In this document: in pieces, positions 1 through 64,000 of the stretch
Position numbering within the stretch: the stretch's first letter is position 1
How the letters are laid out: the number at the start of each line of letters is the position of its first letter
Origin: Patescibacteria group bacterium
Lineage (GTDB): Bacteria; Patescibacteriota; Gracilibacteria; UBA1369; PNNO01
Length of the DNA: 64,000 nt
Direction: 5' to 3'
Assembly: GCA_042568575.1 (NCBI GenBank)
Contig: JBHPIO010000001.1
Location: 162,285 to 226,284, forward strand
The notes under the pieces: generated by a model
What the model was told of the DNA's origin: nothing
The model's input: only the letters and a program-made list of their open reading frames with translations
Database searches by the model: none
Translations under genes and position numbers: made by a program

Positions 1-4
1 ACAA

Positions 5-1072
5 ATGGTTAAAAAACCAAAAAAAATCGTTCCAGTAAAGAAAGTAAAAAAAAGGATTAAGAAAAGAAAATCTTTAAATTTTTTAAATAAATCAAAACAT
101 AATCCAATAATCGAACCCATAAAAGAAAATGGCTGGGAATCTTGGCAAACTTTTAATCCGGGTGTAATTCAAATTGATAATAAAGTATATTTTATTTATA
201 GAGCAATTGGTGAAGATGGAGTTTCCCGTTTTGGTTTTGCCGTATCCAATGATGGATTTGTTATTGAAGATCGTCTGCCTTATCCAATTTATGAACATAA
301 AACAAATGAAAGCAAATTTTATTATTATTCGTATCTATCAGGTGGCAGCTTTGGTGGATGCGAAGATCCCCGACTTGTGCAAATAGAAGGTGAAGATGAA
401 TTATATATATCTTATACTGCATGTGACAACGGTTTACGAATGGCTTTAAATTCAATTAAAATCGATGATTTTGAAAATCAGAAATGGAAATGGAAAGAAT
501 CTAAACTAATTTCACCACCACAGGAAGTTCACAAAAATTGGCTTATTTTCCCCGAAAAAATCAATGGGAAATATGCGCTTCTCCATAGTATTAAACCGGA
601 TATTCAAATAGAATACATGGAGGATTTAGAATTTAATAATGATTCATTTATTGAAAGTATATATAAGGCTGGTCCCCAAAAAGGATGTTGGGAAAAATGG
701 GTAAGAGGTGCTGGTCCCCCACCAATAAAGACTAAAGATGGGTGGCTATTATTTTATCATGCCATGGACGACGACTTTAGTAAGTACAAACTTGGTGTTA
801 TGCTGCTTGACCTTAAAGATCCCACCAAAGTTTTATATCGGGCAAAAGAACCTATTTTAGAACCAAATGAGACTTATGAAAATTGCGGTTACAAATCCGG
901 GGTTATTTATGCTTCCGGCACTATTGTAAAAGATGGCAATTTACTTGTATATTATGGTGGAGCTGATAGTTATGTTTGTGTAGCTTATGCACCACTTGGT
1001 AAATTTCTTAAAGCTTTGAAAGAAAATTCACATCCAGTCCTCAAAACGAAAAAATTAAGAACTAAAAAATAA
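5..1072 (+). CDS. GH130-family glycosidase/beta-mannoside phosphorylase-like protein with Lys-rich N-terminus
   Basis: Motifs FNPG, GCEDPRL, KNWLIFPEKING, GAGPPPIKTKDGWL, YYGGADSY are typical of GH130 beta-propellers. Confidence 0.85.
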   Translation: MVKKPKKIVPVKKVKKRIKKRKSLNFLNKSKHNPIIEPIKENGWESWQTFNPGVIQIDNKVYFIYRAIGEDGVSRFGFAVSNDGFVIEDRLPYPIYEHKTNESKFYYYSYLSGGSFGGCEDPRLVQIEGEDELYISYTACDNGLRMALNSIKIDDFENQKWKWKESKLISPPQEVHKNWLIFPEKINGKYALLHSIKPDIQIEYMEDLEFNNDSFIESIYKAGPQKGCWEKWVRGAGPPPIKTKDGWLLFYHAMDDDFSKYKLGVMLLDLKDPTKVLYRAKEPILEPNETYENCGYKSGVIYASGTIVKDGNLLVYYGGADSYVCVAYAPLGKFLKALKENSHPVLKTKKLRTKK

Positions 1073-1076
1073 TTTT

Positions 1077-2993
1077 ATGCTTGCTGAACGCTCTGAATCA
1101 AATCCAATTTTAAAACCTGATATTACTCATTCCTGGGAAGCAGAAGCTGTTTTTAATGGTTGCCCTATTAAAAAGGACGGGAAAACTTATTTTGTTTATC
1201 GTGCAACTTCTCTTCCTCATTTCCATAAGTTAGCTAATTCGCTACTTAAAGTATCAAATATAGGGATTGCAGAAAGTGACGATGGTGTTAATTTTGAAAA
1301 CCGTAAATGTTTTATTTCTCCCGAACATTCCTGGGAAAAATTCGGATGTGAAGATCCAAGAATTACTAAACTGGGAGCAAAATATTTTATTTTTTATACA
1401 GCTCTTAGTACCTACCCTTTCAATGCTGAAGGTATAAAAGTAGGAGTCGCTATTAGTAAAGATCTAAAAACAATTGAAAAAAAACATCTTGTCACACCTT
1501 TTAATGCTAAAGGTATGGCTCTTTTCCCAGAGAAAATTAATGGTAAAATCTGGTCAATTTTAACAGTTAACACCGATTCACCTCCATCGAAAATATGTCT
1601 AGCATCCTTTAATAATGAAGAAGAGATATGGAGTAAATCATATTGGGATGAATGGTATGAAAATTTTGAAAATCATTCACTCCCTTTTGTTAGAAGCCCT
1701 CAAGACCTTGTTGAAGTAGGTGCCCCGCCAATTAAAACAGCAAAAGGCTGGCTTATAATATATTCCTATATTAAAAATTATTTTTCAAATAATCCGCTTT
1801 TTGGAATTGAAGCAGTTCTTCTTGATCTTAAAGATCCTTTAACAATTATTGGTAAAACTACTGAGCCTTTTTTAACACCTGAGGAATATTATGAAAAAAT
1901 TGGAATTGTCCCAAATATTGTATTCCCCACGGGTGCATTGTTAGAAAAGAACAATATAAACCTTTATTACGGTGCAGCTGATACAACTTGTTGTTTAGCA
2001 GTTATTAACAAAAAAGCCTTACTAAATAAATTATTAAAAAAAGGAATATCAGGAAAATTAATAAGATCTAAGAACAATCCTATAATTGTTCCAGACGAAA
2101 CCCATCCATGGGAATCAAAAGCTACATTTAATCCTGCGGCACTTTGCATAGATGGTAAAGTGCATCTAATCTATCGGGCTTTATCTGGAGACAATACATC
2201 TGCTTTGGGATATGCAACCAGTAGTGATGGATATAATATCGACTATCGCAGCGAAAATCCTGTTTTTATCCCCATGGAACCTTTTGAGCTAAAAAAATCA
2301 CCTGGAAATAATTCCGGTTGTGAAGATCCCCGTCTTACATTAATTGGGGATACCATTTATATGCTTTATACTGCTTTTGACGGTGTGAATTTGCCTCGAG
2401 TAGCATTCACTTCAATTTCAGTAAAAAATTTTATTGATCAAAAATGGAATTGGGAAAAACCGGTTTTAATAACACCTCCTTATTTGGATGATAAAGATGC
2501 ATGCCTGTTTCCCGAAAAATTTAATGGAAAACATATAATTATACATAGATATGGTGATGATATGGATCTAGCTTTCCCCTCGGATTTAAATTTTGATGGT
2601 AAAACCTGGATTGAAGAATATAGATGGCTTTCTCCCAGAGCCGGTATGTGGGATAGTAAAAAAGTTGGAGTTTCAGCTCCCCCAATAAAAACTAAAAAAG
2701 GATGGATTCTTTTTTATCATGGGGTCTCCGATGATTCGTGTTATCGATTGGGTGCTGTACTGCTTGATCTAAAAGATCCGGTTAAAATTATCGCAAGGTC
2801 AGATGATCCAATTCTTGAACCGGAAATGTATTATGAAAAAGAAGGTATTGTAAAAAATGTAGTATTCCCGTGCGGCGCAGTTTTGAAAGATGATAAAATA
2901 TTCGTTTATTATGGAGGGGCTGATAAAGTTACAGGTGTTGCAACTATTAAACTGGAAAAACTCCTAAAGCATCTGAAAGCATGTAAAAGTTAA
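1077..2993 (+). CDS. Tandem two-domain GH130-family protein
   Basis: Two full motif sets (FNG/FNP, GCEDPR, PPIKTxKGW, YYGxAD) in one 638-aa ORF. Confidence 0.85.
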   Translation: MLAERSESNPILKPDITHSWEAEAVFNGCPIKKDGKTYFVYRATSLPHFHKLANSLLKVSNIGIAESDDGVNFENRKCFISPEHSWEKFGCEDPRITKLGAKYFIFYTALSTYPFNAEGIKVGVAISKDLKTIEKKHLVTPFNAKGMALFPEKINGKIWSILTVNTDSPPSKICLASFNNEEEIWSKSYWDEWYENFENHSLPFVRSPQDLVEVGAPPIKTAKGWLIIYSYIKNYFSNNPLFGIEAVLLDLKDPLTIIGKTTEPFLTPEEYYEKIGIVPNIVFPTGALLEKNNINLYYGAADTTCCLAVINKKALLNKLLKKGISGKLIRSKNNPIIVPDETHPWESKATFNPAALCIDGKVHLIYRALSGDNTSALGYATSSDGYNIDYRSENPVFIPMEPFELKKSPGNNSGCEDPRLTLIGDTIYMLYTAFDGVNLPRVAFTSISVKNFIDQKWNWEKPVLITPPYLDDKDACLFPEKFNGKHIIIHRYGDDMDLAFPSDLNFDGKTWIEEYRWLSPRAGMWDSKKVGVSAPPIKTKKGWILFYHGVSDDSCYRLGAVLLDLKDPVKIIARSDDPILEPEMYYEKEGIVKNVVFPCGAVLKDDKIFVYYGGADKVTGVATIKLEKLLKHLKACKS

Positions 2994-3004
2994 TGTTTTT
3001 TCAA

Positions 3005-3028
3005 TGGAGCTCCCTCCTGGGATCGAAC
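3005..3028 (-). pseudogene. 3' fragment of a tRNA (G53 to CCA), probably tRNA-Thr; att-like remnant
   Basis: Minus strand G-TTCGATC-CCAGG-AGGGAGC-T-CCA has exact T-loop/T-stem/acceptor/discriminator/CCA spacing; no 5' part upstream. Confidence 0.7.
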
Positions 3029-3166
3029 TGACTTTCATTATCCATTTTCAACCAGAACCCTGTTTTTCCGCATAAACCAAAGTACACTCCGTCGTACTTG
3101 ACTATCCGATTCTCTATGCTCATCGCATGTTTAGCATCATACGCAGATTCAAGTACAAACAGAAAC

Positions 3167-3195
3167 TTGACATACATCCCAACATAACGTATCGT
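3167..3195 (+). promoter_or_regulatory. sigma70 promoter TTGACA-N17-TATCGT
   Basis: Perfect -35 at 3167-3172, -10 at 3190-3195; predicted start about 3202 coincides with an ATG. Confidence 0.7.
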
Positions 3196-3201
3196 AGCCG
3201 C

Positions 3202-3252
3202 ATGATGAACGCAAAAAAAATCACAATTATATCTAACCATAAAACCTCTTAA
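3202..3252 (+). CDS. Putative leaderless leader peptide MMNAKKITIISNHKTS
   Basis: ATG at predicted TSS; stop lies between attenuator segments 1 and 2. Confidence 0.5.
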   Translation: MMNAKKITIISNHKTS

Positions 3253-3312
3253 TCTGAGGTCTGTTTGCATATCTAATATTTATTTAAGACCTCAGAATGA
3301 GGCCTTTTTTTT
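3244..3312 (+). terminator. Attenuator: alternative hairpins plus intrinsic terminator
   Basis: ACCTC(3244-48)/GAGGT; TCTGAGGTCT(3253-62)/AGACCTCAGA(3287-96); AAGACCTCA-GAA-TGAGGCC followed by T8 (3305-3312). Confidence 0.65.
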
Positions 3313-3462
3313 ATTATGAATGATTTAGTTATATTACAAAAAGTACATATATGGTGCGGTGATACGTGCTGTAAATTAATCCATCAAATCTGATAGTGAA
3401 AAATTTACAACCACGACACCTGCAAATTTGTATGTGTTTTTTTATTTATATAACTAATTATT

Positions 3463-4233
3463 ATGAATACTAGAGAAAAAATTGTTGGAATCCCCAAAAA
3501 CACACGTTTAAAGGAGGATGTCCAACCAATTCTTAATAAAGCATTAAAGCTGGAAGATTGTAATAATGGTATATGGCGAAGCCCCTTTCTTGATGACACA
3601 AGGTTTGTAGAAATGAAAATCGCTGACCTTATCATGGCTCTTAGAAGGCGATTTGTAGACCTTGCTCTTATTTCAGACGACAAAGGTTTGGAAGAAGAAG
3701 CTAAGCCAAAGAATGAAGAAAGGATGGAAAGATGTTTTGGACTTCGTATAGAGAAGCCACCTGTAATGAGAGCATTGGTGCGAGAAGAAGATAAGGATAA
3801 AATGACTGACAGAATCTTTGGGGCTTATTACAAAGAGCCTGTTTATAGCGGGGAGAAGGCGGTCACTTCCTATCCTGAGTTAATGCGTTATTATGTCAGG
3901 ACAAAACTCGGAAAACTTCTTCAAAGCTGCAATATCTGGAAGGTGGATGGCCAAGTGGAAAGCTTTATGAGAAATGGTGTATTGCCTAATACAGTTCTCG
4001 CTTATGACATTGTTAGAAGCGGCGATACTGCTCGAAAATTTGGACTTGTTCCAGTAGATGCTGATCAAACATGTGACCCAGCATATAAGGCTTATCCAAG
4101 TTTTTGGAGAAATGAAAGGCTTTTACCTTATCAGAAAAAATATATACAAAAAGTTTTACCTGAAATTATGCTTCGATTAGGTTCCGAGGTTGAAATTGAT
4201 AATAGGAACACAAGAGAAGTCTTAACGGGATAA
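3463..4233 (+). CDS. hisG: Divergent ATP phosphoribosyltransferase-like protein (short form, no C-terminal regulatory domain)
   Basis: GIPKNTRL, VDLALIS, AVTSYP, GQVE and DIVRSGDTARKFGL align with HisG motifs ALPKGRL, ADLGIT, VATKYP, GSVE, DLVSTGxTLxxNGL. Confidence 0.6.
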   Translation: MNTREKIVGIPKNTRLKEDVQPILNKALKLEDCNNGIWRSPFLDDTRFVEMKIADLIMALRRRFVDLALISDDKGLEEEAKPKNEERMERCFGLRIEKPPVMRALVREEDKDKMTDRIFGAYYKEPVYSGEKAVTSYPELMRYYVRTKLGKLLQSCNIWKVDGQVESFMRNGVLPNTVLAYDIVRSGDTARKFGLVPVDADQTCDPAYKAYPSFWRNERLLPYQKKYIQKVLPEIMLRLGSEVEIDNRNTREVLTG

Positions 4234-4243
4234 ACTGAATATA

Positions 4244-4272
4244 AAAAGGGCGTAGAAAATCTGCGCCCTTTT
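4244..4272. terminator. Bidirectional intrinsic terminator
   Basis: AAAAGGGCGTAG-AAAAT-CTGCGCCCTTTT between convergent genes. Confidence 0.8.
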
Positions 4273-4336
4273 GTAGTCACGAAAAGAGTTTTAACATCGT
4301 CATCCACTATTTTCAATAGAAACTCTATTGCGTAAA

Positions 4337-5080
4337 TCATCTACCTCTAAAAAAAGCTTCCTCCGCTTCATACAGGCGCCTTTGTTTTTCATCTAATTCA
4401 GCAAGTCTTTGCTTGGTTTCAAAGATTATAATCCTTGCACCCCCGGATTCTAAAGACTCAACACCCAGTTGAGGATAGAAATCGAATGATGCGTTATAGA
4501 GACCTCTCCCTCGCTGCCTTCCTGCTTCATTTGGTTGCAATAGTTTATCTCTATTTATTTCACCGGACATTAACTGTGTTATCTTTTCAATTAATACGGC
4601 AGCGGAATTAGGTTGCTCAATTGAACAAAGCACACAATCAACTCCAACTTTTGCGTTTACTATTATGCTACCTGTAGCACAATAATCACTTCCATGTTCA
4701 ATTGCGTTATAAAGAAATTCCAACACTAAACGAGGAAACCTTTCCTGATGGTGCTTCTGATTTTCGTCAAGCATTTCATACCACTGACGTATAGGTAAGT
4801 ACAATCTTAAAGCTACCAATCTTCCTAAATTTTCGTTAACTATTCCTAACTTTTCCTTTGCCATCAATCCTCCAGGAATATCATTGAAACGAATATCCTC
4901 TTCTAAAAGATTATTTGTATGAACAGCCACTCCACTTCTTAGAGCTTCATCAGCAATTGCACAAGTTTCTTTATAAAGTGAAACAACAAGGTCATCACTT
5001 GTGATTTCCAAAGCTGTGACCTGCTTCATATCACCAAGCTCCGATTCTGCCTCCTGTAATGTTAATTCTGGCTTAATCAT
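4337..5080 (-). CDS. GHKL/HATPase-fold protein, anti-sigma-factor (RsbW)-like, degenerate G1 box
   Basis: N-box EFLYNAIEHG and RGRGL present; DxGxG replaced by QPNSA; ATG at 5080 preferred over TTG at 5086. Confidence 0.55.
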   Translation of the reverse strand: MIKPELTLQEAESELGDMKQVTALEITSDDLVVSLYKETCAIADEALRSGVAVHTNNLLEEDIRFNDIPGGLMAKEKLGIVNENLGRLVALRLYLPIRQWYEMLDENQKHHQERFPRLVLEFLYNAIEHGSDYCATGSIIVNAKVGVDCVLCSIEQPNSAAVLIEKITQLMSGEINRDKLLQPNEAGRQRGRGLYNASFDFYPQLGVESLESGGARIIIFETKQRLAELDEKQRRLYEAEEAFFRGR

Positions 5081-5186
5081 GATCAAATAAAAAAAGAATA
5101 GGTTTCATCATATCCATTTTTGGATTGATGTCAACTTTCTGGTATAATGTCTTTTGGTGTATATAAATTTTAACTTTTCACTTATC

Positions 5187-6599
5187 ATGAAATCTTTTAG
5201 CAAAATCTCTTTAGGCCTTATTGTGAGCATCCTTTTTGTAAGCATGTTTTCAGGATGTGCGGATATCACTAAATCAAAAGATTACAAAACTTATAAGCTC
5301 AAATATCAGGTAAATCTCACAAATATATCTGATGAGGAAAAAGAGGAAGCTGTTAAAAAAACTCAAAGTCTGATTAATAAACGTATTCATTCATTTGATG
5401 TAGCTAATGTTAACTTAACTCGAGAAACTGAAGGAGAAAAAACTGTTATTGCTGCAGAATTTGGGACTATTGATGATGTTAATGAAGTAAAACAAGAGAT
5501 CTCGCGAAACGACACGCTTGTTATAAGAACTCAAGTTGAAGTTCCTGAAGACTATCAAGAAACGCTTAAGGAGAAAGCACAATCAACGTTGCAAACTCTT
5601 TTAGATGGAGCAGATTTCGAAAGTACTGCTCAAAACGATGTATTAAGTGATCCAGAACGAATTTTGTATTCTACTGGTAAAGATATGTACAGAGATGAAA
5701 TTAAAGAAGTGTTCGCGGAAAAATTATTTGATATGGAACCGGGAACAGTATATAGCGAATTAATTGAATATGATGAATTTGGAGGTCCGCTCGCACCTCC
5801 TATTCCAGTAGCAGCAATAATAAAACTAATAGATAAGAAAGAAGTTGATAGAATAACTGAGTATGCAAAAGAAGTTAAATCTAGTCACATACTTATTGCT
5901 TACCAAGATGCTATGCGTGCGTCTGAAGAAGTAACACGTTCAAAAGAGGAAGCCTTCGCATTTGCAGAGGAAATTAAAAGAAGAGTAGATAATAGTGAAG
6001 ATTTCGTACTTCTTGCAAGAGAATACTCTGATGACGCTTCAAATAAAATGAGTGGTGGAGTTTTAGAAACTCCAGCAGGACACGGAATATATGCAGAGCA
6101 GTTTGAAATAGCTGCTTTAGCACTAGAAGAAGATGGGCAAATTTCTGAAATCACAGAAACACAATTTGGATATCACATAATTAAAGCTGAAAAAGTAACT
6201 CCTTATTCCGAAGACTCACATAAAGAAATCCAAGTGAGCTTCGGCATCCTATTTTATGCATTACTTGAACCAAAATGGGAAAACACTGAATTAACAGGAG
6301 AGTACTTAAAGAAAGCAGAAACTTTTTATAACGAGGATTACGATCCATATACTATTATAACTTTCAACAGGGAAGGAAAAGAACTTCTAGAAAAAGTAAC
6401 CGATGAAAACTACAACGAAATTATTGCAGTATTCACAGGTCAAAAACTTCGAACAAGCTTTATTGTTGAGAATGTTAATTATTCTGGAGAAATAAAAATC
6501 CTCCAACCTTCTACAACAAAAGAAGCTGACGAACTATTAGAAGCTCTATATTTAGAACCGCTGCCAGCTCCAATCATTTTGATTGAAGAGGAAGCTTAG
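5187..6599 (+). CDS. Lipoprotein: SecD periplasmic P1-like domain with inserted parvulin (PpiC) PPIase domain(s)
   Basis: Lipobox FSGC; SSHILIAY, FVLLAREYSDD, TQFGYHIIK parvulin motifs; LTGEYLKKA and LPAPIILIEE are SecD P1-like. Confidence 0.7.
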   Translation: MKSFSKISLGLIVSILFVSMFSGCADITKSKDYKTYKLKYQVNLTNISDEEKEEAVKKTQSLINKRIHSFDVANVNLTRETEGEKTVIAAEFGTIDDVNEVKQEISRNDTLVIRTQVEVPEDYQETLKEKAQSTLQTLLDGADFESTAQNDVLSDPERILYSTGKDMYRDEIKEVFAEKLFDMEPGTVYSELIEYDEFGGPLAPPIPVAAIIKLIDKKEVDRITEYAKEVKSSHILIAYQDAMRASEEVTRSKEEAFAFAEEIKRRVDNSEDFVLLAREYSDDASNKMSGGVLETPAGHGIYAEQFEIAALALEEDGQISEITETQFGYHIIKAEKVTPYSEDSHKEIQVSFGILFYALLEPKWENTELTGEYLKKAETFYNEDYDPYTIITFNREGKELLEKVTDENYNEIIAVFTGQKLRTSFIVENVNYSGEIKILQPSTTKEADELLEALYLEPLPAPIILIEEEA

Positions 6600-6601
6600 A
6601 A

Positions 6602-7483
6602 CTATTCAATCGTTTTCTGATAACTAGCAAATGCTGAGTTAATAGCTTCAACGGGAATGACGTATGATGTCCCCTCTTCTAGGGAATCAAAATCCAAGAC
6701 CATTCCTGTGACCTCTCCTCCCAAATTCACAACAGGCCCACAATGAAGGGATGAATCTATCTCGAAATCTACATACATGAATTCATTTGGGAATAATCTT
6801 TTTGATACCCTTGGAGTTTTATGAATGAGATTTGAAATAATTCCAGACTTAACATGCGTTTTAGCACTTGCATCATTTCCAAAAGAAAGGATCTTTTGCC
6901 CAAGCTCAACTACATTTTCCGAAAAAGGAAGTGTTTGAAAATATGATGTGTCTTCTTCAGCATTTATTGCTAAAAATGCAATGTCATCAAAAGAATCATT
7001 ATAAACGACATTTGCACTATATTCTGTTCCATCATCAGTTAGAAGTTGCCATCTTGCTTGCGAGCCAACAAGGCTGCTGCAAGTCGCAATCAACCCATCA
7101 TTACTAATAATAAAACCCGTTCCTCCAACTACATTTCCAGAAGGATAATTTGAAATTGCCTTCCCCTGGAGATAAAACTGATCACTTGTTTGAGAAACAA
7201 AAAGATCGCTATCCGAAACCTCAACAGATCCTGCATAAAGTGTAACCAACGATGGCGTAACTTTCTTAACTGCATCGATAATAAGAGACTCTTCAACAAA
7301 AGTGTGCTCTTCGATTACTCTTTTAACTATTGGTGAATTTTCTTCCTGCTCCTGTATAAAATTACTAAAAAGGTACGCAATAATATATTCGTTCGTAATG
7401 ATCCCTCCAATTAATCCGAAAATAATACTAACTACAATGCATACTCCTATTATTTTTGTTCGTGACGGTTGTTTGTTACTCAT
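6602..7483 (-). CDS. Membrane-anchored HtrA/trypsin-like protein with degenerate catalytic triad, no PDZ
   Basis: N-terminal TM; GTGFIISNDGLIATCSSLV, DDIAFL, IDSSLHCGPVVNLGGEVTGM. Confidence 0.75.
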   Translation of the reverse strand: MSNKQPSRTKIIGVCIVVSIIFGLIGGIITNEYIIAYLFSNFIQEQEENSPIVKRVIEEHTFVEESLIIDAVKKVTPSLVTLYAGSVEVSDSDLFVSQTSDQFYLQGKAISNYPSGNVVGGTGFIISNDGLIATCSSLVGSQARWQLLTDDGTEYSANVVYNDSFDDIAFLAINAEEDTSYFQTLPFSENVVELGQKILSFGNDASAKTHVKSGIISNLIHKTPRVSKRLFPNEFMYVDFEIDSSLHCGPVVNLGGEVTGMVLDFDSLEEGTSYVIPVEAINSAFASYQKTIE

Positions 7484-7560
7484 TTTAAGTTGATTAAAGT
7501 GCCTCAAAATTTTAGTGACAAAAAACTATTAAAGCAATGTTTAAATGTTATACTGAAAAT

Positions 7561-8127
7561 ATGAACGATGCCGCACAAAAAGACATAATCAGAAAAAATA
7601 TTAATGAAAAGCGCAAAAAGCTTGATCCCTTTAATAAAAATAAATTTGATAGGAAGATTTTTGAAGTGCTTCTTCAGCTTCCGGAATGGAAAAATGCAAA
7701 AAACATCCTTATGTATGTATCCCATTCTTATGAAGTAGATACACACATGCTGATAAGAACTCATTTGGACGAAAAAAACATTGTCGTCCCAAAAACACAC
7801 AAGATTGATAACACTCTTATTCTTCACAAAATAAGTACATTTAATGAACTTAAAAAAGGAAACTTCAAGATTTTAGAGCCAGTTTCTCATACAAAAAAGA
7901 TTGATCCAAAAGATATTGATCTTGCGGTAATTCCGGGAGTTGCATTTGATCTAAAAGGCCAAAGAGTCGGATATGGAAAGGCGTATTATGACAATCTCAT
8001 CCCTAATTTAAACTGCAGGAAAATTGGTCTTGCATATAGCTTCCAAATTGTTGACAATGTTCCTGCCGAAAAGCACGATCAACCAGTAGATTTGTTAATC
8101 ACGGAAGATCAAACCCATATATTTTAA
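7561..8127 (+). CDS. ygfA: 5-formyltetrahydrofolate cyclo-ligase
   Basis: EVDT and DLAVIPGVAFDLKGQRVGYGKAYYD signature; HDQPVD. Confidence 0.92.
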   Translation: MNDAAQKDIIRKNINEKRKKLDPFNKNKFDRKIFEVLLQLPEWKNAKNILMYVSHSYEVDTHMLIRTHLDEKNIVVPKTHKIDNTLILHKISTFNELKKGNFKILEPVSHTKKIDPKDIDLAVIPGVAFDLKGQRVGYGKAYYDNLIPNLNCRKIGLAYSFQIVDNVPAEKHDQPVDLLITEDQTHIF

Positions 8128-8136
8128 TCACTAATC

Positions 8137-9381
8137 ATGACTGCACTTGCGAAAACCGACCCAGAGGTTAACGACATATTAAACAAAGAAATGGATAGAC
8201 AGGCTTATGGCCTTGAGTTAATCCCTTCAGAAAATTATGCATCTGAAGCTGTTTTGGAAGCTACAGGTTCTGTTTTCACTAATAAATATTCAGAAGGTTA
8301 TCCAGGAAAAAGATATTACGGCGGTCAGGAATATGTTGATATGGTTGAGCGACTCGCAATTGATCGTGCAAAGGAAATTTTTGGAGTGGAACATGTGAAT
8401 GTGCAGCCTTACTCAGGAAGTCCTGCAAACACCGCAGTTTATTTCGGCCTCTTGGAATATGGCGACACAATCATGGGATTAAAACTTGATCACGGAGGGC
8501 ACATAACTCACGGACTACCAATTAGTTTTTCTGGAAAATCATTCAACTGCATTGGATATGAAGTTGAAAAGGAAACTGGACGAATAAATATGGATCATGT
8601 TCGAGAACTTGCACTTAAACACAAGCCAAAATTGATTATTGCTGGATACACTGCGTACCCTAGACCTATCGACTGGAAAGGGTTTAAATCTATCGCTGAT
8701 GAAATTGGCGCTATCACTATGGCAGACATCGCTCACATTGCAGGTTTAATTGCTGGCGATGCTCACGAAAGCCCAGTCCCACACTTTGATGTAATCACAA
8801 CAACAACTCACAAAACTTTGAGAGGTCCTAGAGGCGCAATGATTATGTGTAAAGAAAAGTTCGCAAAAGATATTGATCGTGCAGTGTTCCCAGGTTTACA
8901 AGGTGGTCCTCACGACAATACTACAGCAGCAAAAGCAGTAGCGTTTGGGGAAGCACTAAAGCCAGAGTTCAAGGATTACGCAGCACAAGTTGTTAAAAAC
9001 GCAAAAGCTCTTGCTGGTAAATTAACAGAACACGGATTCGAGCTAGTTTCTGGCGGAACAGACAACCATTTAATGCTCATAGATCTTACTAATAAAGACA
9101 TACCAGGGAAAGTAGCTCAAGAAGCCCTTGATAAGGCAGGGATAACTCTAAACAAGAACACAGTCCCATTTGATCCTAGATCCCCTTTCGATCCAAGTGG
9201 TATACGTCTTGGAACGCCTGCTCTTACAACTCGTGGAATGAAAGAGGATGAAATGTATAAGATTGCAGGTTGGATTGCAGAAGCACTAGAAAATCACACT
9301 AGTGAAGAACACCTGGCAAAAGTAAAAGGCGAAATTAAAGAGATGTGCAAAAGTTTCCCAGTACCTGGAATTAAAATCTAG
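8137..9381 (+). CDS. glyA: Serine hydroxymethyltransferase
   Basis: [34 protein letters not shown]. Confidence 0.98.
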
Positions 9382-10955
9382 TCCTCAGTACGCTTCACGA
9401 TCATAATCGTAATATCATCCATTTGTTTGTAGTCTCCTATAAACTCTTTCACGTTCTGCAAAATAGCATTACGGATTGCAGTTGAATTTTCTAAACTACC
9501 AAACTGCTGAACAGATGACTGAAACCGCTCCATTCCATAGTTTTCCTTTTCATTTTTCCAAGCTTCAGGAATACCATCACTGTATAAAACTATGTAATCA
9601 CCAGGTTGTATCTGGATTTCTTGTTCATTTATCATTTTCGAAATATCCGGGAACATTCCAAGTGCAATACCACCACTTTTAATCACGGAAACCGAGTTAT
9701 TTGCCTTAGAATAGTGAAGAATCGGCTCATGCCCTGCATTCACAAATGTAAGTTTCTTTTGGGTAGTCTCCCAATTCAATAAACAAAGTGTAAGGAACAT
9801 ATTTGCAAGCGACTTAGCTTTGATTACCTTGTTAACTTCAACCATAATTTCTTTTAGGTTTGGATTTTCCAACTTGCTGAAAAACAATGCATTCGCAATA
9901 GATCCAAGTATTCCCGAAGGAACACCATGACCTGTTACATCACCTAAATAAAACATCGTATTTTGATCATCTCTTTTTAAGAAATCGTAAACGTCCCCTC
10001 CAATTTCTTCCGCTGGTATAAGCCCAGCTGAAATATCTAGTCCTTCTAGTTTTGGAATATTTTTAGGAATCAAATCCGCCTGAATTTTCTGCGCAACTTC
10101 AAGCTCTTTCGCAACACGCTCTTTGTAAACAAGTGCCTTCGTACTCTTATCAAGATCTTCCGCCATCTTGTTAAACGCATTACCAAGAAGCTCAAGTTCA
10201 TCATGCGTTTTAATAGTTACACGATGCTGGAAGTCCCCTTTCGCAATAATTCCAGAACTAGCAGTTAATTTCTTCAAAGGTTTTGTAATTCTGTTTGCAA
10301 AGAAGATAATTGTTAATAACCCCACAATCATACCCATAACTGCAAGGAATACGATCCTAAGTGCAGCTGCTTTAATTAAATCATCAAGTCTCTGATAATT
10401 AACATGGAACAAGACAGCAAATTCATCATTAATTGGATAAACCAGATAATCCAGTCTCTCCAAAGCACCAAGGTCCTCAATAGATTGCTCATTATTATCC
10501 ACATACTCATAATTCCCATCCTCATCCTCTTTCAAATAAATAGTTCTTCCTTCCTGAGTATGGACAGAAGGATTATGGGCTTGAGTCTGCTCAAGCAAGT
10601 CAGGATCTGTAATTGGTCTTTCCGGCCCCTGATACTGTTTTTCACTTTCAAGAACAGAGTCATAAAGAACTCGCCCTGAATATTCAAATACTTGAATTGC
10701 ATCTATATCCTGTGTTTTTTGGAAGATACCCGCCATTTCACGATTGAAGTACACAAATCCATTTTGAGCCAAATAGAGGTTATAATTTTCAACTATCAAA
10801 GGCGACGTTAATTCGCTAAACGATCTTGCCTTAAAGAAAATATCCTGAGTCGATTCCTTCTGTTGCTCTTTAATCAAAAGAAAAGCTGCAGCACTAAATA
10901 GTCCGAAAACGAGGATTGTGATTACCGCTACTAGTTTTGCTTTAATTGAGTACAT
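9378..10955 (-). CDS. Membrane sensor-HAMP-SpoIIE (PP2C/RsbU-like) phosphatase
   Basis: Two TMs flanking an extracytoplasmic domain, HAMP ([13 protein letters not shown]), GGDVYD, GDVTGHG, YSDGIPE, DDIT. Confidence 0.9.
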
Positions 10956-10963
10956 AAGAATTG

Positions 10964-12487
10964 TTAATAGACTTCCCAGGCAAGGATATATCCATCAAGA
11001 CGCGGTCTAAATTGCACGCCTACTCGAACACCATAAACAACATCACTTTCGAAAAGTGGAATACCGAAAATATCTTCTTCTGTAATGATTTTCATGATTT
11101 CATGAAGCTGGGTTGATCTCTTTTTTTGTTCAAGATTCTCCGAACTTAGCTCTACAAGCTGATCTACTTTTTTACTCAGATAATTTCCCCCATTGAAGTG
11201 CCCTTTTGAGTGTACAACGTTTTCAAAAAATGAACTCGCATCACCAAGTTCCGAACGCCATCCAAGATAATACATCTCGGATTCTTTGTTGACTATCTTG
11301 TCTCGCAGGTCTTCCCATTTTAGTAAATTTATTTTTACTGAGAATCCAATTTCTGTTATTTGTTCCTTGATATATTCAGCTACAACTTCTGTTCCCATTG
11401 TCATATCAATCTCAATAGAAGGTCTTTTAAAGGGATCGTACTGCCGAACCAATGTTTTTGCTAAAGTCACATCTTGCTTATTATCCTCAATATCTGGATT
11501 AAACCCAAATATTCCATTGCTCACAAATTGATTTGAAGGCCTTGCAAAGCCATTTGAGAATTCAACAAATGCACGTTTATCAAACGCAAAAGATATTGCC
11601 TTTCTAATACGGCTATCTTGTAAAAGTGTCGAATCCATATTAAAGATAAGGAAATTCACTTCAAGACTCGGCAGAGATGCTATTTCAATTGCAGGGTTAT
11701 CTTTAAGTTCCTGCGCAAATGAAGGAGGCACATTCGCAAGAATATGTACATCACCAGCCTTAAGGGCATCAATCCTGTCGAATCTATTTGGAATAGTCTT
11801 AATTAAAAGAGAAGCATAATAAGGCATTCCTCCCCAATAGTCTTCATATCGTACAAATTGAACGTCCAATTCTTCCAATGAAATAAATTTATATGGACCT
11901 GTCCCAACTGGCATACCAAAATCCTTTTTCTCCGATGGAAAAATCAATACAGAGGAAATCCTATTAACAAGTAGTGGATCAGGTTTCTCAGTTTCTATCA
12001 GAATCGTCAAACCATTAGTTTTCTTAATAGATGTAATTGTTGATAAGACATCAGTTAATCCAGACTTACTGTTTATCATAGCCCTATCAAAACTTGTAAT
12101 AACGTCATCTGCATCAAAAGTAGTTCCATCGTGGAATCGTACATTTGGACGCAGCTTGATCTCCCACTGGGTATCATTCAATCGCCCCCAAGAAAGTGCC
12201 AACGCCGATTCTATTTGCAAATTCCTATCCGTTTTAACTAACGCCTCATAAACGTTAAGAATACGACTTCTTGTAGTTGGATCAAAATAAGTTGGCTCAA
12301 AAATATCAGTTCCTGACGAATATGCAACCACAAGCTCTTTGTCACTCATTTCCTCACTTTCAGCGGTTGAATGGAAAACCCTGTCTTTAAATTGATTATA
12401 TTCATCAATAAAAAAGAGTTGCATGAGCAGATAGCCAAGAAGCGCAAGCAAGGCAATATAAAACAATATTTTCAGAAAAGTCTTCAT
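10964..12487 (-). CDS. Family 5 (OppA/DppA-like) solute-binding protein with N-terminal anchor
   Basis: VYEALV, LRPNVRFHDG, PVGTGPYKF, RIRKAISFAFD. Confidence 0.9.
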   Translation of the reverse strand: MKTFLKILFYIALLALLGYLLMQLFFIDEYNQFKDRVFHSTAESEEMSDKELVVAYSSGTDIFEPTYFDPTTRSRILNVYEALVKTDRNLQIESALALSWGRLNDTQWEIKLRPNVRFHDGTTFDADDVITSFDRAMINSKSGLTDVLSTITSIKKTNGLTILIETEKPDPLLVNRISSVLIFPSEKKDFGMPVGTGPYKFISLEELDVQFVRYEDYWGGMPYYASLLIKTIPNRFDRIDALKAGDVHILANVPPSFAQELKDNPAIEIASLPSLEVNFLIFNMDSTLLQDSRIRKAISFAFDKRAFVEFSNGFARPSNQFVSNGIFGFNPDIEDNKQDVTLAKTLVRQYDPFKRPSIEIDMTMGTEVVAEYIKEQITEIGFSVKINLLKWEDLRDKIVNKESEMYYLGWRSELGDASSFFENVVHSKGHFNGGNYLSKKVDQLVELSSENLEQKKRSTQLHEIMKIITEEDIFGIPLFESDVVYGVRVGVQFRPRLDGYILAWEVY

Positions 12488-12538
12488 TTTTTATTTTTAT
12501 TTCCTTTTATTTTAGCATATTATCGCTGTTTTCTCAAC

Positions 12539-14365
12539 CTACATGTCACGTTTGAGAATTGAAAGGAACGCCTCTTGTGGAATATCAACATTGCCGACTT
12601 TTTTCATACGCTTTTTCCCTGCCTTTTGCTTTTTAAGGAGCTTATCTTTACGAGTTCTATCACCTCCATACAATTTAGCAGTAACATCTTTTCGAAGAGC
12701 CCTAATAGTTTCACGAGCAATAATTTTTGATCCAATCGCAGCCTGAACCGGAATTTCGAATTGAGAACGCGGGATCAACTCTTTAAGTTTCTTTGTAATG
12801 TGCACGCCGACTCTATATGCCTCTTCACGATGAACAATCACAGAAAGAGCCTCAACAACATTCCCTCCAACCAAAACGTCTAATTTTACAAGTTTATCCT
12901 CTCTATACCCAATATAATCATAATTCATTGAAGCGTAACCCGAAGTTATACTTTTAAGTGCATCATAAAAATCAATAACAATCGAAGCCAAAGGTATTTC
13001 AAAAGTTATCATAACCCTATTTTGATCTATATATTGCATATCTTTATGCATTCCTCTTCTCTCTTGAACAAGCTTCATTATACTTCCCGTATAATCTTTT
13101 GGAGTAAGAATCTCAAGCTTCATCCATGGCTCTTTAATACCTAAAATAGAAGCAGGAGGTGGAAGCTCAGAAGGGTTAGATATTTGCATTTCCTCAGCAT
13201 TAGCTTGAATAACTCTGTAAGATACTGACGGAGAAGTAATAATAAGATTAAGATCATATTCCCGTTCAAGCCTTTCCTGAACTATTTCCAAATGAAGCAT
13301 TCCCAAAAACCCACATCTAAAACCAAATCCAAGAGCACCAGACTGTTCTGGAGCAAAAGATAGAGCAGAATCATTTAATTGTAATTTCTCCAATGCATCT
13401 CTTAGAAGTGGATAATCATCTCCATCAACACAAAAAATCCCCGCAAACACATACGGCTTAACCTCAGTATAACCTTCCAGAGGCTTCGCTTGTGTGAACT
13501 TCATTCTTTCAGCACCTTGTTTCCATAAAGTGTCACCTACTCTCGCTTCAGCAACCGTCTTTAAACCTGTAACGATGTATCCCACTTCTCCCGCTTTCAA
13601 CCTCTGTGCTGGCTGATATTTTGGCTTAAAATAACCACATTCAACAACTTCGATTTGCTTTTGAGTGTGCAGTAAATGCAATTGATCCCCTCTTTTTACC
13701 TCACCAGACATCACTCTTATATATGCAACAACACCTTTATACGAATCATATACTGAATCAAAAATTAGTGATTTGAATTCATCATCTCTAGAAGAAGCTG
13801 CCGGAGGTGGAACTTTCTTAATTACCGCTTCTAGAACTGCTTCAATGTTTGTTCCTTCTTTTGCGGAAACAGCTATAATATCCTCCTTTGGAATACCCAA
13901 TGTGGCTTCTATTTCTGCTGACACTTTATCAACATCCGCAGAGGGAAGATCAATTTTATTAAGAACAGGAATTAATTCTAAATTATGATCAATTGCCATG
14001 TAACAATTCGCAAGTGTCTGAGCCTGTATTCCTTGAGTAGCATCAATGACCAGAATCGCGCCTTCACAAGCGGCTAAACTCCGAGAAACTTCATATGCGA
14101 AATCAACGTGTCCAGGCGTATCAATTAGATTCAAAATATAATTCTCGTTGTTATATGCCCACTCCATACGGACAGGCTGAAGTTTAATTGTAATTCCCCT
14201 TTCCTGTTCAATATCCATCGTGTCCAGAAGTTGACCGTGCTTCATATCTCTTTTACTCACCGTACTTGTCACTTCCAAGAAGCGATCAGCGAGGGTCGAT
14301 TTTCCATGATCTATATGCGCGATAATGCAAAAGCTCCTAACGTTTTGTACTAAATTTTTATTCAT
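12539..14365 (-). CDS. lepA: Elongation factor 4
   Basis: IIAHIDHGKSTLADR, ERGITIK, DTPGHVDF, RKDVTAKLYGGD; start placed at ATG 14365. Confidence 0.98.
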   Translation of the reverse strand: MNKNLVQNVRSFCIIAHIDHGKSTLADRFLEVTSTVSKRDMKHGQLLDTMDIEQERGITIKLQPVRMEWAYNNENYILNLIDTPGHVDFAYEVSRSLAACEGAILVIDATQGIQAQTLANCYMAIDHNLELIPVLNKIDLPSADVDKVSAEIEATLGIPKEDIIAVSAKEGTNIEAVLEAVIKKVPPPAASSRDDEFKSLIFDSVYDSYKGVVAYIRVMSGEVKRGDQLHLLHTQKQIEVVECGYFKPKYQPAQRLKAGEVGYIVTGLKTVAEARVGDTLWKQGAERMKFTQAKPLEGYTEVKPYVFAGIFCVDGDDYPLLRDALEKLQLNDSALSFAPEQSGALGFGFRCGFLGMLHLEIVQERLEREYDLNLIITSPSVSYRVIQANAEEMQISNPSELPPPASILGIKEPWMKLEILTPKDYTGSIMKLVQERRGMHKDMQYIDQNRVMITFEIPLASIVIDFYDALKSITSGYASMNYDYIGYREDKLVKLDVLVGGNVVEALSVIVHREEAYRVGVHITKKLKELIPRSQFEIPVQAAIGSKIIARETIRALRKDVTAKLYGGDRTRKDKLLKKQKAGKKRMKKVGNVDIPQEAFLSILKRDM

Positions 14366-14409
14366 ATATCTGGGGATTCCATGCCCTCTTGAACAACATT
14401 CTTGTTCAT
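14362..14409 (-). CDS. Putative uORF MNKNVVQEGMESPDI overlapping the lepA start (ATGA)
   Basis: Downstream of TTTACT-N17-TAGAAT promoter (14477-14449); TGA overlaps lepA ATG. Confidence 0.4.
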   Translation of the reverse strand: MNKNVVQEGMESPDI

Positions 14410-14552
14410 CTTTTATTGTCACTTATTTGTTTAAAATAAGGCGAAAAGATTCTAACAAACATCTTCATAAAAGTAAAATATTATTGTTGATCATCTGCAA
14501 TTGAATTTATAGGCGTTTTTTGGTATACTTATCTGATGTAAATACTTTATTT

Positions 14553-14999
14553 ATGCAATTTAAAGTCCCACAAGACGTACAAAGAGCGGACAAGATCATT
14601 GGGCCGCTAACCCTAAAGCACATGATTATAATTGGTGCTGGAGGTGGTCTTGCGTACATTATTTACACTATTCTCTCTCGAAGTTATTTCTGGGAAGTCT
14701 GGCTTCCGCCTGTAGGAATCATTTTGGTACTCACCGCAGTAATAGCCTTTGTAAAGATATTCAACGTATCTTTCGGGAAATTCGTACTTCTATTTATTGA
14801 ATTTAATATAGCTCCAAGGCAAAGAAAATGGTTTAAAGCCAGCGGAGAAGTGATTATTCCAATAATAACACCACCAAAACCATCAGACGTTCAGGAAAAA
14901 GCCGTTAAAAAGAAACAATCATCTGCAGAAACGATGGGTAAGCTGGATGATCTCTCACATATGCTCGATACATATGGTGAAAAAATCGAAAAATCTTAA
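14553..14999 (+). CDS. PrgI-family membrane protein
   Basis: MQFKVPQDVQRADKIIGPLTLK motif and two TMs. Confidence 0.8.
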   Translation: MQFKVPQDVQRADKIIGPLTLKHMIIIGAGGGLAYIIYTILSRSYFWEVWLPPVGIILVLTAVIAFVKIFNVSFGKFVLLFIEFNIAPRQRKWFKASGEVIIPIITPPKPSDVQEKAVKKKQSSAETMGKLDDLSHMLDTYGEKIEKS

Positions 15000-15009
15000 A
15001 ACATAAAAT

Positions 15010-15787
15010 ATGCCTACAGAAGCAACAAAAACTAAAATCAACGACAAGAGTGTTCGTCAGGCCAAAAAATCACCTGCAGCAAGCACCCAAACATATTTAA
15101 AGATAGCTGAAATTAGAGACGATACAGTTGTACTCAAAAACGGAGGAATTCGTTCTGTATTGAAAGTTTCGAGTGTAAATTTCAGCTTAAAATCAGAAGA
15201 AGAGCAAAACGCTATTATTTACTCATACCAAGGGTTTTTAAACTCTTTGGAGTTCCCAATTCAAATACTTATACAATCAAAAAAGCTAGATATAGACAAT
15301 TATATTGATCATCTTAGCGATCTTGGAGAAAAAACAAACCAATACACTTCTACAGCAACAGACATACGAATATATGGATTACATCCAAAGACTTGTTGAA
15401 TACGCTGATATCATGGAAAAAGCGTTCTACGTAATAATCCCGATGGATACTTTCCGATCAACAAAACCTTCATTCATTCAACGTTTCTTTCAAAACATGT
15501 CGCCGAAAGACACATATTCAGAACTACAAAAACGGCACAAAGAATTTGCACAGCTCAAAAAAACCCTAAACCAGCGCACTACAACTGTTAAAGCAGGGCT
15601 GGAAAGCGCAGGGCTAAAGGTAGATCAACTTAAAACTAAAGATCTTATTGAACTCTTCTACGAAATCTACAACCCAATGAGTTCACGTAATCAAAAAGTT
15701 GACGAGATTGAAAAGATAGACATTAAAACCGACAAAGACGTTCTTTCAGAAGCGGAACGGAATAAAATTGGTAACGACGAAGAGTAA
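15010..15787 (+). pseudogene. PrgI-associated (TraC/VirB4 N-terminal-like) protein split by a frameshift at A6 15329-15334
   Basis: ORFs 15010-15399 and 15305-15787 join as ...DLGEK/QTNTLLQQQTYEY... if one A is removed. Confidence 0.65.
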
Positions 15788-15825
15788 CCTATTGGTTGTA
15801 GGTTCGAACCCCACGGCCCCCACCA
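15785..15825 (+). pseudogene. tRNA 3' half (positions 36-76), att-like remnant
   Basis: TAA-CCTAT-TGGTT-GTAGG-TTCGAAC-CCCAC-GGCCCCC-A-CCA; exact tRNA spacing, one T-stem mismatch, no 5' half. Confidence 0.75.
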
Positions 15826-15833
15826 TACTTGTG

Positions 15834-15861
15834 AAATCTCAACCCAGGTTGAGATTTTTTT
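15834..15861 (+). terminator. Intrinsic terminator after tRNA fragment
   Basis: AAATCTCAACC/GGTTGAGATTT stem followed by T run. Confidence 0.8.
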
Positions 15862-15875
15862 ATACACTTAAAACC

Positions 15876-16033
15876 GTGAACAAAATCTTTTTGAGCCCGC
15901 GTAGTGTTTTTTCTGCGGGTCTCGTGGGCCCCGCAGGCAAAAAAACACGAGCCTTTGCGAAAAACAATTTCGTTCACAACCTTATGAGGAAAGGGGTTCC
16001 CAAAAGGGGGAAACCAGGGGTGTCCCCCTTTTG
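15876..16033. repeat. Long imperfect palindrome (15876-15977) plus GC-rich hairpin (16001-16033; likely 23S-5S terminator)
   Basis: GTGAAC...GTGTTTTTTCTGCGGG/CCCGCAGGCAAAAAAACAC...GTTCAC; CAAAAGGGGGA/TCCCCCTTTTG. Confidence 0.6.
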
Positions 16034-16052
16034 AATATGCTAAAAACCACTA

Positions 16053-16168
16053 TCTTGGCAGCGCCCTACTCTCCCACAACTCATGCTGCAGTACCATCGG
16101 CGAAGAGTGGCTTAACTTCTGTGTTCGGGATGGGAACAGGTGTACCCCACTCTCAAGAGCTACCAAGA
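16053..16168 (-). rRNA. rrf: 5S rRNA
   Basis: CCCATCCCGAACAC, GCCGATGGTACTGC, GAGAGTAGG on minus strand; complementary ends. Confidence 0.95.
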
Positions 16169-16315
16169 CAGTGGCTTTTAAAGCTACTGTCTAAAATTGA
16201 CATGTTATTTCCACAAATTGCTAGTCTTAGCACTAATTTAGTGCCGGTACTAAATCCCTAAAAAATATGGGGACTTAGCACCAACACCGCCGTGCTAAAA
16301 AATACGTTTTAAATA

Positions 16316-19304
<2,989 letters not shown>

Positions 19305-19351
19305 ATTTTTATATTAAAACGTACATATCACGTCAGCGAACTGACATGATT

Positions 19352-19375
19352 GACTAGCAATTCGTAAAAATAACA
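19352..19375 (-). other. 5' arm of 23S processing stem (pairs with 16203-16226)
   Basis: UGUUAUUUUUACGAAUUGCUAGUC pairs over 24 bp (including G-U) with GACUAGCAAUUUGUGGAAAUAACA. Confidence 0.85.
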
Positions 19376-19429
19376 ACGAATCACTAGATTTTTATTACAA
19401 AGTGTTCAATTTGTGGTTATAAACTCTAA

Positions 19430-19442
19430 TTTTCAAGGATCA
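19430..19442 (-). promoter_or_regulatory. boxA-like antitermination element of 23S leader
   Basis: TGATCCTTGAAAA resembles rrn boxA TGTTCTTTGAAAA/TGCTCTTTAACA. Confidence 0.6.
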
Positions 19443-19452
19443 ACTTCATGCG

Positions 19453-19484
19453 AAAAAAAAAGTGTGTACTTGGCGCACACACTC
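19453..19484 (-). terminator. Intrinsic terminator inside the 23S leader
   Basis: AGUGUGUGC-GCCAA-GUACACAC followed by U9. Confidence 0.8.
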
Positions 19485-19508
19485 TCAAACCTAAATAAAC
19501 GCGAGGCT

Positions 19509-19550
19509 TTACGTCTTCAAGCTTAAGAGTATGTACGGATTTTTGCGCAT
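19509..19550 (-). CDS. Putative 23S leader peptide MRKNPYILLSLKT
   Basis: ATG about 27 nt after predicted TSS in a T-rich context; covers the 5' arm of the antiterminator; TAA lies at its loop. Confidence 0.5.
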   Translation of the reverse strand: MRKNPYILLSLKT

Positions 19551-19583
19551 AAAAAAGCTACTTTTTAGCAATTTAGTGTACCG

Positions 19584-19612
19584 ATTATAAAGAATCGAAA
19601 ATCCAAAGTCAA
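19584..19612 (-). promoter_or_regulatory. Dedicated 23S-5S promoter TTGACT-N17-TATAAT
   Basis: -35 at 19612-19607, -10 at 19589-19584. Confidence 0.85.
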
Positions 19613-19636
19613 CTAATTTTTTACTTTTTTTAGACT

Positions 19637-19885
19637 TTAGTTACCTGGGGATAAAATAGGGCCAAACAAACCACTTAATACAGACTGAACCGTTCCGGTA
19701 ATATACATCAATGTAGCGAAAAAAAGTCCAATTCCAATAAGGACGAATAAAGTATACGTTCCACCCGACCCTAAATACTTTTCTGCAAAACCAATATCGC
19801 CGGTGAAATTCTTCAACTTAGACCTATATATAATGATGAGAAATGAAAGTGGAAATCCAATAAGCGCAAAAATGACTTTATTCAT
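19637..19885 (-). CDS. Small two-TM membrane protein
   Basis: Two hydrophobic helices around FTGDIGFAEKYLGSGGTY. Confidence 0.75.
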   Translation of the reverse strand: MNKVIFALIGFPLSFLIIIYRSKLKNFTGDIGFAEKYLGSGGTYTLFVLIGIGLFFATLMYITGTVQSVLSGLFGPILSPGN

Positions 19886-19930
19886 GACAAAATTATTAAC
19901 CAGCTAAATACTATGGAGTATTGTAGCATA

Positions 19931-20500
19931 TTAATAATTACTTCCCAGCGGGGTTATATTATCTACTTCATTCTCGCCAACCATTTTATCCAATTTTTTC
20001 CATAACTTTCTACAAGTCTTGCGTCTTTCATGCGAGATCTTGAGATTTCTTTGATTCTTATTAGCTTCACTTTGAGCGCCTAATAAGAATTTTTCGTATC
20101 TTTTACATGCTTTTTGTCCATCTTGTTGAGTCCCTAAATCTAAAAGCCCTTCGCTTTGACGTTGATCAGTCCAAGATTTTCTTTTTTCTACACAATCATC
20201 TTCTAAACTTTTTTGGTGCTTGAGAAATTTTTTCGCATTATCCTCCTCATAACAACCTTGGGAATAAGTAACCAAGTCCGGAGTCTTCTTCTCTTTCTTA
20301 CAACCTCCAGCAGCTCCAACAGCAGCACCTAGACCTAATGCTCCAAGGATGCCAAGAACTCTATTATTATACCAATGCCTCATCCTCCCAGGTTCTGCTT
20401 TAGGAGTAGGATCATCTATTTCAGATATAATTCCATCAATAAATTCATCACTATATCTTTCGGTTTCTGAACCTGTTTGTCCGCTAGTTGATTCACTCAT
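19931..20500 (-). CDS. Hypothetical protein with internal TM/lipobox-like GAAGGC and Cys-containing helical C-terminus
   Basis: Start at ATG 20500 (MSESTSGQ); upstream TTGACA-N17-TATAAA. Confidence 0.7.
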   Translation of the reverse strand: MSESTSGQTGSETERYSDEFIDGIISEIDDPTPKAEPGRMRHWYNNRVLGILGALGLGAAVGAAGGCKKEKKTPDLVTYSQGCYEEDNAKKFLKHQKSLEDDCVEKRKSWTDQRQSEGLLDLGTQQDGQKACKRYEKFLLGAQSEANKNQRNLKISHERRKTCRKLWKKLDKMVGENEVDNITPLGSNY

Positions 20501-20643
20501 TATATATAGGTAATAATTACAAGACTCATTTATATAATATATGATGATTTTTGTCAAGTATTTTATGTCAATTTATTTTAACAATAATTATCTTGCTTCG
20601 TTGTTAAAAAAGGGATAGGATTTTCTTAGTTATTTTCTAGGCT

Positions 20644-22527
20644 ATGAATTCAAATATAGGAAGTTTTTTCCGGAAAAAATCAGTTAAGATCATTATCGGC
20701 ATTATTGTCGTAGGATTGATAGCTTCGTATTTTTGGGGTGGAGAAGAAGAGAAAGAATACGTTCTTGCCCAAGCAACTAAAGGAGATATCATCCAATCAG
20801 TAAGTGTAACTGGAACAATCAAAGCAGACCCTTCTATGGATCTGCATTTTCAAAAATCTGGAAAAATTAACGAGATAACTGTTAAAGAAGGTGACAAAGT
20901 TGTAAGTGATCAACTTCTAGCATCACTTGAAAACGAAACACTTGAACTGGATGTAGAAAGAAAGCGCGCAAATCTTCAATATGCTAGAGCACTTTATAAT
21001 CAAACACAGGCAGGAGCGAAGTACGAGGAAATACTTATCGCGCAGGCTGATGTTCAAAGTGCACAGGCAGCTTACGATGCAGCACTAGTTGAAGCTGACA
21101 ATACTAAAGAAATCGGATGGCAGACCGTTGATTTAGCTGAACTTGAATATGAGGATGCACAAGATGAATATGACACAACGAAAGAGCTTGTTGAAAAAGA
21201 ACTTGCCAACCTTGAACTTACAGGCAACACATCTCAGTCAGTTGCTCTGGATAACGCATACAAAACAGCGGAGACACAATTGGACAACATATTCCCTACC
21301 CTCCAAGACAGCATTTATTTAGCTGAAGAAACTATCGGAGTTAGAGGAACAGGTTACATCCTTTTATCACAAACAAATAAGAATAATTTAGAAAGAACCT
21401 ACCACACCCCAGCAGACAATGATTACACAGCAGCTCTGGAAGCATATCAAGCTTTATCTGCAGATCCTTCTCAAGCAGAGGTTGATGATGTTATTGGTAA
21501 AACCTTAAAAGCAGCTAACAGCATATTACTACTTTTAACTCAGACAGGGTTCGAACTTGAGAAACTTCCATATGACAGAACTGACCTACAGAACTTAATA
21601 GTAGAGATATCAGCACAATCAACTGCTCTTTCAACAGTAACGCTGACACTTCAAGAATCACAGAATACGATTATAACTTTAAAGACTGGTTCATCACAGG
21701 ACATTGAAACTCTAACTCTATCGTATCAATTACAAATAGATGCTGCGGGAAGTAAACTTAACGCAGCAGAGAATGCTCTTGCACAAGCAAAACTTAATTC
21801 AGAAATATCAAATAAAAATGTTGACGCACTCGTTGCTTTGAAAAAGGCTGCTTTAGATACAGCGCTAGCAAATCTTGAACTCAGGAAATCTCCAGCAAGG
21901 ACAGTGGATCTCGCTCCCCTAGCAGCACAAATCACTCAGGCAGAAATTGATCTCAGAACTTCTGAAAAGAATTTCCGTGACGGCCAATTGTTTGCACCAA
22001 TCGATGCCGTTGTAAGTTTTATATACAGCGAAGTTGGTGAAAACATTTCATTAACAGAAACTTCATTAAGTCCTTTTATCACTCTTCACGCTGAAGGATT
22101 GCTTGTTGAGGCAAACGTACCTGAAACAGATATCGTAAAAATTAAATTGAAAGATTCCGTTGAAATGACTCTGGATGCATTCGATTTCACTGAAAAGTTC
22201 TATGGAGATGTTGTTGAGATAGATCCAGCTGAAACAGCTGTTCAGGGCGTTATCTACTATAAAATCAAATCTGCATTTACTGGCCAGGACGATAGAATTA
22301 AATCTGGTATGACAGTTAATCTGGAAATCGAAACTGATAAGAAGGAAGATGTCCTTCTAATTCCAATACGTGCCCTTAAATTTGAGGACAGCACTAAATA
22401 TGTTGAAGTCCTTAATAATGGAGGCCCAAAGAAAACTCAAATCACTACAGGTATCGAAAATGATCAATTTGTTGAAATCCTATCCGGCCTAAAAGAAGGT
22501 GACAAAGTAATCACGTTCGTTAAATAA
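20644..22527 (+). CDS. MacA/YknX-like membrane-fusion adaptor with extended coiled coil
   Basis: VSVTGTI, SGKINEITVKEGDKV, LFAPIDAVV, IKSGMTV, VEILSGLKEGDKVI. Confidence 0.9.
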   Translation: MNSNIGSFFRKKSVKIIIGIIVVGLIASYFWGGEEEKEYVLAQATKGDIIQSVSVTGTIKADPSMDLHFQKSGKINEITVKEGDKVVSDQLLASLENETLELDVERKRANLQYARALYNQTQAGAKYEEILIAQADVQSAQAAYDAALVEADNTKEIGWQTVDLAELEYEDAQDEYDTTKELVEKELANLELTGNTSQSVALDNAYKTAETQLDNIFPTLQDSIYLAEETIGVRGTGYILLSQTNKNNLERTYHTPADNDYTAALEAYQALSADPSQAEVDDVIGKTLKAANSILLLLTQTGFELEKLPYDRTDLQNLIVEISAQSTALSTVTLTLQESQNTIITLKTGSSQDIETLTLSYQLQIDAAGSKLNAAENALAQAKLNSEISNKNVDALVALKKAALDTALANLELRKSPARTVDLAPLAAQITQAEIDLRTSEKNFRDGQLFAPIDAVVSFIYSEVGENISLTETSLSPFITLHAEGLLVEANVPETDIVKIKLKDSVEMTLDAFDFTEKFYGDVVEIDPAETAVQGVIYYKIKSAFTGQDDRIKSGMTVNLEIETDKKEDVLLIPIRALKFEDSTKYVEVLNNGGPKKTQITTGIENDQFVEILSGLKEGDKVITFVK

Positions 22528-22547
22528 ATCATTAATAATAGTGCAGG

Positions 22548-23234
22548 ATGAAAAAAGAAGCGCTAATTTCTACGAAAAATCTTTCGAAAGATTATATAAC
22601 CGGCACCGTAGTTACCCAAGCACTCAAGGGTGTTGATTTCGAAGTACATGAAGGAGAGTTTATTGCAATTATGGGACACTCAGGAAGTGGCAAATCAACA
22701 TTAATGCATATTCTCGGATTCTTGGATGTACCAACTGCTGGCGACTATATTTTCGATGGTAAAAATACAAAGAAATTCGATGACGACAAACTTGCTGAAA
22801 TAAGAAATAAAAAAGTTGGATTCGTATTTCAGGCTTTTAATCTCCTGCCAAGAACTACAGCTATTGATAACGTGCGCCTTCCAATGATTTACGCTGGTGT
22901 TCCCGAAGAAGAGCAAATCAAAAGAGCAAAGAAGGCTCTGCATGACGTTGGACTTAGTGACAGGATGAATAATAAATCAAATGAGCTTTCGGGAGGTCAG
23001 CAGCAACGTGTCGCAATTGCGCGAGCTTTAATCAACAAACCAAGAATTATTTTTGCGGATGAGCCTACCGGAAATCTGGACAGTACTTCGAGTCGCGAAA
23101 TCATGGAAATTGTCGACAATCTTCACAAAGAAGGTCACACAATAATAATAGTAACTCACGAAGACAATATTGCCGCACACGCACAGCGAATAACAAAGAT
23201 GAAAGACGGGCTAACATTTAATGGACACTCATGA
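22548..23234 (+). CDS. MacB/LolD-type ABC ATP-binding protein
   Basis: [30 protein letters not shown]. Confidence 0.95.
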
Positions 23235-24463
23235 ACCACTGGTTAACTATAAAACTTGCAATAACCGGACTTCTTGCGAATAAGATGCGGGCATTTTTGA
23301 CCATTCTGGGAACTATAATAGGTGTATCTGCAATTATTGTAATCGTATCTGTCGGGAATGGCGCTGAATCATTAATAGTGAGTCAGGTTGAATCAATTGG
23401 ATCAAATTTAGTTGGTATACTGCCTGGTGGAAGCGATGAAGATGAGCCACCGGCTGCTTTAATGGGAATTGTAATCACAACACTCAAATATGAAGATATT
23501 GCGGCACTACGAGATATTCCAAATGTTGTTGAAGTTGCTGGCTATAATAAAGAAGTAGGAGAAGTTGTTTATAAAAATAATAAAACAGAAACCACGCTCA
23601 CAGGAACATTTTCTAGCTACCCGGTAGTTGAAGAGGCAGATCTTTCCGAAGGAAGATTTTTTAATGAAACGGAAGAACGGGGCATCGCAAAAGTTATTGT
23701 TCTTGGATCGCAAATAAAAAAGGATCTATTTGGAAGTAGAAGTCCTATTGGGGAATCAGTAAAAATCCAGAGTGTTTCATTTAAAGTTATTGGTGTGATG
23801 GAAGAACGGGGCGCAAGCGGCTTTTCAAATAATGATACGCTTGTGTTTATTCCTGTTAAGACAATGCACAAATTAATCCTGGGTGTTAATCACCTGGCGC
23901 TTGCGCGTGTCAAAGTAAATGACGATCAAAATGTGGAAGAGGTTATGGCAACTGTGGAAAATATTTTAAGAGGCAGGCACAGCATTGATGACCCTAAAGA
24001 TGACGACTTTACTGTAGCAAGTCAGGCGCAAAGTCTAGATACGGTGCAGAACATCACAGGAAGTATAAAAATTATGCTTACGGCAATTGCGTTTATCGCT
24101 CTTATTGTTGGAGGAATCGGAATTATGAATGTTATGTATATAGCCGTAACAGAACGTACAAGAGAGATCGGGCTGCGAAAAGCACTTGGAGCAAAACGAA
24201 AGGACATCCTGAGCCAATTCCTTGTAGAAGCAGTTTCAATCACAAGTATTGGAGGGGCTATCGGAATAATCATTGGGGTTCTATTTTCTGCACTGGTTGC
24301 GGCAACCATTCAGTATTTAGGTTACGACTGGGCGTTTATCGTGACCGGCGATTCGATAATAATAGCAAGTCTTGTTATAGCAGGTGTAGGAATTGTTTTT
24401 GGATACGGTCCTGCAAAAAAAGCTGCCGGCTTACCGGCAATCGAAGCATTAAGGTATGAATAA
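23231..24463 (+). CDS. MacB/FtsX-family ABC permease
   Basis: [40 protein letters not shown]. Confidence 0.95.
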
Positions 24464-24468
24464 TATTT

Positions 24469-25731
24469 ATGTTTGATCTAAAGAAAATAAAATTAGCGAT
24501 TCAACTTGCAGTTCAAGGTCTAAAAACGAACAGACTTCGAACAATTTTAACGACTGTCGGGATTGTAATAGGCATTTCAACGGTAATTATCGTACTTGCT
24601 GCAGGAAGAGGCCTTGAAACATATATCATCAAGCAAATGGAAATTTTTGGTTCAGACACAATTGAGATTGAGATAAAGCTTCCAAGTACATCTGATGTTG
24701 AAATGATGTCAGCGATGATTGGAGGAGCAGAAGTTACCACACTTAAAAAGGAAGATTTTGAAGCCGTAAAAACTCTCGAAAATGTTGATGAATACTATGC
24801 GGCGATTCTTGGTGAATTTAAAACTGTATATAAGAATAAGAATGTCAGCGCCACAATTCTTGCCACAACTGCAGGAGAACCGGCAATAGAGCCTGATTTA
24901 AAAATGCAACAGGGAAGATTTTTTACAGAAAAAGAAGATAGAGCAGTTGCTAAAGTAGCAATACTTGGATCTGAAATTAAAGAAGATCTTTTTGGAGCCG
25001 AAGATGCAATCGGAAAGAATATCAAAATAAATCAGGTAAGTTTTAAAGTGATAGGTATAGCTGAATCACGCGGAGCAGCATTCTACTTCAGTTACGATAA
25101 AATGATTTACGTACCACTAAAAACTGCTCAGAAGCTCCTTTTGGGCATTGAGCATGTTCTTTATGGATTCGTTTCAGTCCACGATACTACACGCGTTAAA
25201 GAAACTGTTGCAGAAATGATCACCATAATGGAAAGAAGACACGGAATCCCTCCTGGGAATGAAAAGAAGCACGACTTTAGAGTTACAAGTATGCAAGAAG
25301 CAATGGAGATAATGGGAACTGTTACTTTTGCAATTACACTACTAGTACTCGGTGTCGCAGGCATATCCCTACTTGTTGGAGGTGTTGGAATTATGAACAT
25401 CATGTATTTAACAGTTTTAGAACGCACAAGAGAGATCGGACTACGAAAAGCATTAGGAGCACCAAACAGTTTAATCCAAGCTCAGTTCTTATATGAAGCA
25501 ATCATTATTACCGGCCTCGGTGGCCTTGTTGGAATAGCACTTGGATGGGTCATTGTTACTTTAATAGGCTTTGCTGCATCTCTTCAGGGATTTAATTTCG
25601 ATCTAGGAGTTAGTTTAGACGCAGTTTTAGTTGGCCTGGGAGCATCTCTATTCTTCGGAGTCATCTTCGGATTATATCCAGCTCGAAAAGCTGCATCACT
25701 TAGTCCTGTGGAAGCGCTTAGGTGGGAATAA
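24469..25731 (+). CDS. MacB/FtsX-family ABC permease (second paralogue)
   Basis: [33 protein letters not shown]. Confidence 0.95.
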   Translation: MFDLKKIKLAIQLAVQGLKTNRLRTILTTVGIVIGISTVIIVLAAGRGLETYIIKQMEIFGSDTIEIEIKLPSTSDVEMMSAMIGGAEVTTLKKEDFEAVKTLENVDEYYAAILGEFKTVYKNKNVSATILATTAGEPAIEPDLKMQQGRFFTEKEDRAVAKVAILGSEIKEDLFGAEDAIGKNIKINQVSFKVIGIAESRGAAFYFSYDKMIYVPLKTAQKLLLGIEHVLYGFVSVHDTTRVKETVAEMITIMERRHGIPPGNEKKHDFRVTSMQEAMEIMGTVTFAITLLVLGVAGISLLVGGVGIMNIMYLTVLERTREIGLRKALGAPNSLIQAQFLYEAIIITGLGGLVGIALGWVIVTLIGFAASLQGFNFDLGVSLDAVLVGLGASLFFGVIFGLYPARKAASLSPVEALRWE

Positions 25732-25733
25732 GC

Positions 25734-28700
25734 TTAAACAGCTTCATTTTTGTTCTCATTCAGCCAAATTACATCGCAGTCCTTCACTGAATATGAAGGT
25801 GAAAATGAAAATGCTTTTTCTGTATCAAATGAGAAATCTTGATCGACATCTTTTATGCGTTCATTCATGGCTCTTTCAAACTCCCCTCCTGTACGATTTG
25901 TACGAATTTGCTTATTTTTAGACATCAAAATCATATCTATGTTGTTATCCTCCGCGAATTGACCTAATTGATCAACCAAACCATTAAGTAACTGCCCCTC
26001 ATTTACTTTAAACAAATAAGTACTAGATGGATTTATTGAAGCTGTGAGGATTTTTTTTCCGCCCTCTTCGTAATGATGCAATAGAACTGCACCTTGGCAT
26101 GTTTTTGTTTCTTTATCTCTTAATACCATCTGAAAATACTCAGACATATTCCACTGACATTCTATCTTTGAAGGCTCATCTTCTTCACTCTTTGCTAGTT
26201 TTGCCGGATTATCCCCTGCTACACACACACCACCAACTTGCCTAGCATGTGCAGAAGTGTGATTCTTTGTTATAAAACATTCAAGCTTTCTTAATTGTTT
26301 GCCCTGTTGCTCCTCTTCTTTTGGCTGATATTTGGCAACCTCTCTATCAATAAAACCAAGTTCTTCTTCAAATATACTTTGAAACAATTGAGTTAAATAT
26401 TGATAAAATAGATTCTCATCATATTCACCTTTATCAACTGACTCTTGTGCTTCCAAATATTGTTCAAAATTCAATTCACCCAAATTTATTTCAGATGGAT
26501 CTACCTCTTGGCCAGTAAGTTGTTTAACAATAGAAGCAGCCTTCCTTCTCTCTCCCTGAATCATTCCAAGATATGCTCTTTCTTTTTTGCCAAGCTCTAT
26601 TTCTCCATACATTTCAGGATGATCTAACATTTCCTGCGTCACTAGTTTCACTTGCCCAATAGGTGTTCCTTTTCCTTTTAACATTCTTAATACCTTGCTT
26701 TTCAATGCACCTCGCCACCCTATTTCACTAGCTCGCATTTTATTCAATACAGCCTGACTTTTTTCTCTTTTATCTGAAGAGCTTAACTGTTTAAAATAAT
26801 CAGGAAGTATTTTAACAATATCTTCATTTTCATGTGCATCCTTTGCGACCTTCCTCTGTACCTCCTTTAGATGGTCAGCAAAAAACTCTCTTAGTTCTAG
26901 CATGTATGCATATTCAGGATTTTTTGCTTGTTCCGCCCTATCGCGAGTACCATCCAGGTATTCCCTAATACCCTGAAATTCAGCAAATTGATATGCAATT
27001 AAAAGTTCCTTTAACTCTTTAGGGTCCAAATCCCCTGTTAAGCTTTCTAAAAGCAAAGCAAATATCTTTTCTTCACGGGTATTAAACATCTCTTTATTTT
27101 TAGCACCTTGGAATCTCTTATCGATTTCTTCATCTAAAATTCTTCGCATTTCATCTTGTTTAAAATCAACCTCAGCAAATCTCCCCTGTATCCTAGCAAT
27201 TGGCCCTTGCAACCTATTTAATCCAGCCTCATCTTTTTTCTCCCCTTTTCTTAATTGCATTTCAACACCTTCGGCCAAATCAATCATATAAACATCTCGG
27301 ATTTTAAAATCCGAAAGATCATCCGACCTGTCCCTGCAACTTTCATTATTTTCGAAATTAGTCCAGTTTCCGGAATTATCCTGAAAAACATGGTTAACTA
27401 AGGCCTCATAGTGCTCCATTTCGGTAATATCCCCTGGTTGAGTATCGTTTGATATTAATGATTCAATATTTTGCTGAATAGCCTCTACAAATCCTCTTGC
27501 TGCCACTTCATTATCTGCTTTTTTGAAATCTGCATACCTCTCATAAATCTCTTTGTCAGCAATATTCAAATCTTTTCTGTAAGCTAATAAATGATGTTTT
27601 TTCTCCAATGACCTTAATGCTGTTTCAGGCACGACTTCCAAATTGTTTACCAAATTCATTACGCCACCTTCAGTAATTGAAGCTTCTATTGCTTCAGTTA
27701 AAACTTTTGTTTTTAATCCAACTTTTCTACTCACTTCCATCGCCGAAGAAACGCGCCCTTTTATAATTTCATATATTACCGTATTTTTACCCGCTTTTGT
27801 AATCCACCTTTCATTACTTTTCCTCTTCTTCAGAAGTTTTACATTCTCATCTTCTAATTTTGAAGTAATTCTTTTAGCATCATCTCTTTCATTAGCCGCA
27901 TCAAATAAACTGTTTTCAGCATCTGATATTAATTCCTCAGGAAATTCAACTTTTCGACTACTTGCGGATTGCACAAGCAAAGCTAAAGCATATTTATAAT
28001 TACCAATCAAAATCTTTAGAATATCTAAAGACCAACTATAAGATTCATAGTTTGCAAAATTCCGAATGAAATCTACACATGCATGCTCTTGTTTTCGATT
28101 ATTTTTTGCTACAAATTGCCAATATTCCTCTTCTTTCTTAAAGTCCTCAGGAATGTTTGCGTAATCAAGCCTTCCTAAATAGCCACTATTAAGCAACAGA
28201 CTTAATAATTTAACATAATCATCAGAATATTTTGCTACCCATAATTCAACTTTGAAACTATACAATTCATCTTTTGCCGCCAACTCTATAAGCAGATCAA
28301 TCAAGAAATAATCAACCACTTCAGGAAGGTTATCGTTTCTGTATACGCGCTTGACAATTTCTAAAAAGTCGCTTCGTTCAAATCCGTAGTTTTGCTCTAA
28401 TTCTTCCCGGCGACCTATAAGTTCCCATCCAAAATGTGAAGCATTTTTTACAATTACTAATTTCTGAAGCTTTTTAGGAAGTTTCTCAATTAATGGCTTG
28501 ATCGTTTCTAATGTAATTGAAGACGAAAAATTCGAAGTTGCAAGGACTTTCGAGATAACATCCTTATAATTTTCATTCTCAGTTGCAACCATTAAGCGCT
28601 CCAAAGAAGCAGTGGAGATTGGCAACAAACTGGATTGCTCGATTTCATCAAGAATTGCTAAATCGGCCTCAGCATCAAATAACAATAAATGTGTGATATT

Positions 28701-31700
28701 AAAATTTTGTTCTCTACCCCATTTATCCTTTTTAACTATGCCATGTAGTCTTTCCGCCACTTTTAATACTGATAAATATTGTTCGTCTCTCAAATATTCT
28801 ATAGCATTTACAGGATCGTGAATTAGGATATATGAAGGCAATTTCTTTAATTTTGCAATTACGTCTTCATCTAGGTTTTTACAAAAATTTGCAACTTGTT
28901 CATTTGTTCCAGATTTTATTAAATTATCGAAGTATCTTAATTCATGCTTAAATAATTCAATTAATAATTGAAAATTTTCACTTTTGGCAATAATAATTAA
29001 ACTTCTTATATGTTCAGGATTTTCACATGGTGGATAAGTTGTTTCACTTAGTAAACTTGATAAAAGTTCCAAGTTTTGCAGAGTATCAGAATCCAATTCA
29101 GCTATTTCTTTAGCAACTTCGGGAGAACTACTGCTACCAAATGCTTTCTCTCTTATTCCATATTCTAATGTTTTTTCTAAAGAGCCTGGTACACTCGATA
29201 ATTCCCCACGACTTCTAGTCTGCCACCACTTTGATCTACGTATTGCCGAAAACTTAACTCCATATAAATCCTCTAATTCATCGTCATTATAGGAGCCAAA
29301 ATCTTGATCTATTTGATTTTTGATCTCTTCAGCGGTCTTGCCTTGTTCTAAAAGCACCTTTATAAATCCGATAACTTCAATCGAAATACGACCACCTATT
29401 AATTCATGGAGTTCGCGTACTTCTTCATAATCCTCATGGTTAGTGTTCTCTACGAATTTAACTATATTTTTATACTCATACCCGTTGCTGTAATAAAAAT
29501 ATGAGGAAATTTTAGAAATTCTTCTGATATCAAGCTCATTACGTGAAGCTAAGTCTAAAGGCAATCCCGGATAAATCTCGACATGCTTAAACCCATCCAT
29601 AATATCATCATCCAATATTAATGGAGACTGTTCGTAAGCTGCCAACAGATCCTCATTTATCTTGAAATTATAATTCAGCTTAAAACCTCTCTCCTCTAAA
29701 GCGTAAACCTTCTCAGCGAGAGCAATATATTTTGATAAAAGACCTGGATCTTTGTAGGCATCGTCTGGAAATGAATACTTCCAGATGAGCGGATTTTCCA
29801 GAATTGTAATATCTAAGTCAAGCAAAACGTTTTGGAAATACTCTTTTTGCAAAAATAACTCTATTGCCTTCTTTGAATTTTTAATTTTAGCAAATTTTTC
29901 ATTACTTAAATACATAACTTTTTGCATTTCTTCTACATTCAATTTTCTTTTCAAAGTCGCTTCAGCACTAGCTATATTTGCATTTCCAACGTCTACATCC
30001 ACTTCAGATACATCATAATAAGAAGTCCATGGATTCATAACTGGTTTATTTAACAATGCCGAAATTTTGGCCCTTTTTTCCAGCTCTTCATCGCTATAAT
30101 CCATAAATTGCTCATAAAGAACATCTCTCAAACAAATTCCGGGAAATATTTGTGCCACTTTATTTGCTCTTTTAACAAACTCGTTTATATCAAAATCTGA
30201 CATCCAAAATTTATTTGCCTCAAACTTATCTCTATATAATTCTTGTTTAACATCCTCCGGCGAACCAAGATGATATGCACTAGAAAGCCCGGCATCATAC
30301 AATGCATTCATTTTATCGATACTTCTCATACCTGTACCCTCATCCAAATAATAATATAATGGCAAACATTCAGGTCTCTCCGACATCTTAATGATAGCTC
30401 CTGAAATAAAATGCTTTTTTGATTCATTTAGAAAATCCAGAACTTGTTTTGTATTCCCCCACTTCATAACTTCAAGTATTTCATATCGAAATCCATATTC
30501 GGAAAGTACAACACAGCGCTCTTTAATTTCCCTTGGAGATTTGGCTAAATACTCAATTGGATTGCCGCCTCCTTGTGATTTATGTTTGACAATTCGTCTT
30601 ATCAAATCAATTATTGCGCCTTCAACAATTTGCAGGTCTGCTTTATTGCTTCCATCACTGAATAAAGAACCATTCAAATAGGTATCTATTGCTTGAAACT
30701 CCACACCAGAAATAGTATAAAACACTTTCAGTAAAGGCTTCATTAAATCCGCATCATTAAAAAAGCATCTTTCCATCAAATCCGTAAAATCATAAATTTC
30801 CTGCATATTACCAACGCTCCTTGAATAAGGCTCGCATTCATTATCGCTGGTAAAACTCACTTTTTTTGCAACAAATTTACTCGAATTATCGGAAAATCGT
30901 TCCACTAGTTTATTTGCATTTTGTGATGCAACATTTTCTTTCCCTGCAATTTCAAAAAGATCAAATATTCTACTATCTGGATTGTTAAACAACTCTCTAT
31001 ATTTGGGTGTTTCTCGATAAAATAGCAATCCTTTTTTCCCCCTCTTCCATCTGATTGCAGAGAAATATCCACTTAATCTCTCAAAATTTGAAAAACTTAA
31101 AAGCATGTTTGAATTATTCACAAGACCGGCGTATTCAAAATAGTTTTGCATTTCAGTTGAATTTTCTATTTTATCAACTATTTCTTTATTTAAACCATGA
31201 TATCTTTCTGGCGCAAAATAATTAAAAAAATCATCCTTCATATCATCCGGAACTGCTTCAACATATTCTTTGAAACTTTTATACAATGAGTAGTGAGGAT
31301 GTAACCTTGAATTTCCCCAACTAGTTACTCTTAATTCTTTAGCATGATATCGAATATTTGTAGGTAGATTTTGATAGAATTTTAGAACTTCATCCATATC
31401 ACCTATATCCTTTTCTCTATCTCTTCCCCACCGCCCACCGGGAAACCAGCCGTTTAATTTATGTAATTCCTCGTCAGTGCATTCGTCCTGCAAACTAATA
31501 TTGTTAAGAGCCATTATCGCAAATAGAGAAACCGAATGAATTTTTAATCCTTCAATACTTTCCTTTTTCAGCCCTAAATCAGATAACTTAATGTAAACGT
31601 ATAGATGTGCCCAACCAATTTGAGAGGCACCTTTCTTTATAATGTCATAAACTTGATTTAGCGCTTTTGATCGCGCACTTTTATCAAACTCTTTTGCAAT

Positions 31701-32156
31701 TCTCAAAATAAATTCCTTGTCTGCTTGAGTATAAGTGGGCAAATAACCAATAAAGTCCTTAAATTCAAAAATCATTTCAGCAACATCACCCGCATTCGGT
31801 TCTTTCGAAATATCATCCCAAAGCTTTTGTTCTGCTTCAATTTCCGTTCCTGATATACCTAAAAGTTCTTTATATTTTTGAATAATTTCATTAGTAATCT
31901 CATATGCTGCCTGTTCATGCGAACCTTCAAAAATCTTTTGCAAACGAACAGAGGTTTTTATTGTATCAATAATGTCTTCCGGCGACACCCCACTTTTAAT
32001 TTTTGCTAATTTCTCAAAAAGTTTTATTGCATTATTTTTTCTAATACTTTCAATAACATCTGTAGGAATCTCCCCTGTTTCATCCAAATACGACAGAAAT
32101 TCCTCCTTTCGAAAGTCATTAACATCGTTTGATTTTCTGTCCGGCTTTTTTGACAC
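25734..32156 (-). CDS. Giant hypothetical protein (about 2140 aa)
   Basis: 6.4-kb open frame; start placed at GTG 32156, downstream of TTGCTT-N17-TATAAT (32210-32182). Confidence 0.85.
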   Translation of the reverse strand: MSKKPDRKSNDVNDFRKEEFLSYLDETGEIPTDVIESIRKNNAIKLFEKLAKIKSGVSPEDIIDTIKTSVRLQKIFEGSHEQAAYEITNEIIQKYKELLGISGTEIEAEQKLWDDISKEPNAGDVAEMIFEFKDFIGYLPTYTQADKEFILRIAKEFDKSARSKALNQVYDIIKKGASQIGWAHLYVYIKLSDLGLKKESIEGLKIHSVSLFAIMALNNISLQDECTDEELHKLNGWFPGGRWGRDREKDIGDMDEVLKFYQNLPTNIRYHAKELRVTSWGNSRLHPHYSLYKSFKEYVEAVPDDMKDDFFNYFAPERYHGLNKEIVDKIENSTEMQNYFEYAGLVNNSNMLLSFSNFERLSGYFSAIRWKRGKKGLLFYRETPKYRELFNNPDSRIFDLFEIAGKENVASQNANKLVERFSDNSSKFVAKKVSFTSDNECEPYSRSVGNMQEIYDFTDLMERCFFNDADLMKPLLKVFYTISGVEFQAIDTYLNGSLFSDGSNKADLQIVEGAIIDLIRRIVKHKSQGGGNPIEYLAKSPREIKERCVVLSEYGFRYEILEVMKWGNTKQVLDFLNESKKHFISGAIIKMSERPECLPLYYYLDEGTGMRSIDKMNALYDAGLSSAYHLGSPEDVKQELYRDKFEANKFWMSDFDINEFVKRANKVAQIFPGICLRDVLYEQFMDYSDEELEKRAKISALLNKPVMNPWTSYYDVSEVDVDVGNANIASAEATLKRKLNVEEMQKVMYLSNEKFAKIKNSKKAIELFLQKEYFQNVLLDLDITILENPLIWKYSFPDDAYKDPGLLSKYIALAEKVYALEERGFKLNYNFKINEDLLAAYEQSPLILDDDIMDGFKHVEIYPGLPLDLASRNELDIRRISKISSYFYYSNGYEYKNIVKFVENTNHEDYEEVRELHELIGGRISIEVIGFIKVLLEQGKTAEEIKNQIDQDFGSYNDDELEDLYGVKFSAIRRSKWWQTRSRGELSSVPGSLEKTLEYGIREKAFGSSSSPEVAKEIAELDSDTLQNLELLSSLLSETTYPPCENPEHIRSLIIIAKSENFQLLIELFKHELRYFDNLIKSGTNEQVANFCKNLDEDVIAKLKKLPSYILIHDPVNAIEYLRDEQYLSVLKVAERLHGIVKKDKWGREQNFNITHLLLFDAEADLAILDEIEQSSLLPISTASLERLMVATENENYKDVISKVLATSNFSSSITLETIKPLIEKLPKKLQKLVIVKNASHFGWELIGRREELEQNYGFERSDFLEIVKRVYRNDNLPEVVDYFLIDLLIELAAKDELYSFKVELWVAKYSDDYVKLLSLLLNSGYLGRLDYANIPEDFKKEEEYWQFVAKNNRKQEHACVDFIRNFANYESYSWSLDILKILIGNYKYALALLVQSASSRKVEFPEELISDAENSLFDAANERDDAKRITSKLEDENVKLLKKRKSNERWITKAGKNTVIYEIIKGRVSSAMEVSRKVGLKTKVLTEAIEASITEGGVMNLVNNLEVVPETALRSLEKKHHLLAYRKDLNIADKEIYERYADFKKADNEVAARGFVEAIQQNIESLISNDTQPGDITEMEHYEALVNHVFQDNSGNWTNFENNESCRDRSDDLSDFKIRDVYMIDLAEGVEMQLRKGEKKDEAGLNRLQGPIARIQGRFAEVDFKQDEMRRILDEEIDKRFQGAKNKEMFNTREEKIFALLLESLTGDLDPKELKELLIAYQFAEFQGIREYLDGTRDRAEQAKNPEYAYMLELREFFADHLKEVQRKVAKDAHENEDIVKILPDYFKQLSSSDKREKSQAVLNKMRASEIGWRGALKSKVLRMLKGKGTPIGQVKLVTQEMLDHPEMYGEIELGKKERAYLGMIQGERRKAASIVKQLTGQEVDPSEINLGELNFEQYLEAQESVDKGEYDENLFYQYLTQLFQSIFEEELGFIDREVAKYQPKEEEQQGKQLRKLECFITKNHTSAHARQVGGVCVAGDNPAKLAKSEEDEPSKIECQWNMSEYFQMVLRDKETKTCQGAVLLHHYEEGGKKILTASINPSSTYLFKVNEGQLLNGLVDQLGQFAEDNNIDMILMSKNKQIRTNRTGGEFERAMNERIKDVDQDFSFDTEKAFSFSPSYSVKDCDVIWLNENKNEAV

Positions 32157-32289
32157 TTTTATATTTGTTTTAAATCTGAATATTATACAGCAAAAAGCCA
32201 AAAAAAGCAATTCTATAGCAAAAAAGAAAACTATGAAAAGGAATACTTTTCGAAAGGACACCTCACTGTTTCCATTCAAGCTTCTCTTC

Positions 32290-32470
32290 CCTAAATCGTT
32301 CACTTCGTTTACGCCGAAGAAGGTTTTGCTACACAAAACTCGCTCTGAGTACTTAACCATCCGATTCGTGCTTCGCACACTCCATCGTACTTTCTCTACC
32401 TACTCAATCAGTCGCTTCGCTTCTTCTTCGTAGCTAGATCTAGCACCTTCGGGCTCGAGATTAGTTCTCT
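32290..32470. repeat. Mini-hairpin-rich intergenic element (GCTTCGC/GCGAAGC); shares a 20-mer with 51367-51386
   Basis: GTACTTAACCATCCGATTCG at 32349-32368; GCTTCGC at 32370 and 32414. Confidence 0.5.
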
Positions 32471-32521
32471 TCCTACTCATAGAACCTCAAAAAGATCCCA
32501 CTCGTAGCAAGTGGAACTTAA

Positions 32522-32598
32522 TGGTGGGCTTGCGTGGACTTGAACCACGGGCCTCGTCGTTATCAGCGACGCGCTCTAACCAGCTGAGCTACAAGCCC
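32522..32598 (-). tRNA. tRNA-Ile(GAT)
   Basis: GGGCTTGTAGCTCAGCTGGTTAGAGCGCGTCGCT-GAT-AACGACG...GTTCAAGTCCACGCAAGCCCACCA. Confidence 0.97.
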
Positions 32599-32713
32599 AC
32601 ATATTTTTTAGCTGCTAATTATAACAGTAACAGCTCGACTATTTTGCCAAAGTTAAACCTGTTTTGCAAGATGATTTTAATGTAATATGCTTTATGAAAT
32701 TAAAAACATCACT

Positions 32714-34690
32714 ATGATCATTCCCCTTCTAAAACGCTTATCTAAATTCATTAATAAGCATAAGCAAACGATTTTTATTGTCGGCACTCTTTTAACCTGG
32801 ACTGGTGTTATTTTCTTCAAGCAAGGAGGACAGAGCCTTCTTGTTCATTACATGTGGCCAAGCATTGTTTTTGTAAACTTCTGTCTTATCTGCCGGTTCA
32901 AGATGTTTAAAAACAACTTTAGCATCCTGCACTTGCTGGCAATTCTTAGTGTTATTTTCTTCTTTATCACTTTTATTACCGATCTCTCCCCTTCCGATGG
33001 ATCGCTTGAACTGATGAATATCAGCGGAGGTATTCTTCTTGCAATTGTATTGAGTCAGCTTAATTGGAATAGAAACAAATTGATGCTACTTTTTGTCATA
33101 ATGATAATCACGATAAGCATTGTTGATGTATGGGGAATCATTAGTTACGCAACAGCGCATCCTTTTAATAGACTCGCTGGACCTTTAATGAAACCACACG
33201 AAGCTTTTGCTGGATTTCCAAATCTAGCAGCAAATCTGAACTTAATGATCCTTATTCCTGCTTTTTATCTGTTTGTTGAAAGCCTTAAGAAAAAAGGCAT
33301 TCATAAAATAAGCTTCTTTATCGTAAATATACTTATACTTGCAAGCCTGGTTCTTACATATTCTCGTGCTGCATGGGCAAGTGCGGGCCTTGTTATCGCA
33401 ATTGCTGCAATTGTTTTGCTTATCAAATATAGAAAGAATGCCAAGGAAAGTCTTACATACATTAAAAGCGGCGTTCTAGTAGTACTTATAAGCCTCCTTC
33501 TTGTAACAGCATTAAACGGAGTTCGAAGCATGAACGAAGAAACCGAATCAATCCAAGATAAGATTGCATTCCAATCTGGAGATGAAGGAAGTTCAATTGA
33601 AGAACGAATAGCATCATTCGAAAGAGGAATTCAAATGGTAAAATCATATCCATTAACAGGTGTCGGGGCTGGCAGCTTTAACTATATATCTCAAAGTTCT
33701 GAACAAGATTTTAGTACACTCTCAAGCTACCCATATAGCCTTCCTGTAAAGATAGTTGCCGAACATGGAGTTATCGTATTCTTATTACTTGTTGCCTGGT
33801 TAGTATCAGTAATCGTAAAAGGATTAAGATCCGACCAACCATACACTCTTGTCGCTGCGCTTACTTTAGCGATTTTATTGATCCATCATTCGATCGATAA
33901 TAACTTCGATTTCTTTGCAGCTAGCCTCCCCTTCTTCATTTTAACTGGGTTTATTTGGAAGCCTACAAAAAAGAAATCAACAATAAACAATGGATGGCTA
34001 CTTGGCCTCGTACTTCTTATTACCTTAGTCGGTCTCGCATTTGTGACATATGAAGGGTGGTATGGACGATATTATGTACAAGGAAGAAATGCTGCAGGAA
34101 GCGGCAATCACGAAGAAGCGTATAAAAAATATGAACAATCAGAGTCGCTGATATTTGAGCGCGATGCAAAACTTGCAACAGCTTTAAGCGCGTGGGAGTT
34201 GTACAAAAATAGTGATCAAATTAAATGGCTTGAAAAAGCTAAAAGCAAAGCCTCAAGCTATCGAGAAAATGAAAACCCTTTAGATCGAAGAGGAAGTTTG
34301 TTGTTAGCTAGAATAGATCTTGAACAAAAAAACTATCCAGAATGTCTTGAATGGGTTTATGACGCGCAGACAATCGGAGGTGAAAATTACTTTGAAGCTG
34401 ACTATTATGAACTACTCTGTTTACAAGGCTCAAACGAACAGGTAAAGATCGAAGAATTTGCTGCAAACATCAAACCAAAGCTTGAGAAGTACCTTGAGCT
34501 ATTAAAAGTCAATTCGCACATGGCAGTCCTAACAGATAATCCTAAATTTGCTATATATATACTGGAAGAACTCAAAGAAAACAGTGATGATTTCACTACC
34601 CTATACGAAGAAATGTACGAAACTGGCAAAATGGAGCTTGAAAAGTTCCACCAGAAATACGGAATAGAAGCTGAATCTATTTACAAATAA
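32714..34690 (+). CDS. O-antigen ligase (Wzy_C)/O-oligosaccharyltransferase-like membrane protein with TPR-like C-terminus
   Basis: About 12 TMs; FPNLAA, LTYSRAAW, YPLTGVGAGSF, VAEHG. Confidence 0.8.
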   Translation: MIIPLLKRLSKFINKHKQTIFIVGTLLTWTGVIFFKQGGQSLLVHYMWPSIVFVNFCLICRFKMFKNNFSILHLLAILSVIFFFITFITDLSPSDGSLELMNISGGILLAIVLSQLNWNRNKLMLLFVIMIITISIVDVWGIISYATAHPFNRLAGPLMKPHEAFAGFPNLAANLNLMILIPAFYLFVESLKKKGIHKISFFIVNILILASLVLTYSRAAWASAGLVIAIAAIVLLIKYRKNAKESLTYIKSGVLVVLISLLLVTALNGVRSMNEETESIQDKIAFQSGDEGSSIEERIASFERGIQMVKSYPLTGVGAGSFNYISQSSEQDFSTLSSYPYSLPVKIVAEHGVIVFLLLVAWLVSVIVKGLRSDQPYTLVAALTLAILLIHHSIDNNFDFFAASLPFFILTGFIWKPTKKKSTINNGWLLGLVLLITLVGLAFVTYEGWYGRYYVQGRNAAGSGNHEEAYKKYEQSESLIFERDAKLATALSAWELYKNSDQIKWLEKAKSKASSYRENENPLDRRGSLLLARIDLEQKNYPECLEWVYDAQTIGGENYFEADYYELLCLQGSNEQVKIEEFAANIKPKLEKYLELLKVNSHMAVLTDNPKFAIYILEELKENSDDFTTLYEEMYETGKMELEKFHQKYGIEAESIYK

Positions 34691-34744
34691 GGATTTTTCT
34701 TGTATTAATAATACCCGACCCTTTTAGCAATAAGAGACTTCGGT

Positions 34745-37519
34745 ATGATTCCTCTCTCCAAAATTATAAAAAAAGCGTCATACTTAAATAGCAAGGAGGC
34801 CGATCTAGTAGAGAAGGCATATAATTTTGCAAAGAAAAACCATAAAGGACAAGAAAGGAAATCAGGAGAACCATATTTCAATCATCCAATCCGTACTGCA
34901 TTAATACTTACTGAATACAATGCAGACGTAGAAAGCATTTGTGCCGCACTTTTGCATGACGCGCTGGAAGACACGGAAGCTTCTTTTGACGATATTAAGA
35001 AGCTTTGCGGCGAAGAGATTGCCAATCTGGTCGCAGGAGTAACTAAGTTCGGAGAAGAGCATTTCAGGGGCAATAATCACCTTGAAAGAAAAATCGAGAC
35101 ACTGAGAAAGCTTTTCACTGTTATGGAAAAAGACATTAGAGTTATTATCATCAAACTCTGTGACCGATTAGATAACATGAAGACTCTAGACGCCTTATCT
35201 GAAGATAAACAAATAGCATTCGCTAAAGAAACCTTAAAAGTTTATGTGAAAATTGCAGATAGATTATGTATGCAAAGAATGAGAAATGAACTTGAAACAC
35301 TCTGTACCTATTACCTAGATAGAGATCAATACACGAAGTTCTTAGTTGCAAAAAAGAATGGACTCGCAAATAAGAAACTTATAAAGTCAGTTAATGATAG
35401 TTTAAAAGAGAAAGATAGAGAAGATATAATAACAAAAATTAGATTCGTCCCAATAGAGATGTGTGATTTTAAAGAAGGAACCTACGGCAAAAAAGATTAT
35501 TTTTGTACTGTTACAACTAAATCAATTGAAGACTGCTATAAAGCGGTTTTTTATGTTCATAGTTTGTGGGAAAGCATTAGAACTTCATTCAACGATTTCA
35601 TTAATCGTCCTAAAATTAATGGGCATAAAGCATTATATTCAAAAGTACTAACAAGCAAGGAAAGAAGCATCTATTTTAGAATCAGTACACAGGAATGGGA
35701 AACATATTATGTTAACGGTATAACTACGTACTGTTTCTCAAAAAATGATAAAGGAATTAAAGGGCAAAAGGGTCTCGACTGGATTAAAAATCTCAAAGAA
35801 ATTAATAAAAAAACGCAAGGACATAGCGATTCATACTGGAAAGGTCTTCAGAACGATATATTGAAAAACACAATTCTGATTTACGGAAAAAATGATGAAG
35901 GAATAATTCTACCTGAAAACGCAACTGCCCTTGATGCTGCATTCTATATGCACAAGGAAAAAACACTGTTTCTAGACGAGATATCCGTTAATAACAAGCC
36001 GGTACCGTTATTCCATAAACTCAGTAATAATGACATAATAAAATGCACTTTCGACACAAAAGAAACAGCTCATTATCAGTGGTTTAACCATATAGAAACA
36101 ATAATCGCAAAAGGATTTATACAAGATTTCCTTCACAAAAAAGAAAAAGAAAAGAAGATTAAGATTGGGAAAGAGCTTTTGCAAAAGGAATTTATAAAAC
36201 ATCAGAAAGGATTCGTTAATGAGGTGTCCACTTCTGAAATTACGCGCGTCCTTAGCTTAAGTGAAGCCTCTTCATTAGAAAAACTATATGGCTCTATTGG
36301 CGAAGGAAAAATTACTCCAGAAGAAGGTTTTATTTATTTCTTTCCTTATGAGGATAAAAAGAAGAAAAAATCGAGTCACAAAATTACTGTAACTCTTCGC
36401 AAAGATTCAATGCTAGATGTAATCGCACTCTTTCCGAATACACCTGACACAAGAATCAGGTTCTCGGACTGCAATACTAAAGGAATAACGAATCTTACAG
36501 CAAATGTGTACCTTCATTCCGACTTAACGCTCAAAGATCTAATTAAGGGCATTCAAAGAGTTGATGGAGTTGAGTCTGTTAAGGATGAAAACATAACAGA
36601 AAAAAGAAAAGCCAATATTTATACAGGCCTCCTCGCCTTTCTGTGGGGATTAGACCCGATCCTCGCATATTTATTGCTTAAAACAGGAATATCACCTCTT
36701 CCATTTACGGCATTAAGATTTTTCACAGTAGCGATATTTCTTGGAATTGTTGTTCTACTCTCAATGAAAAAAATAAAAAAACAATCACGGTTCTCCATGT
36801 GGCGTATTTCATTCGGATTATCAGTAGTATTCTTGATTGCCACCGCATATGCCACCTACTATTCACTCTCAAACACCTTCCCGTCAAACTATCTTTTAAT
36901 ATTACATTTATCAATATTACTTACGTTTATATTCGATTCAGTAAAAAGAAATATTAAAAAAATATTCAGCAAAAATTCTATTTTAAATATATCTTTATTA
37001 GCTTTCGGCATATTGTTGTTTCTTTACTTCAACAAAGCAAGCATTACTACAACTGCAACGCTTTTGCTCGTTCCAGTAATATTTTCAGCTTACACATTAA
37101 GCACAGAAAAATATTGTAAGACAGAAAACATTAAAGCCAGGCAGACAATGATGATTTTCCTCTTTCATGTTATTGGAGCAATACTATTGTCCCCCTTTAT
37201 ATTCACACTCTCTTTGTCGTTTTCGTTTTATCAATACATTTTATTAGCTGCCTTTTTTACTATATTTTGTGGCATATCGTACCTTTTGTACTCTGCAAAA
37301 GTGCAAGAAATAAGCAACTATATTCTTCTCTCAATTTTTATATTCATTGGAATTGCCGATCTGATTGTGGAATCATTCTTTGTACCAATGCATGTGACAC
37401 TTCTAAAACTCCTATACGTAGTAGTAATAGATACAGGTATTTTCTATGCAATATTCAAAAAAACATCATCTGAAAAGAAAGAATACAATCTTGTTTCTCA
37501 GATAATATTAAGACGATGA
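34745..37519 (+). CDS. RelA/SpoT homologue (HD hydrolase, degenerate synthetase, TGS, ACT-like) fused to C-terminal EamA/DMT transporter
   Basis: HKGQERKSGEPYFNHP, LLHDALEDT, IKLCDRLDNMKTL; LPENATALDAAF (TGS); from about 36617 roughly 10 TMs starting LAFLWG...FTALRF. Confidence 0.85.
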   Translation: MIPLSKIIKKASYLNSKEADLVEKAYNFAKKNHKGQERKSGEPYFNHPIRTALILTEYNADVESICAALLHDALEDTEASFDDIKKLCGEEIANLVAGVTKFGEEHFRGNNHLERKIETLRKLFTVMEKDIRVIIIKLCDRLDNMKTLDALSEDKQIAFAKETLKVYVKIADRLCMQRMRNELETLCTYYLDRDQYTKFLVAKKNGLANKKLIKSVNDSLKEKDREDIITKIRFVPIEMCDFKEGTYGKKDYFCTVTTKSIEDCYKAVFYVHSLWESIRTSFNDFINRPKINGHKALYSKVLTSKERSIYFRISTQEWETYYVNGITTYCFSKNDKGIKGQKGLDWIKNLKEINKKTQGHSDSYWKGLQNDILKNTILIYGKNDEGIILPENATALDAAFYMHKEKTLFLDEISVNNKPVPLFHKLSNNDIIKCTFDTKETAHYQWFNHIETIIAKGFIQDFLHKKEKEKKIKIGKELLQKEFIKHQKGFVNEVSTSEITRVLSLSEASSLEKLYGSIGEGKITPEEGFIYFFPYEDKKKKKSSHKITVTLRKDSMLDVIALFPNTPDTRIRFSDCNTKGITNLTANVYLHSDLTLKDLIKGIQRVDGVESVKDENITEKRKANIYTGLLAFLWGLDPILAYLLLKTGISPLPFTALRFFTVAIFLGIVVLLSMKKIKKQSRFSMWRISFGLSVVFLIATAYATYYSLSNTFPSNYLLILHLSILLTFIFDSVKRNIKKIFSKNSILNISLLAFGILLFLYFNKASITTTATLLLVPVIFSAYTLSTEKYCKTENIKARQTMMIFLFHVIGAILLSPFIFTLSLSFSFYQYILLAAFFTIFCGISYLLYSAKVQEISNYILLSIFIFIGIADLIVESFFVPMHVTLLKLLYVVVIDTGIFYAIFKKTSSEKKEYNLVSQIILRR

Positions 37520-38437
37520 GCTTAACTCCTCGAGCATTTTAGATGCAAGGTTTTTCGCCGAAATGTAACATACATGCTTTAATACTTTGCAACCACCCAG
37601 TTCCCCTCTGATAATCCCTACCTGTGTAAAGCCTAACTTTTTAGAAAAATTTGTAGAAACTGCATTTAAAGTTAATTCTTCTTCTTGACCTGAATAACCT
37701 ACAATTATTTCTGACACAATGCCTGTATCATCTAAACTGCTCAAATCCAATTCTTTAAAAGCGGCGTATGATAAAAGCTTCATAACATCAGAAGATCTTC
37801 CTCCATCTGATTTTCTTGCCCTTAAATAATCGTGTATCCAAAAAATATTCTTCTTATCAACATTCATTCCTCTCATATTTCCCCTTACTTCTTCATATGG
37901 AGGACCATGTATAGTATCAAAATATATTGAGCTATTATTTTTTGGATCATGTTGATCACTAGGTGGATATACAAAATCCACCAAGGCCAAAACCCTTTCA
38001 ACTCCATCAATTTCCCTCTTCAAAACATACATCTTATATTCTGGACATCTGAAATCTTTCCTCAAATCTTCAGCCGTTGGAATAAAAAACATTCCACCAT
38101 AAGTTTCAAAATCTTTTATTCCTCCTGGATTCCCATCATGAACCGATCTACTTTGATATAATTCAACTATTTGCGGAATATCTGCTTCTGTTGCAACCAC
38201 AATCCGTTCTTTTTGCTTAACGCTTTCAACTCCTGAAGTAACAATATCTCGAACAATTTGCTCTTCTGGAAACATAGCCATTTGCTCAGATGCATCTGGG
38301 GCTTCTTCAATTGATACAGTGTTATCTCTACTATCAACAACGTCTGTTGCACAAGAAGTAAACCTTGGCCCCTCTACTCTAACGGCATCTAATACCGTAC
38401 CACGTGTTTCTGGTCTTTTTTTTAAAGGCTCAACCAT
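37508..38437 (-). CDS. Hypothetical protein with GNAT-like acetyltransferase domain
   Basis: IVVATEADIPQIVELY at domain start; NAVSTNFSKKLGFTQVG at end. Confidence 0.6.
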   Translation of the reverse strand: MVEPLKKRPETRGTVLDAVRVEGPRFTSCATDVVDSRDNTVSIEEAPDASEQMAMFPEEQIVRDIVTSGVESVKQKERIVVATEADIPQIVELYQSRSVHDGNPGGIKDFETYGGMFFIPTAEDLRKDFRCPEYKMYVLKREIDGVERVLALVDFVYPPSDQHDPKNNSSIYFDTIHGPPYEEVRGNMRGMNVDKKNIFWIHDYLRARKSDGGRSSDVMKLLSYAAFKELDLSSLDDTGIVSEIIVGYSGQEEELTLNAVSTNFSKKLGFTQVGIIRGELGGCKVLKHVCYISAKNLASKMLEELSSSS

Positions 38438-38455
38438 ATATATTCAAACAAGAAA

Positions 38456-38998
38456 TTAATTAAATAAAGCTTTTGCATGTATAGCATACATTTTTCTTTC
38501 ATCTTCATCCATACCCAACAGCTCATCAATAGCTTTTTCCATTTCAAGAGGAGAAATATCTAGTTTAATTTCTTCATTAAGATCACTTTCATCTATACTT
38601 GAAAGCTTATCAGAAAATACTATATAGGCAACAATAGAAGATCCATTTATTACTCTAGGGTCACCATCTACTTCATATTCTAAAAGTTTCGTAAATAGTA
38701 CTAAAGAAACCTCTTCGTCATTACTTCGCGTTGAAAGAAAAGTATCAATTGAAGCCGCAACTACTCTGATATATGTTCTTATTCTCAGACGCTCATCAGT
38801 ATTCTCAGGCGTAAATTCGCTGCCCATTTCTCCTGAAGGCACTCCCCTTTGATCATCTGCGGCATCAAGAACTTGAATTACACCATTAGCTTCAAGCGGA
38901 TCATGCTCACCACCACTGGTATCAATTATGCCATCAGATTCAGGGAAATCGTCCTCTCCTGAACCACCAAACCCATCTTTTCCTTCACCATCTCTCAT
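38456..38998 (-). CDS. Acidic hypothetical protein
   Basis: 180-aa ORF; upstream TTGACA-N14-TGT-TAATTT promoter (39058-39030). Confidence 0.75.
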   Translation of the reverse strand: MRDGEGKDGFGGSGEDDFPESDGIIDTSGGEHDPLEANGVIQVLDAADDQRGVPSGEMGSEFTPENTDERLRIRTYIRVVAASIDTFLSTRSNDEEVSLVLFTKLLEYEVDGDPRVINGSSIVAYIVFSDKLSSIDESDLNEEIKLDISPLEMEKAIDELLGMDEDERKMYAIHAKALFN

Positions 38999-39086
38999 AA
39001 GAAAACATTATACAAATTTCGGGGTAAGAAAATTAACATCTTTTATGGATTTTGTCAAACCAAAAAAGCGTTAACCACAAATTCTC

Positions 39087-39163
39087 TGGTGGAGCAGAGG
39101 GGAGTCGAACCCCTGACCTCCCGCGTGCAAGGCGGGCGCTCTAGCCAACTGAGCTACTGCCCC
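39087..39163 (-). tRNA. tRNA-Ala(TGC)
   Basis: GGGGCAG...CCCGCCT-TGC-ACGCGGG...CTGCTCCACCA with G3-U70. Confidence 0.97.
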
Positions 39164-39178
39164 GAATTGTAAATAATA

Positions 39179-39547
39179 CTATTCTTCGCTTTCTTCAGCC
39201 TCTTTTTCTGATTGCATATCGTTATGCTCCTTATCAAGTTCTTTTTCAATCTTTTCAACATCCTTCTTTTTATCAGCACCCTTAGTGTGATCTTTCTTCC
39301 ATATCATGTTATGAACTCCATCTCCAATGATGTCTTTAAATGAGAATATCGTCCAAACAACAAATAAAACAAGAAATGGATAGCTTCCGATCTGCCACGC
39401 ATAGATTATAAGTAGCGCAGATCCTATAAAATTAATGAAATCGTATTCAAAATCCGTAGTTTGCCATCTTCCGATTTGATTCATAAGGAATCCAACCATT
39501 AAAACAAGTGCGCCTATGAACCCGATAATTGTGTATGCATCTAACAT
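39179..39547 (-). CDS. CBU_0592-like three-TM membrane protein with charged tail
   Basis: IGFIGALVLM, YDFINFIGSALL, SYPFLVL...W. Confidence 0.7.
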   Translation of the reverse strand: MLDAYTIIGFIGALVLMVGFLMNQIGRWQTTDFEYDFINFIGSALLIIYAWQIGSYPFLVLFVVWTIFSFKDIIGDGVHNMIWKKDHTKGADKKKDVEKIEKELDKEHNDMQSEKEAEESEE

Positions 39548-39621
39548 AATATTTTTAGCTAAAGGTTTTTACAACAAGCAAAAGTTTATAGAAAATGAAC
39601 TTAAGCGTCAAGAGATTTGAA

Positions 39622-39651
39622 ATAAGCCGCGATAATTAAATTGCGGCTTAT
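39622..39651 (-). terminator. Terminator hairpin downstream of 16S
   Basis: ATAAGCCGC/GCGGCTTAT stem just beyond the 16S processing stem. Confidence 0.7.
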
Positions 39652-39665
39652 ATTCTGAGCGTTTA

Positions 39666-39692
39666 TAACACTCAGAGCGTAATAGAGAAGCC
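39666..39692 (-). other. 3' arm of 16S processing stem (pairs with 41365-41391)
   Basis: 26 of 27 positions pair (including G-U) on the minus-strand RNA. Confidence 0.85.
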
Positions 39693-39780
39693 TTTCTCAA
39701 GCATAGCTTGAGACTCGACCATGAAAAACTGGTAATCTTTATCGAGAAAATCGATATCGATCCGTTTAACATGTCTCCTT

Positions 39781-41246
<1,466 letters not shown>

Positions 41247-41386
41247 ATAATTGAAGCGATAGCAACAACGAATTGTTGCTATCGGCTGTTTGTATCAATT
41301 TGTAACAACAAGGGTTGAAGTTGTTGTTACGGTTTTTTGTTCGTTTGTTCAAAATGAATAAACAGGTTTCTCTATTACACTCTAAA

Positions 41387-41475
41387 TGTTAAAGAACGAA
41401 TTGGTTCCCTTTTTTTCTAGAACCGCACCCTAAAAATGCTGGTCTATACTACTTGAGCGGAAACAAAGAAGTCAA
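41387..41475 (-). promoter_or_regulatory. 16S promoter (TTGACT-N18-TAGTAT) and boxA (CGTTCTTTAACA)
   Basis: -35 at 41475-41470, -10 at 41451-41446, boxA at 41398-41387. Confidence 0.7.
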
Positions 41476-41548
41476 GAGATTTTATAGGAAATATCTTACT
41501 TTTTTTGGTATAATGTACTGAGATCTAATTTTCTAACGTAAACAACCC

Positions 41549-42193
41549 ATGCCAACACAAAATACAGGTGGTAGCCAAAGTAGAACTCACGGCCAATTCA
41601 CACCTTTGACAAGTCAACTTATTCCAACGGTTATTGAAAAAAGTAATTTTGGAGAAAGAGCATACGATATATATTCACGACTTTTAAAAGATCGTATCGT
41701 ATTTCTTGGAAGTGGAATAAATGATGCTGTTGCAAATACAATTATTGCGCAGCTTCTTTTCCTTGAAAACCAGGATCAAGATAAAGACATTACTCTTTAT
41801 GTACACTCCCCTGGTGGACATGTAACTGCAGGACTCGCAATTTACGATACAATGCAGTACATAAAGCCAAAAGTATCAACAGTTTGTGTTGGTATTGCAG
41901 CTTCTATGGGTGCTGTGCTTCTTGCTGGTGGTGAAAAAGGAAAACGTTTCACTCTACCTAATTCAGAAGTAATGATTCACCAACCTCTTGGTGGAACAGA
42001 AGGACAAGCATCTGATATCAGAATTCACGCAGACCACATTATTAAAACAAGAGACACACTTAATGGAATCTTAGCGAAACACACAGGACAACCTATTAAA
42101 GTCATCGAAAAAGACACTGATAGAGATAACTTTATGAGTGCTAAAGATGCTCTTAAATATGGTTTGGTTGATAAGATTATTGAGAAGAAGTAA
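41549..42193 (+). CDS. clpP: ATP-dependent Clp protease proteolytic subunit
   Basis: [29 protein letters not shown]. Confidence 0.98.
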
Positions 42194-42258
42194 TGGTCTT
42201 CCAAAACAAAACGTTTCTCTGTACAATACATGCGTAAAAAACGCTAATAATTTTCTTT

Positions 42259-42840
42259 ATGTTTAAAAAATCACTTTTATTACTTCCTGCTGCACTTCTC
42301 GTATTTACTGGTTGTTTTGGCGGAGGTGAAGATACTTCGGAAGACGGTCAACTTCAAAACTTTACAACTTTTGAATCTACAACTTTTAGTATAAGTAAAC
42401 CTCAGCAGTGGAAAGTCATTGAACCAAAAGATTTCTCAAACGATATCCCAAGTGAAACTCAAATTATTTTTAGAAATAACGTTCTTGATGACAGATTTAC
42501 AGCAAATGCAAATGTAACAAAGAAAATCCTCAAATCGCCAATGAGTTCTTATGAATTCGGACGATCTGAAATTAGCGAAACTAAAAATACTCTACTTAAT
42601 TATAAAGAAATTAGTCGTGACGAAGAATTTAACCTAGTCGTGAGTGGTCAAATGCAAAAGTCCATTCTGATTATGTTTGAAGGAAAGCAAACAGAAGCCG
42701 AGCCAACTATTCGAATCGTGCAAGTTTATGCCGTAAACGGCACTGATGCCTACACCGCAACATCCGCTTATCTTCTTGAGGCAGATGATGCAGCAGTCGA
42801 CAACGCAAAAAATATCGTAAAATCGTTTAAGATTTTGTAA
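42259..42840 (+). CDS. Lipoprotein, PsbP/DcrB-like fold
   Basis: Lipobox FTGC; FSISKPQQWK near N-terminus; IVKSFKI at C-terminus. Confidence 0.65.
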   Translation: MFKKSLLLLPAALLVFTGCFGGGEDTSEDGQLQNFTTFESTTFSISKPQQWKVIEPKDFSNDIPSETQIIFRNNVLDDRFTANANVTKKILKSPMSSYEFGRSEISETKNTLLNYKEISRDEEFNLVVSGQMQKSILIMFEGKQTEAEPTIRIVQVYAVNGTDAYTATSAYLLEADDAAVDNAKNIVKSFKIL

Positions 42841-42850
42841 TACGATATCG

Positions 42851-42900
42851 TTGACTTAGGATTTAAGACCGTTTATTATCTTAGCCAGGAATTATTCCTA
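42851..42900 (+). promoter_or_regulatory. Promoter TTGACT-N17-TATTAT with palindromic operator AGGAAT-T-ATTCCT
   Basis: Palindrome at 42887-42899 next to the predicted TSS of the Fe-S operon. Confidence 0.6.
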
Positions 42901-42912
42901 GTATCTATAAAT

Positions 42913-43557
42913 ATGAACGAGCCACAAACGAATAAAAAACAGGATGGAGTTGGATGGGCGTACTCAGAAGCAGTAAAAGAGCACTTTTTTAGTCCTAAAA
43001 ATATACTGACTGATCCAGAAAACTATAAAGCAGACGGCGTTGGATATGTTGGTAGTCCCGCGTGCGGCGACATGATGAAAATGTGGATTAAAGTTGATAA
43101 AATGACCGACACAATTGAGGAATGCAAATGGCAGACTTTTGGTTGTGCTTCAGCGATCGCTTCAACTTCCGTTCTGTCTGAAATGGTAACTGAAAAAGGC
43201 GGAATGTCATTAGACGATGCAATGGAACTTCGTCCTCAAGATATAGTAGATAGACTTTCTGGTCTTCCGGATAAGAAAATTCACTGTTCAGTTCTTGGAG
43301 ATAAAGCTCTTCGTGCTGCTATCAACGATTACTTTAGAAGCAGTGGCCAAGAAGATCGATGCAAAAAAGAAGAAAAAAAAGTGATTTGCAGATGTCTTGA
43401 TGTTACAAATCTTGAAATTGAAGATGCCGTACTTGAAGGCAAACAAACATTCGAGGATGTGCAAAAGAAAACTAAATGCGGAACTGGATGTGGAGCATGT
43501 AAACCTAGAGTCGAGCGTCTTATTGAGGAGTATAAACTCCAATACTTTGGTGAGTAA
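42913..43557 (+). CDS. nifU: IscU/NifU-type Fe-S scaffold with C-terminal BFD-like [2Fe-2S] domain
   Basis: SPACGD, FGCASAIAS, KIHCS; CRC...CGTGCGAC. Confidence 0.9.
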   Translation: MNEPQTNKKQDGVGWAYSEAVKEHFFSPKNILTDPENYKADGVGYVGSPACGDMMKMWIKVDKMTDTIEECKWQTFGCASAIASTSVLSEMVTEKGGMSLDDAMELRPQDIVDRLSGLPDKKIHCSVLGDKALRAAINDYFRSSGQEDRCKKEEKKVICRCLDVTNLEIEDAVLEGKQTFEDVQKKTKCGTGCGACKPRVERLIEEYKLQYFGE

Positions 43558-43563
43558 TAAACT

Positions 43564-44745
43564 ATGTCTAAAGATATAAAATACAGGGAAGTCTATCTAG
43601 ATAACGCTGCAACAACACAGCTGGATCCGCGAGTATTTGAAAAGATGAAACCCTTTTTTGGTGAAATATACGGAAACCCTTCTTCTATATACGAAAAAGC
43701 TCAAGAAGCGCGAAATGAGCTCGATAATGCACGAATGACGATTGCGCAAATTATTGGAAGTTCGCCTGAGGAAATTATTTTTACTTCCGGCGGCACAGAA
43801 AGTGACAATCTAGCTATTTTTGGAATTGCTCGAGCTAATAAAAAGAAAGGTAATCACATAATTACATCCGCAATTGAACATCACGCGGTACTTCATCCTT
43901 GCGAACAACTCGAAAAAGAAGGTTTTGAGGTTACGTATATTCCTGTTGAAGAAAATGGGATAGTTGATCCCGCTAAAGTTAAAGAAGCAATGCGTGAAGA
44001 TACTATTTTAGTTTCAATAATGTATGCAAATAATGAAATAGGAACAATCCAGCCAATTGCAAAAATTGGGCGGGCTTGCATCAAAAAACAAATCCACTTT
44101 CATACAGATGCTTGTCAGGCTGCTGGAGCTCTTGATTTAAACGTAGATAAGCTACATTTGGACTTAATGACTATTAATGGAAGTAAAATGTACGGACCAA
44201 AAGGTATCGGGATGCTTTATGTACGATCCGGAACCCCTTTAAAGCCAATTATGTTTGGTGGAGAACAAGAGAAACGTATACGTCCTGGAACTGAGAATGT
44301 TGCTGCGATAGTTGGAATGGCAGAAGCACTTCGTTTAGCACAAGAAGAACGTGAACCAGAAAATAAACGTTTAATTAAACTACGAGACAAACTAATTCAA
44401 GGAATTACAGATAAAGTTCCAAAAGTTCGTTTAAACGGCGATGCTGAAAATCGTCTTCCAAATAACGTAAATATGTCGATTTTGGATATTGAAGGAGAGG
44501 CACTTTTATTAAGGCTTGATATGGTTGGAATTGCAGCGTCTTCTGGATCTGCATGCACATCTGGTAGCTTAGACCCTTCACATGTAATTCTAGCTTTGGG
44601 TCTTCCTTATGAAGTAGCTCATGGAAGTTTAAGATTTTCTTTAGGAAAAAATACAACAGATGAAGATATTGATTATGTTTTAGAGAGACTACCCCAGATT
44701 GTTAAAGATTTACGAGCTATATCTCCGGTAAGAATAAATATGTAG
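43564..44745 (+). CDS. iscS: Cysteine desulfurase
   Basis: YLDNAATT, FTSGGTESDN, KMYGPKG, SSGSACTS. Confidence 0.95.
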   Translation: MSKDIKYREVYLDNAATTQLDPRVFEKMKPFFGEIYGNPSSIYEKAQEARNELDNARMTIAQIIGSSPEEIIFTSGGTESDNLAIFGIARANKKKGNHIITSAIEHHAVLHPCEQLEKEGFEVTYIPVEENGIVDPAKVKEAMREDTILVSIMYANNEIGTIQPIAKIGRACIKKQIHFHTDACQAAGALDLNVDKLHLDLMTINGSKMYGPKGIGMLYVRSGTPLKPIMFGGEQEKRIRPGTENVAAIVGMAEALRLAQEEREPENKRLIKLRDKLIQGITDKVPKVRLNGDAENRLPNNVNMSILDIEGEALLLRLDMVGIAASSGSACTSGSLDPSHVILALGLPYEVAHGSLRFSLGKNTTDEDIDYVLERLPQIVKDLRAISPVRINM

Positions 44746-44762
44746 AGACTTTTAGATACGGC

Positions 44763-44807
44763 AAAAGCCAGTTTTGCATTGTGCTCCAAAGGCAAAACTA
44801 TGCTTTT
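44763..44807. terminator. Hairpin between convergent iscS and tRNA-Leu
   Basis: AAAAGCCAGTTTTGC...GCAAAACTATGCTTTT. Confidence 0.6.
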
Positions 44808-44811
44808 ACTC

Positions 44812-44900
44812 TGGTGCCGCGGGAGGGAATCGAACCCTCACATGGTGTAACCCATACAGGATTTTAAGTCCTGCGCGTCTACCAATTCCGCCACCACGGC
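44812..44900 (-). tRNA. tRNA-Leu(TAA)
   Basis: GCCGTGGTGGCGGAATTGGTAGACGCGCAGGACT-TAA-AATCCTG, long variable arm, CCA. Confidence 0.97.
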
Positions 44901-45074
44901 TTAAATGACCTTCAACATTCTTACAGTCTCTATAAAGGAATGCAACTAAATTTCTAAAATATTTCTAAATTATTCATGTGTTTTTCTGGACAAATTTCGT
45001 TTTTTTATTCATAGTGTTATCCGGCCTTTCTAAGAAATACTCTCGTTTTTGATACATCTTCTCTACCTACCTCT

Positions 45075-45755
45075 ATGTTAAAAGCACTCGTAGTCGAGGA
45101 CGAAAATGAAATAGTTGAGTTCCTTAAAAAAGGACTGAGCTATGAAAACTTTTATGTTGACACTGCATATAATGGAGATGAGGCTTTTAAATTAGCTCTT
45201 GAACGCGAATACGACATCATCCTTTTAGATTTGCTGCTTCCAGGAAGGGATGGATTAAGTGTTTTGCAAAGTCTAAGGGCAGAACAAGTTCAAACACCAA
45301 TTATTGCTGTAACTGCAATTCAAGATAACAACACAAAAATTAAGCTTCTTAATAATGGTGCAGACGATTATATCGAGAAGCCTTTTTCTTTTACCGAACT
45401 TTTAGCAAGAATTCACGCAGTTTTAAGACGAACTAATGCAAAGCAAAATGTTGAAGTACTAAAAATTGATAATCTTGAACTTTATCCAAAAAGAAAAGAA
45501 ACTTTCCGACAGAAGAGAAAAATCAATTTAAGAAATAAAGAGTTCGCACTTCTTGAATATCTTTTGAGGAATGAAGGAATAGTAATTACAAGAAATACAA
45601 TCATGGAAAAAGTCTGGGGCTACAATGCCGCGGTCAATTCAAATACAATCGATACACACGTTGCAATCCTTCGAAAAAAAGTTGACGAAGGACATCCAAC
45701 ACGGCTTATTCATACCGTTCATGGAGTTGGTTATAAACTCGCTATGGAGAGATAA
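45075..45755 (+). CDS. OmpR/PhoB-family response regulator (no adjacent kinase)
   Basis: VVEDE, LLDLLLPGRDG, GADDYIEKPF, KEFALLEYL, IHTVHGVGY. Confidence 0.95.
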   Translation: MLKALVVEDENEIVEFLKKGLSYENFYVDTAYNGDEAFKLALEREYDIILLDLLLPGRDGLSVLQSLRAEQVQTPIIAVTAIQDNNTKIKLLNNGADDYIEKPFSFTELLARIHAVLRRTNAKQNVEVLKIDNLELYPKRKETFRQKRKINLRNKEFALLEYLLRNEGIVITRNTIMEKVWGYNAAVNSNTIDTHVAILRKKVDEGHPTRLIHTVHGVGYKLAMER

Positions 45756-45830
45756 TCTCATCCCAGAAAAAGTTTATAATTATTTTATTGAAACTTCATG
45801 ACTTTTTCATGAAGGTAGTATAATGTGATT

Positions 45831-45941
45831 TTTGAAGTTTGAAATACATTGAAAAAGAGGCCGTGTTGTTCACCTGTAGCTCTTGATTTTTTTAAGTCAG
45901 GAGGTGCTCCCTATAGGTGAACAGCACAGTCTCTTTTTTTT
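45831..45941 (+). ncRNA. Candidate small RNA (long hairpin ending in U8)
   Basis: TATAAT at 45819-45824; long stem with G-U pairs valid only on + strand; no obvious ORF. Confidence 0.45.
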
Positions 45942-45962
45942 CGTTCAATTTATATAACGAGA

Positions 45963-46481
45963 TTATTTTCCGTTTGTTTCAGTTGGGGGTGTAAAAACTC
46001 TTGCACCGAGTTCTTTATCAAGCATATAAACCCCAGGACCTTTATCTCCTGCCAGCTTTATTTTATCTACGGTACTAGCAGCAGTGCTTTCTTCTTCGAC
46101 TTGTTCGTCAATAAACCACTTTAGAAATGACTCCAAAGGATAATCTTTTTCCACAACAGCTAGTTCGTATAGATTATTAATAAGTGAAGTCACATGTTTT
46201 TCGTGCTCCAACGTCTTCTCAAAAACTTCTAAAGGTGACTTAAATTCCGTTTCTGGCTGCTTGATTGCTTGCATTGTAACTTTACCTCCACGTTCGAAAA
46301 CAAAATCGTAAAATTTCATAGCATGAGTCATTTCTTCCTGAGCTTGAATTTTCATCCAATTAGAAAAACCTTCCATACTAATAGAGTCAAAATATGCCGC
46401 CATTGATAAATAAAGGTATGCAGAATAGATTTCCGCGTTAATCTGGTCATTGATTGCTTTCTGGACTTTTTCGTTCATCAT
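45963..46481 (-). CDS. ftnA: Non-haem ferritin
   Basis: QINAEIYSAYLYLSM, EEMTHAMK, HEKHVT, FLKWFIDEQVEEE. Confidence 0.95.
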   Translation of the reverse strand: MMNEKVQKAINDQINAEIYSAYLYLSMAAYFDSISMEGFSNWMKIQAQEEMTHAMKFYDFVFERGGKVTMQAIKQPETEFKSPLEVFEKTLEHEKHVTSLINNLYELAVVEKDYPLESFLKWFIDEQVEEESTAASTVDKIKLAGDKGPGVYMLDKELGARVFTPPTETNGK

Positions 46482-46526
46482 TCTCAATTTGTTAGTGTTT
46501 TAATTAGAGACTAGATTCTAGCGAAT

Positions 46527-47231
46527 TTAAAGTATTTCCGCAATCGGATTTTCTTGAGTTAAAATAGAAATCTCCGCTTCACCGCCACAATATTTTAATA
46601 CGAGTTCTTTCATTTCGTTTAATGCTTTCTCTAGTTCCTCCCGAGATGAAGGTGGCAATGCTTCAAAAACAATAACAGCATTTTTAGTTTGATCAGTAAG
46701 TTTTGTTCTATCCGCTTCTCTCCAGTTAAATCTTCTACAAATCACCCCCTTTGAATCTTTATAAACAACTTCACCTTCCTCGGGAGAATTGTTGTCCGTT
46801 GATCCAAGCTCAACGAACTCTTCGCTCCCATCAGCAAATGTAAGCTCAATATCATCATTACAAGCATCTAAATCCTCACCACCCGCAGGAATCACATATT
46901 TCAAAGAAAGATAATTATAAAGATCAACCAGTTTATTGATATTAGGAAGCTGACCGCCTTTATATACACGACGGAAAAGTGCCTGAATCGAGGGAGCATA
47001 CTTTTTGGGACTACTACCAAACTTTTTATGAGCCTCTCGCCATGCAGCAATCTTAGGATAATCATTCACTGATCCAACGCCTGGCAATTCCTGAGTTTGC
47101 TTCTCAATTTGTCTTAAAAGGTCAGTAATTTCAGAATTTGTGCCAGAATTGTCGATATTTCTCACAACAACAATTCCATCTATAAAACCTGGAAATGTCT
47201 GAAAGATATTCGAGTTGATTTTGAAGTTCAT
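46527..47231 (-). CDS. Stand-alone B3/4-domain (PheRS-beta editing-like) protein
   Basis: WREAHKKFG, PSIQALFRR, INKLVDLYN, GGEDLD, CRRFNWRE. Confidence 0.88.
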   Translation of the reverse strand: MNFKINSNIFQTFPGFIDGIVVVRNIDNSGTNSEITDLLRQIEKQTQELPGVGSVNDYPKIAAWREAHKKFGSSPKKYAPSIQALFRRVYKGGQLPNINKLVDLYNYLSLKYVIPAGGEDLDACNDDIELTFADGSEEFVELGSTDNNSPEEGEVVYKDSKGVICRRFNWREADRTKLTDQTKNAVIVFEALPPSSREELEKALNEMKELVLKYCGGEAEISILTQENPIAEIL

Positions 47232-47282
47232 TATATTGATGTTATATGTGTATCAGGATCTAGATTAACACATCATAATAAA

Positions 47283-48029
47283 ATGTCTAAAGATCTAAAC
47301 AATCGATTTTGGGAGATAGATTTCCTACGTGGCATCGCAATTGTATCGATGGTCATCTTTCATGCCGCCTTTGATCTTAATTATTTTGACGTTCTTGAAA
47401 TTGGAATACATGGAGGCTTTTGGTCTATTTTTGGAAAATCTGTTTTTGTTTTGTTTTTTGTTTTGGTTGGGATTTCATTAAGTCTCAGTTATTCCAGGGC
47501 AAAAATCACAAATAAAACTAATCTGTTTAGTAAATATTTAAAGAGAGGGCTAAAAGTCTTCTTTTGGGGTTTAATTATCACGTTAGTTACTTGGATATTT
47601 ATGCGACAAGGCTTTGTTTTGTTTGGAGTGCTTCATTTTATTGGATTATCAATAATACTCGCATATCCTTTGATGAAGTTCTCTTATGCAAATTTATTTC
47701 TGGGTTTGGTTGTTATTGTGGGCGGACTATTGTTAAGCGCATATTCATTCAGTTCTCCATGGCTGATATGGCTGGGATTCAAGCCCGAGGGTTTTTATTC
47801 AATAGATTATTTCCCGATTCTCCCCTATTTCGGAATCATCCTTATTGGAATATTTATTGGGAAAAAGTTGTATACAAACTATGAAAGAAAATTCAGCATG
47901 AAGAACTTGGCTAGTCATCATTTAATAAAATCTTTTAGCTTCCTTGGAAAGAACTCACTACTTATTTATTTGATACATCAACCAATTCTTATATTAATGC
48001 TACTGCTTTTTGGTGTAATCAACATATAG
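47283..48029 (+). CDS. DUF1624/HGSNAT-like membrane acyltransferase
   Basis: RFWEIDFLRGIA, FGVLHFIG, DYFPILPY, LGKNSLLIYLIHQP. Confidence 0.88.
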   Translation: MSKDLNNRFWEIDFLRGIAIVSMVIFHAAFDLNYFDVLEIGIHGGFWSIFGKSVFVLFFVLVGISLSLSYSRAKITNKTNLFSKYLKRGLKVFFWGLIITLVTWIFMRQGFVLFGVLHFIGLSIILAYPLMKFSYANLFLGLVVIVGGLLLSAYSFSSPWLIWLGFKPEGFYSIDYFPILPYFGIILIGIFIGKKLYTNYERKFSMKNLASHHLIKSFSFLGKNSLLIYLIHQPILILMLLLFGVINI

Positions 48030-48071
48030 TTTTGCTATAATCAATCTCGTAAAAAACTAACCAATCAAAAT

Positions 48072-48362
48072 ATGTCTAAAAATGAATTCAAAGTCTCAGG
48101 CGAAGAATTGCTTAAAAAAGTAAAAAATATAGTTAAAGAAGGAAATGTCCGACGAATCGTGATTAAAAACGATAAAGGACAAGCTTATTTAGAGATTCCA
48201 GTTACCATTGGTGTTCTTGGAGCACTTGCAGCGCCAATCTTTGTTGCTGTTGGAGCTATCGCTGCTATTGCAAGCAAGTTCACAATTGAAGTAATTAGAT
48301 CAGAAAAGAAAGCACCTGCAAAAAAGGTAGCTAAAAAACCGGCTACTAAAAAGAAGAAATAA
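48072..48362 (+). CDS. DUF4342 protein
   Basis: VKNIVKEGNVRRIVIK...LEIPVTIG. Confidence 0.85.
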   Translation: MSKNEFKVSGEELLKKVKNIVKEGNVRRIVIKNDKGQAYLEIPVTIGVLGALAAPIFVAVGAIAAIASKFTIEVIRSEKKAPAKKVAKKPATKKKK

Positions 48363-48363
48363 C

Positions 48364-50307
48364 ATGAAAGCCCTAAGGTATATACAAAAAGGAGCACTAT
48401 ATACATATCTCCTAGTTTTGATTTTAGGCGCAACCTCGTTAACTTTTTACGAAGCCGGATATACATTCTATCCAGTAACGTATTGGGCTTTTTTCATTGT
48501 AGTACTTTTTCTTATATGGCTAATTATTCCAAATAAGAACTGGGAGCTCTTGGCTTCGTATAAACCTTTATATATCCTCTCATTTATACACTTAGTTTTT
48601 ATTGCAATAACGTATTTTATCCCACCATATTCTCAATTTGGGTATAAAGATCTCGTTATATTTTTCAGTTTTTATTTTATATTGATTGCGTCAAGCATAA
48701 TTCCGTGGAGCAAAGCAAATTTAAGAAAGATTTTTTCTCTAATATGCTTTATTGCTTTTGCTATATCAATCTACAGCATAATTAAATACATTTTCCTTCC
48801 ATACGATCGTGTAATTGGACCGTTTATGATCAACAGTGACCCAGTCCAATTATTTCCTAATTCCCTCGGATTTTTTATTCTGTTAATAATTCCGTTGCAA
48901 GTTTTATATCTATTTAATCAAGCTTCATCGCAGAAAATCACTGCTCGCTCTATATACCTTTTTATTAGTAGTGTAGTTATTTTTACAGCCTTTTTTCTAA
49001 TTTTCTCCAGAGCAACATTTATTGCACTATTCCTAATTGCAATAATCTTTATCTACATTCAACTTTCTGCTGCGCATAAGAAAAAACCTTATTTCAAAAG
49101 TAAGTCCATACGATCGCTGCTACTGGTATTCATATGTAGTTTTCTTTTGCTTTCATCTGTGAATCTGGCCAGAAGCAATAACTATGACATCAGTACTACA
49201 GAAAATTATCTCAATTTAAATGCATCTGAAAATACAATGTCATTTTTTGATAGATTCAACTATATGAAGGGAGCATTCCATCTAAACTTGGAATATCCAA
49301 TATTTGGAATTGGAAACAGTAATTTCCGGTTCTTTTATCCTAAGTATCAAGAAGTAGCATTTAATTCCGAACATCCATACAGTTTCATGATGCGTCTTTC
49401 ATCCGAACTTGGCACCCCAGGGGCATTAATCCAAACATTATTTTTTGTATTTCTCATTTATTACTTTATTAAGCATTCTCGCAAAGTTGAGCAGAAATAC
49501 TATTTAGGTGCGCTAGCATTTGCAATGTTTGGGAGTAGCATTCAAGCAATGATGAATTTCACGATAAATAATGTTTTAAATGCGAGTATTTTACCTCTGT
49601 TTGTAGCGATTTTTATCTCTCGATTTCCTATTACTAAAAATAAAATACAGAAAGGTTGGGTTATGTTCACGAGTATATTTTTAACAGGTATTGTCATAAC
49701 TTTGCTTATTATTCCAATTCATGAACTAAACACAAGGAAATGGAATGATTTAGCACAAAATAACTTCGAGCAAAAAGATTATATTGGAGCTGCTAATGCC
49801 TATGAAACTGCAGCAGAGGAAAGTTGGTTTAAAGAAGATTTTCAAGTGAAAAGCTCTGAAATGTATCAACTTGCATCCGAAGAAAGTAAATTGTCTGAAA
49901 AGCAAATTGACGATTGGCTTCTAAAAGCAGAAAAATCGACTCAAACTAATCCACATTATTCAGAAAGTTGGAATAACTATGGCGATGCATTATTTGCTTC
50001 AGGAGAGCTTGAATCATCAATCAAAATGTACGAGAAAGCATTAGAATTAGATTCACATAATTATTTAGAATATTATCTTGATTTAATAAAAGCAAAGCAT
50101 AAAAACAGATCTCTCTCACAAGTGGATATTGATTTGGTAAAAGGAAATCTTGAAGATTACACCAATTTATTACAAGAAAACCCTTATGTATTAGAGAACT
50201 CTCCAAACAATGCTCAAGCTCAAAGTTTATACGAATATCTTTTAAAAGAAATCGTTCCTGAAGATGAAGAATTAAATTCTGAATATCAGGAATTTTTGGT
50301 GATTTAG
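48364..50307 (+). CDS. O-antigen ligase/O-oligosaccharyltransferase-like protein with TPR (paralogue of 32714-34690)
   Basis: FPNSLG, IFSRATF, YPIFGIGNSNF, HPYS, SELG; TPR WNNYGDAL...YEKALELD. Confidence 0.82.
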   Translation: MKALRYIQKGALYTYLLVLILGATSLTFYEAGYTFYPVTYWAFFIVVLFLIWLIIPNKNWELLASYKPLYILSFIHLVFIAITYFIPPYSQFGYKDLVIFFSFYFILIASSIIPWSKANLRKIFSLICFIAFAISIYSIIKYIFLPYDRVIGPFMINSDPVQLFPNSLGFFILLIIPLQVLYLFNQASSQKITARSIYLFISSVVIFTAFFLIFSRATFIALFLIAIIFIYIQLSAAHKKKPYFKSKSIRSLLLVFICSFLLLSSVNLARSNNYDISTTENYLNLNASENTMSFFDRFNYMKGAFHLNLEYPIFGIGNSNFRFFYPKYQEVAFNSEHPYSFMMRLSSELGTPGALIQTLFFVFLIYYFIKHSRKVEQKYYLGALAFAMFGSSIQAMMNFTINNVLNASILPLFVAIFISRFPITKNKIQKGWVMFTSIFLTGIVITLLIIPIHELNTRKWNDLAQNNFEQKDYIGAANAYETAAEESWFKEDFQVKSSEMYQLASEESKLSEKQIDDWLLKAEKSTQTNPHYSESWNNYGDALFASGELESSIKMYEKALELDSHNYLEYYLDLIKAKHKNRSLSQVDIDLVKGNLEDYTNLLQENPYVLENSPNNAQAQSLYEYLLKEIVPEDEELNSEYQEFLVI

Positions 50308-50372
50308 CCAAACAGACGTGTTGACAAAATCTTTTGTATGAATTATAAATTAGGCCTTTAATAAATATTGAT

Positions 50373-51335
50373 ATGTTAGAAAAAGTTTACCATGAGCAGG
50401 CTGATGCCACATCCGGAGGTGATTTCCCGGAGACACCAGAAACAGGTGACGAACTTAGTGAATTAACACCAGTAAAAAGAAAAATTGCTGAATATTTGTT
50501 AAAAAAAGCTCGAAAATTTGAAGAATTTGCATTTAGGAACATTGCAAAAGCTTGCAAGTTAAATCCCGATACTGCGCAAAGAATGATAGATGAAACCCTG
50601 GAAACACTAGGAATGAAAGTACTATCGATCGCGCAGGAGAGCAAGGGAGGCGGTTATCATTTGCTTATACCAAAAGCTGCTGAATCGGATGATCCAAAAA
50701 GCTTGGGTGAAGAATTCGAATGGAATGATGAGGATACCGTTTATAACAACATAATAAATAATCTAGATAGAATCCCTGGAAAATTCCATGAACTTCTTTT
50801 ACTTCTAAACTTAAGTTCTAGTTATACTCAGTGGCTTTCTTATGAAGAAATGATTGAACAAACAGGATATGAGAGAAAAGAGCTTTTAAAACTGTTACGA
50901 GAGCTTAAAAAAATCCTCATAGAAATGGATGTTGATCTGGCAAGAATTAAAAATGGAAAAGAGGCGCAAGTTATATTAATTCATCGAAGTGAAGATGAGG
51001 ACGAAATATATATGGCTTTGGGAGAGGAAGATGAAGGAGATGAAACTTTAGATCATAAGAGTTTAAGAGAATTGATTGAGGCAAATAGAGAAAGATTTTC
51101 TAGTACTGACATTTTCCAAATTGCAATTGCTTTAGCTGAAGCTGCTGATGATGAAAAAGCAAAATTATCTGCGGAGATGATTGCAGATTTTGTCACTGTA
51201 GATGTTGAAACCGTACTAAATGCATTGGAAGGAAAATCAGCGGAAATACCAAAAGTACTTGGGAAATTAGAAATAGATGTTCATATGGAACGACTCACTT
51301 ATGGAAACGAGGAGGATGTTTATTCTATTGAGTGA
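50373..51335 (+). CDS. Acidic hypothetical protein, possibly tandem winged-HTH domains
   Basis: Three helix-turn-helix-like segments; TTGACA-N17-TATAAA promoter at 50321-50349. Confidence 0.65.
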   Translation: MLEKVYHEQADATSGGDFPETPETGDELSELTPVKRKIAEYLLKKARKFEEFAFRNIAKACKLNPDTAQRMIDETLETLGMKVLSIAQESKGGGYHLLIPKAAESDDPKSLGEEFEWNDEDTVYNNIINNLDRIPGKFHELLLLLNLSSSYTQWLSYEEMIEQTGYERKELLKLLRELKKILIEMDVDLARIKNGKEAQVILIHRSEDEDEIYMALGEEDEGDETLDHKSLRELIEANRERFSSTDIFQIAIALAEAADDEKAKLSAEMIADFVTVDVETVLNALEGKSAEIPKVLGKLEIDVHMERLTYGNEEDVYSIE

Positions 51336-51344
51336 AGAACCTCT

Positions 51345-51420
51345 CGCCACTCCGCTTCGCTACGTCGTACTTAATCATCCGATTCGCTTCGTCTTACAGA
51401 CTTGCTTATCGCATGCTTAA
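51345..51420. repeat. Second partial copy of mini-hairpin element
   Basis: GCTTCGC at 51354; GTACTTAATCATCCGATTCG at 51367-51386 (19/20 identical to 32349-32368). Confidence 0.5.
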
Positions 51421-51423
51421 GCA

Positions 51424-51499
51424 TGGTGGGTCAGCCGGGGCTCGAACCCGGGACCATCCGCTTAAGAGGCGGGTGCTCTACCAACTGAGCTACTGACCC
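51424..51499 (-). tRNA. tRNA-Lys(CTT)
   Basis: GGGTCAGTAGCTCAGTTGGTAGAGCACCCGCCT-CTT-AAGCGG...GTTCGAGCCCCGGCTGACCCACCA. Confidence 0.96.
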
Positions 51500-51603
51500 A
51501 TATCAATTATTGATTACAGCACGCAAAAATGTATCATTTTCTATCCCCTCTTTCAAGCTGCAAAATTTTCAAGTACAATACCGGCGACTTTTAATCGCAA
51601 CCA

Positions 51604-52749
51604 ATGTCAAAAAGCAGCAAAAAATCAGTTCTATTTTATACTGACACACCTTTAATTGGCGGCGCGGAGAACCAAATGTACCTTTTAGCAAAATTTCTAG
51701 ACAAAGAAAAGTATGAAGTTACGCTCGTTTGTTCAGATTATGGTCATCTTGATGAATGGGTGAAGAAATTCGAAAACGAGGATATTAAAGTTATGCGTCT
51801 AAATGTTTTTCATAAACACGATCCACGTCATTACTTTCAATTTAAAGAAATAATTAAACGAAATCATTACGACTTGATTCATTTGCATGTTTGGAACCCG
51901 GCAGCATGTCGTTATGCGCTAATGGCTGCTGGGAAATATAATATCCCGACTGTTGTTACAGAACATGATCCATTTGAACTTCCTAAATTAAAAACCTATT
52001 TTAAACAAAAACTCTTGAAAAAAATTAGTCATGTAATTGCTGTTTCTGAATCGAACAGAAAATTAATGTTAAACCTTTTCCCACAACTTAAAAATCGGAT
52101 TACGTCTATTCACAATGGAATTGATGTAACTTGGTTTGAATCGCAACTTTTAAGTTTTAATGAGAATAAGCGCAATGAGTATCGTGAAAAAACTTTTAAT
52201 GTCGCTGAAGATATTAAGGTGATTCTAACTGTTGCTGAACTTCATGAACGAAAAGGAGTAAACTATCTAATTAAGGCAATGCCATTTATTGTTAAAAAGG
52301 AAGAGAATTGCCATCTGGTGATTGCCGGAAGTGGCGGAGAACGTGAAGAACTTGAAACTTTGGTTAAAAAAGAAGGTGTAATGGACCATGTGACATTCCT
52401 AGGATTTAAAAAAGATATTCCCCATTTGATGAAGGCATCTGATGTTTTTGTTTTACCAAGTATTAAAGAGGCATTCGGTCTTGTTATTCTAGAAGCAATG
52501 GCGGCTGAATTGCCTATTGTTGCAAGTGACGTTGGTGGTATTCCTGAAATTATTAAAAATGGTGAAAATGGCACGCTTGTTCCTCCTCATGATGAAGAAA
52601 AATTGGCAAAAGCTATTGTTAAGTTAATGGCCGATCCGAATCTTATCGAAAAATATGTTACGACAGGATTTGAAACTTTAAAAAAGACTTTTGACGCAAA
52701 AATGATGGCAAAAAATACTGAAGCGATTTATGATAAAGTCCTCACATAA
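51604..52749 (+). CDS. GT4 glycosyltransferase
   Basis: GGAE, IHNGID, EAFGLVILEAMA, DVGGIPE. Confidence 0.93.
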   Translation: MSKSSKKSVLFYTDTPLIGGAENQMYLLAKFLDKEKYEVTLVCSDYGHLDEWVKKFENEDIKVMRLNVFHKHDPRHYFQFKEIIKRNHYDLIHLHVWNPAACRYALMAAGKYNIPTVVTEHDPFELPKLKTYFKQKLLKKISHVIAVSESNRKLMLNLFPQLKNRITSIHNGIDVTWFESQLLSFNENKRNEYREKTFNVAEDIKVILTVAELHERKGVNYLIKAMPFIVKKEENCHLVIAGSGGEREELETLVKKEGVMDHVTFLGFKKDIPHLMKASDVFVLPSIKEAFGLVILEAMAAELPIVASDVGGIPEIIKNGENGTLVPPHDEEKLAKAIVKLMADPNLIEKYVTTGFETLKKTFDAKMMAKNTEAIYDKVLT

Positions 52750-52758
52750 AAAATATAT

Positions 52759-54060
52759 ATGAAGGTTAAAACGCTTTTTGTCTGTAATAGTTGCGGTTTT
52801 GAAAGTCCAAAATGGACCGGGAAATGTCCATCATGTGATACATGGAATTCTTTTGAGGAGAATACTATTGATACCTCGGTTGTTAGGGCGCATAAATCGG
52901 TAAAGCCGAAAGATCCCAAACCACTTGTGCTCACCACTTCTAAAGAAGAAAGGCTTGTTTTGGAAATGGACGAAGTAAATCGTGTTCTTGGAGGCGGAGT
53001 GCTCGAAGGAAGCCTCATACTATTAACTGGCGAACCGGGAATTGGGAAATCGACACTTACATTGCAACTTTGCGATCAATTGGTCGCTTTAAAAAAGTCG
53101 GTTTTGTATATTTCTGGTGAAGAATCGCAAAATCAAATAGCCGGACGCGCAAAACGTTTAAAAATTAATTCGGAAAATATTTCATTTTTGGCTGAAACGA
53201 ATTTAGAAACAATTATGGCAACTTTGCGCCAACATAAACCAAACATTGTTGTTATCGACTCAATCCAAGTGCTCCATAGCGCTGACTTAAGCGGAATTTC
53301 TGGAGGTGTCGGACAAATCAGGTATGCAACGGAACAGTTCATGCAATATGCAAAAGAAACAGGTACTCCAGTGATTTTGATTGGCCATGTTACAAAAGAC
53401 GGAGCTCTTGCTGGTCCTCGTGTTTTAGAGCACCTGGTCGATACTGTTTTGTATCTTGAAGGTGACAGATATCAGCATTTCAGAATTTTGCGTAGTCAAA
53501 AAAACAGATTTGGAACAACAAATGAAATTGGGATATTTGAAATGCATGAAAACGGACTTGAGGAAGTAAAAAACCCATCAGCTCATTTACTTGAAGGACG
53601 AAAAGAAAACGCAATCGGATCTGCAATTACAGTAACTCTGGAAGGAACCCGTCCCCTACTCGTTGAAGTGCAGGCTTTAACCAATATAACGCCTTTCGGG
53701 TATCCAAAACGCACCGCAACAGGTTATGACGTTAATCGAATGCAACTTTTGATCTCTGTTTTGCAAAAATACGCAAATTTAAATCTTTCTAATCAGGATA
53801 TTTTCGTAAATGTTGTTGGAGGAATTCGAATTAACGATCCTTCGTGCGATTTAGGAGTCCTTGTTGCAATTGCCTCATCATTTTTAAAGAAAACAATACC
53901 CACCGAAACTGCTTTTATTGGCGAAATAGGACTTTCCGGAGAAATTCGAACGGTTAGTCAAATCGAAAAAAGAGTCAAAGAAGCAGAAAAACTAGGATTC
54001 AAAAATATCGTCACGCCAAAAACGGTGAAAGATGTGATGTCAGCTATTCAAGCACTTTAA
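52759..54060 (+). CDS. radA: DNA repair protein RadA/Sms
   Basis: C4 zinc finger, GEPGIGKST, KNRFG. Confidence 0.98.
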   Translation: MKVKTLFVCNSCGFESPKWTGKCPSCDTWNSFEENTIDTSVVRAHKSVKPKDPKPLVLTTSKEERLVLEMDEVNRVLGGGVLEGSLILLTGEPGIGKSTLTLQLCDQLVALKKSVLYISGEESQNQIAGRAKRLKINSENISFLAETNLETIMATLRQHKPNIVVIDSIQVLHSADLSGISGGVGQIRYATEQFMQYAKETGTPVILIGHVTKDGALAGPRVLEHLVDTVLYLEGDRYQHFRILRSQKNRFGTTNEIGIFEMHENGLEEVKNPSAHLLEGRKENAIGSAITVTLEGTRPLLVEVQALTNITPFGYPKRTATGYDVNRMQLLISVLQKYANLNLSNQDIFVNVVGGIRINDPSCDLGVLVAIASSFLKKTIPTETAFIGEIGLSGEIRTVSQIEKRVKEAEKLGFKNIVTPKTVKDVMSAIQAL

Positions 54061-54815
54061 ATACCAAAAAATTCCTCTGCATTTTTCGTTGTAATCTCTG
54101 CGATTTCGCTAAATGGCACGTTTTTAATGCGAGCCATTTCTAAAGCAATCTCAAGAACATACGAAGGTTCGTTTGTTTTGCCTCTAAATTTCTGCGGAGA
54201 GAGATATGGACAGTCAGTTTCAATCATCATCGCATCCGGAGGGCATTCTTCGACAACTTCACGCAAATTATGAGCTGTTGGATATGTGATAATTCCTGTA
54301 AAGGAGGTCATGTAGCCAGCCAGCCAAACTTTACGTGCAAATGATACGTCGCTTCCAAAACAATGGAAAACAGCATCCTTTATGTCATTCTCTTGAAGAA
54401 TTTCAAGACATTCCTCGTCTGCATCTCTGTTATGAATGATAAGTGGCTTATTTAATTCCTTCGCAAGAGCAATATGCTGCTTTAAAACACTAATTTGAAT
54501 GTTTTTTGGTGAGTATTCCTTAAAATAATCAAGCCCCGTCTCCCCTATCGCTACAATTTTCTCGTGACTTGCAAGTTTTTTAAAGGCTTCCCACATTTCA
54601 CCAGTTAGCTTTTTAGAATCCTGTGGATGCAGGCCAACAGAAGCGAAAATTCCTTCATAGTTTTCAGCAATTTTAATTGCTTCTTCAGTACTTTTGATAT
54701 CACAACCCACAACAATCATCTTTTTAACACCCTCATTGTTGGCGCGACTAATAACATCCTCAATATCGTTTGAAAGTGGTTTAAATTGTATGTGGCAGTG
54801 GGTGTCGATTAGCAT
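54057..54815 (-). CDS. tatD: TatD-family nuclease
   Basis: IDTHCH, GLHP, IGETGLDY, HNRDA, ETDCPYL. Confidence 0.95.
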   Translation of the reverse strand: MLIDTHCHIQFKPLSNDIEDVISRANNEGVKKMIVVGCDIKSTEEAIKIAENYEGIFASVGLHPQDSKKLTGEMWEAFKKLASHEKIVAIGETGLDYFKEYSPKNIQISVLKQHIALAKELNKPLIIHNRDADEECLEILQENDIKDAVFHCFGSDVSFARKVWLAGYMTSFTGIITYPTAHNLREVVEECPPDAMMIETDCPYLSPQKFRGKTNEPSYVLEIALEMARIKNVPFSEIAEITTKNAEEFFGI

Positions 54816-54926
54816 AAAAAGAATTTAGTAGTCGAAGTTCAATCTATCATTTTTTTAGTAAAATAAAAACAACAACTTGACAGAACATCGAAAATTGATT
54901 AAATTCACCTCTTATTAAATATTTAT

Positions 54927-55442
54927 ATGGCAGACAAAAAACCATCAGAACGCATTGTGTCTCCAGAACATATAGATCCTGACGTTCGCGTATTCTTTCG
55001 TAACGAAGAAGACTTCACGTTACCTGACTCGATAATTAAGAGCGCTGGAGGACATATGGTTGGAGTTCTAGAGGGAGAGAAAGAACCGATTGCAGATGTA
55101 TGGCTTACTTTCAATCAAAACCTTGTATCAAGGAGGGTGGTTGTTACAGATCCTGAAGATGACCATGACATGAAAACAGTTGAAGCTATTGAACAAATGA
55201 AGGCAGCCATCTTTATGGGTCGTGAATTTACACCTGATGTAATTCAAAGAACAACGCAGTTGTTAAATATGGTTGTAACAAAGAGTCCAGATGCAGCCAT
55301 TGTCTTGGCTTCGCATGGGATTAACACACAAATAATCGATGCAATCAGAGAGAGCACAGATGTAAAAGTAATTCATGCTGTCAATTTAGATAACTACATG
55401 CATGCCATTGTGCGTCTTCAAGCATTGATAACAGATCTTTAA
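54927..55442 (+). CDS. Hypothetical protein
   Basis: 171-aa ORF; TTGACA-N17-TAAATT promoter at 54877-54905. Confidence 0.75.
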   Translation: MADKKPSERIVSPEHIDPDVRVFFRNEEDFTLPDSIIKSAGGHMVGVLEGEKEPIADVWLTFNQNLVSRRVVVTDPEDDHDMKTVEAIEQMKAAIFMGREFTPDVIQRTTQLLNMVVTKSPDAAIVLASHGINTQIIDAIRESTDVKVIHAVNLDNYMHAIVRLQALITDL

Positions 55443-55495
55443 TCAACTAACTTTCATTTGTTTTCTCAGGCATTTTATGTAATGTTTATTTTCGT

Positions 55496-57631
55496 ATGAA
55501 AGTAAGCATTTTAATTGTACAATTCGGCGACGCAAAACCTACAATCGCTTGTATTAAGTCAATATACAAGTCTTCGATTGATAAAAAAGATTTCGAAATT
55601 ATTATTGTCGATAATAATCGCAATGATGAACAGAAAGAAGTTTTTAAACGAAAATTTCCGAAAAGTATTTATGTAAAATCAAAGAAAAACAATTATTGCC
55701 ATGCTTTAAATGTTGGAGTTAAAAAAGCCAAAGGTGAATTTGTTCATGTTTTAAATCCTGACACGCTCCTGGATAAAAATTGTATCTCAGAGCTTTTAAG
55801 AACATTTGAAAAAGATAAACGAATTGCAGGAGTTACTTCAAAAATTCTATTCAATAAATCTAAAAGGATTAATAGTCTCGGAATCGAAGAAATCGGAGAC
55901 CACTATTACCGTGACACTGGTTTTGACGAAGAAGATTCAGAAGATTTACGTGTAAGTTCGATTAAATATGCAAGCGGATGCAGTGTGATGTATCGAAAAA
56001 AAGCGCTAGAGGATGTAGGTTATTTTGACGAAGACTTTGTGATGTATATGGAAGACGTGAATATGGGAATTGAACTTCGAAAAAAGAAATGGACTTTAAA
56101 AGTGAATCCAAAAAGCATTATTTATCATGCTTTTCATGGTACAGCTAAGGGTGTTGATTTACCTTCATATTTTTGTAATCGAAACAGATTTATTTTGATG
56201 GCGAAACATTATCCTCAAGATTTTGCAAAAAATATTAAAACCTCAGCTTACTATATTCATAAAAATCATGACGATCTTTTTGATTTCATTAGAGCCGGCA
56301 TTTATAAATTAATGAAAGATCAACCAGAGAATGTAATTAAAAAATATCTTCCAAAGATTCTCGAAGTTACGTCGGACATTTATCCTTTTGATAAAGTTCA
56401 AAATATTTTAAATGAAATAGAACTTGTTTTCGGATTAAGAAAACCAAAGATTTTACTTTATGATCATGCTCTTCATTTTATTGGTGGAGGACAAAAATAC
56501 GGATGCACCATCGCGGAAGCTTTGCAGAAAAAATATTATGTTCTTTTTATTGGGAATAAAAAAGTTGATATCCCTCAATTAGAAAAATGGTACGACTTAA
56601 ATCTAAAAAAGTGTAATGTTAAAATTGTTCCGCTTAAAATTAATAAAAAGGATGAACTGATTAATCCTTCACTTGCAGAAGATGCAAGAGTAAATCCTTT
56701 TGCGCCAGTGGAAGATAATGTTTGGAAGCATGACATTTTTATAAATGTTAATATGACGCCTCATGTTAATGCATTAGCGTTGTATTCAATTTTCTTATGT
56801 CACTTCCCAGATGGTAAAAAACGAAACTTCTTCTACCCTCAGGAATACGATACTATCGTCGCAAATTCAAAATATACAAATGGATGGTTAGAAAAAAAAT
56901 GGAAACTTAAGGCAGACAAAGTAATTTATCCTCCAATTGATATGGCACATAAAAAATCAGTAAAAAAAGAAAACATTATTTTGTCTGTTGGAAGATTTGA
57001 AGAAAGTGGTTCAAAAAAACAATACGAACTTGCTGAAGCGTTTAGTGAAATTTGTAAAAAGAATAAAAAAATTGCAAATGAATGGAAATTAATTCTTGCA
57101 GGAGGAACAATTCAAAAAAATCCTTATCTTAAAAAAATTCAAAGGTTTGTTAAATCAAATTCGTGCAATATTGAGATTCAAACAAACGTAGAAAATGAAG
57201 ATTTAAAACAATTATACGCAAATGCAAAAATATTCTGGCACGCGTGTGGATTAAATCAGCATAAGAAAAAGAATCCACACTTAATTGAACATTTTGGGAT
57301 GTCGACTGTTGAAGCAATGCAAAATGGGTGCGCTCCTATTGTCATTAATGGCGGTGGACAGCGCGAAATCATTGATCACAAAAAGAATGGATTTCGATTT
57401 AATTCTGAGAAAGATTTAAAAAAAATCACTCTTAAATTAATTAAAAATGAAAACCTATTAAGAAATATTCAAAAAAATGCAAAAAATGACAGTAAAAAAT
57501 ATGAGAAGCATATTTTCCAAAATCATTTCTTGAAAATTATTGATCCGATGGTTGAAAAGTTGAAAGACCCGAAAAGATTTATTCCGGAAGCACATGAAGT
57601 TTACAAAAAATTAGTAGAAAATTCAGATTAA
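55496..57631 (+). CDS. GT2-GT4 fusion glycosyltransferase
   Basis: IIVDN, LNPDT, FVMYMEDV (GT2); GGGQKY, SVGRF, EHFGMSTVEAM (GT4). Confidence 0.9.
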   Translation: MKVSILIVQFGDAKPTIACIKSIYKSSIDKKDFEIIIVDNNRNDEQKEVFKRKFPKSIYVKSKKNNYCHALNVGVKKAKGEFVHVLNPDTLLDKNCISELLRTFEKDKRIAGVTSKILFNKSKRINSLGIEEIGDHYYRDTGFDEEDSEDLRVSSIKYASGCSVMYRKKALEDVGYFDEDFVMYMEDVNMGIELRKKKWTLKVNPKSIIYHAFHGTAKGVDLPSYFCNRNRFILMAKHYPQDFAKNIKTSAYYIHKNHDDLFDFIRAGIYKLMKDQPENVIKKYLPKILEVTSDIYPFDKVQNILNEIELVFGLRKPKILLYDHALHFIGGGQKYGCTIAEALQKKYYVLFIGNKKVDIPQLEKWYDLNLKKCNVKIVPLKINKKDELINPSLAEDARVNPFAPVEDNVWKHDIFINVNMTPHVNALALYSIFLCHFPDGKKRNFFYPQEYDTIVANSKYTNGWLEKKWKLKADKVIYPPIDMAHKKSVKKENIILSVGRFEESGSKKQYELAEAFSEICKKNKKIANEWKLILAGGTIQKNPYLKKIQRFVKSNSCNIEIQTNVENEDLKQLYANAKIFWHACGLNQHKKKNPHLIEHFGMSTVEAMQNGCAPIVINGGGQREIIDHKKNGFRFNSEKDLKKITLKLIKNENLLRNIQKNAKNDSKKYEKHIFQNHFLKIIDPMVEKLKDPKRFIPEAHEVYKKLVENSD

Positions 57632-57975
57632 TCTTTCAAACTCTTTTTTATTTTATTTATTTCACGTTCCATTTGTTGAAGACGTGAAAGAATTTCTTTG
57701 TTGTATCTTTCCTGCCTTCCAATAACATCTCCAATGAAATATTCTGTTTCGTAATAGAATTTATTTTTCAGTTTATCAACTATTTTGCCAGTAAGTTTTC
57801 GTGGAGAAACAAATCTGCGAAAGTAACGTAAAAGATCTGCATGTTCTTTGAGTTCATCAATATCAATCTCTTTCCCTTCAAGAGCTTCTTTTTTCTTTAA
57901 AGCATTTAGATCCTTGGAAGCTTTTTCCAAAAACTTTAAAATGCGTTTCTTTTGTACATCTGATAAACTATTCAT
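57628..57975 (-). CDS. Small basic coiled-coil protein in glycan cluster
   Basis: 115-aa ORF with C-terminal heptads (QERYNKEILSRLQQMEREI). Confidence 0.65.
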   Translation of the reverse strand: MNSLSDVQKKRILKFLEKASKDLNALKKKEALEGKEIDIDELKEHADLLRYFRRFVSPRKLTGKIVDKLKNKFYYETEYFIGDVIGRQERYNKEILSRLQQMEREINKIKKSLKD

Positions 57976-58035
57976 ATATGATTTTAATGCCCCCTCATTG
58001 TAACGAAAGTGTTTGAGTAACTCAAACTAATACTT

Positions 58036-59178
58036 ATGAAAATTGGTTTCGACATTACAGCTTTAAGTATGCCAAAAACTGGTATTGGCCAATATCAGTA
58101 TAATTTACTGAATTCACTTTTAAAGTTAGATAGAGAAAATGAATACTGTTTGTATGCGTTTAATTTACGAGACAATAACAAGTACTCTGATATTAATTTT
58201 GACGTCAAACACGCAAACGTAAACATGCATGCATATAAAATCCCACAACGCCTCATTACTGCATGGTGGATGATGGTTCGCTACCCAAATCTGGAACAAA
58301 TAACAGAAAACTGTGATGTTTATCAAATCTCCGAAATTTGCCAACAACCAACAAAGAAAAAAACAGTCGCATTTATTCATGATTTAACAACAAAATTCTT
58401 CCCGGAATATCATCTGTTTAAAAATAAGATTCTTTATCACCATCGTTTTAAAAATATTAAGAAATATGCGAATGCGATTCTTACAAACTCTGAGCACACA
58501 AAAAATGACATTGTTGAACATTTGGGAATTGAACCTGGTAGAATTTTTATAACCCCTTTTGGAACCCACGAACGTTTTCGAAAAATAAATGACGAAGGAA
58601 AAGTTAAAGCAGTTTTAAATAAATATAATATTACCGATCCTTATATTTGTTATTTAGGAACAATCGAACCGCGTAAAAATTTAAATAATCTTTTTGAAGC
58701 ATTTCACCAATTAAAAGAACAGGAATGTATTCCGCACAAATTAGTTTTGATCGGGAAAGAAGGATGGTATTACGAAAATATTTATAAAAAAATAAACGAA
58801 CTTAATTTAGATAAAGATGTTATTAAAACAGGTTTTGTTCCTGATGAAGAAATTCCACATTTATTAAATGGTGCTGACACATTTGTTTATCCATCGTTTT
58901 ATGAAGGATTTGGTTTGCCTGTCTTAGAAGCTATGGCATGCGGAACACCAGTTGTAACTTCACGAATTTCTTCGCTCCCTGAAGTTGGTGGTGACGCAGT
59001 AAAATATATTAATCCAAAAAGGCCTCAAGATATCGCAGAAAAGTTATTTGAGTTTATTAAATCAAAAGATGAGCGAGAAAAATTTGCAAAACTGGGAATT
59101 GAGCGTGCACAAAAATTCTCATGGGAAAATTGCGCAAAAGAAACTCTCAAAGTTTATAAGAAAGTTGCTCGCGGATAA
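58036..59178 (+). CDS. GT4 (mannosyltransferase-like) glycosyltransferase
   Basis: TGIGQY, FIHDL, GTIEPRKN, YEGFGLPVLEAMACG. Confidence 0.93.
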   Translation: MKIGFDITALSMPKTGIGQYQYNLLNSLLKLDRENEYCLYAFNLRDNNKYSDINFDVKHANVNMHAYKIPQRLITAWWMMVRYPNLEQITENCDVYQISEICQQPTKKKTVAFIHDLTTKFFPEYHLFKNKILYHHRFKNIKKYANAILTNSEHTKNDIVEHLGIEPGRIFITPFGTHERFRKINDEGKVKAVLNKYNITDPYICYLGTIEPRKNLNNLFEAFHQLKEQECIPHKLVLIGKEGWYYENIYKKINELNLDKDVIKTGFVPDEEIPHLLNGADTFVYPSFYEGFGLPVLEAMACGTPVVTSRISSLPEVGGDAVKYINPKRPQDIAEKLFEFIKSKDEREKFAKLGIERAQKFSWENCAKETLKVYKKVARG

Positions 59179-59910
59179 TTATTGAATACTGTTTTTATAT
59201 TTTTCAACAACTTCCGCTGTTTTACCGAATGCTGTAATTTCACCATTTTCGAGAAGCATTGTTTTGGTGCAAAATTTTTCAACACTATCTAAATCGTGAC
59301 TGACATAAACAATTGTTTTGCCGGAACGTTTTAATTCTTCAAAAGTGTTAAGACATTTTTTTTGAAAAGGCAAATCCCCTACCGCAAGAACTTCGTCACA
59401 CAAATAAATATCAGCATCTACCTGGGATGCAATTGTAAATGCAAGACGCACCTGCATTCCTGATGAATAATTTTTAAGTTTCATTTCCATAAAATCTTCA
59501 AGCTCTGCAAAAGCAACCATTTCACGATATTTCTTATCAATTTCTTTGTGACTTAATCCAAGAATCACTCCATTTAGATACACATTCTCACGAGCACTCA
59601 AATCCCCGTTAAATCCAATCCCAAGCTCTAGAAACGGCGATATTGAGCCGTCAACATCAACCTTTCCGGTTGTTGGAGTATAAATATTTGCAAGAATTTT
59701 AAGAAGCGTACTCTTTCCACTTCCATTCCTTCCAATAATTCCAAGAAAATCACCCTCATTTACTTCAAGATTAATATTTTTAAGAGCATGAAAGTCATCA
59801 TATTTAATTCTTCGATGAAAATGTACAATATGCTCCTTCAAAGTATCACGCCTTTCGTGCGGAATTCTAAATACTTTACTTACATTTTTTAACCCAATTA
59901 ATTGAGACAT
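59179..59910 (-). CDS. wzt: Polysaccharide ABC exporter ATPase (no C-terminal carbohydrate-binding module)
   Basis: GRNGSGKST, YSSGMQVRLAF, DEVLAVGD. Confidence 0.9.
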   Translation of the reverse strand: MSQLIGLKNVSKVFRIPHERRDTLKEHIVHFHRRIKYDDFHALKNINLEVNEGDFLGIIGRNGSGKSTLLKILANIYTPTTGKVDVDGSISPFLELGIGFNGDLSARENVYLNGVILGLSHKEIDKKYREMVAFAELEDFMEMKLKNYSSGMQVRLAFTIASQVDADIYLCDEVLAVGDLPFQKKCLNTFEELKRSGKTIVYVSHDLDSVEKFCTKTMLLENGEITAFGKTAEVVEKYKNSIQ

Positions 59911-59913
59911 AAA

Positions 59914-60690
59914 TTAAATGTTTTCGGGAACTGATTTTTGATAGCGTTGAAAAAGAAAAACACCAAGAATAAAAAGAAGTATAGTCATAAATAGCAAAAC
60001 AAGATTTAAATTAATTGCAGGAACATGACCTTGAATAAAAATCGTCCTGCTATATTCAATTACTCGCGCGAGTGGATTTAAATAAACAAGCCTATGATAG
60101 GATTCAGGAATCATTGAAACCGGATAAATAATTGGTGTCATCCAAAATCCAACTTGCAAAAGCACATCCCAAATATGTGAAAGATCACGGAATTTGATGT
60201 ACATAACAGCAAGAATTAATGCAAAAGATAAAATTAAAAAGTAGAGTTCAATTACATAAACTAGGAAAAATAAAAATGAAAAGCTAAAGCCAATATCACT
60301 AATAGCAACAAAAACAAAAAACACAATCATGTTCAATAAAAATGTGAGAAAAGATGTAATTGTTGATGCAATTACAATAATAATTCGGGGGAAATATACT
60401 TTCGTTACTAAAGACTCCTTAGATTCAAATGCTCGAAGTGCAATCGAAGTCGCTTCTGCAAAGAAATTCCAGATTATCACACCTAAAAGAAGATACAGCT
60501 GATAATTCTCTACCGGAAATCGCATAAAAATAGAAAAAACTACATATAAAACAGCAAATAATAGAAGAGGTTTTATCAAAGTCCAGAAATATCCTAACAA
60601 AGAGTTCTGATATCGAACTTTAAAGTCAGAGATTGCTATTTCTTTAAGGATCCTTAAGTTCTTTTTTGAAAATAGTTTTTCTTGCTGCAT
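59914..60690 (-). CDS. wzm: Polysaccharide ABC exporter permease
   Basis: DFKVRYQNSLLGYFW, FRDLSHIW, TPIIYP, LNPL. Confidence 0.9.
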   Translation of the reverse strand: MQQEKLFSKKNLRILKEIAISDFKVRYQNSLLGYFWTLIKPLLLFAVLYVVFSIFMRFPVENYQLYLLLGVIIWNFFAEATSIALRAFESKESLVTKVYFPRIIIVIASTITSFLTFLLNMIVFFVFVAISDIGFSFSFLFFLVYVIELYFLILSFALILAVMYIKFRDLSHIWDVLLQVGFWMTPIIYPVSMIPESYHRLVYLNPLARVIEYSRTIFIQGHVPAINLNLVLLFMTILLFILGVFLFQRYQKSVPENI

Positions 60691-60778
60691 GTAATTATTT
60701 AAATTGTGCACCGTTATAGTGTACATAAAAACACTTAACGTTTACAAATGTACTTTACGCTGGTAAATTTATAAACGC

Positions 60779-60823
60779 ATGTTTTTATTTTATACAAGCT
60801 TATATAACACATATAGACCATGA
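60779..60823 (+). CDS. Putative Phe/Tyr-rich uORF MFLFYTSLYNTYRP overlapping the aroF start (ATGA)
   Basis: Follows TTTACA-N17-TAAATT promoter (60741-60769). Confidence 0.35.
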   Translation: MFLFYTSLYNTYRP

Positions 60824-61836
60824 TTATTGTAATGAGAAAGTCTGCTTCGGATGATCAGATAAAAGCGATTATCAACGAGATCAACGAGAAAGGACTAAAA
60901 CCAATGCCACTTTATGGCACAGAGAGGACTGTTATCGCAGTTATTGGTGACGAACGTATTCTGGATCCACAACACATCAAATCGCTTCCAGGTGTAAGTC
61001 AGGCGATGATGGTACTCCCTCCATATAAGATGGTGAGCCGAGAAACAAAACATGAAGACACAATTGTAACAGTTAAAGGTGATATTGAAATCGGTGGAAA
61101 CAAAATTCAAATGATGGCCGGACCTTGCGCTGTTGAGAACTACAAATTTACAAAAGAAGCAGCTCAGGCATGTAGCGCTGTTGGTTGCCGAATTTTAAGA
61201 GGTGGAGCTTTTAAACCTAGAACAGGGCCGTATTCTTTCCAGGGACTTGGTGAAGAAGGTCTTAAAATCTTAAAACAAATCGGTGAAGAAGAAAATATGG
61301 CAGTTGTAACTGAAATCCTTGATATTCGTGATATCGATTTAGTTGCAAAATACGCCGACATCTTGCAAATCGGAGCTAGGAATATGCAAAATTTCAATCT
61401 TCTTGAAGAAGTTGGAAAAATTAAGAAACCAATCCTATTGAAACGTGGACTTTCGGCAAAAATTAAAGAGTGGCTACTTGCTGCCGAATATATTCTTTCA
61501 AACGGGAATCCAAATGTAATTTTGTGCGAACGTGGTATTAGAACTTTCGAAACAGAAACAAGATGCACTCTTGCACTTTCTTCTGTACCACTTATTAAAG
61601 AATTAAGTCATCTTCCTATAATTGTTGATCCAAGTCATGCTACAGGAAAACCTTCATTAATTCCGCCAATGACAAAAGCCGCAATTGCATGTGGCGCGGA
61701 TGGAATCATAGTTGAAGTACATCCAAAACCAGACGAGGCACTTTGTGACGGTCAACAGGCACTAATTCCTGAACAATTCTCAAAATTAATCGACGAATTG
61801 AAACCAGTTGCCCAGGCAGTAGGAAGAACAATGTAA
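60820..61836 (+). CDS. aroF: DAHP synthase, type I-beta with N-terminal regulatory domain
   Basis: AGPCAVE, RGGAFKPRT, IGARNMQN, LCERGIRTFE, DPSH. Confidence 0.95.
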   Translation: MIIVMRKSASDDQIKAIINEINEKGLKPMPLYGTERTVIAVIGDERILDPQHIKSLPGVSQAMMVLPPYKMVSRETKHEDTIVTVKGDIEIGGNKIQMMAGPCAVENYKFTKEAAQACSAVGCRILRGGAFKPRTGPYSFQGLGEEGLKILKQIGEEENMAVVTEILDIRDIDLVAKYADILQIGARNMQNFNLLEEVGKIKKPILLKRGLSAKIKEWLLAAEYILSNGNPNVILCERGIRTFETETRCTLALSSVPLIKELSHLPIIVDPSHATGKPSLIPPMTKAAIACGADGIIVEVHPKPDEALCDGQQALIPEQFSKLIDELKPVAQAVGRTM

Positions 61837-61851
61837 TCCAAAGCATTTTCT

Positions 61852-62943
61852 ATGAAAAAAATAACTGTTCCTCTAAAAAAGAGAATAGATTACTCATATG
61901 CGATTAGTTATTCAACTGATTATATCTCCGAATTAGTTGCAGATATTAAGAATAACAAATGGGGAAAGCGGTACGCTGTTATTTCAGATTCAAAAGTAAA
62001 AAAATTATATGGAGAAAAACTTGTTAAGAAATTAAAACGTTCTGGAATTAATGCAGAATTACTTTCATTTCCTTTTGGTGAAAAAAATAAAACGCTCGAT
62101 CAGGCAGAGAAATTAATTCACCAACTTTCAAAATTAGAATTTCATAGGGACGATTGCGTGATAGCTTTAGGAGGAGGCGTAACTGGAGATTTAGCCGGTT
62201 TTGTTGCATCTATTTACATGCGCGGCATTCCATATATCCAAATTCCAACTACACTTTTATCAATGGTTGATTCATCTGTAGGTGGAAAAACCGGTGTAGA
62301 TAGCTCATGGGGGAAAAATTTGATTGGAACCTTTTATCAACCAAAAAAAGTTTATATCGACACAGTATTTTTGAAAACTTTACCAAAGAAACAATTACGA
62401 AATGGAATCGCTGAGGTTATTAAATACGGAGTTATTAAAGCTCCATCTATTTTGAGGGCTTTGTACAAAAAACACGAGAAAGTAATGGGTCTTGATGAAC
62501 GTATTCTCAAAAGAATCATAATGAGATGTATAAAAATTAAAGCTGACATCGTAGGCAAAGATGAAAGAGAAACAGGCATTAGAAAAATTTTAAATTATGG
62601 ACATACAGTTGGCCATGCAATTGAAAAAATTTCAAAATTTAAAGTACAACACGGAGAAGGAGTTAGTTTAGGAATGGCAGTTATTAACACAATTGCCACA
62701 GACAAAAAGATGTTCGCAAAAAAGAAACAGCTCTACATAAAAAATATTTTTAAACTCTACAATCTTCCAACAAAATTTCCAAAACCAATCGACCCAAATA
62801 GATTAATTAACATAATGAAACAGGACAAAAAAGCGAAAAAAGGAAAAAACTATTTTATCGTGCCCCAAAAACTAGGAAAAGTATTTTTAAGTGGAAAAAT
62901 TACAAACCGAGATATAATAAAAGCATGCAAAAAGCACTCATAA
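61852..62943 (+). CDS. aroB: 3-dehydroquinate synthase
   Basis: GGGVTGD, PTTLLSMVDSSVGGKTG, LNYGHTVGHAIE. Confidence 0.96.
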   Translation: MKKITVPLKKRIDYSYAISYSTDYISELVADIKNNKWGKRYAVISDSKVKKLYGEKLVKKLKRSGINAELLSFPFGEKNKTLDQAEKLIHQLSKLEFHRDDCVIALGGGVTGDLAGFVASIYMRGIPYIQIPTTLLSMVDSSVGGKTGVDSSWGKNLIGTFYQPKKVYIDTVFLKTLPKKQLRNGIAEVIKYGVIKAPSILRALYKKHEKVMGLDERILKRIIMRCIKIKADIVGKDERETGIRKILNYGHTVGHAIEKISKFKVQHGEGVSLGMAVINTIATDKKMFAKKKQLYIKNIFKLYNLPTKFPKPIDPNRLINIMKQDKKAKKGKNYFIVPQKLGKVFLSGKITNRDIIKACKKHS

Positions 62944-64000
62944 CTCCAAAACAACTCGAGACGTGTACAATAAATATCCCTGGATCTAAAAGTTATACAA
63001 ATCGGGCGCTTATTATTGCTGCGCTAGCAAAAGGAAAAACGACTTTGATTAATCCCCTTTTTAGTGACGACACACAATATACAATTGATGCACTAAAAAA
63101 ACTCGGAACAAAAATTAAACGTACAAAAAATGACGATCTTGAAATTCATGGTACTGGTGGGCAATTCAGCAACCCCAAAGAAATACTTTTTTTAGGAAAT
63201 GCCGGGACAGGAATCAGATTTTTAACTGCTCTTTTAGCACTTGCACCATTTAAATCAAGAATCACAGGAAACATGCGTATGCAAAAGAGACCAATAAAAG
63301 ATTTATTAAATGGTCTACGTCAATTAGGTGCAAAAATCGAAAGTGTTAACAAAAATGGTTACCCGCCCGTACGAACTAAAGGTGCAACAATTAAAGGCGG
63401 TACTGTTGAGCTATCAGGGAAAATAAGCAGCCAGTTCCTTTCTGCTATTTTAATAGTAGCCCCATATGCTCAAAATGATGTAACAATTAAAATTTCAGAC
63501 GAACTTGTTTCAAAGCCATATGTTGATATGACACTTGGAATTATGAAGGCTTTTGGAATTGAAGTTGATAATAAAAATTATAAGAAGTTTATAATTAAAA
63601 GTGAGCAAGAATATACTCCACGCGAATATATAATTGAAGGAGATGCATCCTCTGCAACATATTTCTTTGCACTTTCGGCATTACACGACACGCCCATATA
63701 TTTACAAAATATTGATCGTTCTAACTCCCAAGCAGATATTCATTTTTTAGATGTTCTTGAAAAAATGGGATGCAAAATTATCGAAAATGAAAATGGAATT
63801 ACAATTAAAGCACCAAAAGAACTAAAAGCACCTGGAAAAATAGATTTAAATCATATGCCAGATGCAGCTATGACAGTTGCAATTATGGCCGCATTCACAA
63901 AAGGTAAAACTATACTAAGTAATATTGCAAATCTTCGTGTGAAAGAAACAGATCGAATCGCTGCGTTAGTTAAAGAGCTTTCAAAACTAGGCGTAGAATG
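62925..64000 (+). CDS. aroA: EPSP synthase (runs off window end)
   Basis: ATG 62925 MQKALITPK...PGSKSYTNRAL, GNAGTGIR, SSQFLSA, EGDASSA, NLRVKETDRI. Confidence 0.95.
   Translation, partial: MQKALITPKQLETCTINIPGSKSYTNRALIIAALAKGKTTLINPLFSDDTQYTIDALKKLGTKIKRTKNDDLEIHGTGGQFSNPKEILFLGNAGTGIRFLTALLALAPFKSRITGNMRMQKRPIKDLLNGLRQLGAKIESVNKNGYPPVRTKGATIKGGTVELSGKISSQFLSAILIVAPYAQNDVTIKISDELVSKPYVDMTLGIMKAFGIEVDNKNYKKFIIKSEQEYTPREYIIEGDASSATYFFALSALHDTPIYLQNIDRSNSQADIHFLDVLEKMGCKIIENENGITIKAPKELKAPGKIDLNHMPDAAMTVAIMAAFTKGKTILSNIANLRVKETDRIAALVKELSKLGVE

Follow-up and report, generated by a model that had tools for sequence, protein, structure and literature searches.

The window (the whole 64,000-nt stretch of DNA that was analysed) belongs to an assembly (G000) of 1.2 Mb that is 82% complete and has a G+C content of 38%. 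Its 23S and 5S rRNA genes lie together on the minus strand, and the 16S rRNA gene is found on the same strand 22 kb upstream of the 23S gene, so that the 23S-5S unit stands alone and the rRNA genes are unlinked. In relatives with both genes on one contig, the 16S gene is located 3-51 kb upstream of the 23S gene, again on the same strand. Unlinked rRNA genes have already been reported for Patescibacteria (10.1101/705046). The upstream neighbour of the 23S leader is a gene of 82 codons for which no Pfam match was found, and the small membrane-protein gene is present immediately 5' of the 23S promoter throughout the order. The leader itself gave no match in Rfam at gathering scores, and in a search extended to E ≤10 its best match reached 20.5 bits versus a gathering score of 50. 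The features of the locus, in the direction of transcription, are as follows.

39783 to 41246, minus strand: 16S rRNA gene
19637 to 19885, minus strand: upstream neighbour of the 23S leader, 82 codons
19584 to 19612, minus strand: candidate sigma-70-type promoter, TTGACT-17 nt-TATAAT, with 11 of 12 consensus matches
19551 to 19569, minus strand: small hairpin of 4 bp (GCUA..UAGC) with U6 after it, immediately 5' of the ATG, seen in the minimum-energy fold
19509 to 19550, minus strand: upstream open reading frame (uORF) of 13 codons plus TAA, translated from the sequence as MRKNPYILLSLKT and a stop
19474 to 19537, minus strand: antiterminator hairpin of 27 pairs (5' arm 19537-19511, loop 19510-19503, 3' arm 19502-19474), folding with -30.6 kcal/mol
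about 19458 to 19486, minus strand: terminator-like hairpin of 12 pairs (5' arm 19485-19475, loop 19474-19470, 3' arm 19469-19459; -14.4 kcal/mol), with T9 at 19461-19453
19448 to 19457, minus strand: UUUUUCGCAU, able to pair with AUGCGCAAAAA (19550-19540) after read-through and paired in the minimum-energy fold
19426 to 19441, minus strand: boxA-like motif GATCCTTGAAAATTAG (alignment consensus GTTCnTTGAAAATT, right after the T-run)
16312 to 19305, minus strand: 23S rRNA gene, the proposed regulated gene (RF02541, 2622 bits)
16053 to 16167, minus strand: 5S rRNA gene, 3' of the 23S gene within the 23S-5S unit (RF00001, 90 bits)

An earlier, sequence-only reading of this DNA had described a promoter, a uORF, a long hairpin, a terminator sharing an arm with it, and a boxA on the minus strand, and each was recovered where it had been placed. 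The promoter was called from its consensus match alone and marks a putative start site; the motif at 19441-19426 is a putative boxA, named for its similarity. The long hairpin forms the minimum-energy fold of 19580-19440 (-45.3 kcal/mol, z = -5.18), a value equalled by 1 of 200 shuffles, and the base of its 3' arm is at the same time the 5' arm of the terminator (the shared strand). The TTGACT/TATAAT site is the best of nine promoter-like sites in 15500-20500, where shuffles lead one to expect 8.0, and five terminator-like sites were found in the region versus 4.5 in shuffles; neither is in excess. The lone sequence would not carry the claim developed below; it is conservation in relatives that does. 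Small pre-ATG hairpins similar to that of the window were also seen by eye in leaders of family f1.

For comparison, 205 genomes of the order were sampled, and the 5' end of the 23S gene was obtained in 120, giving 120 leaders. All 120 are headed by a promoter-like site (scores 9.5-12.5 in the authors' own scan), and 93 contain a hairpin of -9 kcal/mol or lower followed by a T-run before the boxA-like motif. The competing hairpin was folded from the transcript made ahead of the terminator's 3' arm; in 92 of these 93 it lies upstream, is longer (-15 to -43 kcal/mol) and takes up the terminator 5' arm (the two structures together are referred to here as the module); the short leader of G030 has a spurious terminator call and no competing helix. 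The 27 leaders without a strong terminator call were excluded from the uORF statistics; inspected by eye, 12 of them do have the hairpin, with a T-run that is weak or missing, and the other 15 are short leaders with no module. The module is missing from 16 of the 120 23S leaders, all of them short, and is therefore dispensable. It has been lost several times, and in the genomes concerned the rRNA genes are still unlinked wherever both could be placed.

A MAFFT alignment served to assess the two helices; it contained 90 of the 92 modules, two family-f8 leaders with long inserts having been dropped. In the lower helix of the antiterminator (19 pairs), 90.9% of the cells are paired and 17 of the 19 pairs change on both sides; none of 500 shuffles matched the observed value, and slid controls were 28-56% paired. 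RNAalifold, to which no structure was supplied, returned the same helix with 17 pairs, 15 of these with compensatory changes. For the terminator helix, 88.7% of the cells are paired and both sides change in all ten pairs, a result that 0 of 500 shuffles equalled. In the shared strand, three-way covariation was found, i.e., C-G-C 40 versus T-A-T 18, A-T-A 40 versus G-C-G 17, and C-G-C 27 versus T-A-T 20 at three sets of positions. The shared strand thus covaries with both of its partners, which means that two mutually exclusive helices are both maintained, the signature of a switch; judged by these substitution patterns, both helices are under selection. Slides of the terminator helix by two columns also score fairly high, owing to a GU repeat.

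Unconstrained folding gives the terminator in only 6 of the 92 leaders; once the 5' arm is blocked, it folds in 89 of the 92. The terminator state lies above the minimum energy by a median of 5.5 kcal/mol (92 leaders). In the folding model, the switch rests energetically in the read-through state, and the sequence-only reading had anticipated this default.

The uORF is conserved in its start, frame and stop position. In family f1, the ATG, the 13 codons and the stop are kept in nine of nine leaders. An ATG is found 8-30 nt ahead of the 5' arm in 64 of the 92 modules, from 9 of the 13 module-bearing families. In all 64, the first in-frame stop comes after the arm has begun and leaves 13 nt or more to the terminator arm, versus 30/64 and 28/64 in the two control frames; it is no further than 9 nt from the apical loop in 57/64, versus 1/64 and 10/64. 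The layout noted earlier in the window, a uORF that covers the 5' arm and stops at the hairpin loop, is hence retained in relatives. The three stops are used about equally (TAA 22, TAG 21, TGA 21), which shows that it is the function of the triplet and not its letters that is kept. The uORFs are 7-21 codons long (mode 13) and make up 19 distinct family-by-length solutions, so the pattern is not one ancestral frame inherited without indels; as the sequences are related, the raw counts overstate independence and these 19 classes are the safer sample size. One genus of family f7 has its uORF ended at codon 8 by an early TAG, and in three of three leaders a sense codon occupies the place where the stop usually stands (by eye; one evolutionary event).

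The remaining 28 of the 92 modules have no ATG in the 8-30 nt interval. Sixteen of these contain a TTG in frame with the near-apex stop, versus 3 and 7 in the control frames, and such in-frame TTG modules are concentrated in families f4 and f15. The encoded peptides differ between families and share no repeated codon class that could form a regulatory codon cluster. Conservation at the peptide level was considered as evidence and rejected: the apparently conserved residues (..LSLKT) sit in the paired arm and are largely forced by base pairing, so that the position of the ribosome, and not the peptide, would matter.

The spacing of these elements is narrowly kept. Median distances are 33.5 nt from the promoter-predicted start site to the ATG, 15 nt (10-26) from the ATG to the 5' arm, 28 nt (23-46, never less than 23) from the stop to the terminator arm, and 90 nt from the ATG to the T-run. 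The window itself has 14 nt between the A of the ATG and the start of the 5' arm, as the sequence-only reading had estimated. A ribosome covers about 15 nt on either side of its P site. With this footprint and these spacings, an initiation complex would barely reach the arm and an elongating ribosome would unwind it, while a ribosome terminating at the stop would cover the upper 5' arm and the loop but never the terminator. In 64 of 64 uORFs, the ORF and its stop overlap one strand of the alternative structure, so the position of a ribosome could choose the fold.

No Shine-Dalgarno (SD) sequence precedes the uORF of the window. In the 20 nt ahead of the uORF ATGs, G makes up 12% and SD-like tetramers occur in 3/64, and six or more A are found within the first 12 nt after the ATG in 32/64. 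The genes of the window's genome are similar: among 878 regions upstream of long ORFs, 7 contain GGAGG, and positions -16 to -1 show a depletion of G to 9-14%. Gene starts were set crudely here, at the first ATG of long ORFs, but mis-set starts would dilute a G-rich signal and not create a depletion. As the genome's genes lack Shine-Dalgarno sites, a uORF without one is normal here.

A covariance model of the module was used to follow its distribution beyond the order. It matched once in the window's genome and, in a class sample of 151 genomes, in 27, of which 18 come from other orders. Of these 18 matches, 15 have the terminator together with the competing helix, and 14 are located 280-430 nt before the 23S 5' end. 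An ATG was found in the interval scanned in 14 of the 15 modules from other orders, and the stop is correctly placed in 14/14, versus 0/14 and 3/14 in the control frames. Run with Infernal's stricter filters on 151 genomes sampled from the phylum (150 besides G000, 143 of them from other classes), the model gave no match outside the class. The sequence-only reading had proposed to look for conservation of the AUG, the frame, the stop position and both alternative stems in relatives; all of these are conserved, and the stems covary, in the order and the class.

The module is restricted to 23S leaders. The window's 16S leader contains a short hairpin, no T-run, no uORF, and a motif similar to the boxA-like one. 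A strong hairpin with a T-run before boxA was found in 0 of 21 16S leaders (G000 and 20 relatives), and the only hairpin call of -9 kcal/mol or lower in a 16S leader adjoins the 16S 5' end. The earlier observation that the 16S leader lacks such an element thus extends to the relatives sampled. A motif related to the boxA-like one of the 23S leader is also present in the 16S leaders.

Taken as observed, then, are two exclusive helices, a conserved start, frame and stop position, and restriction to the 23S leader. We infer that the uORF is translated, that the hairpin and U-run terminate transcription, which sign the response has, and which variable is sensed. A search of sequencing runs listed DNA contig runs with a share of 0.22 or lower and no RNA run. 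The preferred reading, to which we would give a probability of about 65%, is that the start of the 23S-5S transcript carries a ribosome-dependent leader-peptide transcription attenuator in which translation favours termination. Polymerase would start at TTGACT/TATAAT and transcribe the ATG some 30 nt on, followed by the long hairpin, whose 5' arm corresponds to uORF codons 5-13. With the ribosome absent, the long hairpin would form first and, being more stable, would block the terminator, leading to read-through via boxA into 23S and 5S. With a ribosome elongating on the uORF or standing at its stop in the loop, the 5' arm would be held, the shared strand would then pair with the terminator's 3' arm to give the GC-rich hairpin, and transcription would stop at the U-run. 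Translation capacity would in this manner exert negative feedback on the synthesis of large-subunit rRNA. A translation-sensing attenuator had been put forward for the window alone; its uORF, antiterminator and terminator proved to be conserved, and a further component, a stem that would hide the AUG after read-through, did not. This stem is present in the window's fold and was seen only in the window's genus (2 of the 9 f1 leaders read by eye), where the pairing partner is comparable in the same-genus leader L003.

The quantity sensed could be free ribosomes in general, the 50S subunit in particular, or the closeness of the first ribosome behind polymerase. A more specific proposal is that the leader senses 50S (70S-forming) availability, surplus large subunits shutting off 23S-5S transcription in an autogenous loop that replaces the lost 16S-23S co-transcription and is conserved through this class of CPR bacteria. 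A 30S complex at the ATG would end about 15 nt short of the arm, so that only subunit joining and elongation would melt the antiterminator. That only 23S leaders carry the module agrees with the 50S idea without deciding it. We regard this idea, together with the earlier proposal that the switch keeps unlinked 16S and 23S in balance, as speculative and rather doubtful.

Other explanations of the same leader differ in which of its parts they take to be functional. The switch might be real but flipped in trans, by a factor bound to the long hairpin or to its 5' arm, for instance a small RNA or an RNA-binding protein (ribosomal or other); the uORF would then be untranslated or no more than accessory. 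Ribosomal operons attenuated by a protein are known (the L4/S10 leader), the helix sequences, with their GGGUGUG-type arms, show an unusual degree of conservation that a protein site might also have, and about 8-12 of the 92 modules, such as those of G176, G192, G152, G049, G050 and G029, keep the switch with both helices but have no convincing start or uORF; in G170, CTG stands at the position of the relatives' ATG. A trans factor leaves unexplained, however, why stops are placed correctly in the uORF frame and not in the control frames, within the order as well as in other orders, why TAA, TAG and TGA interchange, and why the ATG is kept amid diverging flanks, and no candidate factor was identified. 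Such a factor is therefore considered unlikely, albeit the likeliest of the alternatives. Most improbable is the absence of any regulation, in which case the hairpins would be structure within the pre-rRNA leader, and the short ORF a by-product of AT-rich sequence inherited without indels. It is true that an ORF of about 14 codons is a chance expectation in AT-rich sequence, that promoter- and terminator-like sites are no commoner here than in shuffles, and that 16 of 120 genomes do without the module; but the three-way covariation of the shared strand, the 19 family-by-length ORF solutions that end in the same structural interval where control frames fail, and the conservation of the module across several orders all argue against it.

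Between these two in likelihood is the explanation that the uORF is translated but that the output is not termination. The hairpin and U-run would then be a boxB-like or pause element, and the passage of the ribosome would time the folding of the leader, which could aid pre-rRNA processing or help the antitermination complex assemble at boxA; in that case, 23S synthesis might even be promoted by translation. The hairpin does lie directly before boxA, where 16S leaders have a short hairpin, and it is kept with a missing or broken T-run in G079, G102, G031, G183 and others, a few of these leaders (G079, G102) retaining the uORF as well. Intrinsic-terminator signals are also uncommon in the window's genome: a hairpin with a T-run was found downstream of 17/300 genes, compared with 8/300 antisense and 3/300 mid-ORF positions, a modest enrichment after genes. 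Against this stand the T-run of five or more that follows the hairpin in most modules and the hairpin energies of -9 to -20 kcal/mol, which together with a U-run make up the standard intrinsic-terminator signal. Moreover, 16S leaders with boxA have no U-run, competing helix or uORF, and a constitutive boxB would gain nothing from a competing helix. A boxB-like or pausing role is accordingly held to be improbable, and the attenuator reading appears well supported by the comparison of genomes.

Several known systems resemble the attenuator proposed here in part. Attenuators of the trpL/hisL/leuL type likewise consist of a short promoter-proximal ORF followed by an antiterminator and an intrinsic terminator with a common strand, and in them, too, the terminator can form once a ribosome covers the antiterminator's 5' strand. 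For trpL, a leader peptide of 14 aa is reported whose efficient translation causes termination (10.1101/606483). The 23S module differs from this type in that it has no codon run for a sensed amino acid, its peptides vary between families, and its target is an rRNA instead of an mRNA. It also has three segments and not four, the 1:2 protector or pause helix being absent: the folds show the antiterminator and the terminator alone, and no pairing between the 5' arm and the small 4-bp hairpin that precedes the ATG. With no protector helix, absent translation would give read-through and not super-attenuation. The logic of the 23S module is thus that of the 2:3 / 3:4 half of a trp-type attenuator.

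The boxB-boxA-boxC leaders of rrn operons, which work with Nus factors, share with the 23S leader a strong promoter and a hairpin before a boxA-like motif, with a processing stem and the rRNA after it; this plain arrangement is that of the window's 16S leader. By contrast, the hairpin of the 23S module has 5-10 U after it, a longer competing helix upstream and a uORF ahead of it, and to our knowledge neither the U-run, the competing helix nor the uORF is part of the rrn antitermination system. The terminator-like hairpin occupies the place that a boxB hairpin has in an rrn leader.

Leaders of the erm type and the topAI-yjhQ uORF (PMC12121999), which sense general translation stress or antibiotics, also read the state of the translation machinery, and not one metabolite, via the position of a ribosome on a short ORF. 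They depend on ribosomes that are stalled at particular codons and usually switch the gene on, whereas the 23S module is predicted to turn an rRNA gene off under ordinary elongation. Feedback on a component of the ribosome at a leader terminator is known from the S10 operon, in which autogenous attenuation by L4 is protein-mediated and involves no uORF, in both respects unlike the 23S module. In the pyrBI attenuator, the outcome depends on how close the ribosome is to polymerase, and a close ribosome prevents termination; ribosome-polymerase spacing is common to both systems, but the sign is opposite to that proposed for the 23S module.

rRNA genes are the textbook example of untranslated genes, and their control is thought to be exerted at the promoter (by ppGpp and initiating NTPs) and by Nus-factor antitermination. 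In searches of open-access papers and preprints, no report of a leader-peptide attenuator on any rRNA gene was found, in keeping with the sequence-only reading, which knew of none. What is proposed is a known kind of regulator on a class of genes where none was known. If it holds true, ribosomes would read their own precursor and throttle its synthesis, giving a physical form to the old idea of ribosome feedback. Few regulatory mechanisms have been described for CPR bacteria, which are not yet growable alone, and this would be one of them. It would also illustrate how a single rRNA is controlled separately in a lineage whose rRNA genes are unlinked and whose initiation is not Shine-Dalgarno-led.

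A rationale for the attenuator based on missing RelA/SpoT was considered and rejected, as three PF04607 matches show that RelA/SpoT-domain genes are present; conventional control of rRNA may therefore also operate. Lastly, LepA genes were used for a genetic-code check, which asked whether lineages that read TGA as glycine avoid TGA as a uORF stop. No in-frame stop was found in 8 of 10 genomes, G216 has one TAG and one TAA, and only G265 has an in-frame TGA. The uORF of G265 ends in TAA, an observation with n = 1, as the order of G265 gave one model match in 12 genomes.

Among 64 uORF-bearing leaders of the order, the final codon before the uORF's stop encodes threonine in 23 and proline in 17. 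A C-terminal proline slows peptide release, and such slow release at the end of the uORF would lead to a longer ribosome dwell at the loop of the antiterminator hairpin. As these last codons also belong to the paired arm of the hairpin, the preference for threonine or proline may be a structural by-product of that pairing.

At the genes of the window's own genome, a Shine-Dalgarno signal was not found, with GGAGG present in 7 of 878 upstream regions genome-wide, and G is depleted ahead of gene starts across the whole genome. Despite this, the CCUCC anti-Shine-Dalgarno motif is retained at the 3' end of the 16S rRNA. The same genome contains three RelA/SpoT-domain matches, i.e., one in the window and the others on contigs C29 and C30, and judging by these matches the organism probably has (p)ppGpp metabolism. 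The match in the window is:

about 35510-35722, plus strand, RelA/SpoT-domain match (28 bits, barely above the cut-off)

Downstream of the attenuator and separate from it, stretches of the leader were seen by eye to be complementary to the 23S-5S spacer, and their pairing would produce the processing stem that is usual for 23S:

19352-19360 with 16218-16226, minus strand, complementary stretches
19298-19322 with about 16295-16312, minus strand, complementary stretches

On its upstream side, the 23S promoter is adjoined by a gene without a Pfam match for its product:

19637-19885, minus strand, predicted membrane protein of 82 residues

This protein is encoded at 23 loci in relatives throughout the order (L003-L026), in addition to the window's own two loci, with R21, G29, E35, and GGT at 41-43 invariant among the homologues.

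The usual spacer tRNAs are dispersed like the rRNA genes, and lie between the unlinked 16S and 23S:

39087-39163, minus strand, tRNA-Ala(UGC), close behind the 16S
32522-32598, minus strand, tRNA-Ile(GAU), ~6.5 kb beyond tRNA-Ala(UGC)

In two relatives, a tRNA gene is located upstream of the 23S leader; the leader of one (locus L146, genome G111) has no uORF-hairpin module, and in the other (locus L015, genome G020) the tRNA is still followed by a separate promoter, uORF, and terminator belonging to the leader.

Follow-up and report, generated by a model that had tools for sequence, protein, structure and literature searches.

A hydrolase-type long RSH protein fused to a predicted DMT transporter domain in an uncultured Peribacteria-type bacterium

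This study examines one gene of an uncultured Peribacteria-type bacterium of the candidate phyla radiation with a genome of 1.2 Mb, as read from the window, by which we mean the whole stretch of 64,000 nucleotides that was analysed. The gene, an RSH-DMT fusion, is a single open reading frame that begins with ATG, and neither a stop codon nor a change of frame occurs at the junction of its soluble and transmembrane parts (nucleotides 36592/36593). The original prediction, made from the letters of the sequence, placed it inside a dispersed rRNA locus, and it does lie between the 16S rRNA gene (39783-41246, - strand) and the 23S rRNA gene (16312-19305, - strand) and is flanked by tRNA-Ala and tRNA-Ile; the motifs that had been quoted, from HxGQxRxSGEPY to LWG and ALRF, were all found in the translation. 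Scans of the stretch for promoter-like sites (22 versus 26.3 expected) and terminator-like sites (8 versus 5.0 expected) were uninformative. One terminator-like site fell inside the reading frame, at 36642-36667. There were no gene neighbours of the fused gene common to loci L009, L010, L015 and L019. In L015 and L019 an AhpC-family gene lay upstream of the fused gene and a class I tRNA synthetase gene downstream, and a Wzy_C gene lay upstream of it in both the window and L009. No match to the fused gene was listed among public RNA runs, and one public run (X1) covered a small share of the stretch, with two 151-nt contigs at 36145-36432, short of the domain junction. An AlphaFold2 (AF2) model of the full-length protein had pLDDT 91.6 and pTM 0.84, and the parts of the protein are collected in Table 1.

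Table 1. Extent of the fused gene and of its domains, in nucleotide positions of the window.
Feature	Residues	Nucleotides	Strand	Basis
Whole gene, RSH-DMT fusion	924 aa	34745..37519, including stop codon	+	ORF list
HD (p)ppGpp-hydrolase domain	25-174	34817..35266	+	Pfam HD_4, E 3.5e-38
Pseudo-synthetase domain	~196-346	35330..35782	+	Pfam RelA_SpoT, 24.9 bits, and fold matches
TGS-like beta-grasp, sequence degenerate	~376-440	35870..36064	+	Model strands, family profile
Helical region (AH/RIS)	~444-540	36074..36364	+	Pfam RelA_AH_RIS, model
ACT/RRM-like beta-alpha-beta-beta-alpha-beta domain	543-616	36371..36592	+	DSSP of model
Complete 10-TM DMT domain	617-910	36593..37474	+	Pfam EamA, profiles, structure matches
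EamA repeat 1	~625-760	36617-37024	+	Pfam EamA
EamA repeat 2	~767-910	37043-37474	+	Model; Pfam finds repeat 1 only

The N-terminal part of the protein is an HD hydrolase domain, matched by HD_4 (PF13328) with 131.2 bits against a cut-off of 27.2 and by structures of MESH1 and small alarmone hydrolases with Z of 17-20. Its motifs read H33-x-G-Q36-x-R38-x-S40-G-E-P-Y44, H71 D72 ... E75 D76 and D140-R-L-D143-N144 (DRLDN), and the catalytic residues R38, Y44, H47, H71, D72, E75, D76, K137, D140, R141 and N144 are all present. In a motif census of 115 fused members, each hydrolase site was conserved in 97-114, and mean column identity of the domain in the family alignment was 0.63. Substitution of R45, Y51, E82, D83 or N147 inactivates the SpoT of A. 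baumannii (PMC9974481), and by motif spacing these residues correspond to R38, Y44, E75, D76 and N144 here; the residues that the paper names as contacts of SpoT to guanine and phosphate likewise have counterparts by spacing, namely R38, K39, K137, R141, T147 and L151. The hydrolase motifs had been predicted to be largely intact, and judged from its residues the domain is an active-type (p)ppGpp hydrolase site in which every catalytic residue is kept.

The second domain has the fold of an RSH synthetase with the catalytic residues gone, and on that residue evidence it is predicted to be catalytically dead. Residues 1-331 of the model superposed on the Rel N-terminal-domain structure 7oiw with Z 34.5 and rmsd 2.2, and SAS1 (5ded) matched residues 196-346 with Z 12.8, while the RelA_SpoT profile (PF04607) fell below its cut-off of 27 bits for this protein and scored 33-48 bits in proteins P0004-P0006. 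Loss of the synthetase motifs had been predicted, and each has indeed been replaced: RxK by V..I, NGYQSLH by N292-G-H-K-A-L-Y298, and EVQIRT by Y310-F-R-I-S-T315, in which the Glu is Y310 and the Gln R312; the Arg after the Mg-site Asp is a T. Among 115 fused members the catalytic Glu was present in 1, an Asp at the Mg-site column in 0 and both acids in 0, and both were present in 29 of the 31 sampled soluble Rel sequences. D251 may still occupy the Mg-site position or lie one residue off.

The region between the synthetase fold and the membrane is recognizable more by structure than by sequence. For the TGS domain, which had been predicted to be retained, this holds for the fold, with model strands at 376-380, 386-390, 410-415 and 431-436 by DSSP and family-profile matches to the TGS structures 2kmm, 7doj and 3hvz at E of about 3e-7 to 5e-7 (best 2.7e-7), but not for the sequence, since Pfam TGS (PF02824) reached 13.1 bits against a cut-off of 22.2 and the His of the canonical 'IHT' motif was kept in just 3 of 111 family members. 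The following region is all-helical in the model, and Pfam RelA_AH_RIS matched residues 464-543 below its cut-off, at E 0.0078. The C-terminal regions of RelA/Rel (5iqr_8, 6htq_x) aligned to the model as far as residue 614, which takes in most of an ACT/RRM-like domain that Pfam ACT_4 (PF13291) matched over residues 569-613 at E 0.072, with 14.2 bits against a cut-off of 27. The last strand of this domain (609-616) runs directly into the TM1 helix in the AF2 model, with high confidence across the junction. The zinc-finger domain of canonical Rel/RelA contacts the ribosome. Its predicted absence here was borne out, because the stretch aligned to residues 540-620 holds one Cys in the fused protein and is short throughout the family, where its median length of 83 aa compares with 169-175 aa for canonical Rel.

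The C-terminal part had been described as about ten EamA-like transmembrane helices, and the model shows it as a complete two-repeat, 10-TM DMT transporter fold. A hydropathy scan found nine helices between residues 627 and 904, and the AF2 model placed ten TM helices and two short helices between residues 617 and 910. EamA (PF00892), which has a cut-off of 28.2 bits, scored 31.2 bits when the whole protein was searched and 34 bits with the isolated domain, and 11 of 11 aligned C-terminal domains, free-standing ones included, matched it at E <= 0.01. Residues 618-906 of the model matched SLC35B1 (9gry_A) with Z 25.2 and rmsd 2.9 over 274 of 295 residues, and the triose-phosphate translocator TPT (5y78_A) matched with Z 24.9 over 291 of 305 residues; Vrg4 (Z 22.4), LicB (Z 18.6) and YddG (Z 15.5) followed. 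At the level of sequence profiles, the family matched LicB (7b0k) at E 5.1e-7 and YddG (5i20) at E 4.1e-5, and the A3 profile, built on the C-terminal domain, matched YddG end to end (residues 2-287 of 298) at E 7.3e-9. The DMT motifs appear in the translation as L633-W-G635 and A656-L-R658-F659, and four residues were conserved in nearly every one of 111 members, namely W634 (107), R658 (109), Y705 (99) and R799 (110). R658 starts TM2 and R799 starts TM7, and the position of R658 aligns to an Arg in the second repeat of LicB.

The fused protein belongs to a large Peribacteria/Peregrinibacteria family of the same architecture. Homologues of the same length were found at 85, 68, 66, 31, 28 and 28% identity in NCBI, JGI and Logan data, the closest (P0001) with its 85% identity extending across 100% of the length; 107 of the best 150 cluster representatives (50% identity clusters) were 870-970 aa long and mostly matched the profile from about position 3 to about 915, and an ESM Atlas cluster with the fused architecture had 189 members. 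Genome G001, of the same genus, and genome G014 also encode this architecture. Among 301 sampled genomes of the class, 34 had DMT-domain matches within open frames 916-979 aa long and 19 within frames of 1047-1163 aa, which by our count makes 49 distinct genomes with fused-length frames; an RSH N-terminus was found in 10 of 10 such frames retrieved. A second fused form, of about 1100 aa and 14 TM helices, is also present in the class, and in G032 RSH and DMT share one frame of 1112 aa. A 1109-aa frame in L106 was matched by the A3 profile and missed by a separate C-terminal HMM. A locus search based on the HD motif returned 80 loci, mostly ordinary Rel, in which Peribacterales/Peribacteraceae names were attached to L014, L015 and L019 only; L015 matched residues 13-870 and L019 residues 22-883, into the DMT region, and L014 ended at a contig end.

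Since the fused gene turns up again in assemblies that are independent of each other, and in over 100 divergent cluster representatives, the fusion is real and not an artefact, in agreement with the original prediction. That prediction had also named separate genes in relatives as the finding that would betray a sequencing error. Such genes do exist, in 3 of 41 same-order genomes (G013, G021 and G031), where a DMT gene lies directly downstream of an RSH gene and matches the fused C-terminal domain over its whole length, with E of 8e-28 to 5e-23, but they are not a sign of artefact: the adjacent pair is the unfused ancestral arrangement. A word-based search found no short free-standing relatives of residues 615-924, whereas profile searches of genomes did find some.

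Two further long RSHs, both with synthetase motifs kept, are encoded in the same 1.2-Mb genome. In the C29 paralogue (735 aa), which is soluble, the HD site is degenerate (HEVPQY) and the synthetase is intact, and a zinc finger and an ACT domain are present; in the C30 paralogue (793 aa; model pLDDT 79.3), which carries a 4-TM tail, hydrolase and synthetase sites are both intact. In a FastTree phylogeny of 183 RSH N-terminal regions, rooted on soluble Rel sequences, the fused proteins grouped with TM-tailed RSHs, which came from the same search and loci, and apart from the sampled soluble Rel, in a sampling that included no proteobacterial SpoT. Midpoint rooting was dropped, as the long branches of the fused clade made that root misleading. 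By this tree, synthetase loss appears to have arisen inside a Peribacteria RSH lineage. The two other membrane forms in the class share the RSH core with the fused protein. RSH proteins of about 800 aa with a 4-TM tail have both synthetase acids in 14 of 23 cases, and the 14-TM RSH-DMT proteins of about 1100 aa, which also share the DMT domain, in 1 of 14; the protein of the window is without the 4-TM linker module of the 14-TM form.

The closest known counterpart in design is SpoT[H] of A. baumannii and other Moraxellaceae (7qpr; PMC9974481), likewise a long RSH with an active-type HD domain and a dead pseudo-synthetase, and likewise paired with one or more separate synthetase-competent RSHs in the same genome. 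This structure was the top Foldseek match of the model (E 7.9e-26), although superposition of the whole chains was poor (rmsd 17.5 over 488 residues). The A. baumannii protein is soluble and proteobacterial, with zinc finger and RRM kept, whereas in the fused protein the zinc finger is absent and the RRM leads into the 10-TM DMT domain. We treat the likeness as convergent, as nothing places the fused protein in the SpoT lineage, of which the tree held no proteobacterial member. Canonical Rel (6yxa, 1vj7, 7oiw) matched in its HD and SYNTH folds with Z 32.8-34.6, at rmsd 2.1-2.2 Å for 1vj7 (S. equisimilis) and 7oiw (S. aureus) and 13.9 Å over the longer alignment of 422 residues to B. subtilis Rel (6yxa), and has TGS and helical region in the same order. 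Unlike canonical Rel, the fused protein has lost the synthetase residues and the zinc finger and is membrane-embedded, and its family is mostly without the TGS 'IHT' His. It scored 357.1 bits with TIGR00691 (spoT_relA), over residues 25-557 only, against a cut-off of 499.2, and is thus by the NCBI threshold a diverged RSH relative and not a member. The DMT permeases YddG (5i20), LicB (7b0k), SLC35B1 (9gry, 9i20) and TPT (5y78) have the same 10-TM two-repeat EamA fold at 9-14% sequence identity, and none has an N-terminal cytoplasmic signalling enzyme. No publication that describes fusion of an RSH to a DMT domain, or to any other polytopic membrane domain, came up in our literature searches. 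In the main text of one RSH census (PMC7229694) 'transmembrane' and 'EamA' each occur 0 times, and in that of another (PMC3153485) 'transmembrane' occurs 0 times, while the supplementary datasets of these censuses, which list the 13 long-RSH subfamilies, could include the family.

Taken as a whole, we put at roughly 60% the probability that the fused protein is a genuine single-gene, membrane-embedded, hydrolase-only, SpoT-like long RSH coupled to its transporter domain. Within this reading, it is very probable that the enzyme degrades, at the membrane, (p)ppGpp made by the two paralogues. The nature of the coupling is more conjectural, and we lean only slightly towards the following account of it. 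In the regulatory C-terminal half, coupling to the DMT domain would have replaced the sensing of ribosome and tRNA; the permease may signal its ligand or transport state to the hydrolase through the modelled link between RRM and TM1, and alarmone removal would in this way depend on the supply of a metabolite that is transported and probably comes from the host. The proposal that the gene encodes a membrane-tethered (p)ppGpp hydrolase or sensor fits all of the observations.

An alternative explanation could be that the DMT domain is a mere membrane anchor, with no role in transport or sensing, for a hydrolase that is constitutive or otherwise regulated. Selection for anchoring by itself is also evident in this clade, where the C30 paralogue and its relatives are held by a simple conserved 4-TM tail. 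The TM domain is moreover the least conserved large part of the fused protein, its mean column identity of 0.34-0.36 being low against that of the HD domain, and an EamA match at E <= 0.01 is obtained for the protein of the window and not for full-length P0004-P0006. However, far fewer than ten helices suffice for an anchor, and a complete 10-TM DMT fold has been kept across members at just 21-32% identity, with W634, R658, Y705 and R799 near-invariant and EamA recognizable in every aligned C-terminal domain. The free-standing DMT gene that adjoins the RSH gene in relatives also fits a working permease that was fused later, and we consider the anchor explanation unlikely.

Less probable again is an arrangement for scavenging or channelling, not signalling, in which a compound of the nucleotide or phosphate type is carried by the DMT domain and processed by the HD domain on the cytoplasmic side of the membrane, for example by importing host guanine nucleotides or alarmones or by exporting the product. 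Candidate-phyla-radiation bacteria are generally without de novo nucleotide synthesis. Antiporters of nucleotides, nucleotide sugars and phosphates head the structural matches of residues 618-906, namely SLC35B1 with AMP-PNP or ADP (Z 25.2 and 24.5), TPT and the GDP-mannose transporter Vrg4, and two Arg residues of the domain, R658 and R799, are near-invariant. But the ranking by Z follows conformational state, with outward-facing SLC35B1 (9gs5) reaching only 16.4, and the nearest solved relatives by sequence are YddG, for amino acids, and LicB, for choline, the latter with an Arg of its own at the position of R658; both Arg residues stand at the starts of helices, TM2 and TM7. In addition, the synthetase-competent RSHs of the genome themselves need a hydrolase. 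It is very improbable that the HD domain has a substrate different from (p)ppGpp, such as (pp)pApp, or NADPH as in MESH1: a (p)ppApp hydrolase (7smg) matched with Z 15.5 and MESH1 with NADPH or PAPS with Z 19.6, whereas sequence and fold are closest to the N-terminal domains of long RSHs (Z 32-35, 29-35% identity) and the SpoT guanine and phosphate contacts are present. Joining of two genes by an error of assembly or sequencing, for which no evidence came up, is practically refuted by the homologues from three sources, the cluster representatives and the same-order genomes, and by the continuous high-confidence helix that spans the junction in the model.

In textbooks, long RSH enzymes are soluble sensors associated with the ribosome. 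If the fused protein is the hydrolase-only, transporter-coupled RSH that we favour, the RSH-DMT family is a natural, lineage-wide case of a hydrolase-only branch built into a transporter fold, and its design could shift stringent-response control from the ribosome to the membrane. It would stand as an independent second case of the specialisation reported for Acinetobacter SpoT[H], with a division of labour among three paralogues that arose in a 1.2-Mb genome. The series from neighbouring genes to fusion is unusually direct genomic evidence that RSH and DMT permease work together. More tentatively, the off-switch of the stringent response in Peribacteria could be a transceptor, in which a metabolite from the host, possibly a nucleotide, is bound or carried by the DMT half, and this half gates the hydrolysis of (p)ppGpp through the rigid link between RRM and TM1. 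If this is true, the level of alarmone would be governed by the flow of nutrients through the membrane in place of ribosome or tRNA status, and the passage from adjacent genes to a 14-TM fusion, and then to a 10-TM fusion with synthetase loss, would show how the device evolved. The RSH-DMT fusion thus offers a concrete, testable model for a link between nutrient uptake and growth control in ultra-small, host-dependent bacteria.

The window gene is one ATG-initiated open reading frame of 924 aa joining a RelA/SpoT homologue (RSH) to a drug/metabolite transporter (DMT) domain, and all motifs quoted in the original prediction are present in its translation. The hydrolase motif HKGQERKSGEPY occupies H33-Y44, with H71 D72 / E75 D76 and DRLDN at 140-144; the synthetase region reads NGHKALY at 292-298 and YFRIST at 310-315, and the TM region has LWG at 633-635 and ALRF at 656-659. 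TIGR00691 (spoT_relA, NCBIfam) covers residues 25-557 at 357 bits, below its cut-off of 499, and the protein is a clear yet diverged long RSH. As proposed, the gene lies inside a dispersed rRNA locus, between the 16S and 23S genes, flanked by tRNA-Ala and tRNA-Ile, one per side. The rRNA genes are unlinked, 16S standing ~20 kb from 23S and 5S, and the gap holds both tRNA genes and a dozen protein genes including the RSH-DMT gene. At the place of the two ORFs that converge on this gene, a same-genus locus (L009) has ORFs of 314 and 168 aa, the likeness being one of size and position.

Features of the window, of the window protein (residues) and of related loci
Feature	Position	Strand	Detail
5S rRNA	16053-16167	-	
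23S rRNA	16312-19305	-	
HlyD-like gene and MacB-type ABC transporter set	20644-25731	+	within 16S-23S gap
2214-aa ORF	25734-32378	-	between ABC transporter genes and tRNA-Ile; no Pfam match at E <= 0.001
tRNA-Ile	32522-32598		
Wzy_C protein	32687-34690		within 16S-23S gap
RSH-DMT gene	34745-37519	+	
309-aa ORF	37508-38437	-	converges on RSH-DMT gene; no Pfam match
180-aa ORF, very acidic	38456-38998	-	converges on RSH-DMT gene; no Pfam match
tRNA-Ala	39087-39163		
16S rRNA	39783-41246	-	
HD_4 (Pfam)	residues 25-174		E 3.5e-38, cut-off passed
RelA_SpoT (Pfam)	residues 256-322		24.9 bits, below cut-off 27
TGS (Pfam)	residues 388-433		13.1 bits, below cut-off 22.2
RelA_AH_RIS (Pfam)	residues 464-543		16.7 bits, below cut-off 23.8
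ACT_4 (Pfam)	residues 569-613		14.2 bits, below cut-off 27
EamA (Pfam)	residues 625-760		31.2 bits, cut-off 28.2 passed
Paralogue A (contig C29, L002)	370-2577	-	735 aa, soluble
Paralogue B (contig C30, L001)	763-3144	+	793 aa, adjoins mnmA
Free-standing EamA/DMT gene (contig C30)	37554-38375	-	292 aa, A3 match E 3.8e-18
14-TM fusion (L097)	120-3455	-	

The predicted DMT fold at the C-terminus was borne out by Pfam EamA, by profile matches and by structure comparison. A2, a profile of 111 family members, aligned with LicB (7b0k, whose annotation is DMT permease; E 5.1e-7, residues 15-290 of the 292-residue chain) and with YddG (5i20; E 4.1e-5). A3, made from 11 C-terminal domains, aligned with residues 2-287 of the 298 in YddG (E 7.3e-9), and 11 of its 11 members matched Pfam EamA (best E 2.6e-45). 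Conserved among the 111 are the stretch L633-W634-G635-x-D637-P638 (W in 107), R658 (109), Y705 (99), Y716 (87), F780 (86), Y783 (83), R799 (110) and Y846 (80); position 845 is Pro in 89 and Ser in the window protein. That a domain with these conserved positions is a mere anchor for the RSH part seems unlikely. A2 also served to build an AF2 model of the whole protein (mean pLDDT 91.6, pTM 0.84), in which residues 618-906 were aligned with Foldseek and VIA-align 2 to human SLC35B1 (9gry_A; Z 25.2, rmsd 2.9, 274 of 295 aligned), the triose-phosphate translocator (5y78_A; Z 24.9, 291 aligned), Vrg4 (9s36_A; Z 22.4), LicB (7b0k; Z 18.6) and YddG (5i20_C; Z 15.5). Outward-facing SLC35B1 gave Z 16.4; the ranking in part tracks conformational state, and for that reason gives no firm indication of the DMT substrate. 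A single nucleotide pathway shared by the HD (hydrolase) and DMT domains is less probable again than a mere anchor.

Catalytic sites were compared in an N-terminal alignment of 183 proteins, comprising 115 fused 10-TM proteins (the window type), 14 fused 14-TM proteins, 23 TM-tail RSHs and 31 soluble ones (30 random picks out of 125 plus the genome's own soluble paralogue). The hydrolase residues scored (RxSG Arg, PY Tyr, three His, HD Asp, both ED residues, those of KL.DR, and Asn) were each retained in 97-114 of the 115 10-TM proteins. The EVQIRT Glu was Glu in only one of these and Arg in 81; Asp was present at the Mg-site column in none, with an Asp within three columns in 24, D251 of the window protein among them. 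Both synthetase acids occurred together in 0/115 10-TM, 1/14 14-TM, 14/23 TM-tail and 29/31 soluble Rel proteins. The loss of synthetase motifs beside largely intact hydrolase motifs, read originally from one gene, holds in its translation and across the 10-TM proteins of this census. DRLDN in place of DRLHN is a minor variant, seen in 8 of the 111 family members and in one Haliangium Rel. PMC9974481 describes A. baumannii SpoT as a long RSH that acts as a hydrolase only and whose pseudo-synthetase is regulatory; Ala at R45, Y51, E82, D83 or N147 abolishes its hydrolysis. From motif spacing, these residues would correspond to window R38, Y44, E75, D76 and N144, and its K140 and R144 to K137 and R141. 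We give very little credence to an HD domain acting on some other substrate.

The fusion is not an artefact and belongs to a large family. Same-length homologues from NCBI, JGI and Logan have 85, 68 and 66% identity (924, 916 and 919 aa), and more distant ones 31, 28 and 28% (933, 919 and 939 aa), one bearing the name Candidatus Peribacterales. A profile of the window protein and six homologues was scored against 1.84 billion cluster representatives; among the best 150, 107 had 870-970 aa, most matching from position ~3 to ~915, 13 had 1085-1124 aa, and 30 were shorter and mostly truncated in appearance. An ESM Atlas cluster of 189 members, most frequently from Candidatus Peregrinibacteriota, is represented by a 917-aa sequence with the label 'hypothetical protein'. 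Of 41 genomes from the window's order, the window genome (G000), G001 of the same genus and G014 have the full gene, and in G025 it is split across two contig ends. A3 matched 75 of 301 genomes sampled from the class (E <= 1e-12), within open frames of 916-979 aa in 34 and of 1047-1163 aa in 19, together 49 distinct genomes, 4 having both sizes; other matches were in frames of ~160-700 aa, free-standing or cut. Genomes with any match cluster in some families (f25 32/40, f36 9/12, f41 6/7), and named records place the home of the group in Peribacterales and Peribacteraceae. The RSH N-terminus was in the same frame in 10 of 10 long frames fetched (E <= 3e-95), in agreement with the homologues and the 107 representatives on a single-protein fusion, and an artefact has practically no probability.

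Neighbouring genes suggest how the fusion arose. In three genomes (G013, G021, G031) a B-type gene, an RSH with a 4-TM tail, is followed immediately by a free-standing DMT gene of 335-346 aa that matches the C-terminal domain of the window protein over its full length (E 8e-28, 2.8e-23 and 4.6e-23), and in G032 B-type RSH and DMT share one 1112-aa frame. A sister architecture of ~1100 aa consists of RSH, a 4-TM module and the 10-TM DMT domain (14 TMs; L097, P0206, P0236, P0251 and P0254 among others), with the synthetase also dead; a B-type-tail HMM matches its linker helices (e.g. P0254 residues 650-789, E 7.8e-21), and this form coexists with the 10-TM one in G255, G279, G300 and G310. In a FastTree phylogeny (LG+gamma, 570 columns, rooted on soluble Rel sequences) the B-type clade branches first, then a 14-TM grade, then the 10-TM proteins, within which the window clade (window protein, P0001/L009, P0002, P0003; support 1.0) is nested. 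This suggests a TM tail, a neighbouring DMT gene, a 14-TM fusion with synthetase loss and finally the 10-TM form, an order that is tentative because of long branches in the tree.

The regulatory half is modelled as a beta-grasp (376-436), helices (444-540) and a beta-alpha-beta-beta-alpha-beta unit (543-616) whose last strand (609-616) passes straight into the TM1 helix (617-645). Rel and RelA make contact with deacylated tRNA and the ribosome through their zinc-finger domain and the TGS 'IHT' His. Among the 111 members the region aligned to window 540-620 has a median of 83 aa (range 77-94), as against 169-175 aa in canonical Rel, and at least three Cys in only 4; the zinc finger, reported missing from the window protein, is therefore absent family-wide. 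The 'IHT' position is His in only 3 (the window protein being one), Phe in 45, Tyr in 29 and Leu in 23. These losses argue that at the family level ribosome sensing has been given up.

Three long RSH genes, the window gene among them, are present in the window genome (1.2 Mb, 31 contigs, 81.8% complete). Paralogue A is RelA-like: its synthetase motifs are intact, as are its TGS, zinc-finger and ACT domains, and its HD site is degenerate (HEVPQY for HDxxED, plus other changes). Paralogue B lacks the zinc finger, has both catalytic sites intact and is apparently bifunctional; its ACT domain leads into a conserved 4-TM tail (model pLDDT 79.3), and in models of both this and the window protein the last ACT/RRM strand runs directly into TM1. 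An HMM of that tail (residues ~651-791) additionally hits EamA repeats at a weak level, both of them in fused proteins and the first in certain basal 10-TM members (E 1e-6 to 5e-8). The tail could be half of an EamA domain in reduced form, or TM composition alone could account for these hits. The free-standing EamA/DMT gene on the same contig is ~25 kb from the paralogue B gene.

Long RSHs and DMT permeases are known kinds of protein, and what appears new is their combination in one. A full-text literature search turned up no publication in which an RSH is joined to a DMT domain or to any other polytopic one; in the main texts of two RSH census papers (PMC7229694, PMC3153485) 'transmembrane' is absent, as is 'EamA' in that of PMC7229694. 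With architecture, conservation pattern, fold and genomic linkage established, we infer that the window protein degrades (p)ppGpp produced by paralogues A and B. In SpoT, as described in PMC9974481, the regulatory half folds around the catalytic core and controls it. In the window protein this half would be anchored to TM1 of the permease, so that hydrolase activity could be set by the ligand that the permease binds or by its transport state.
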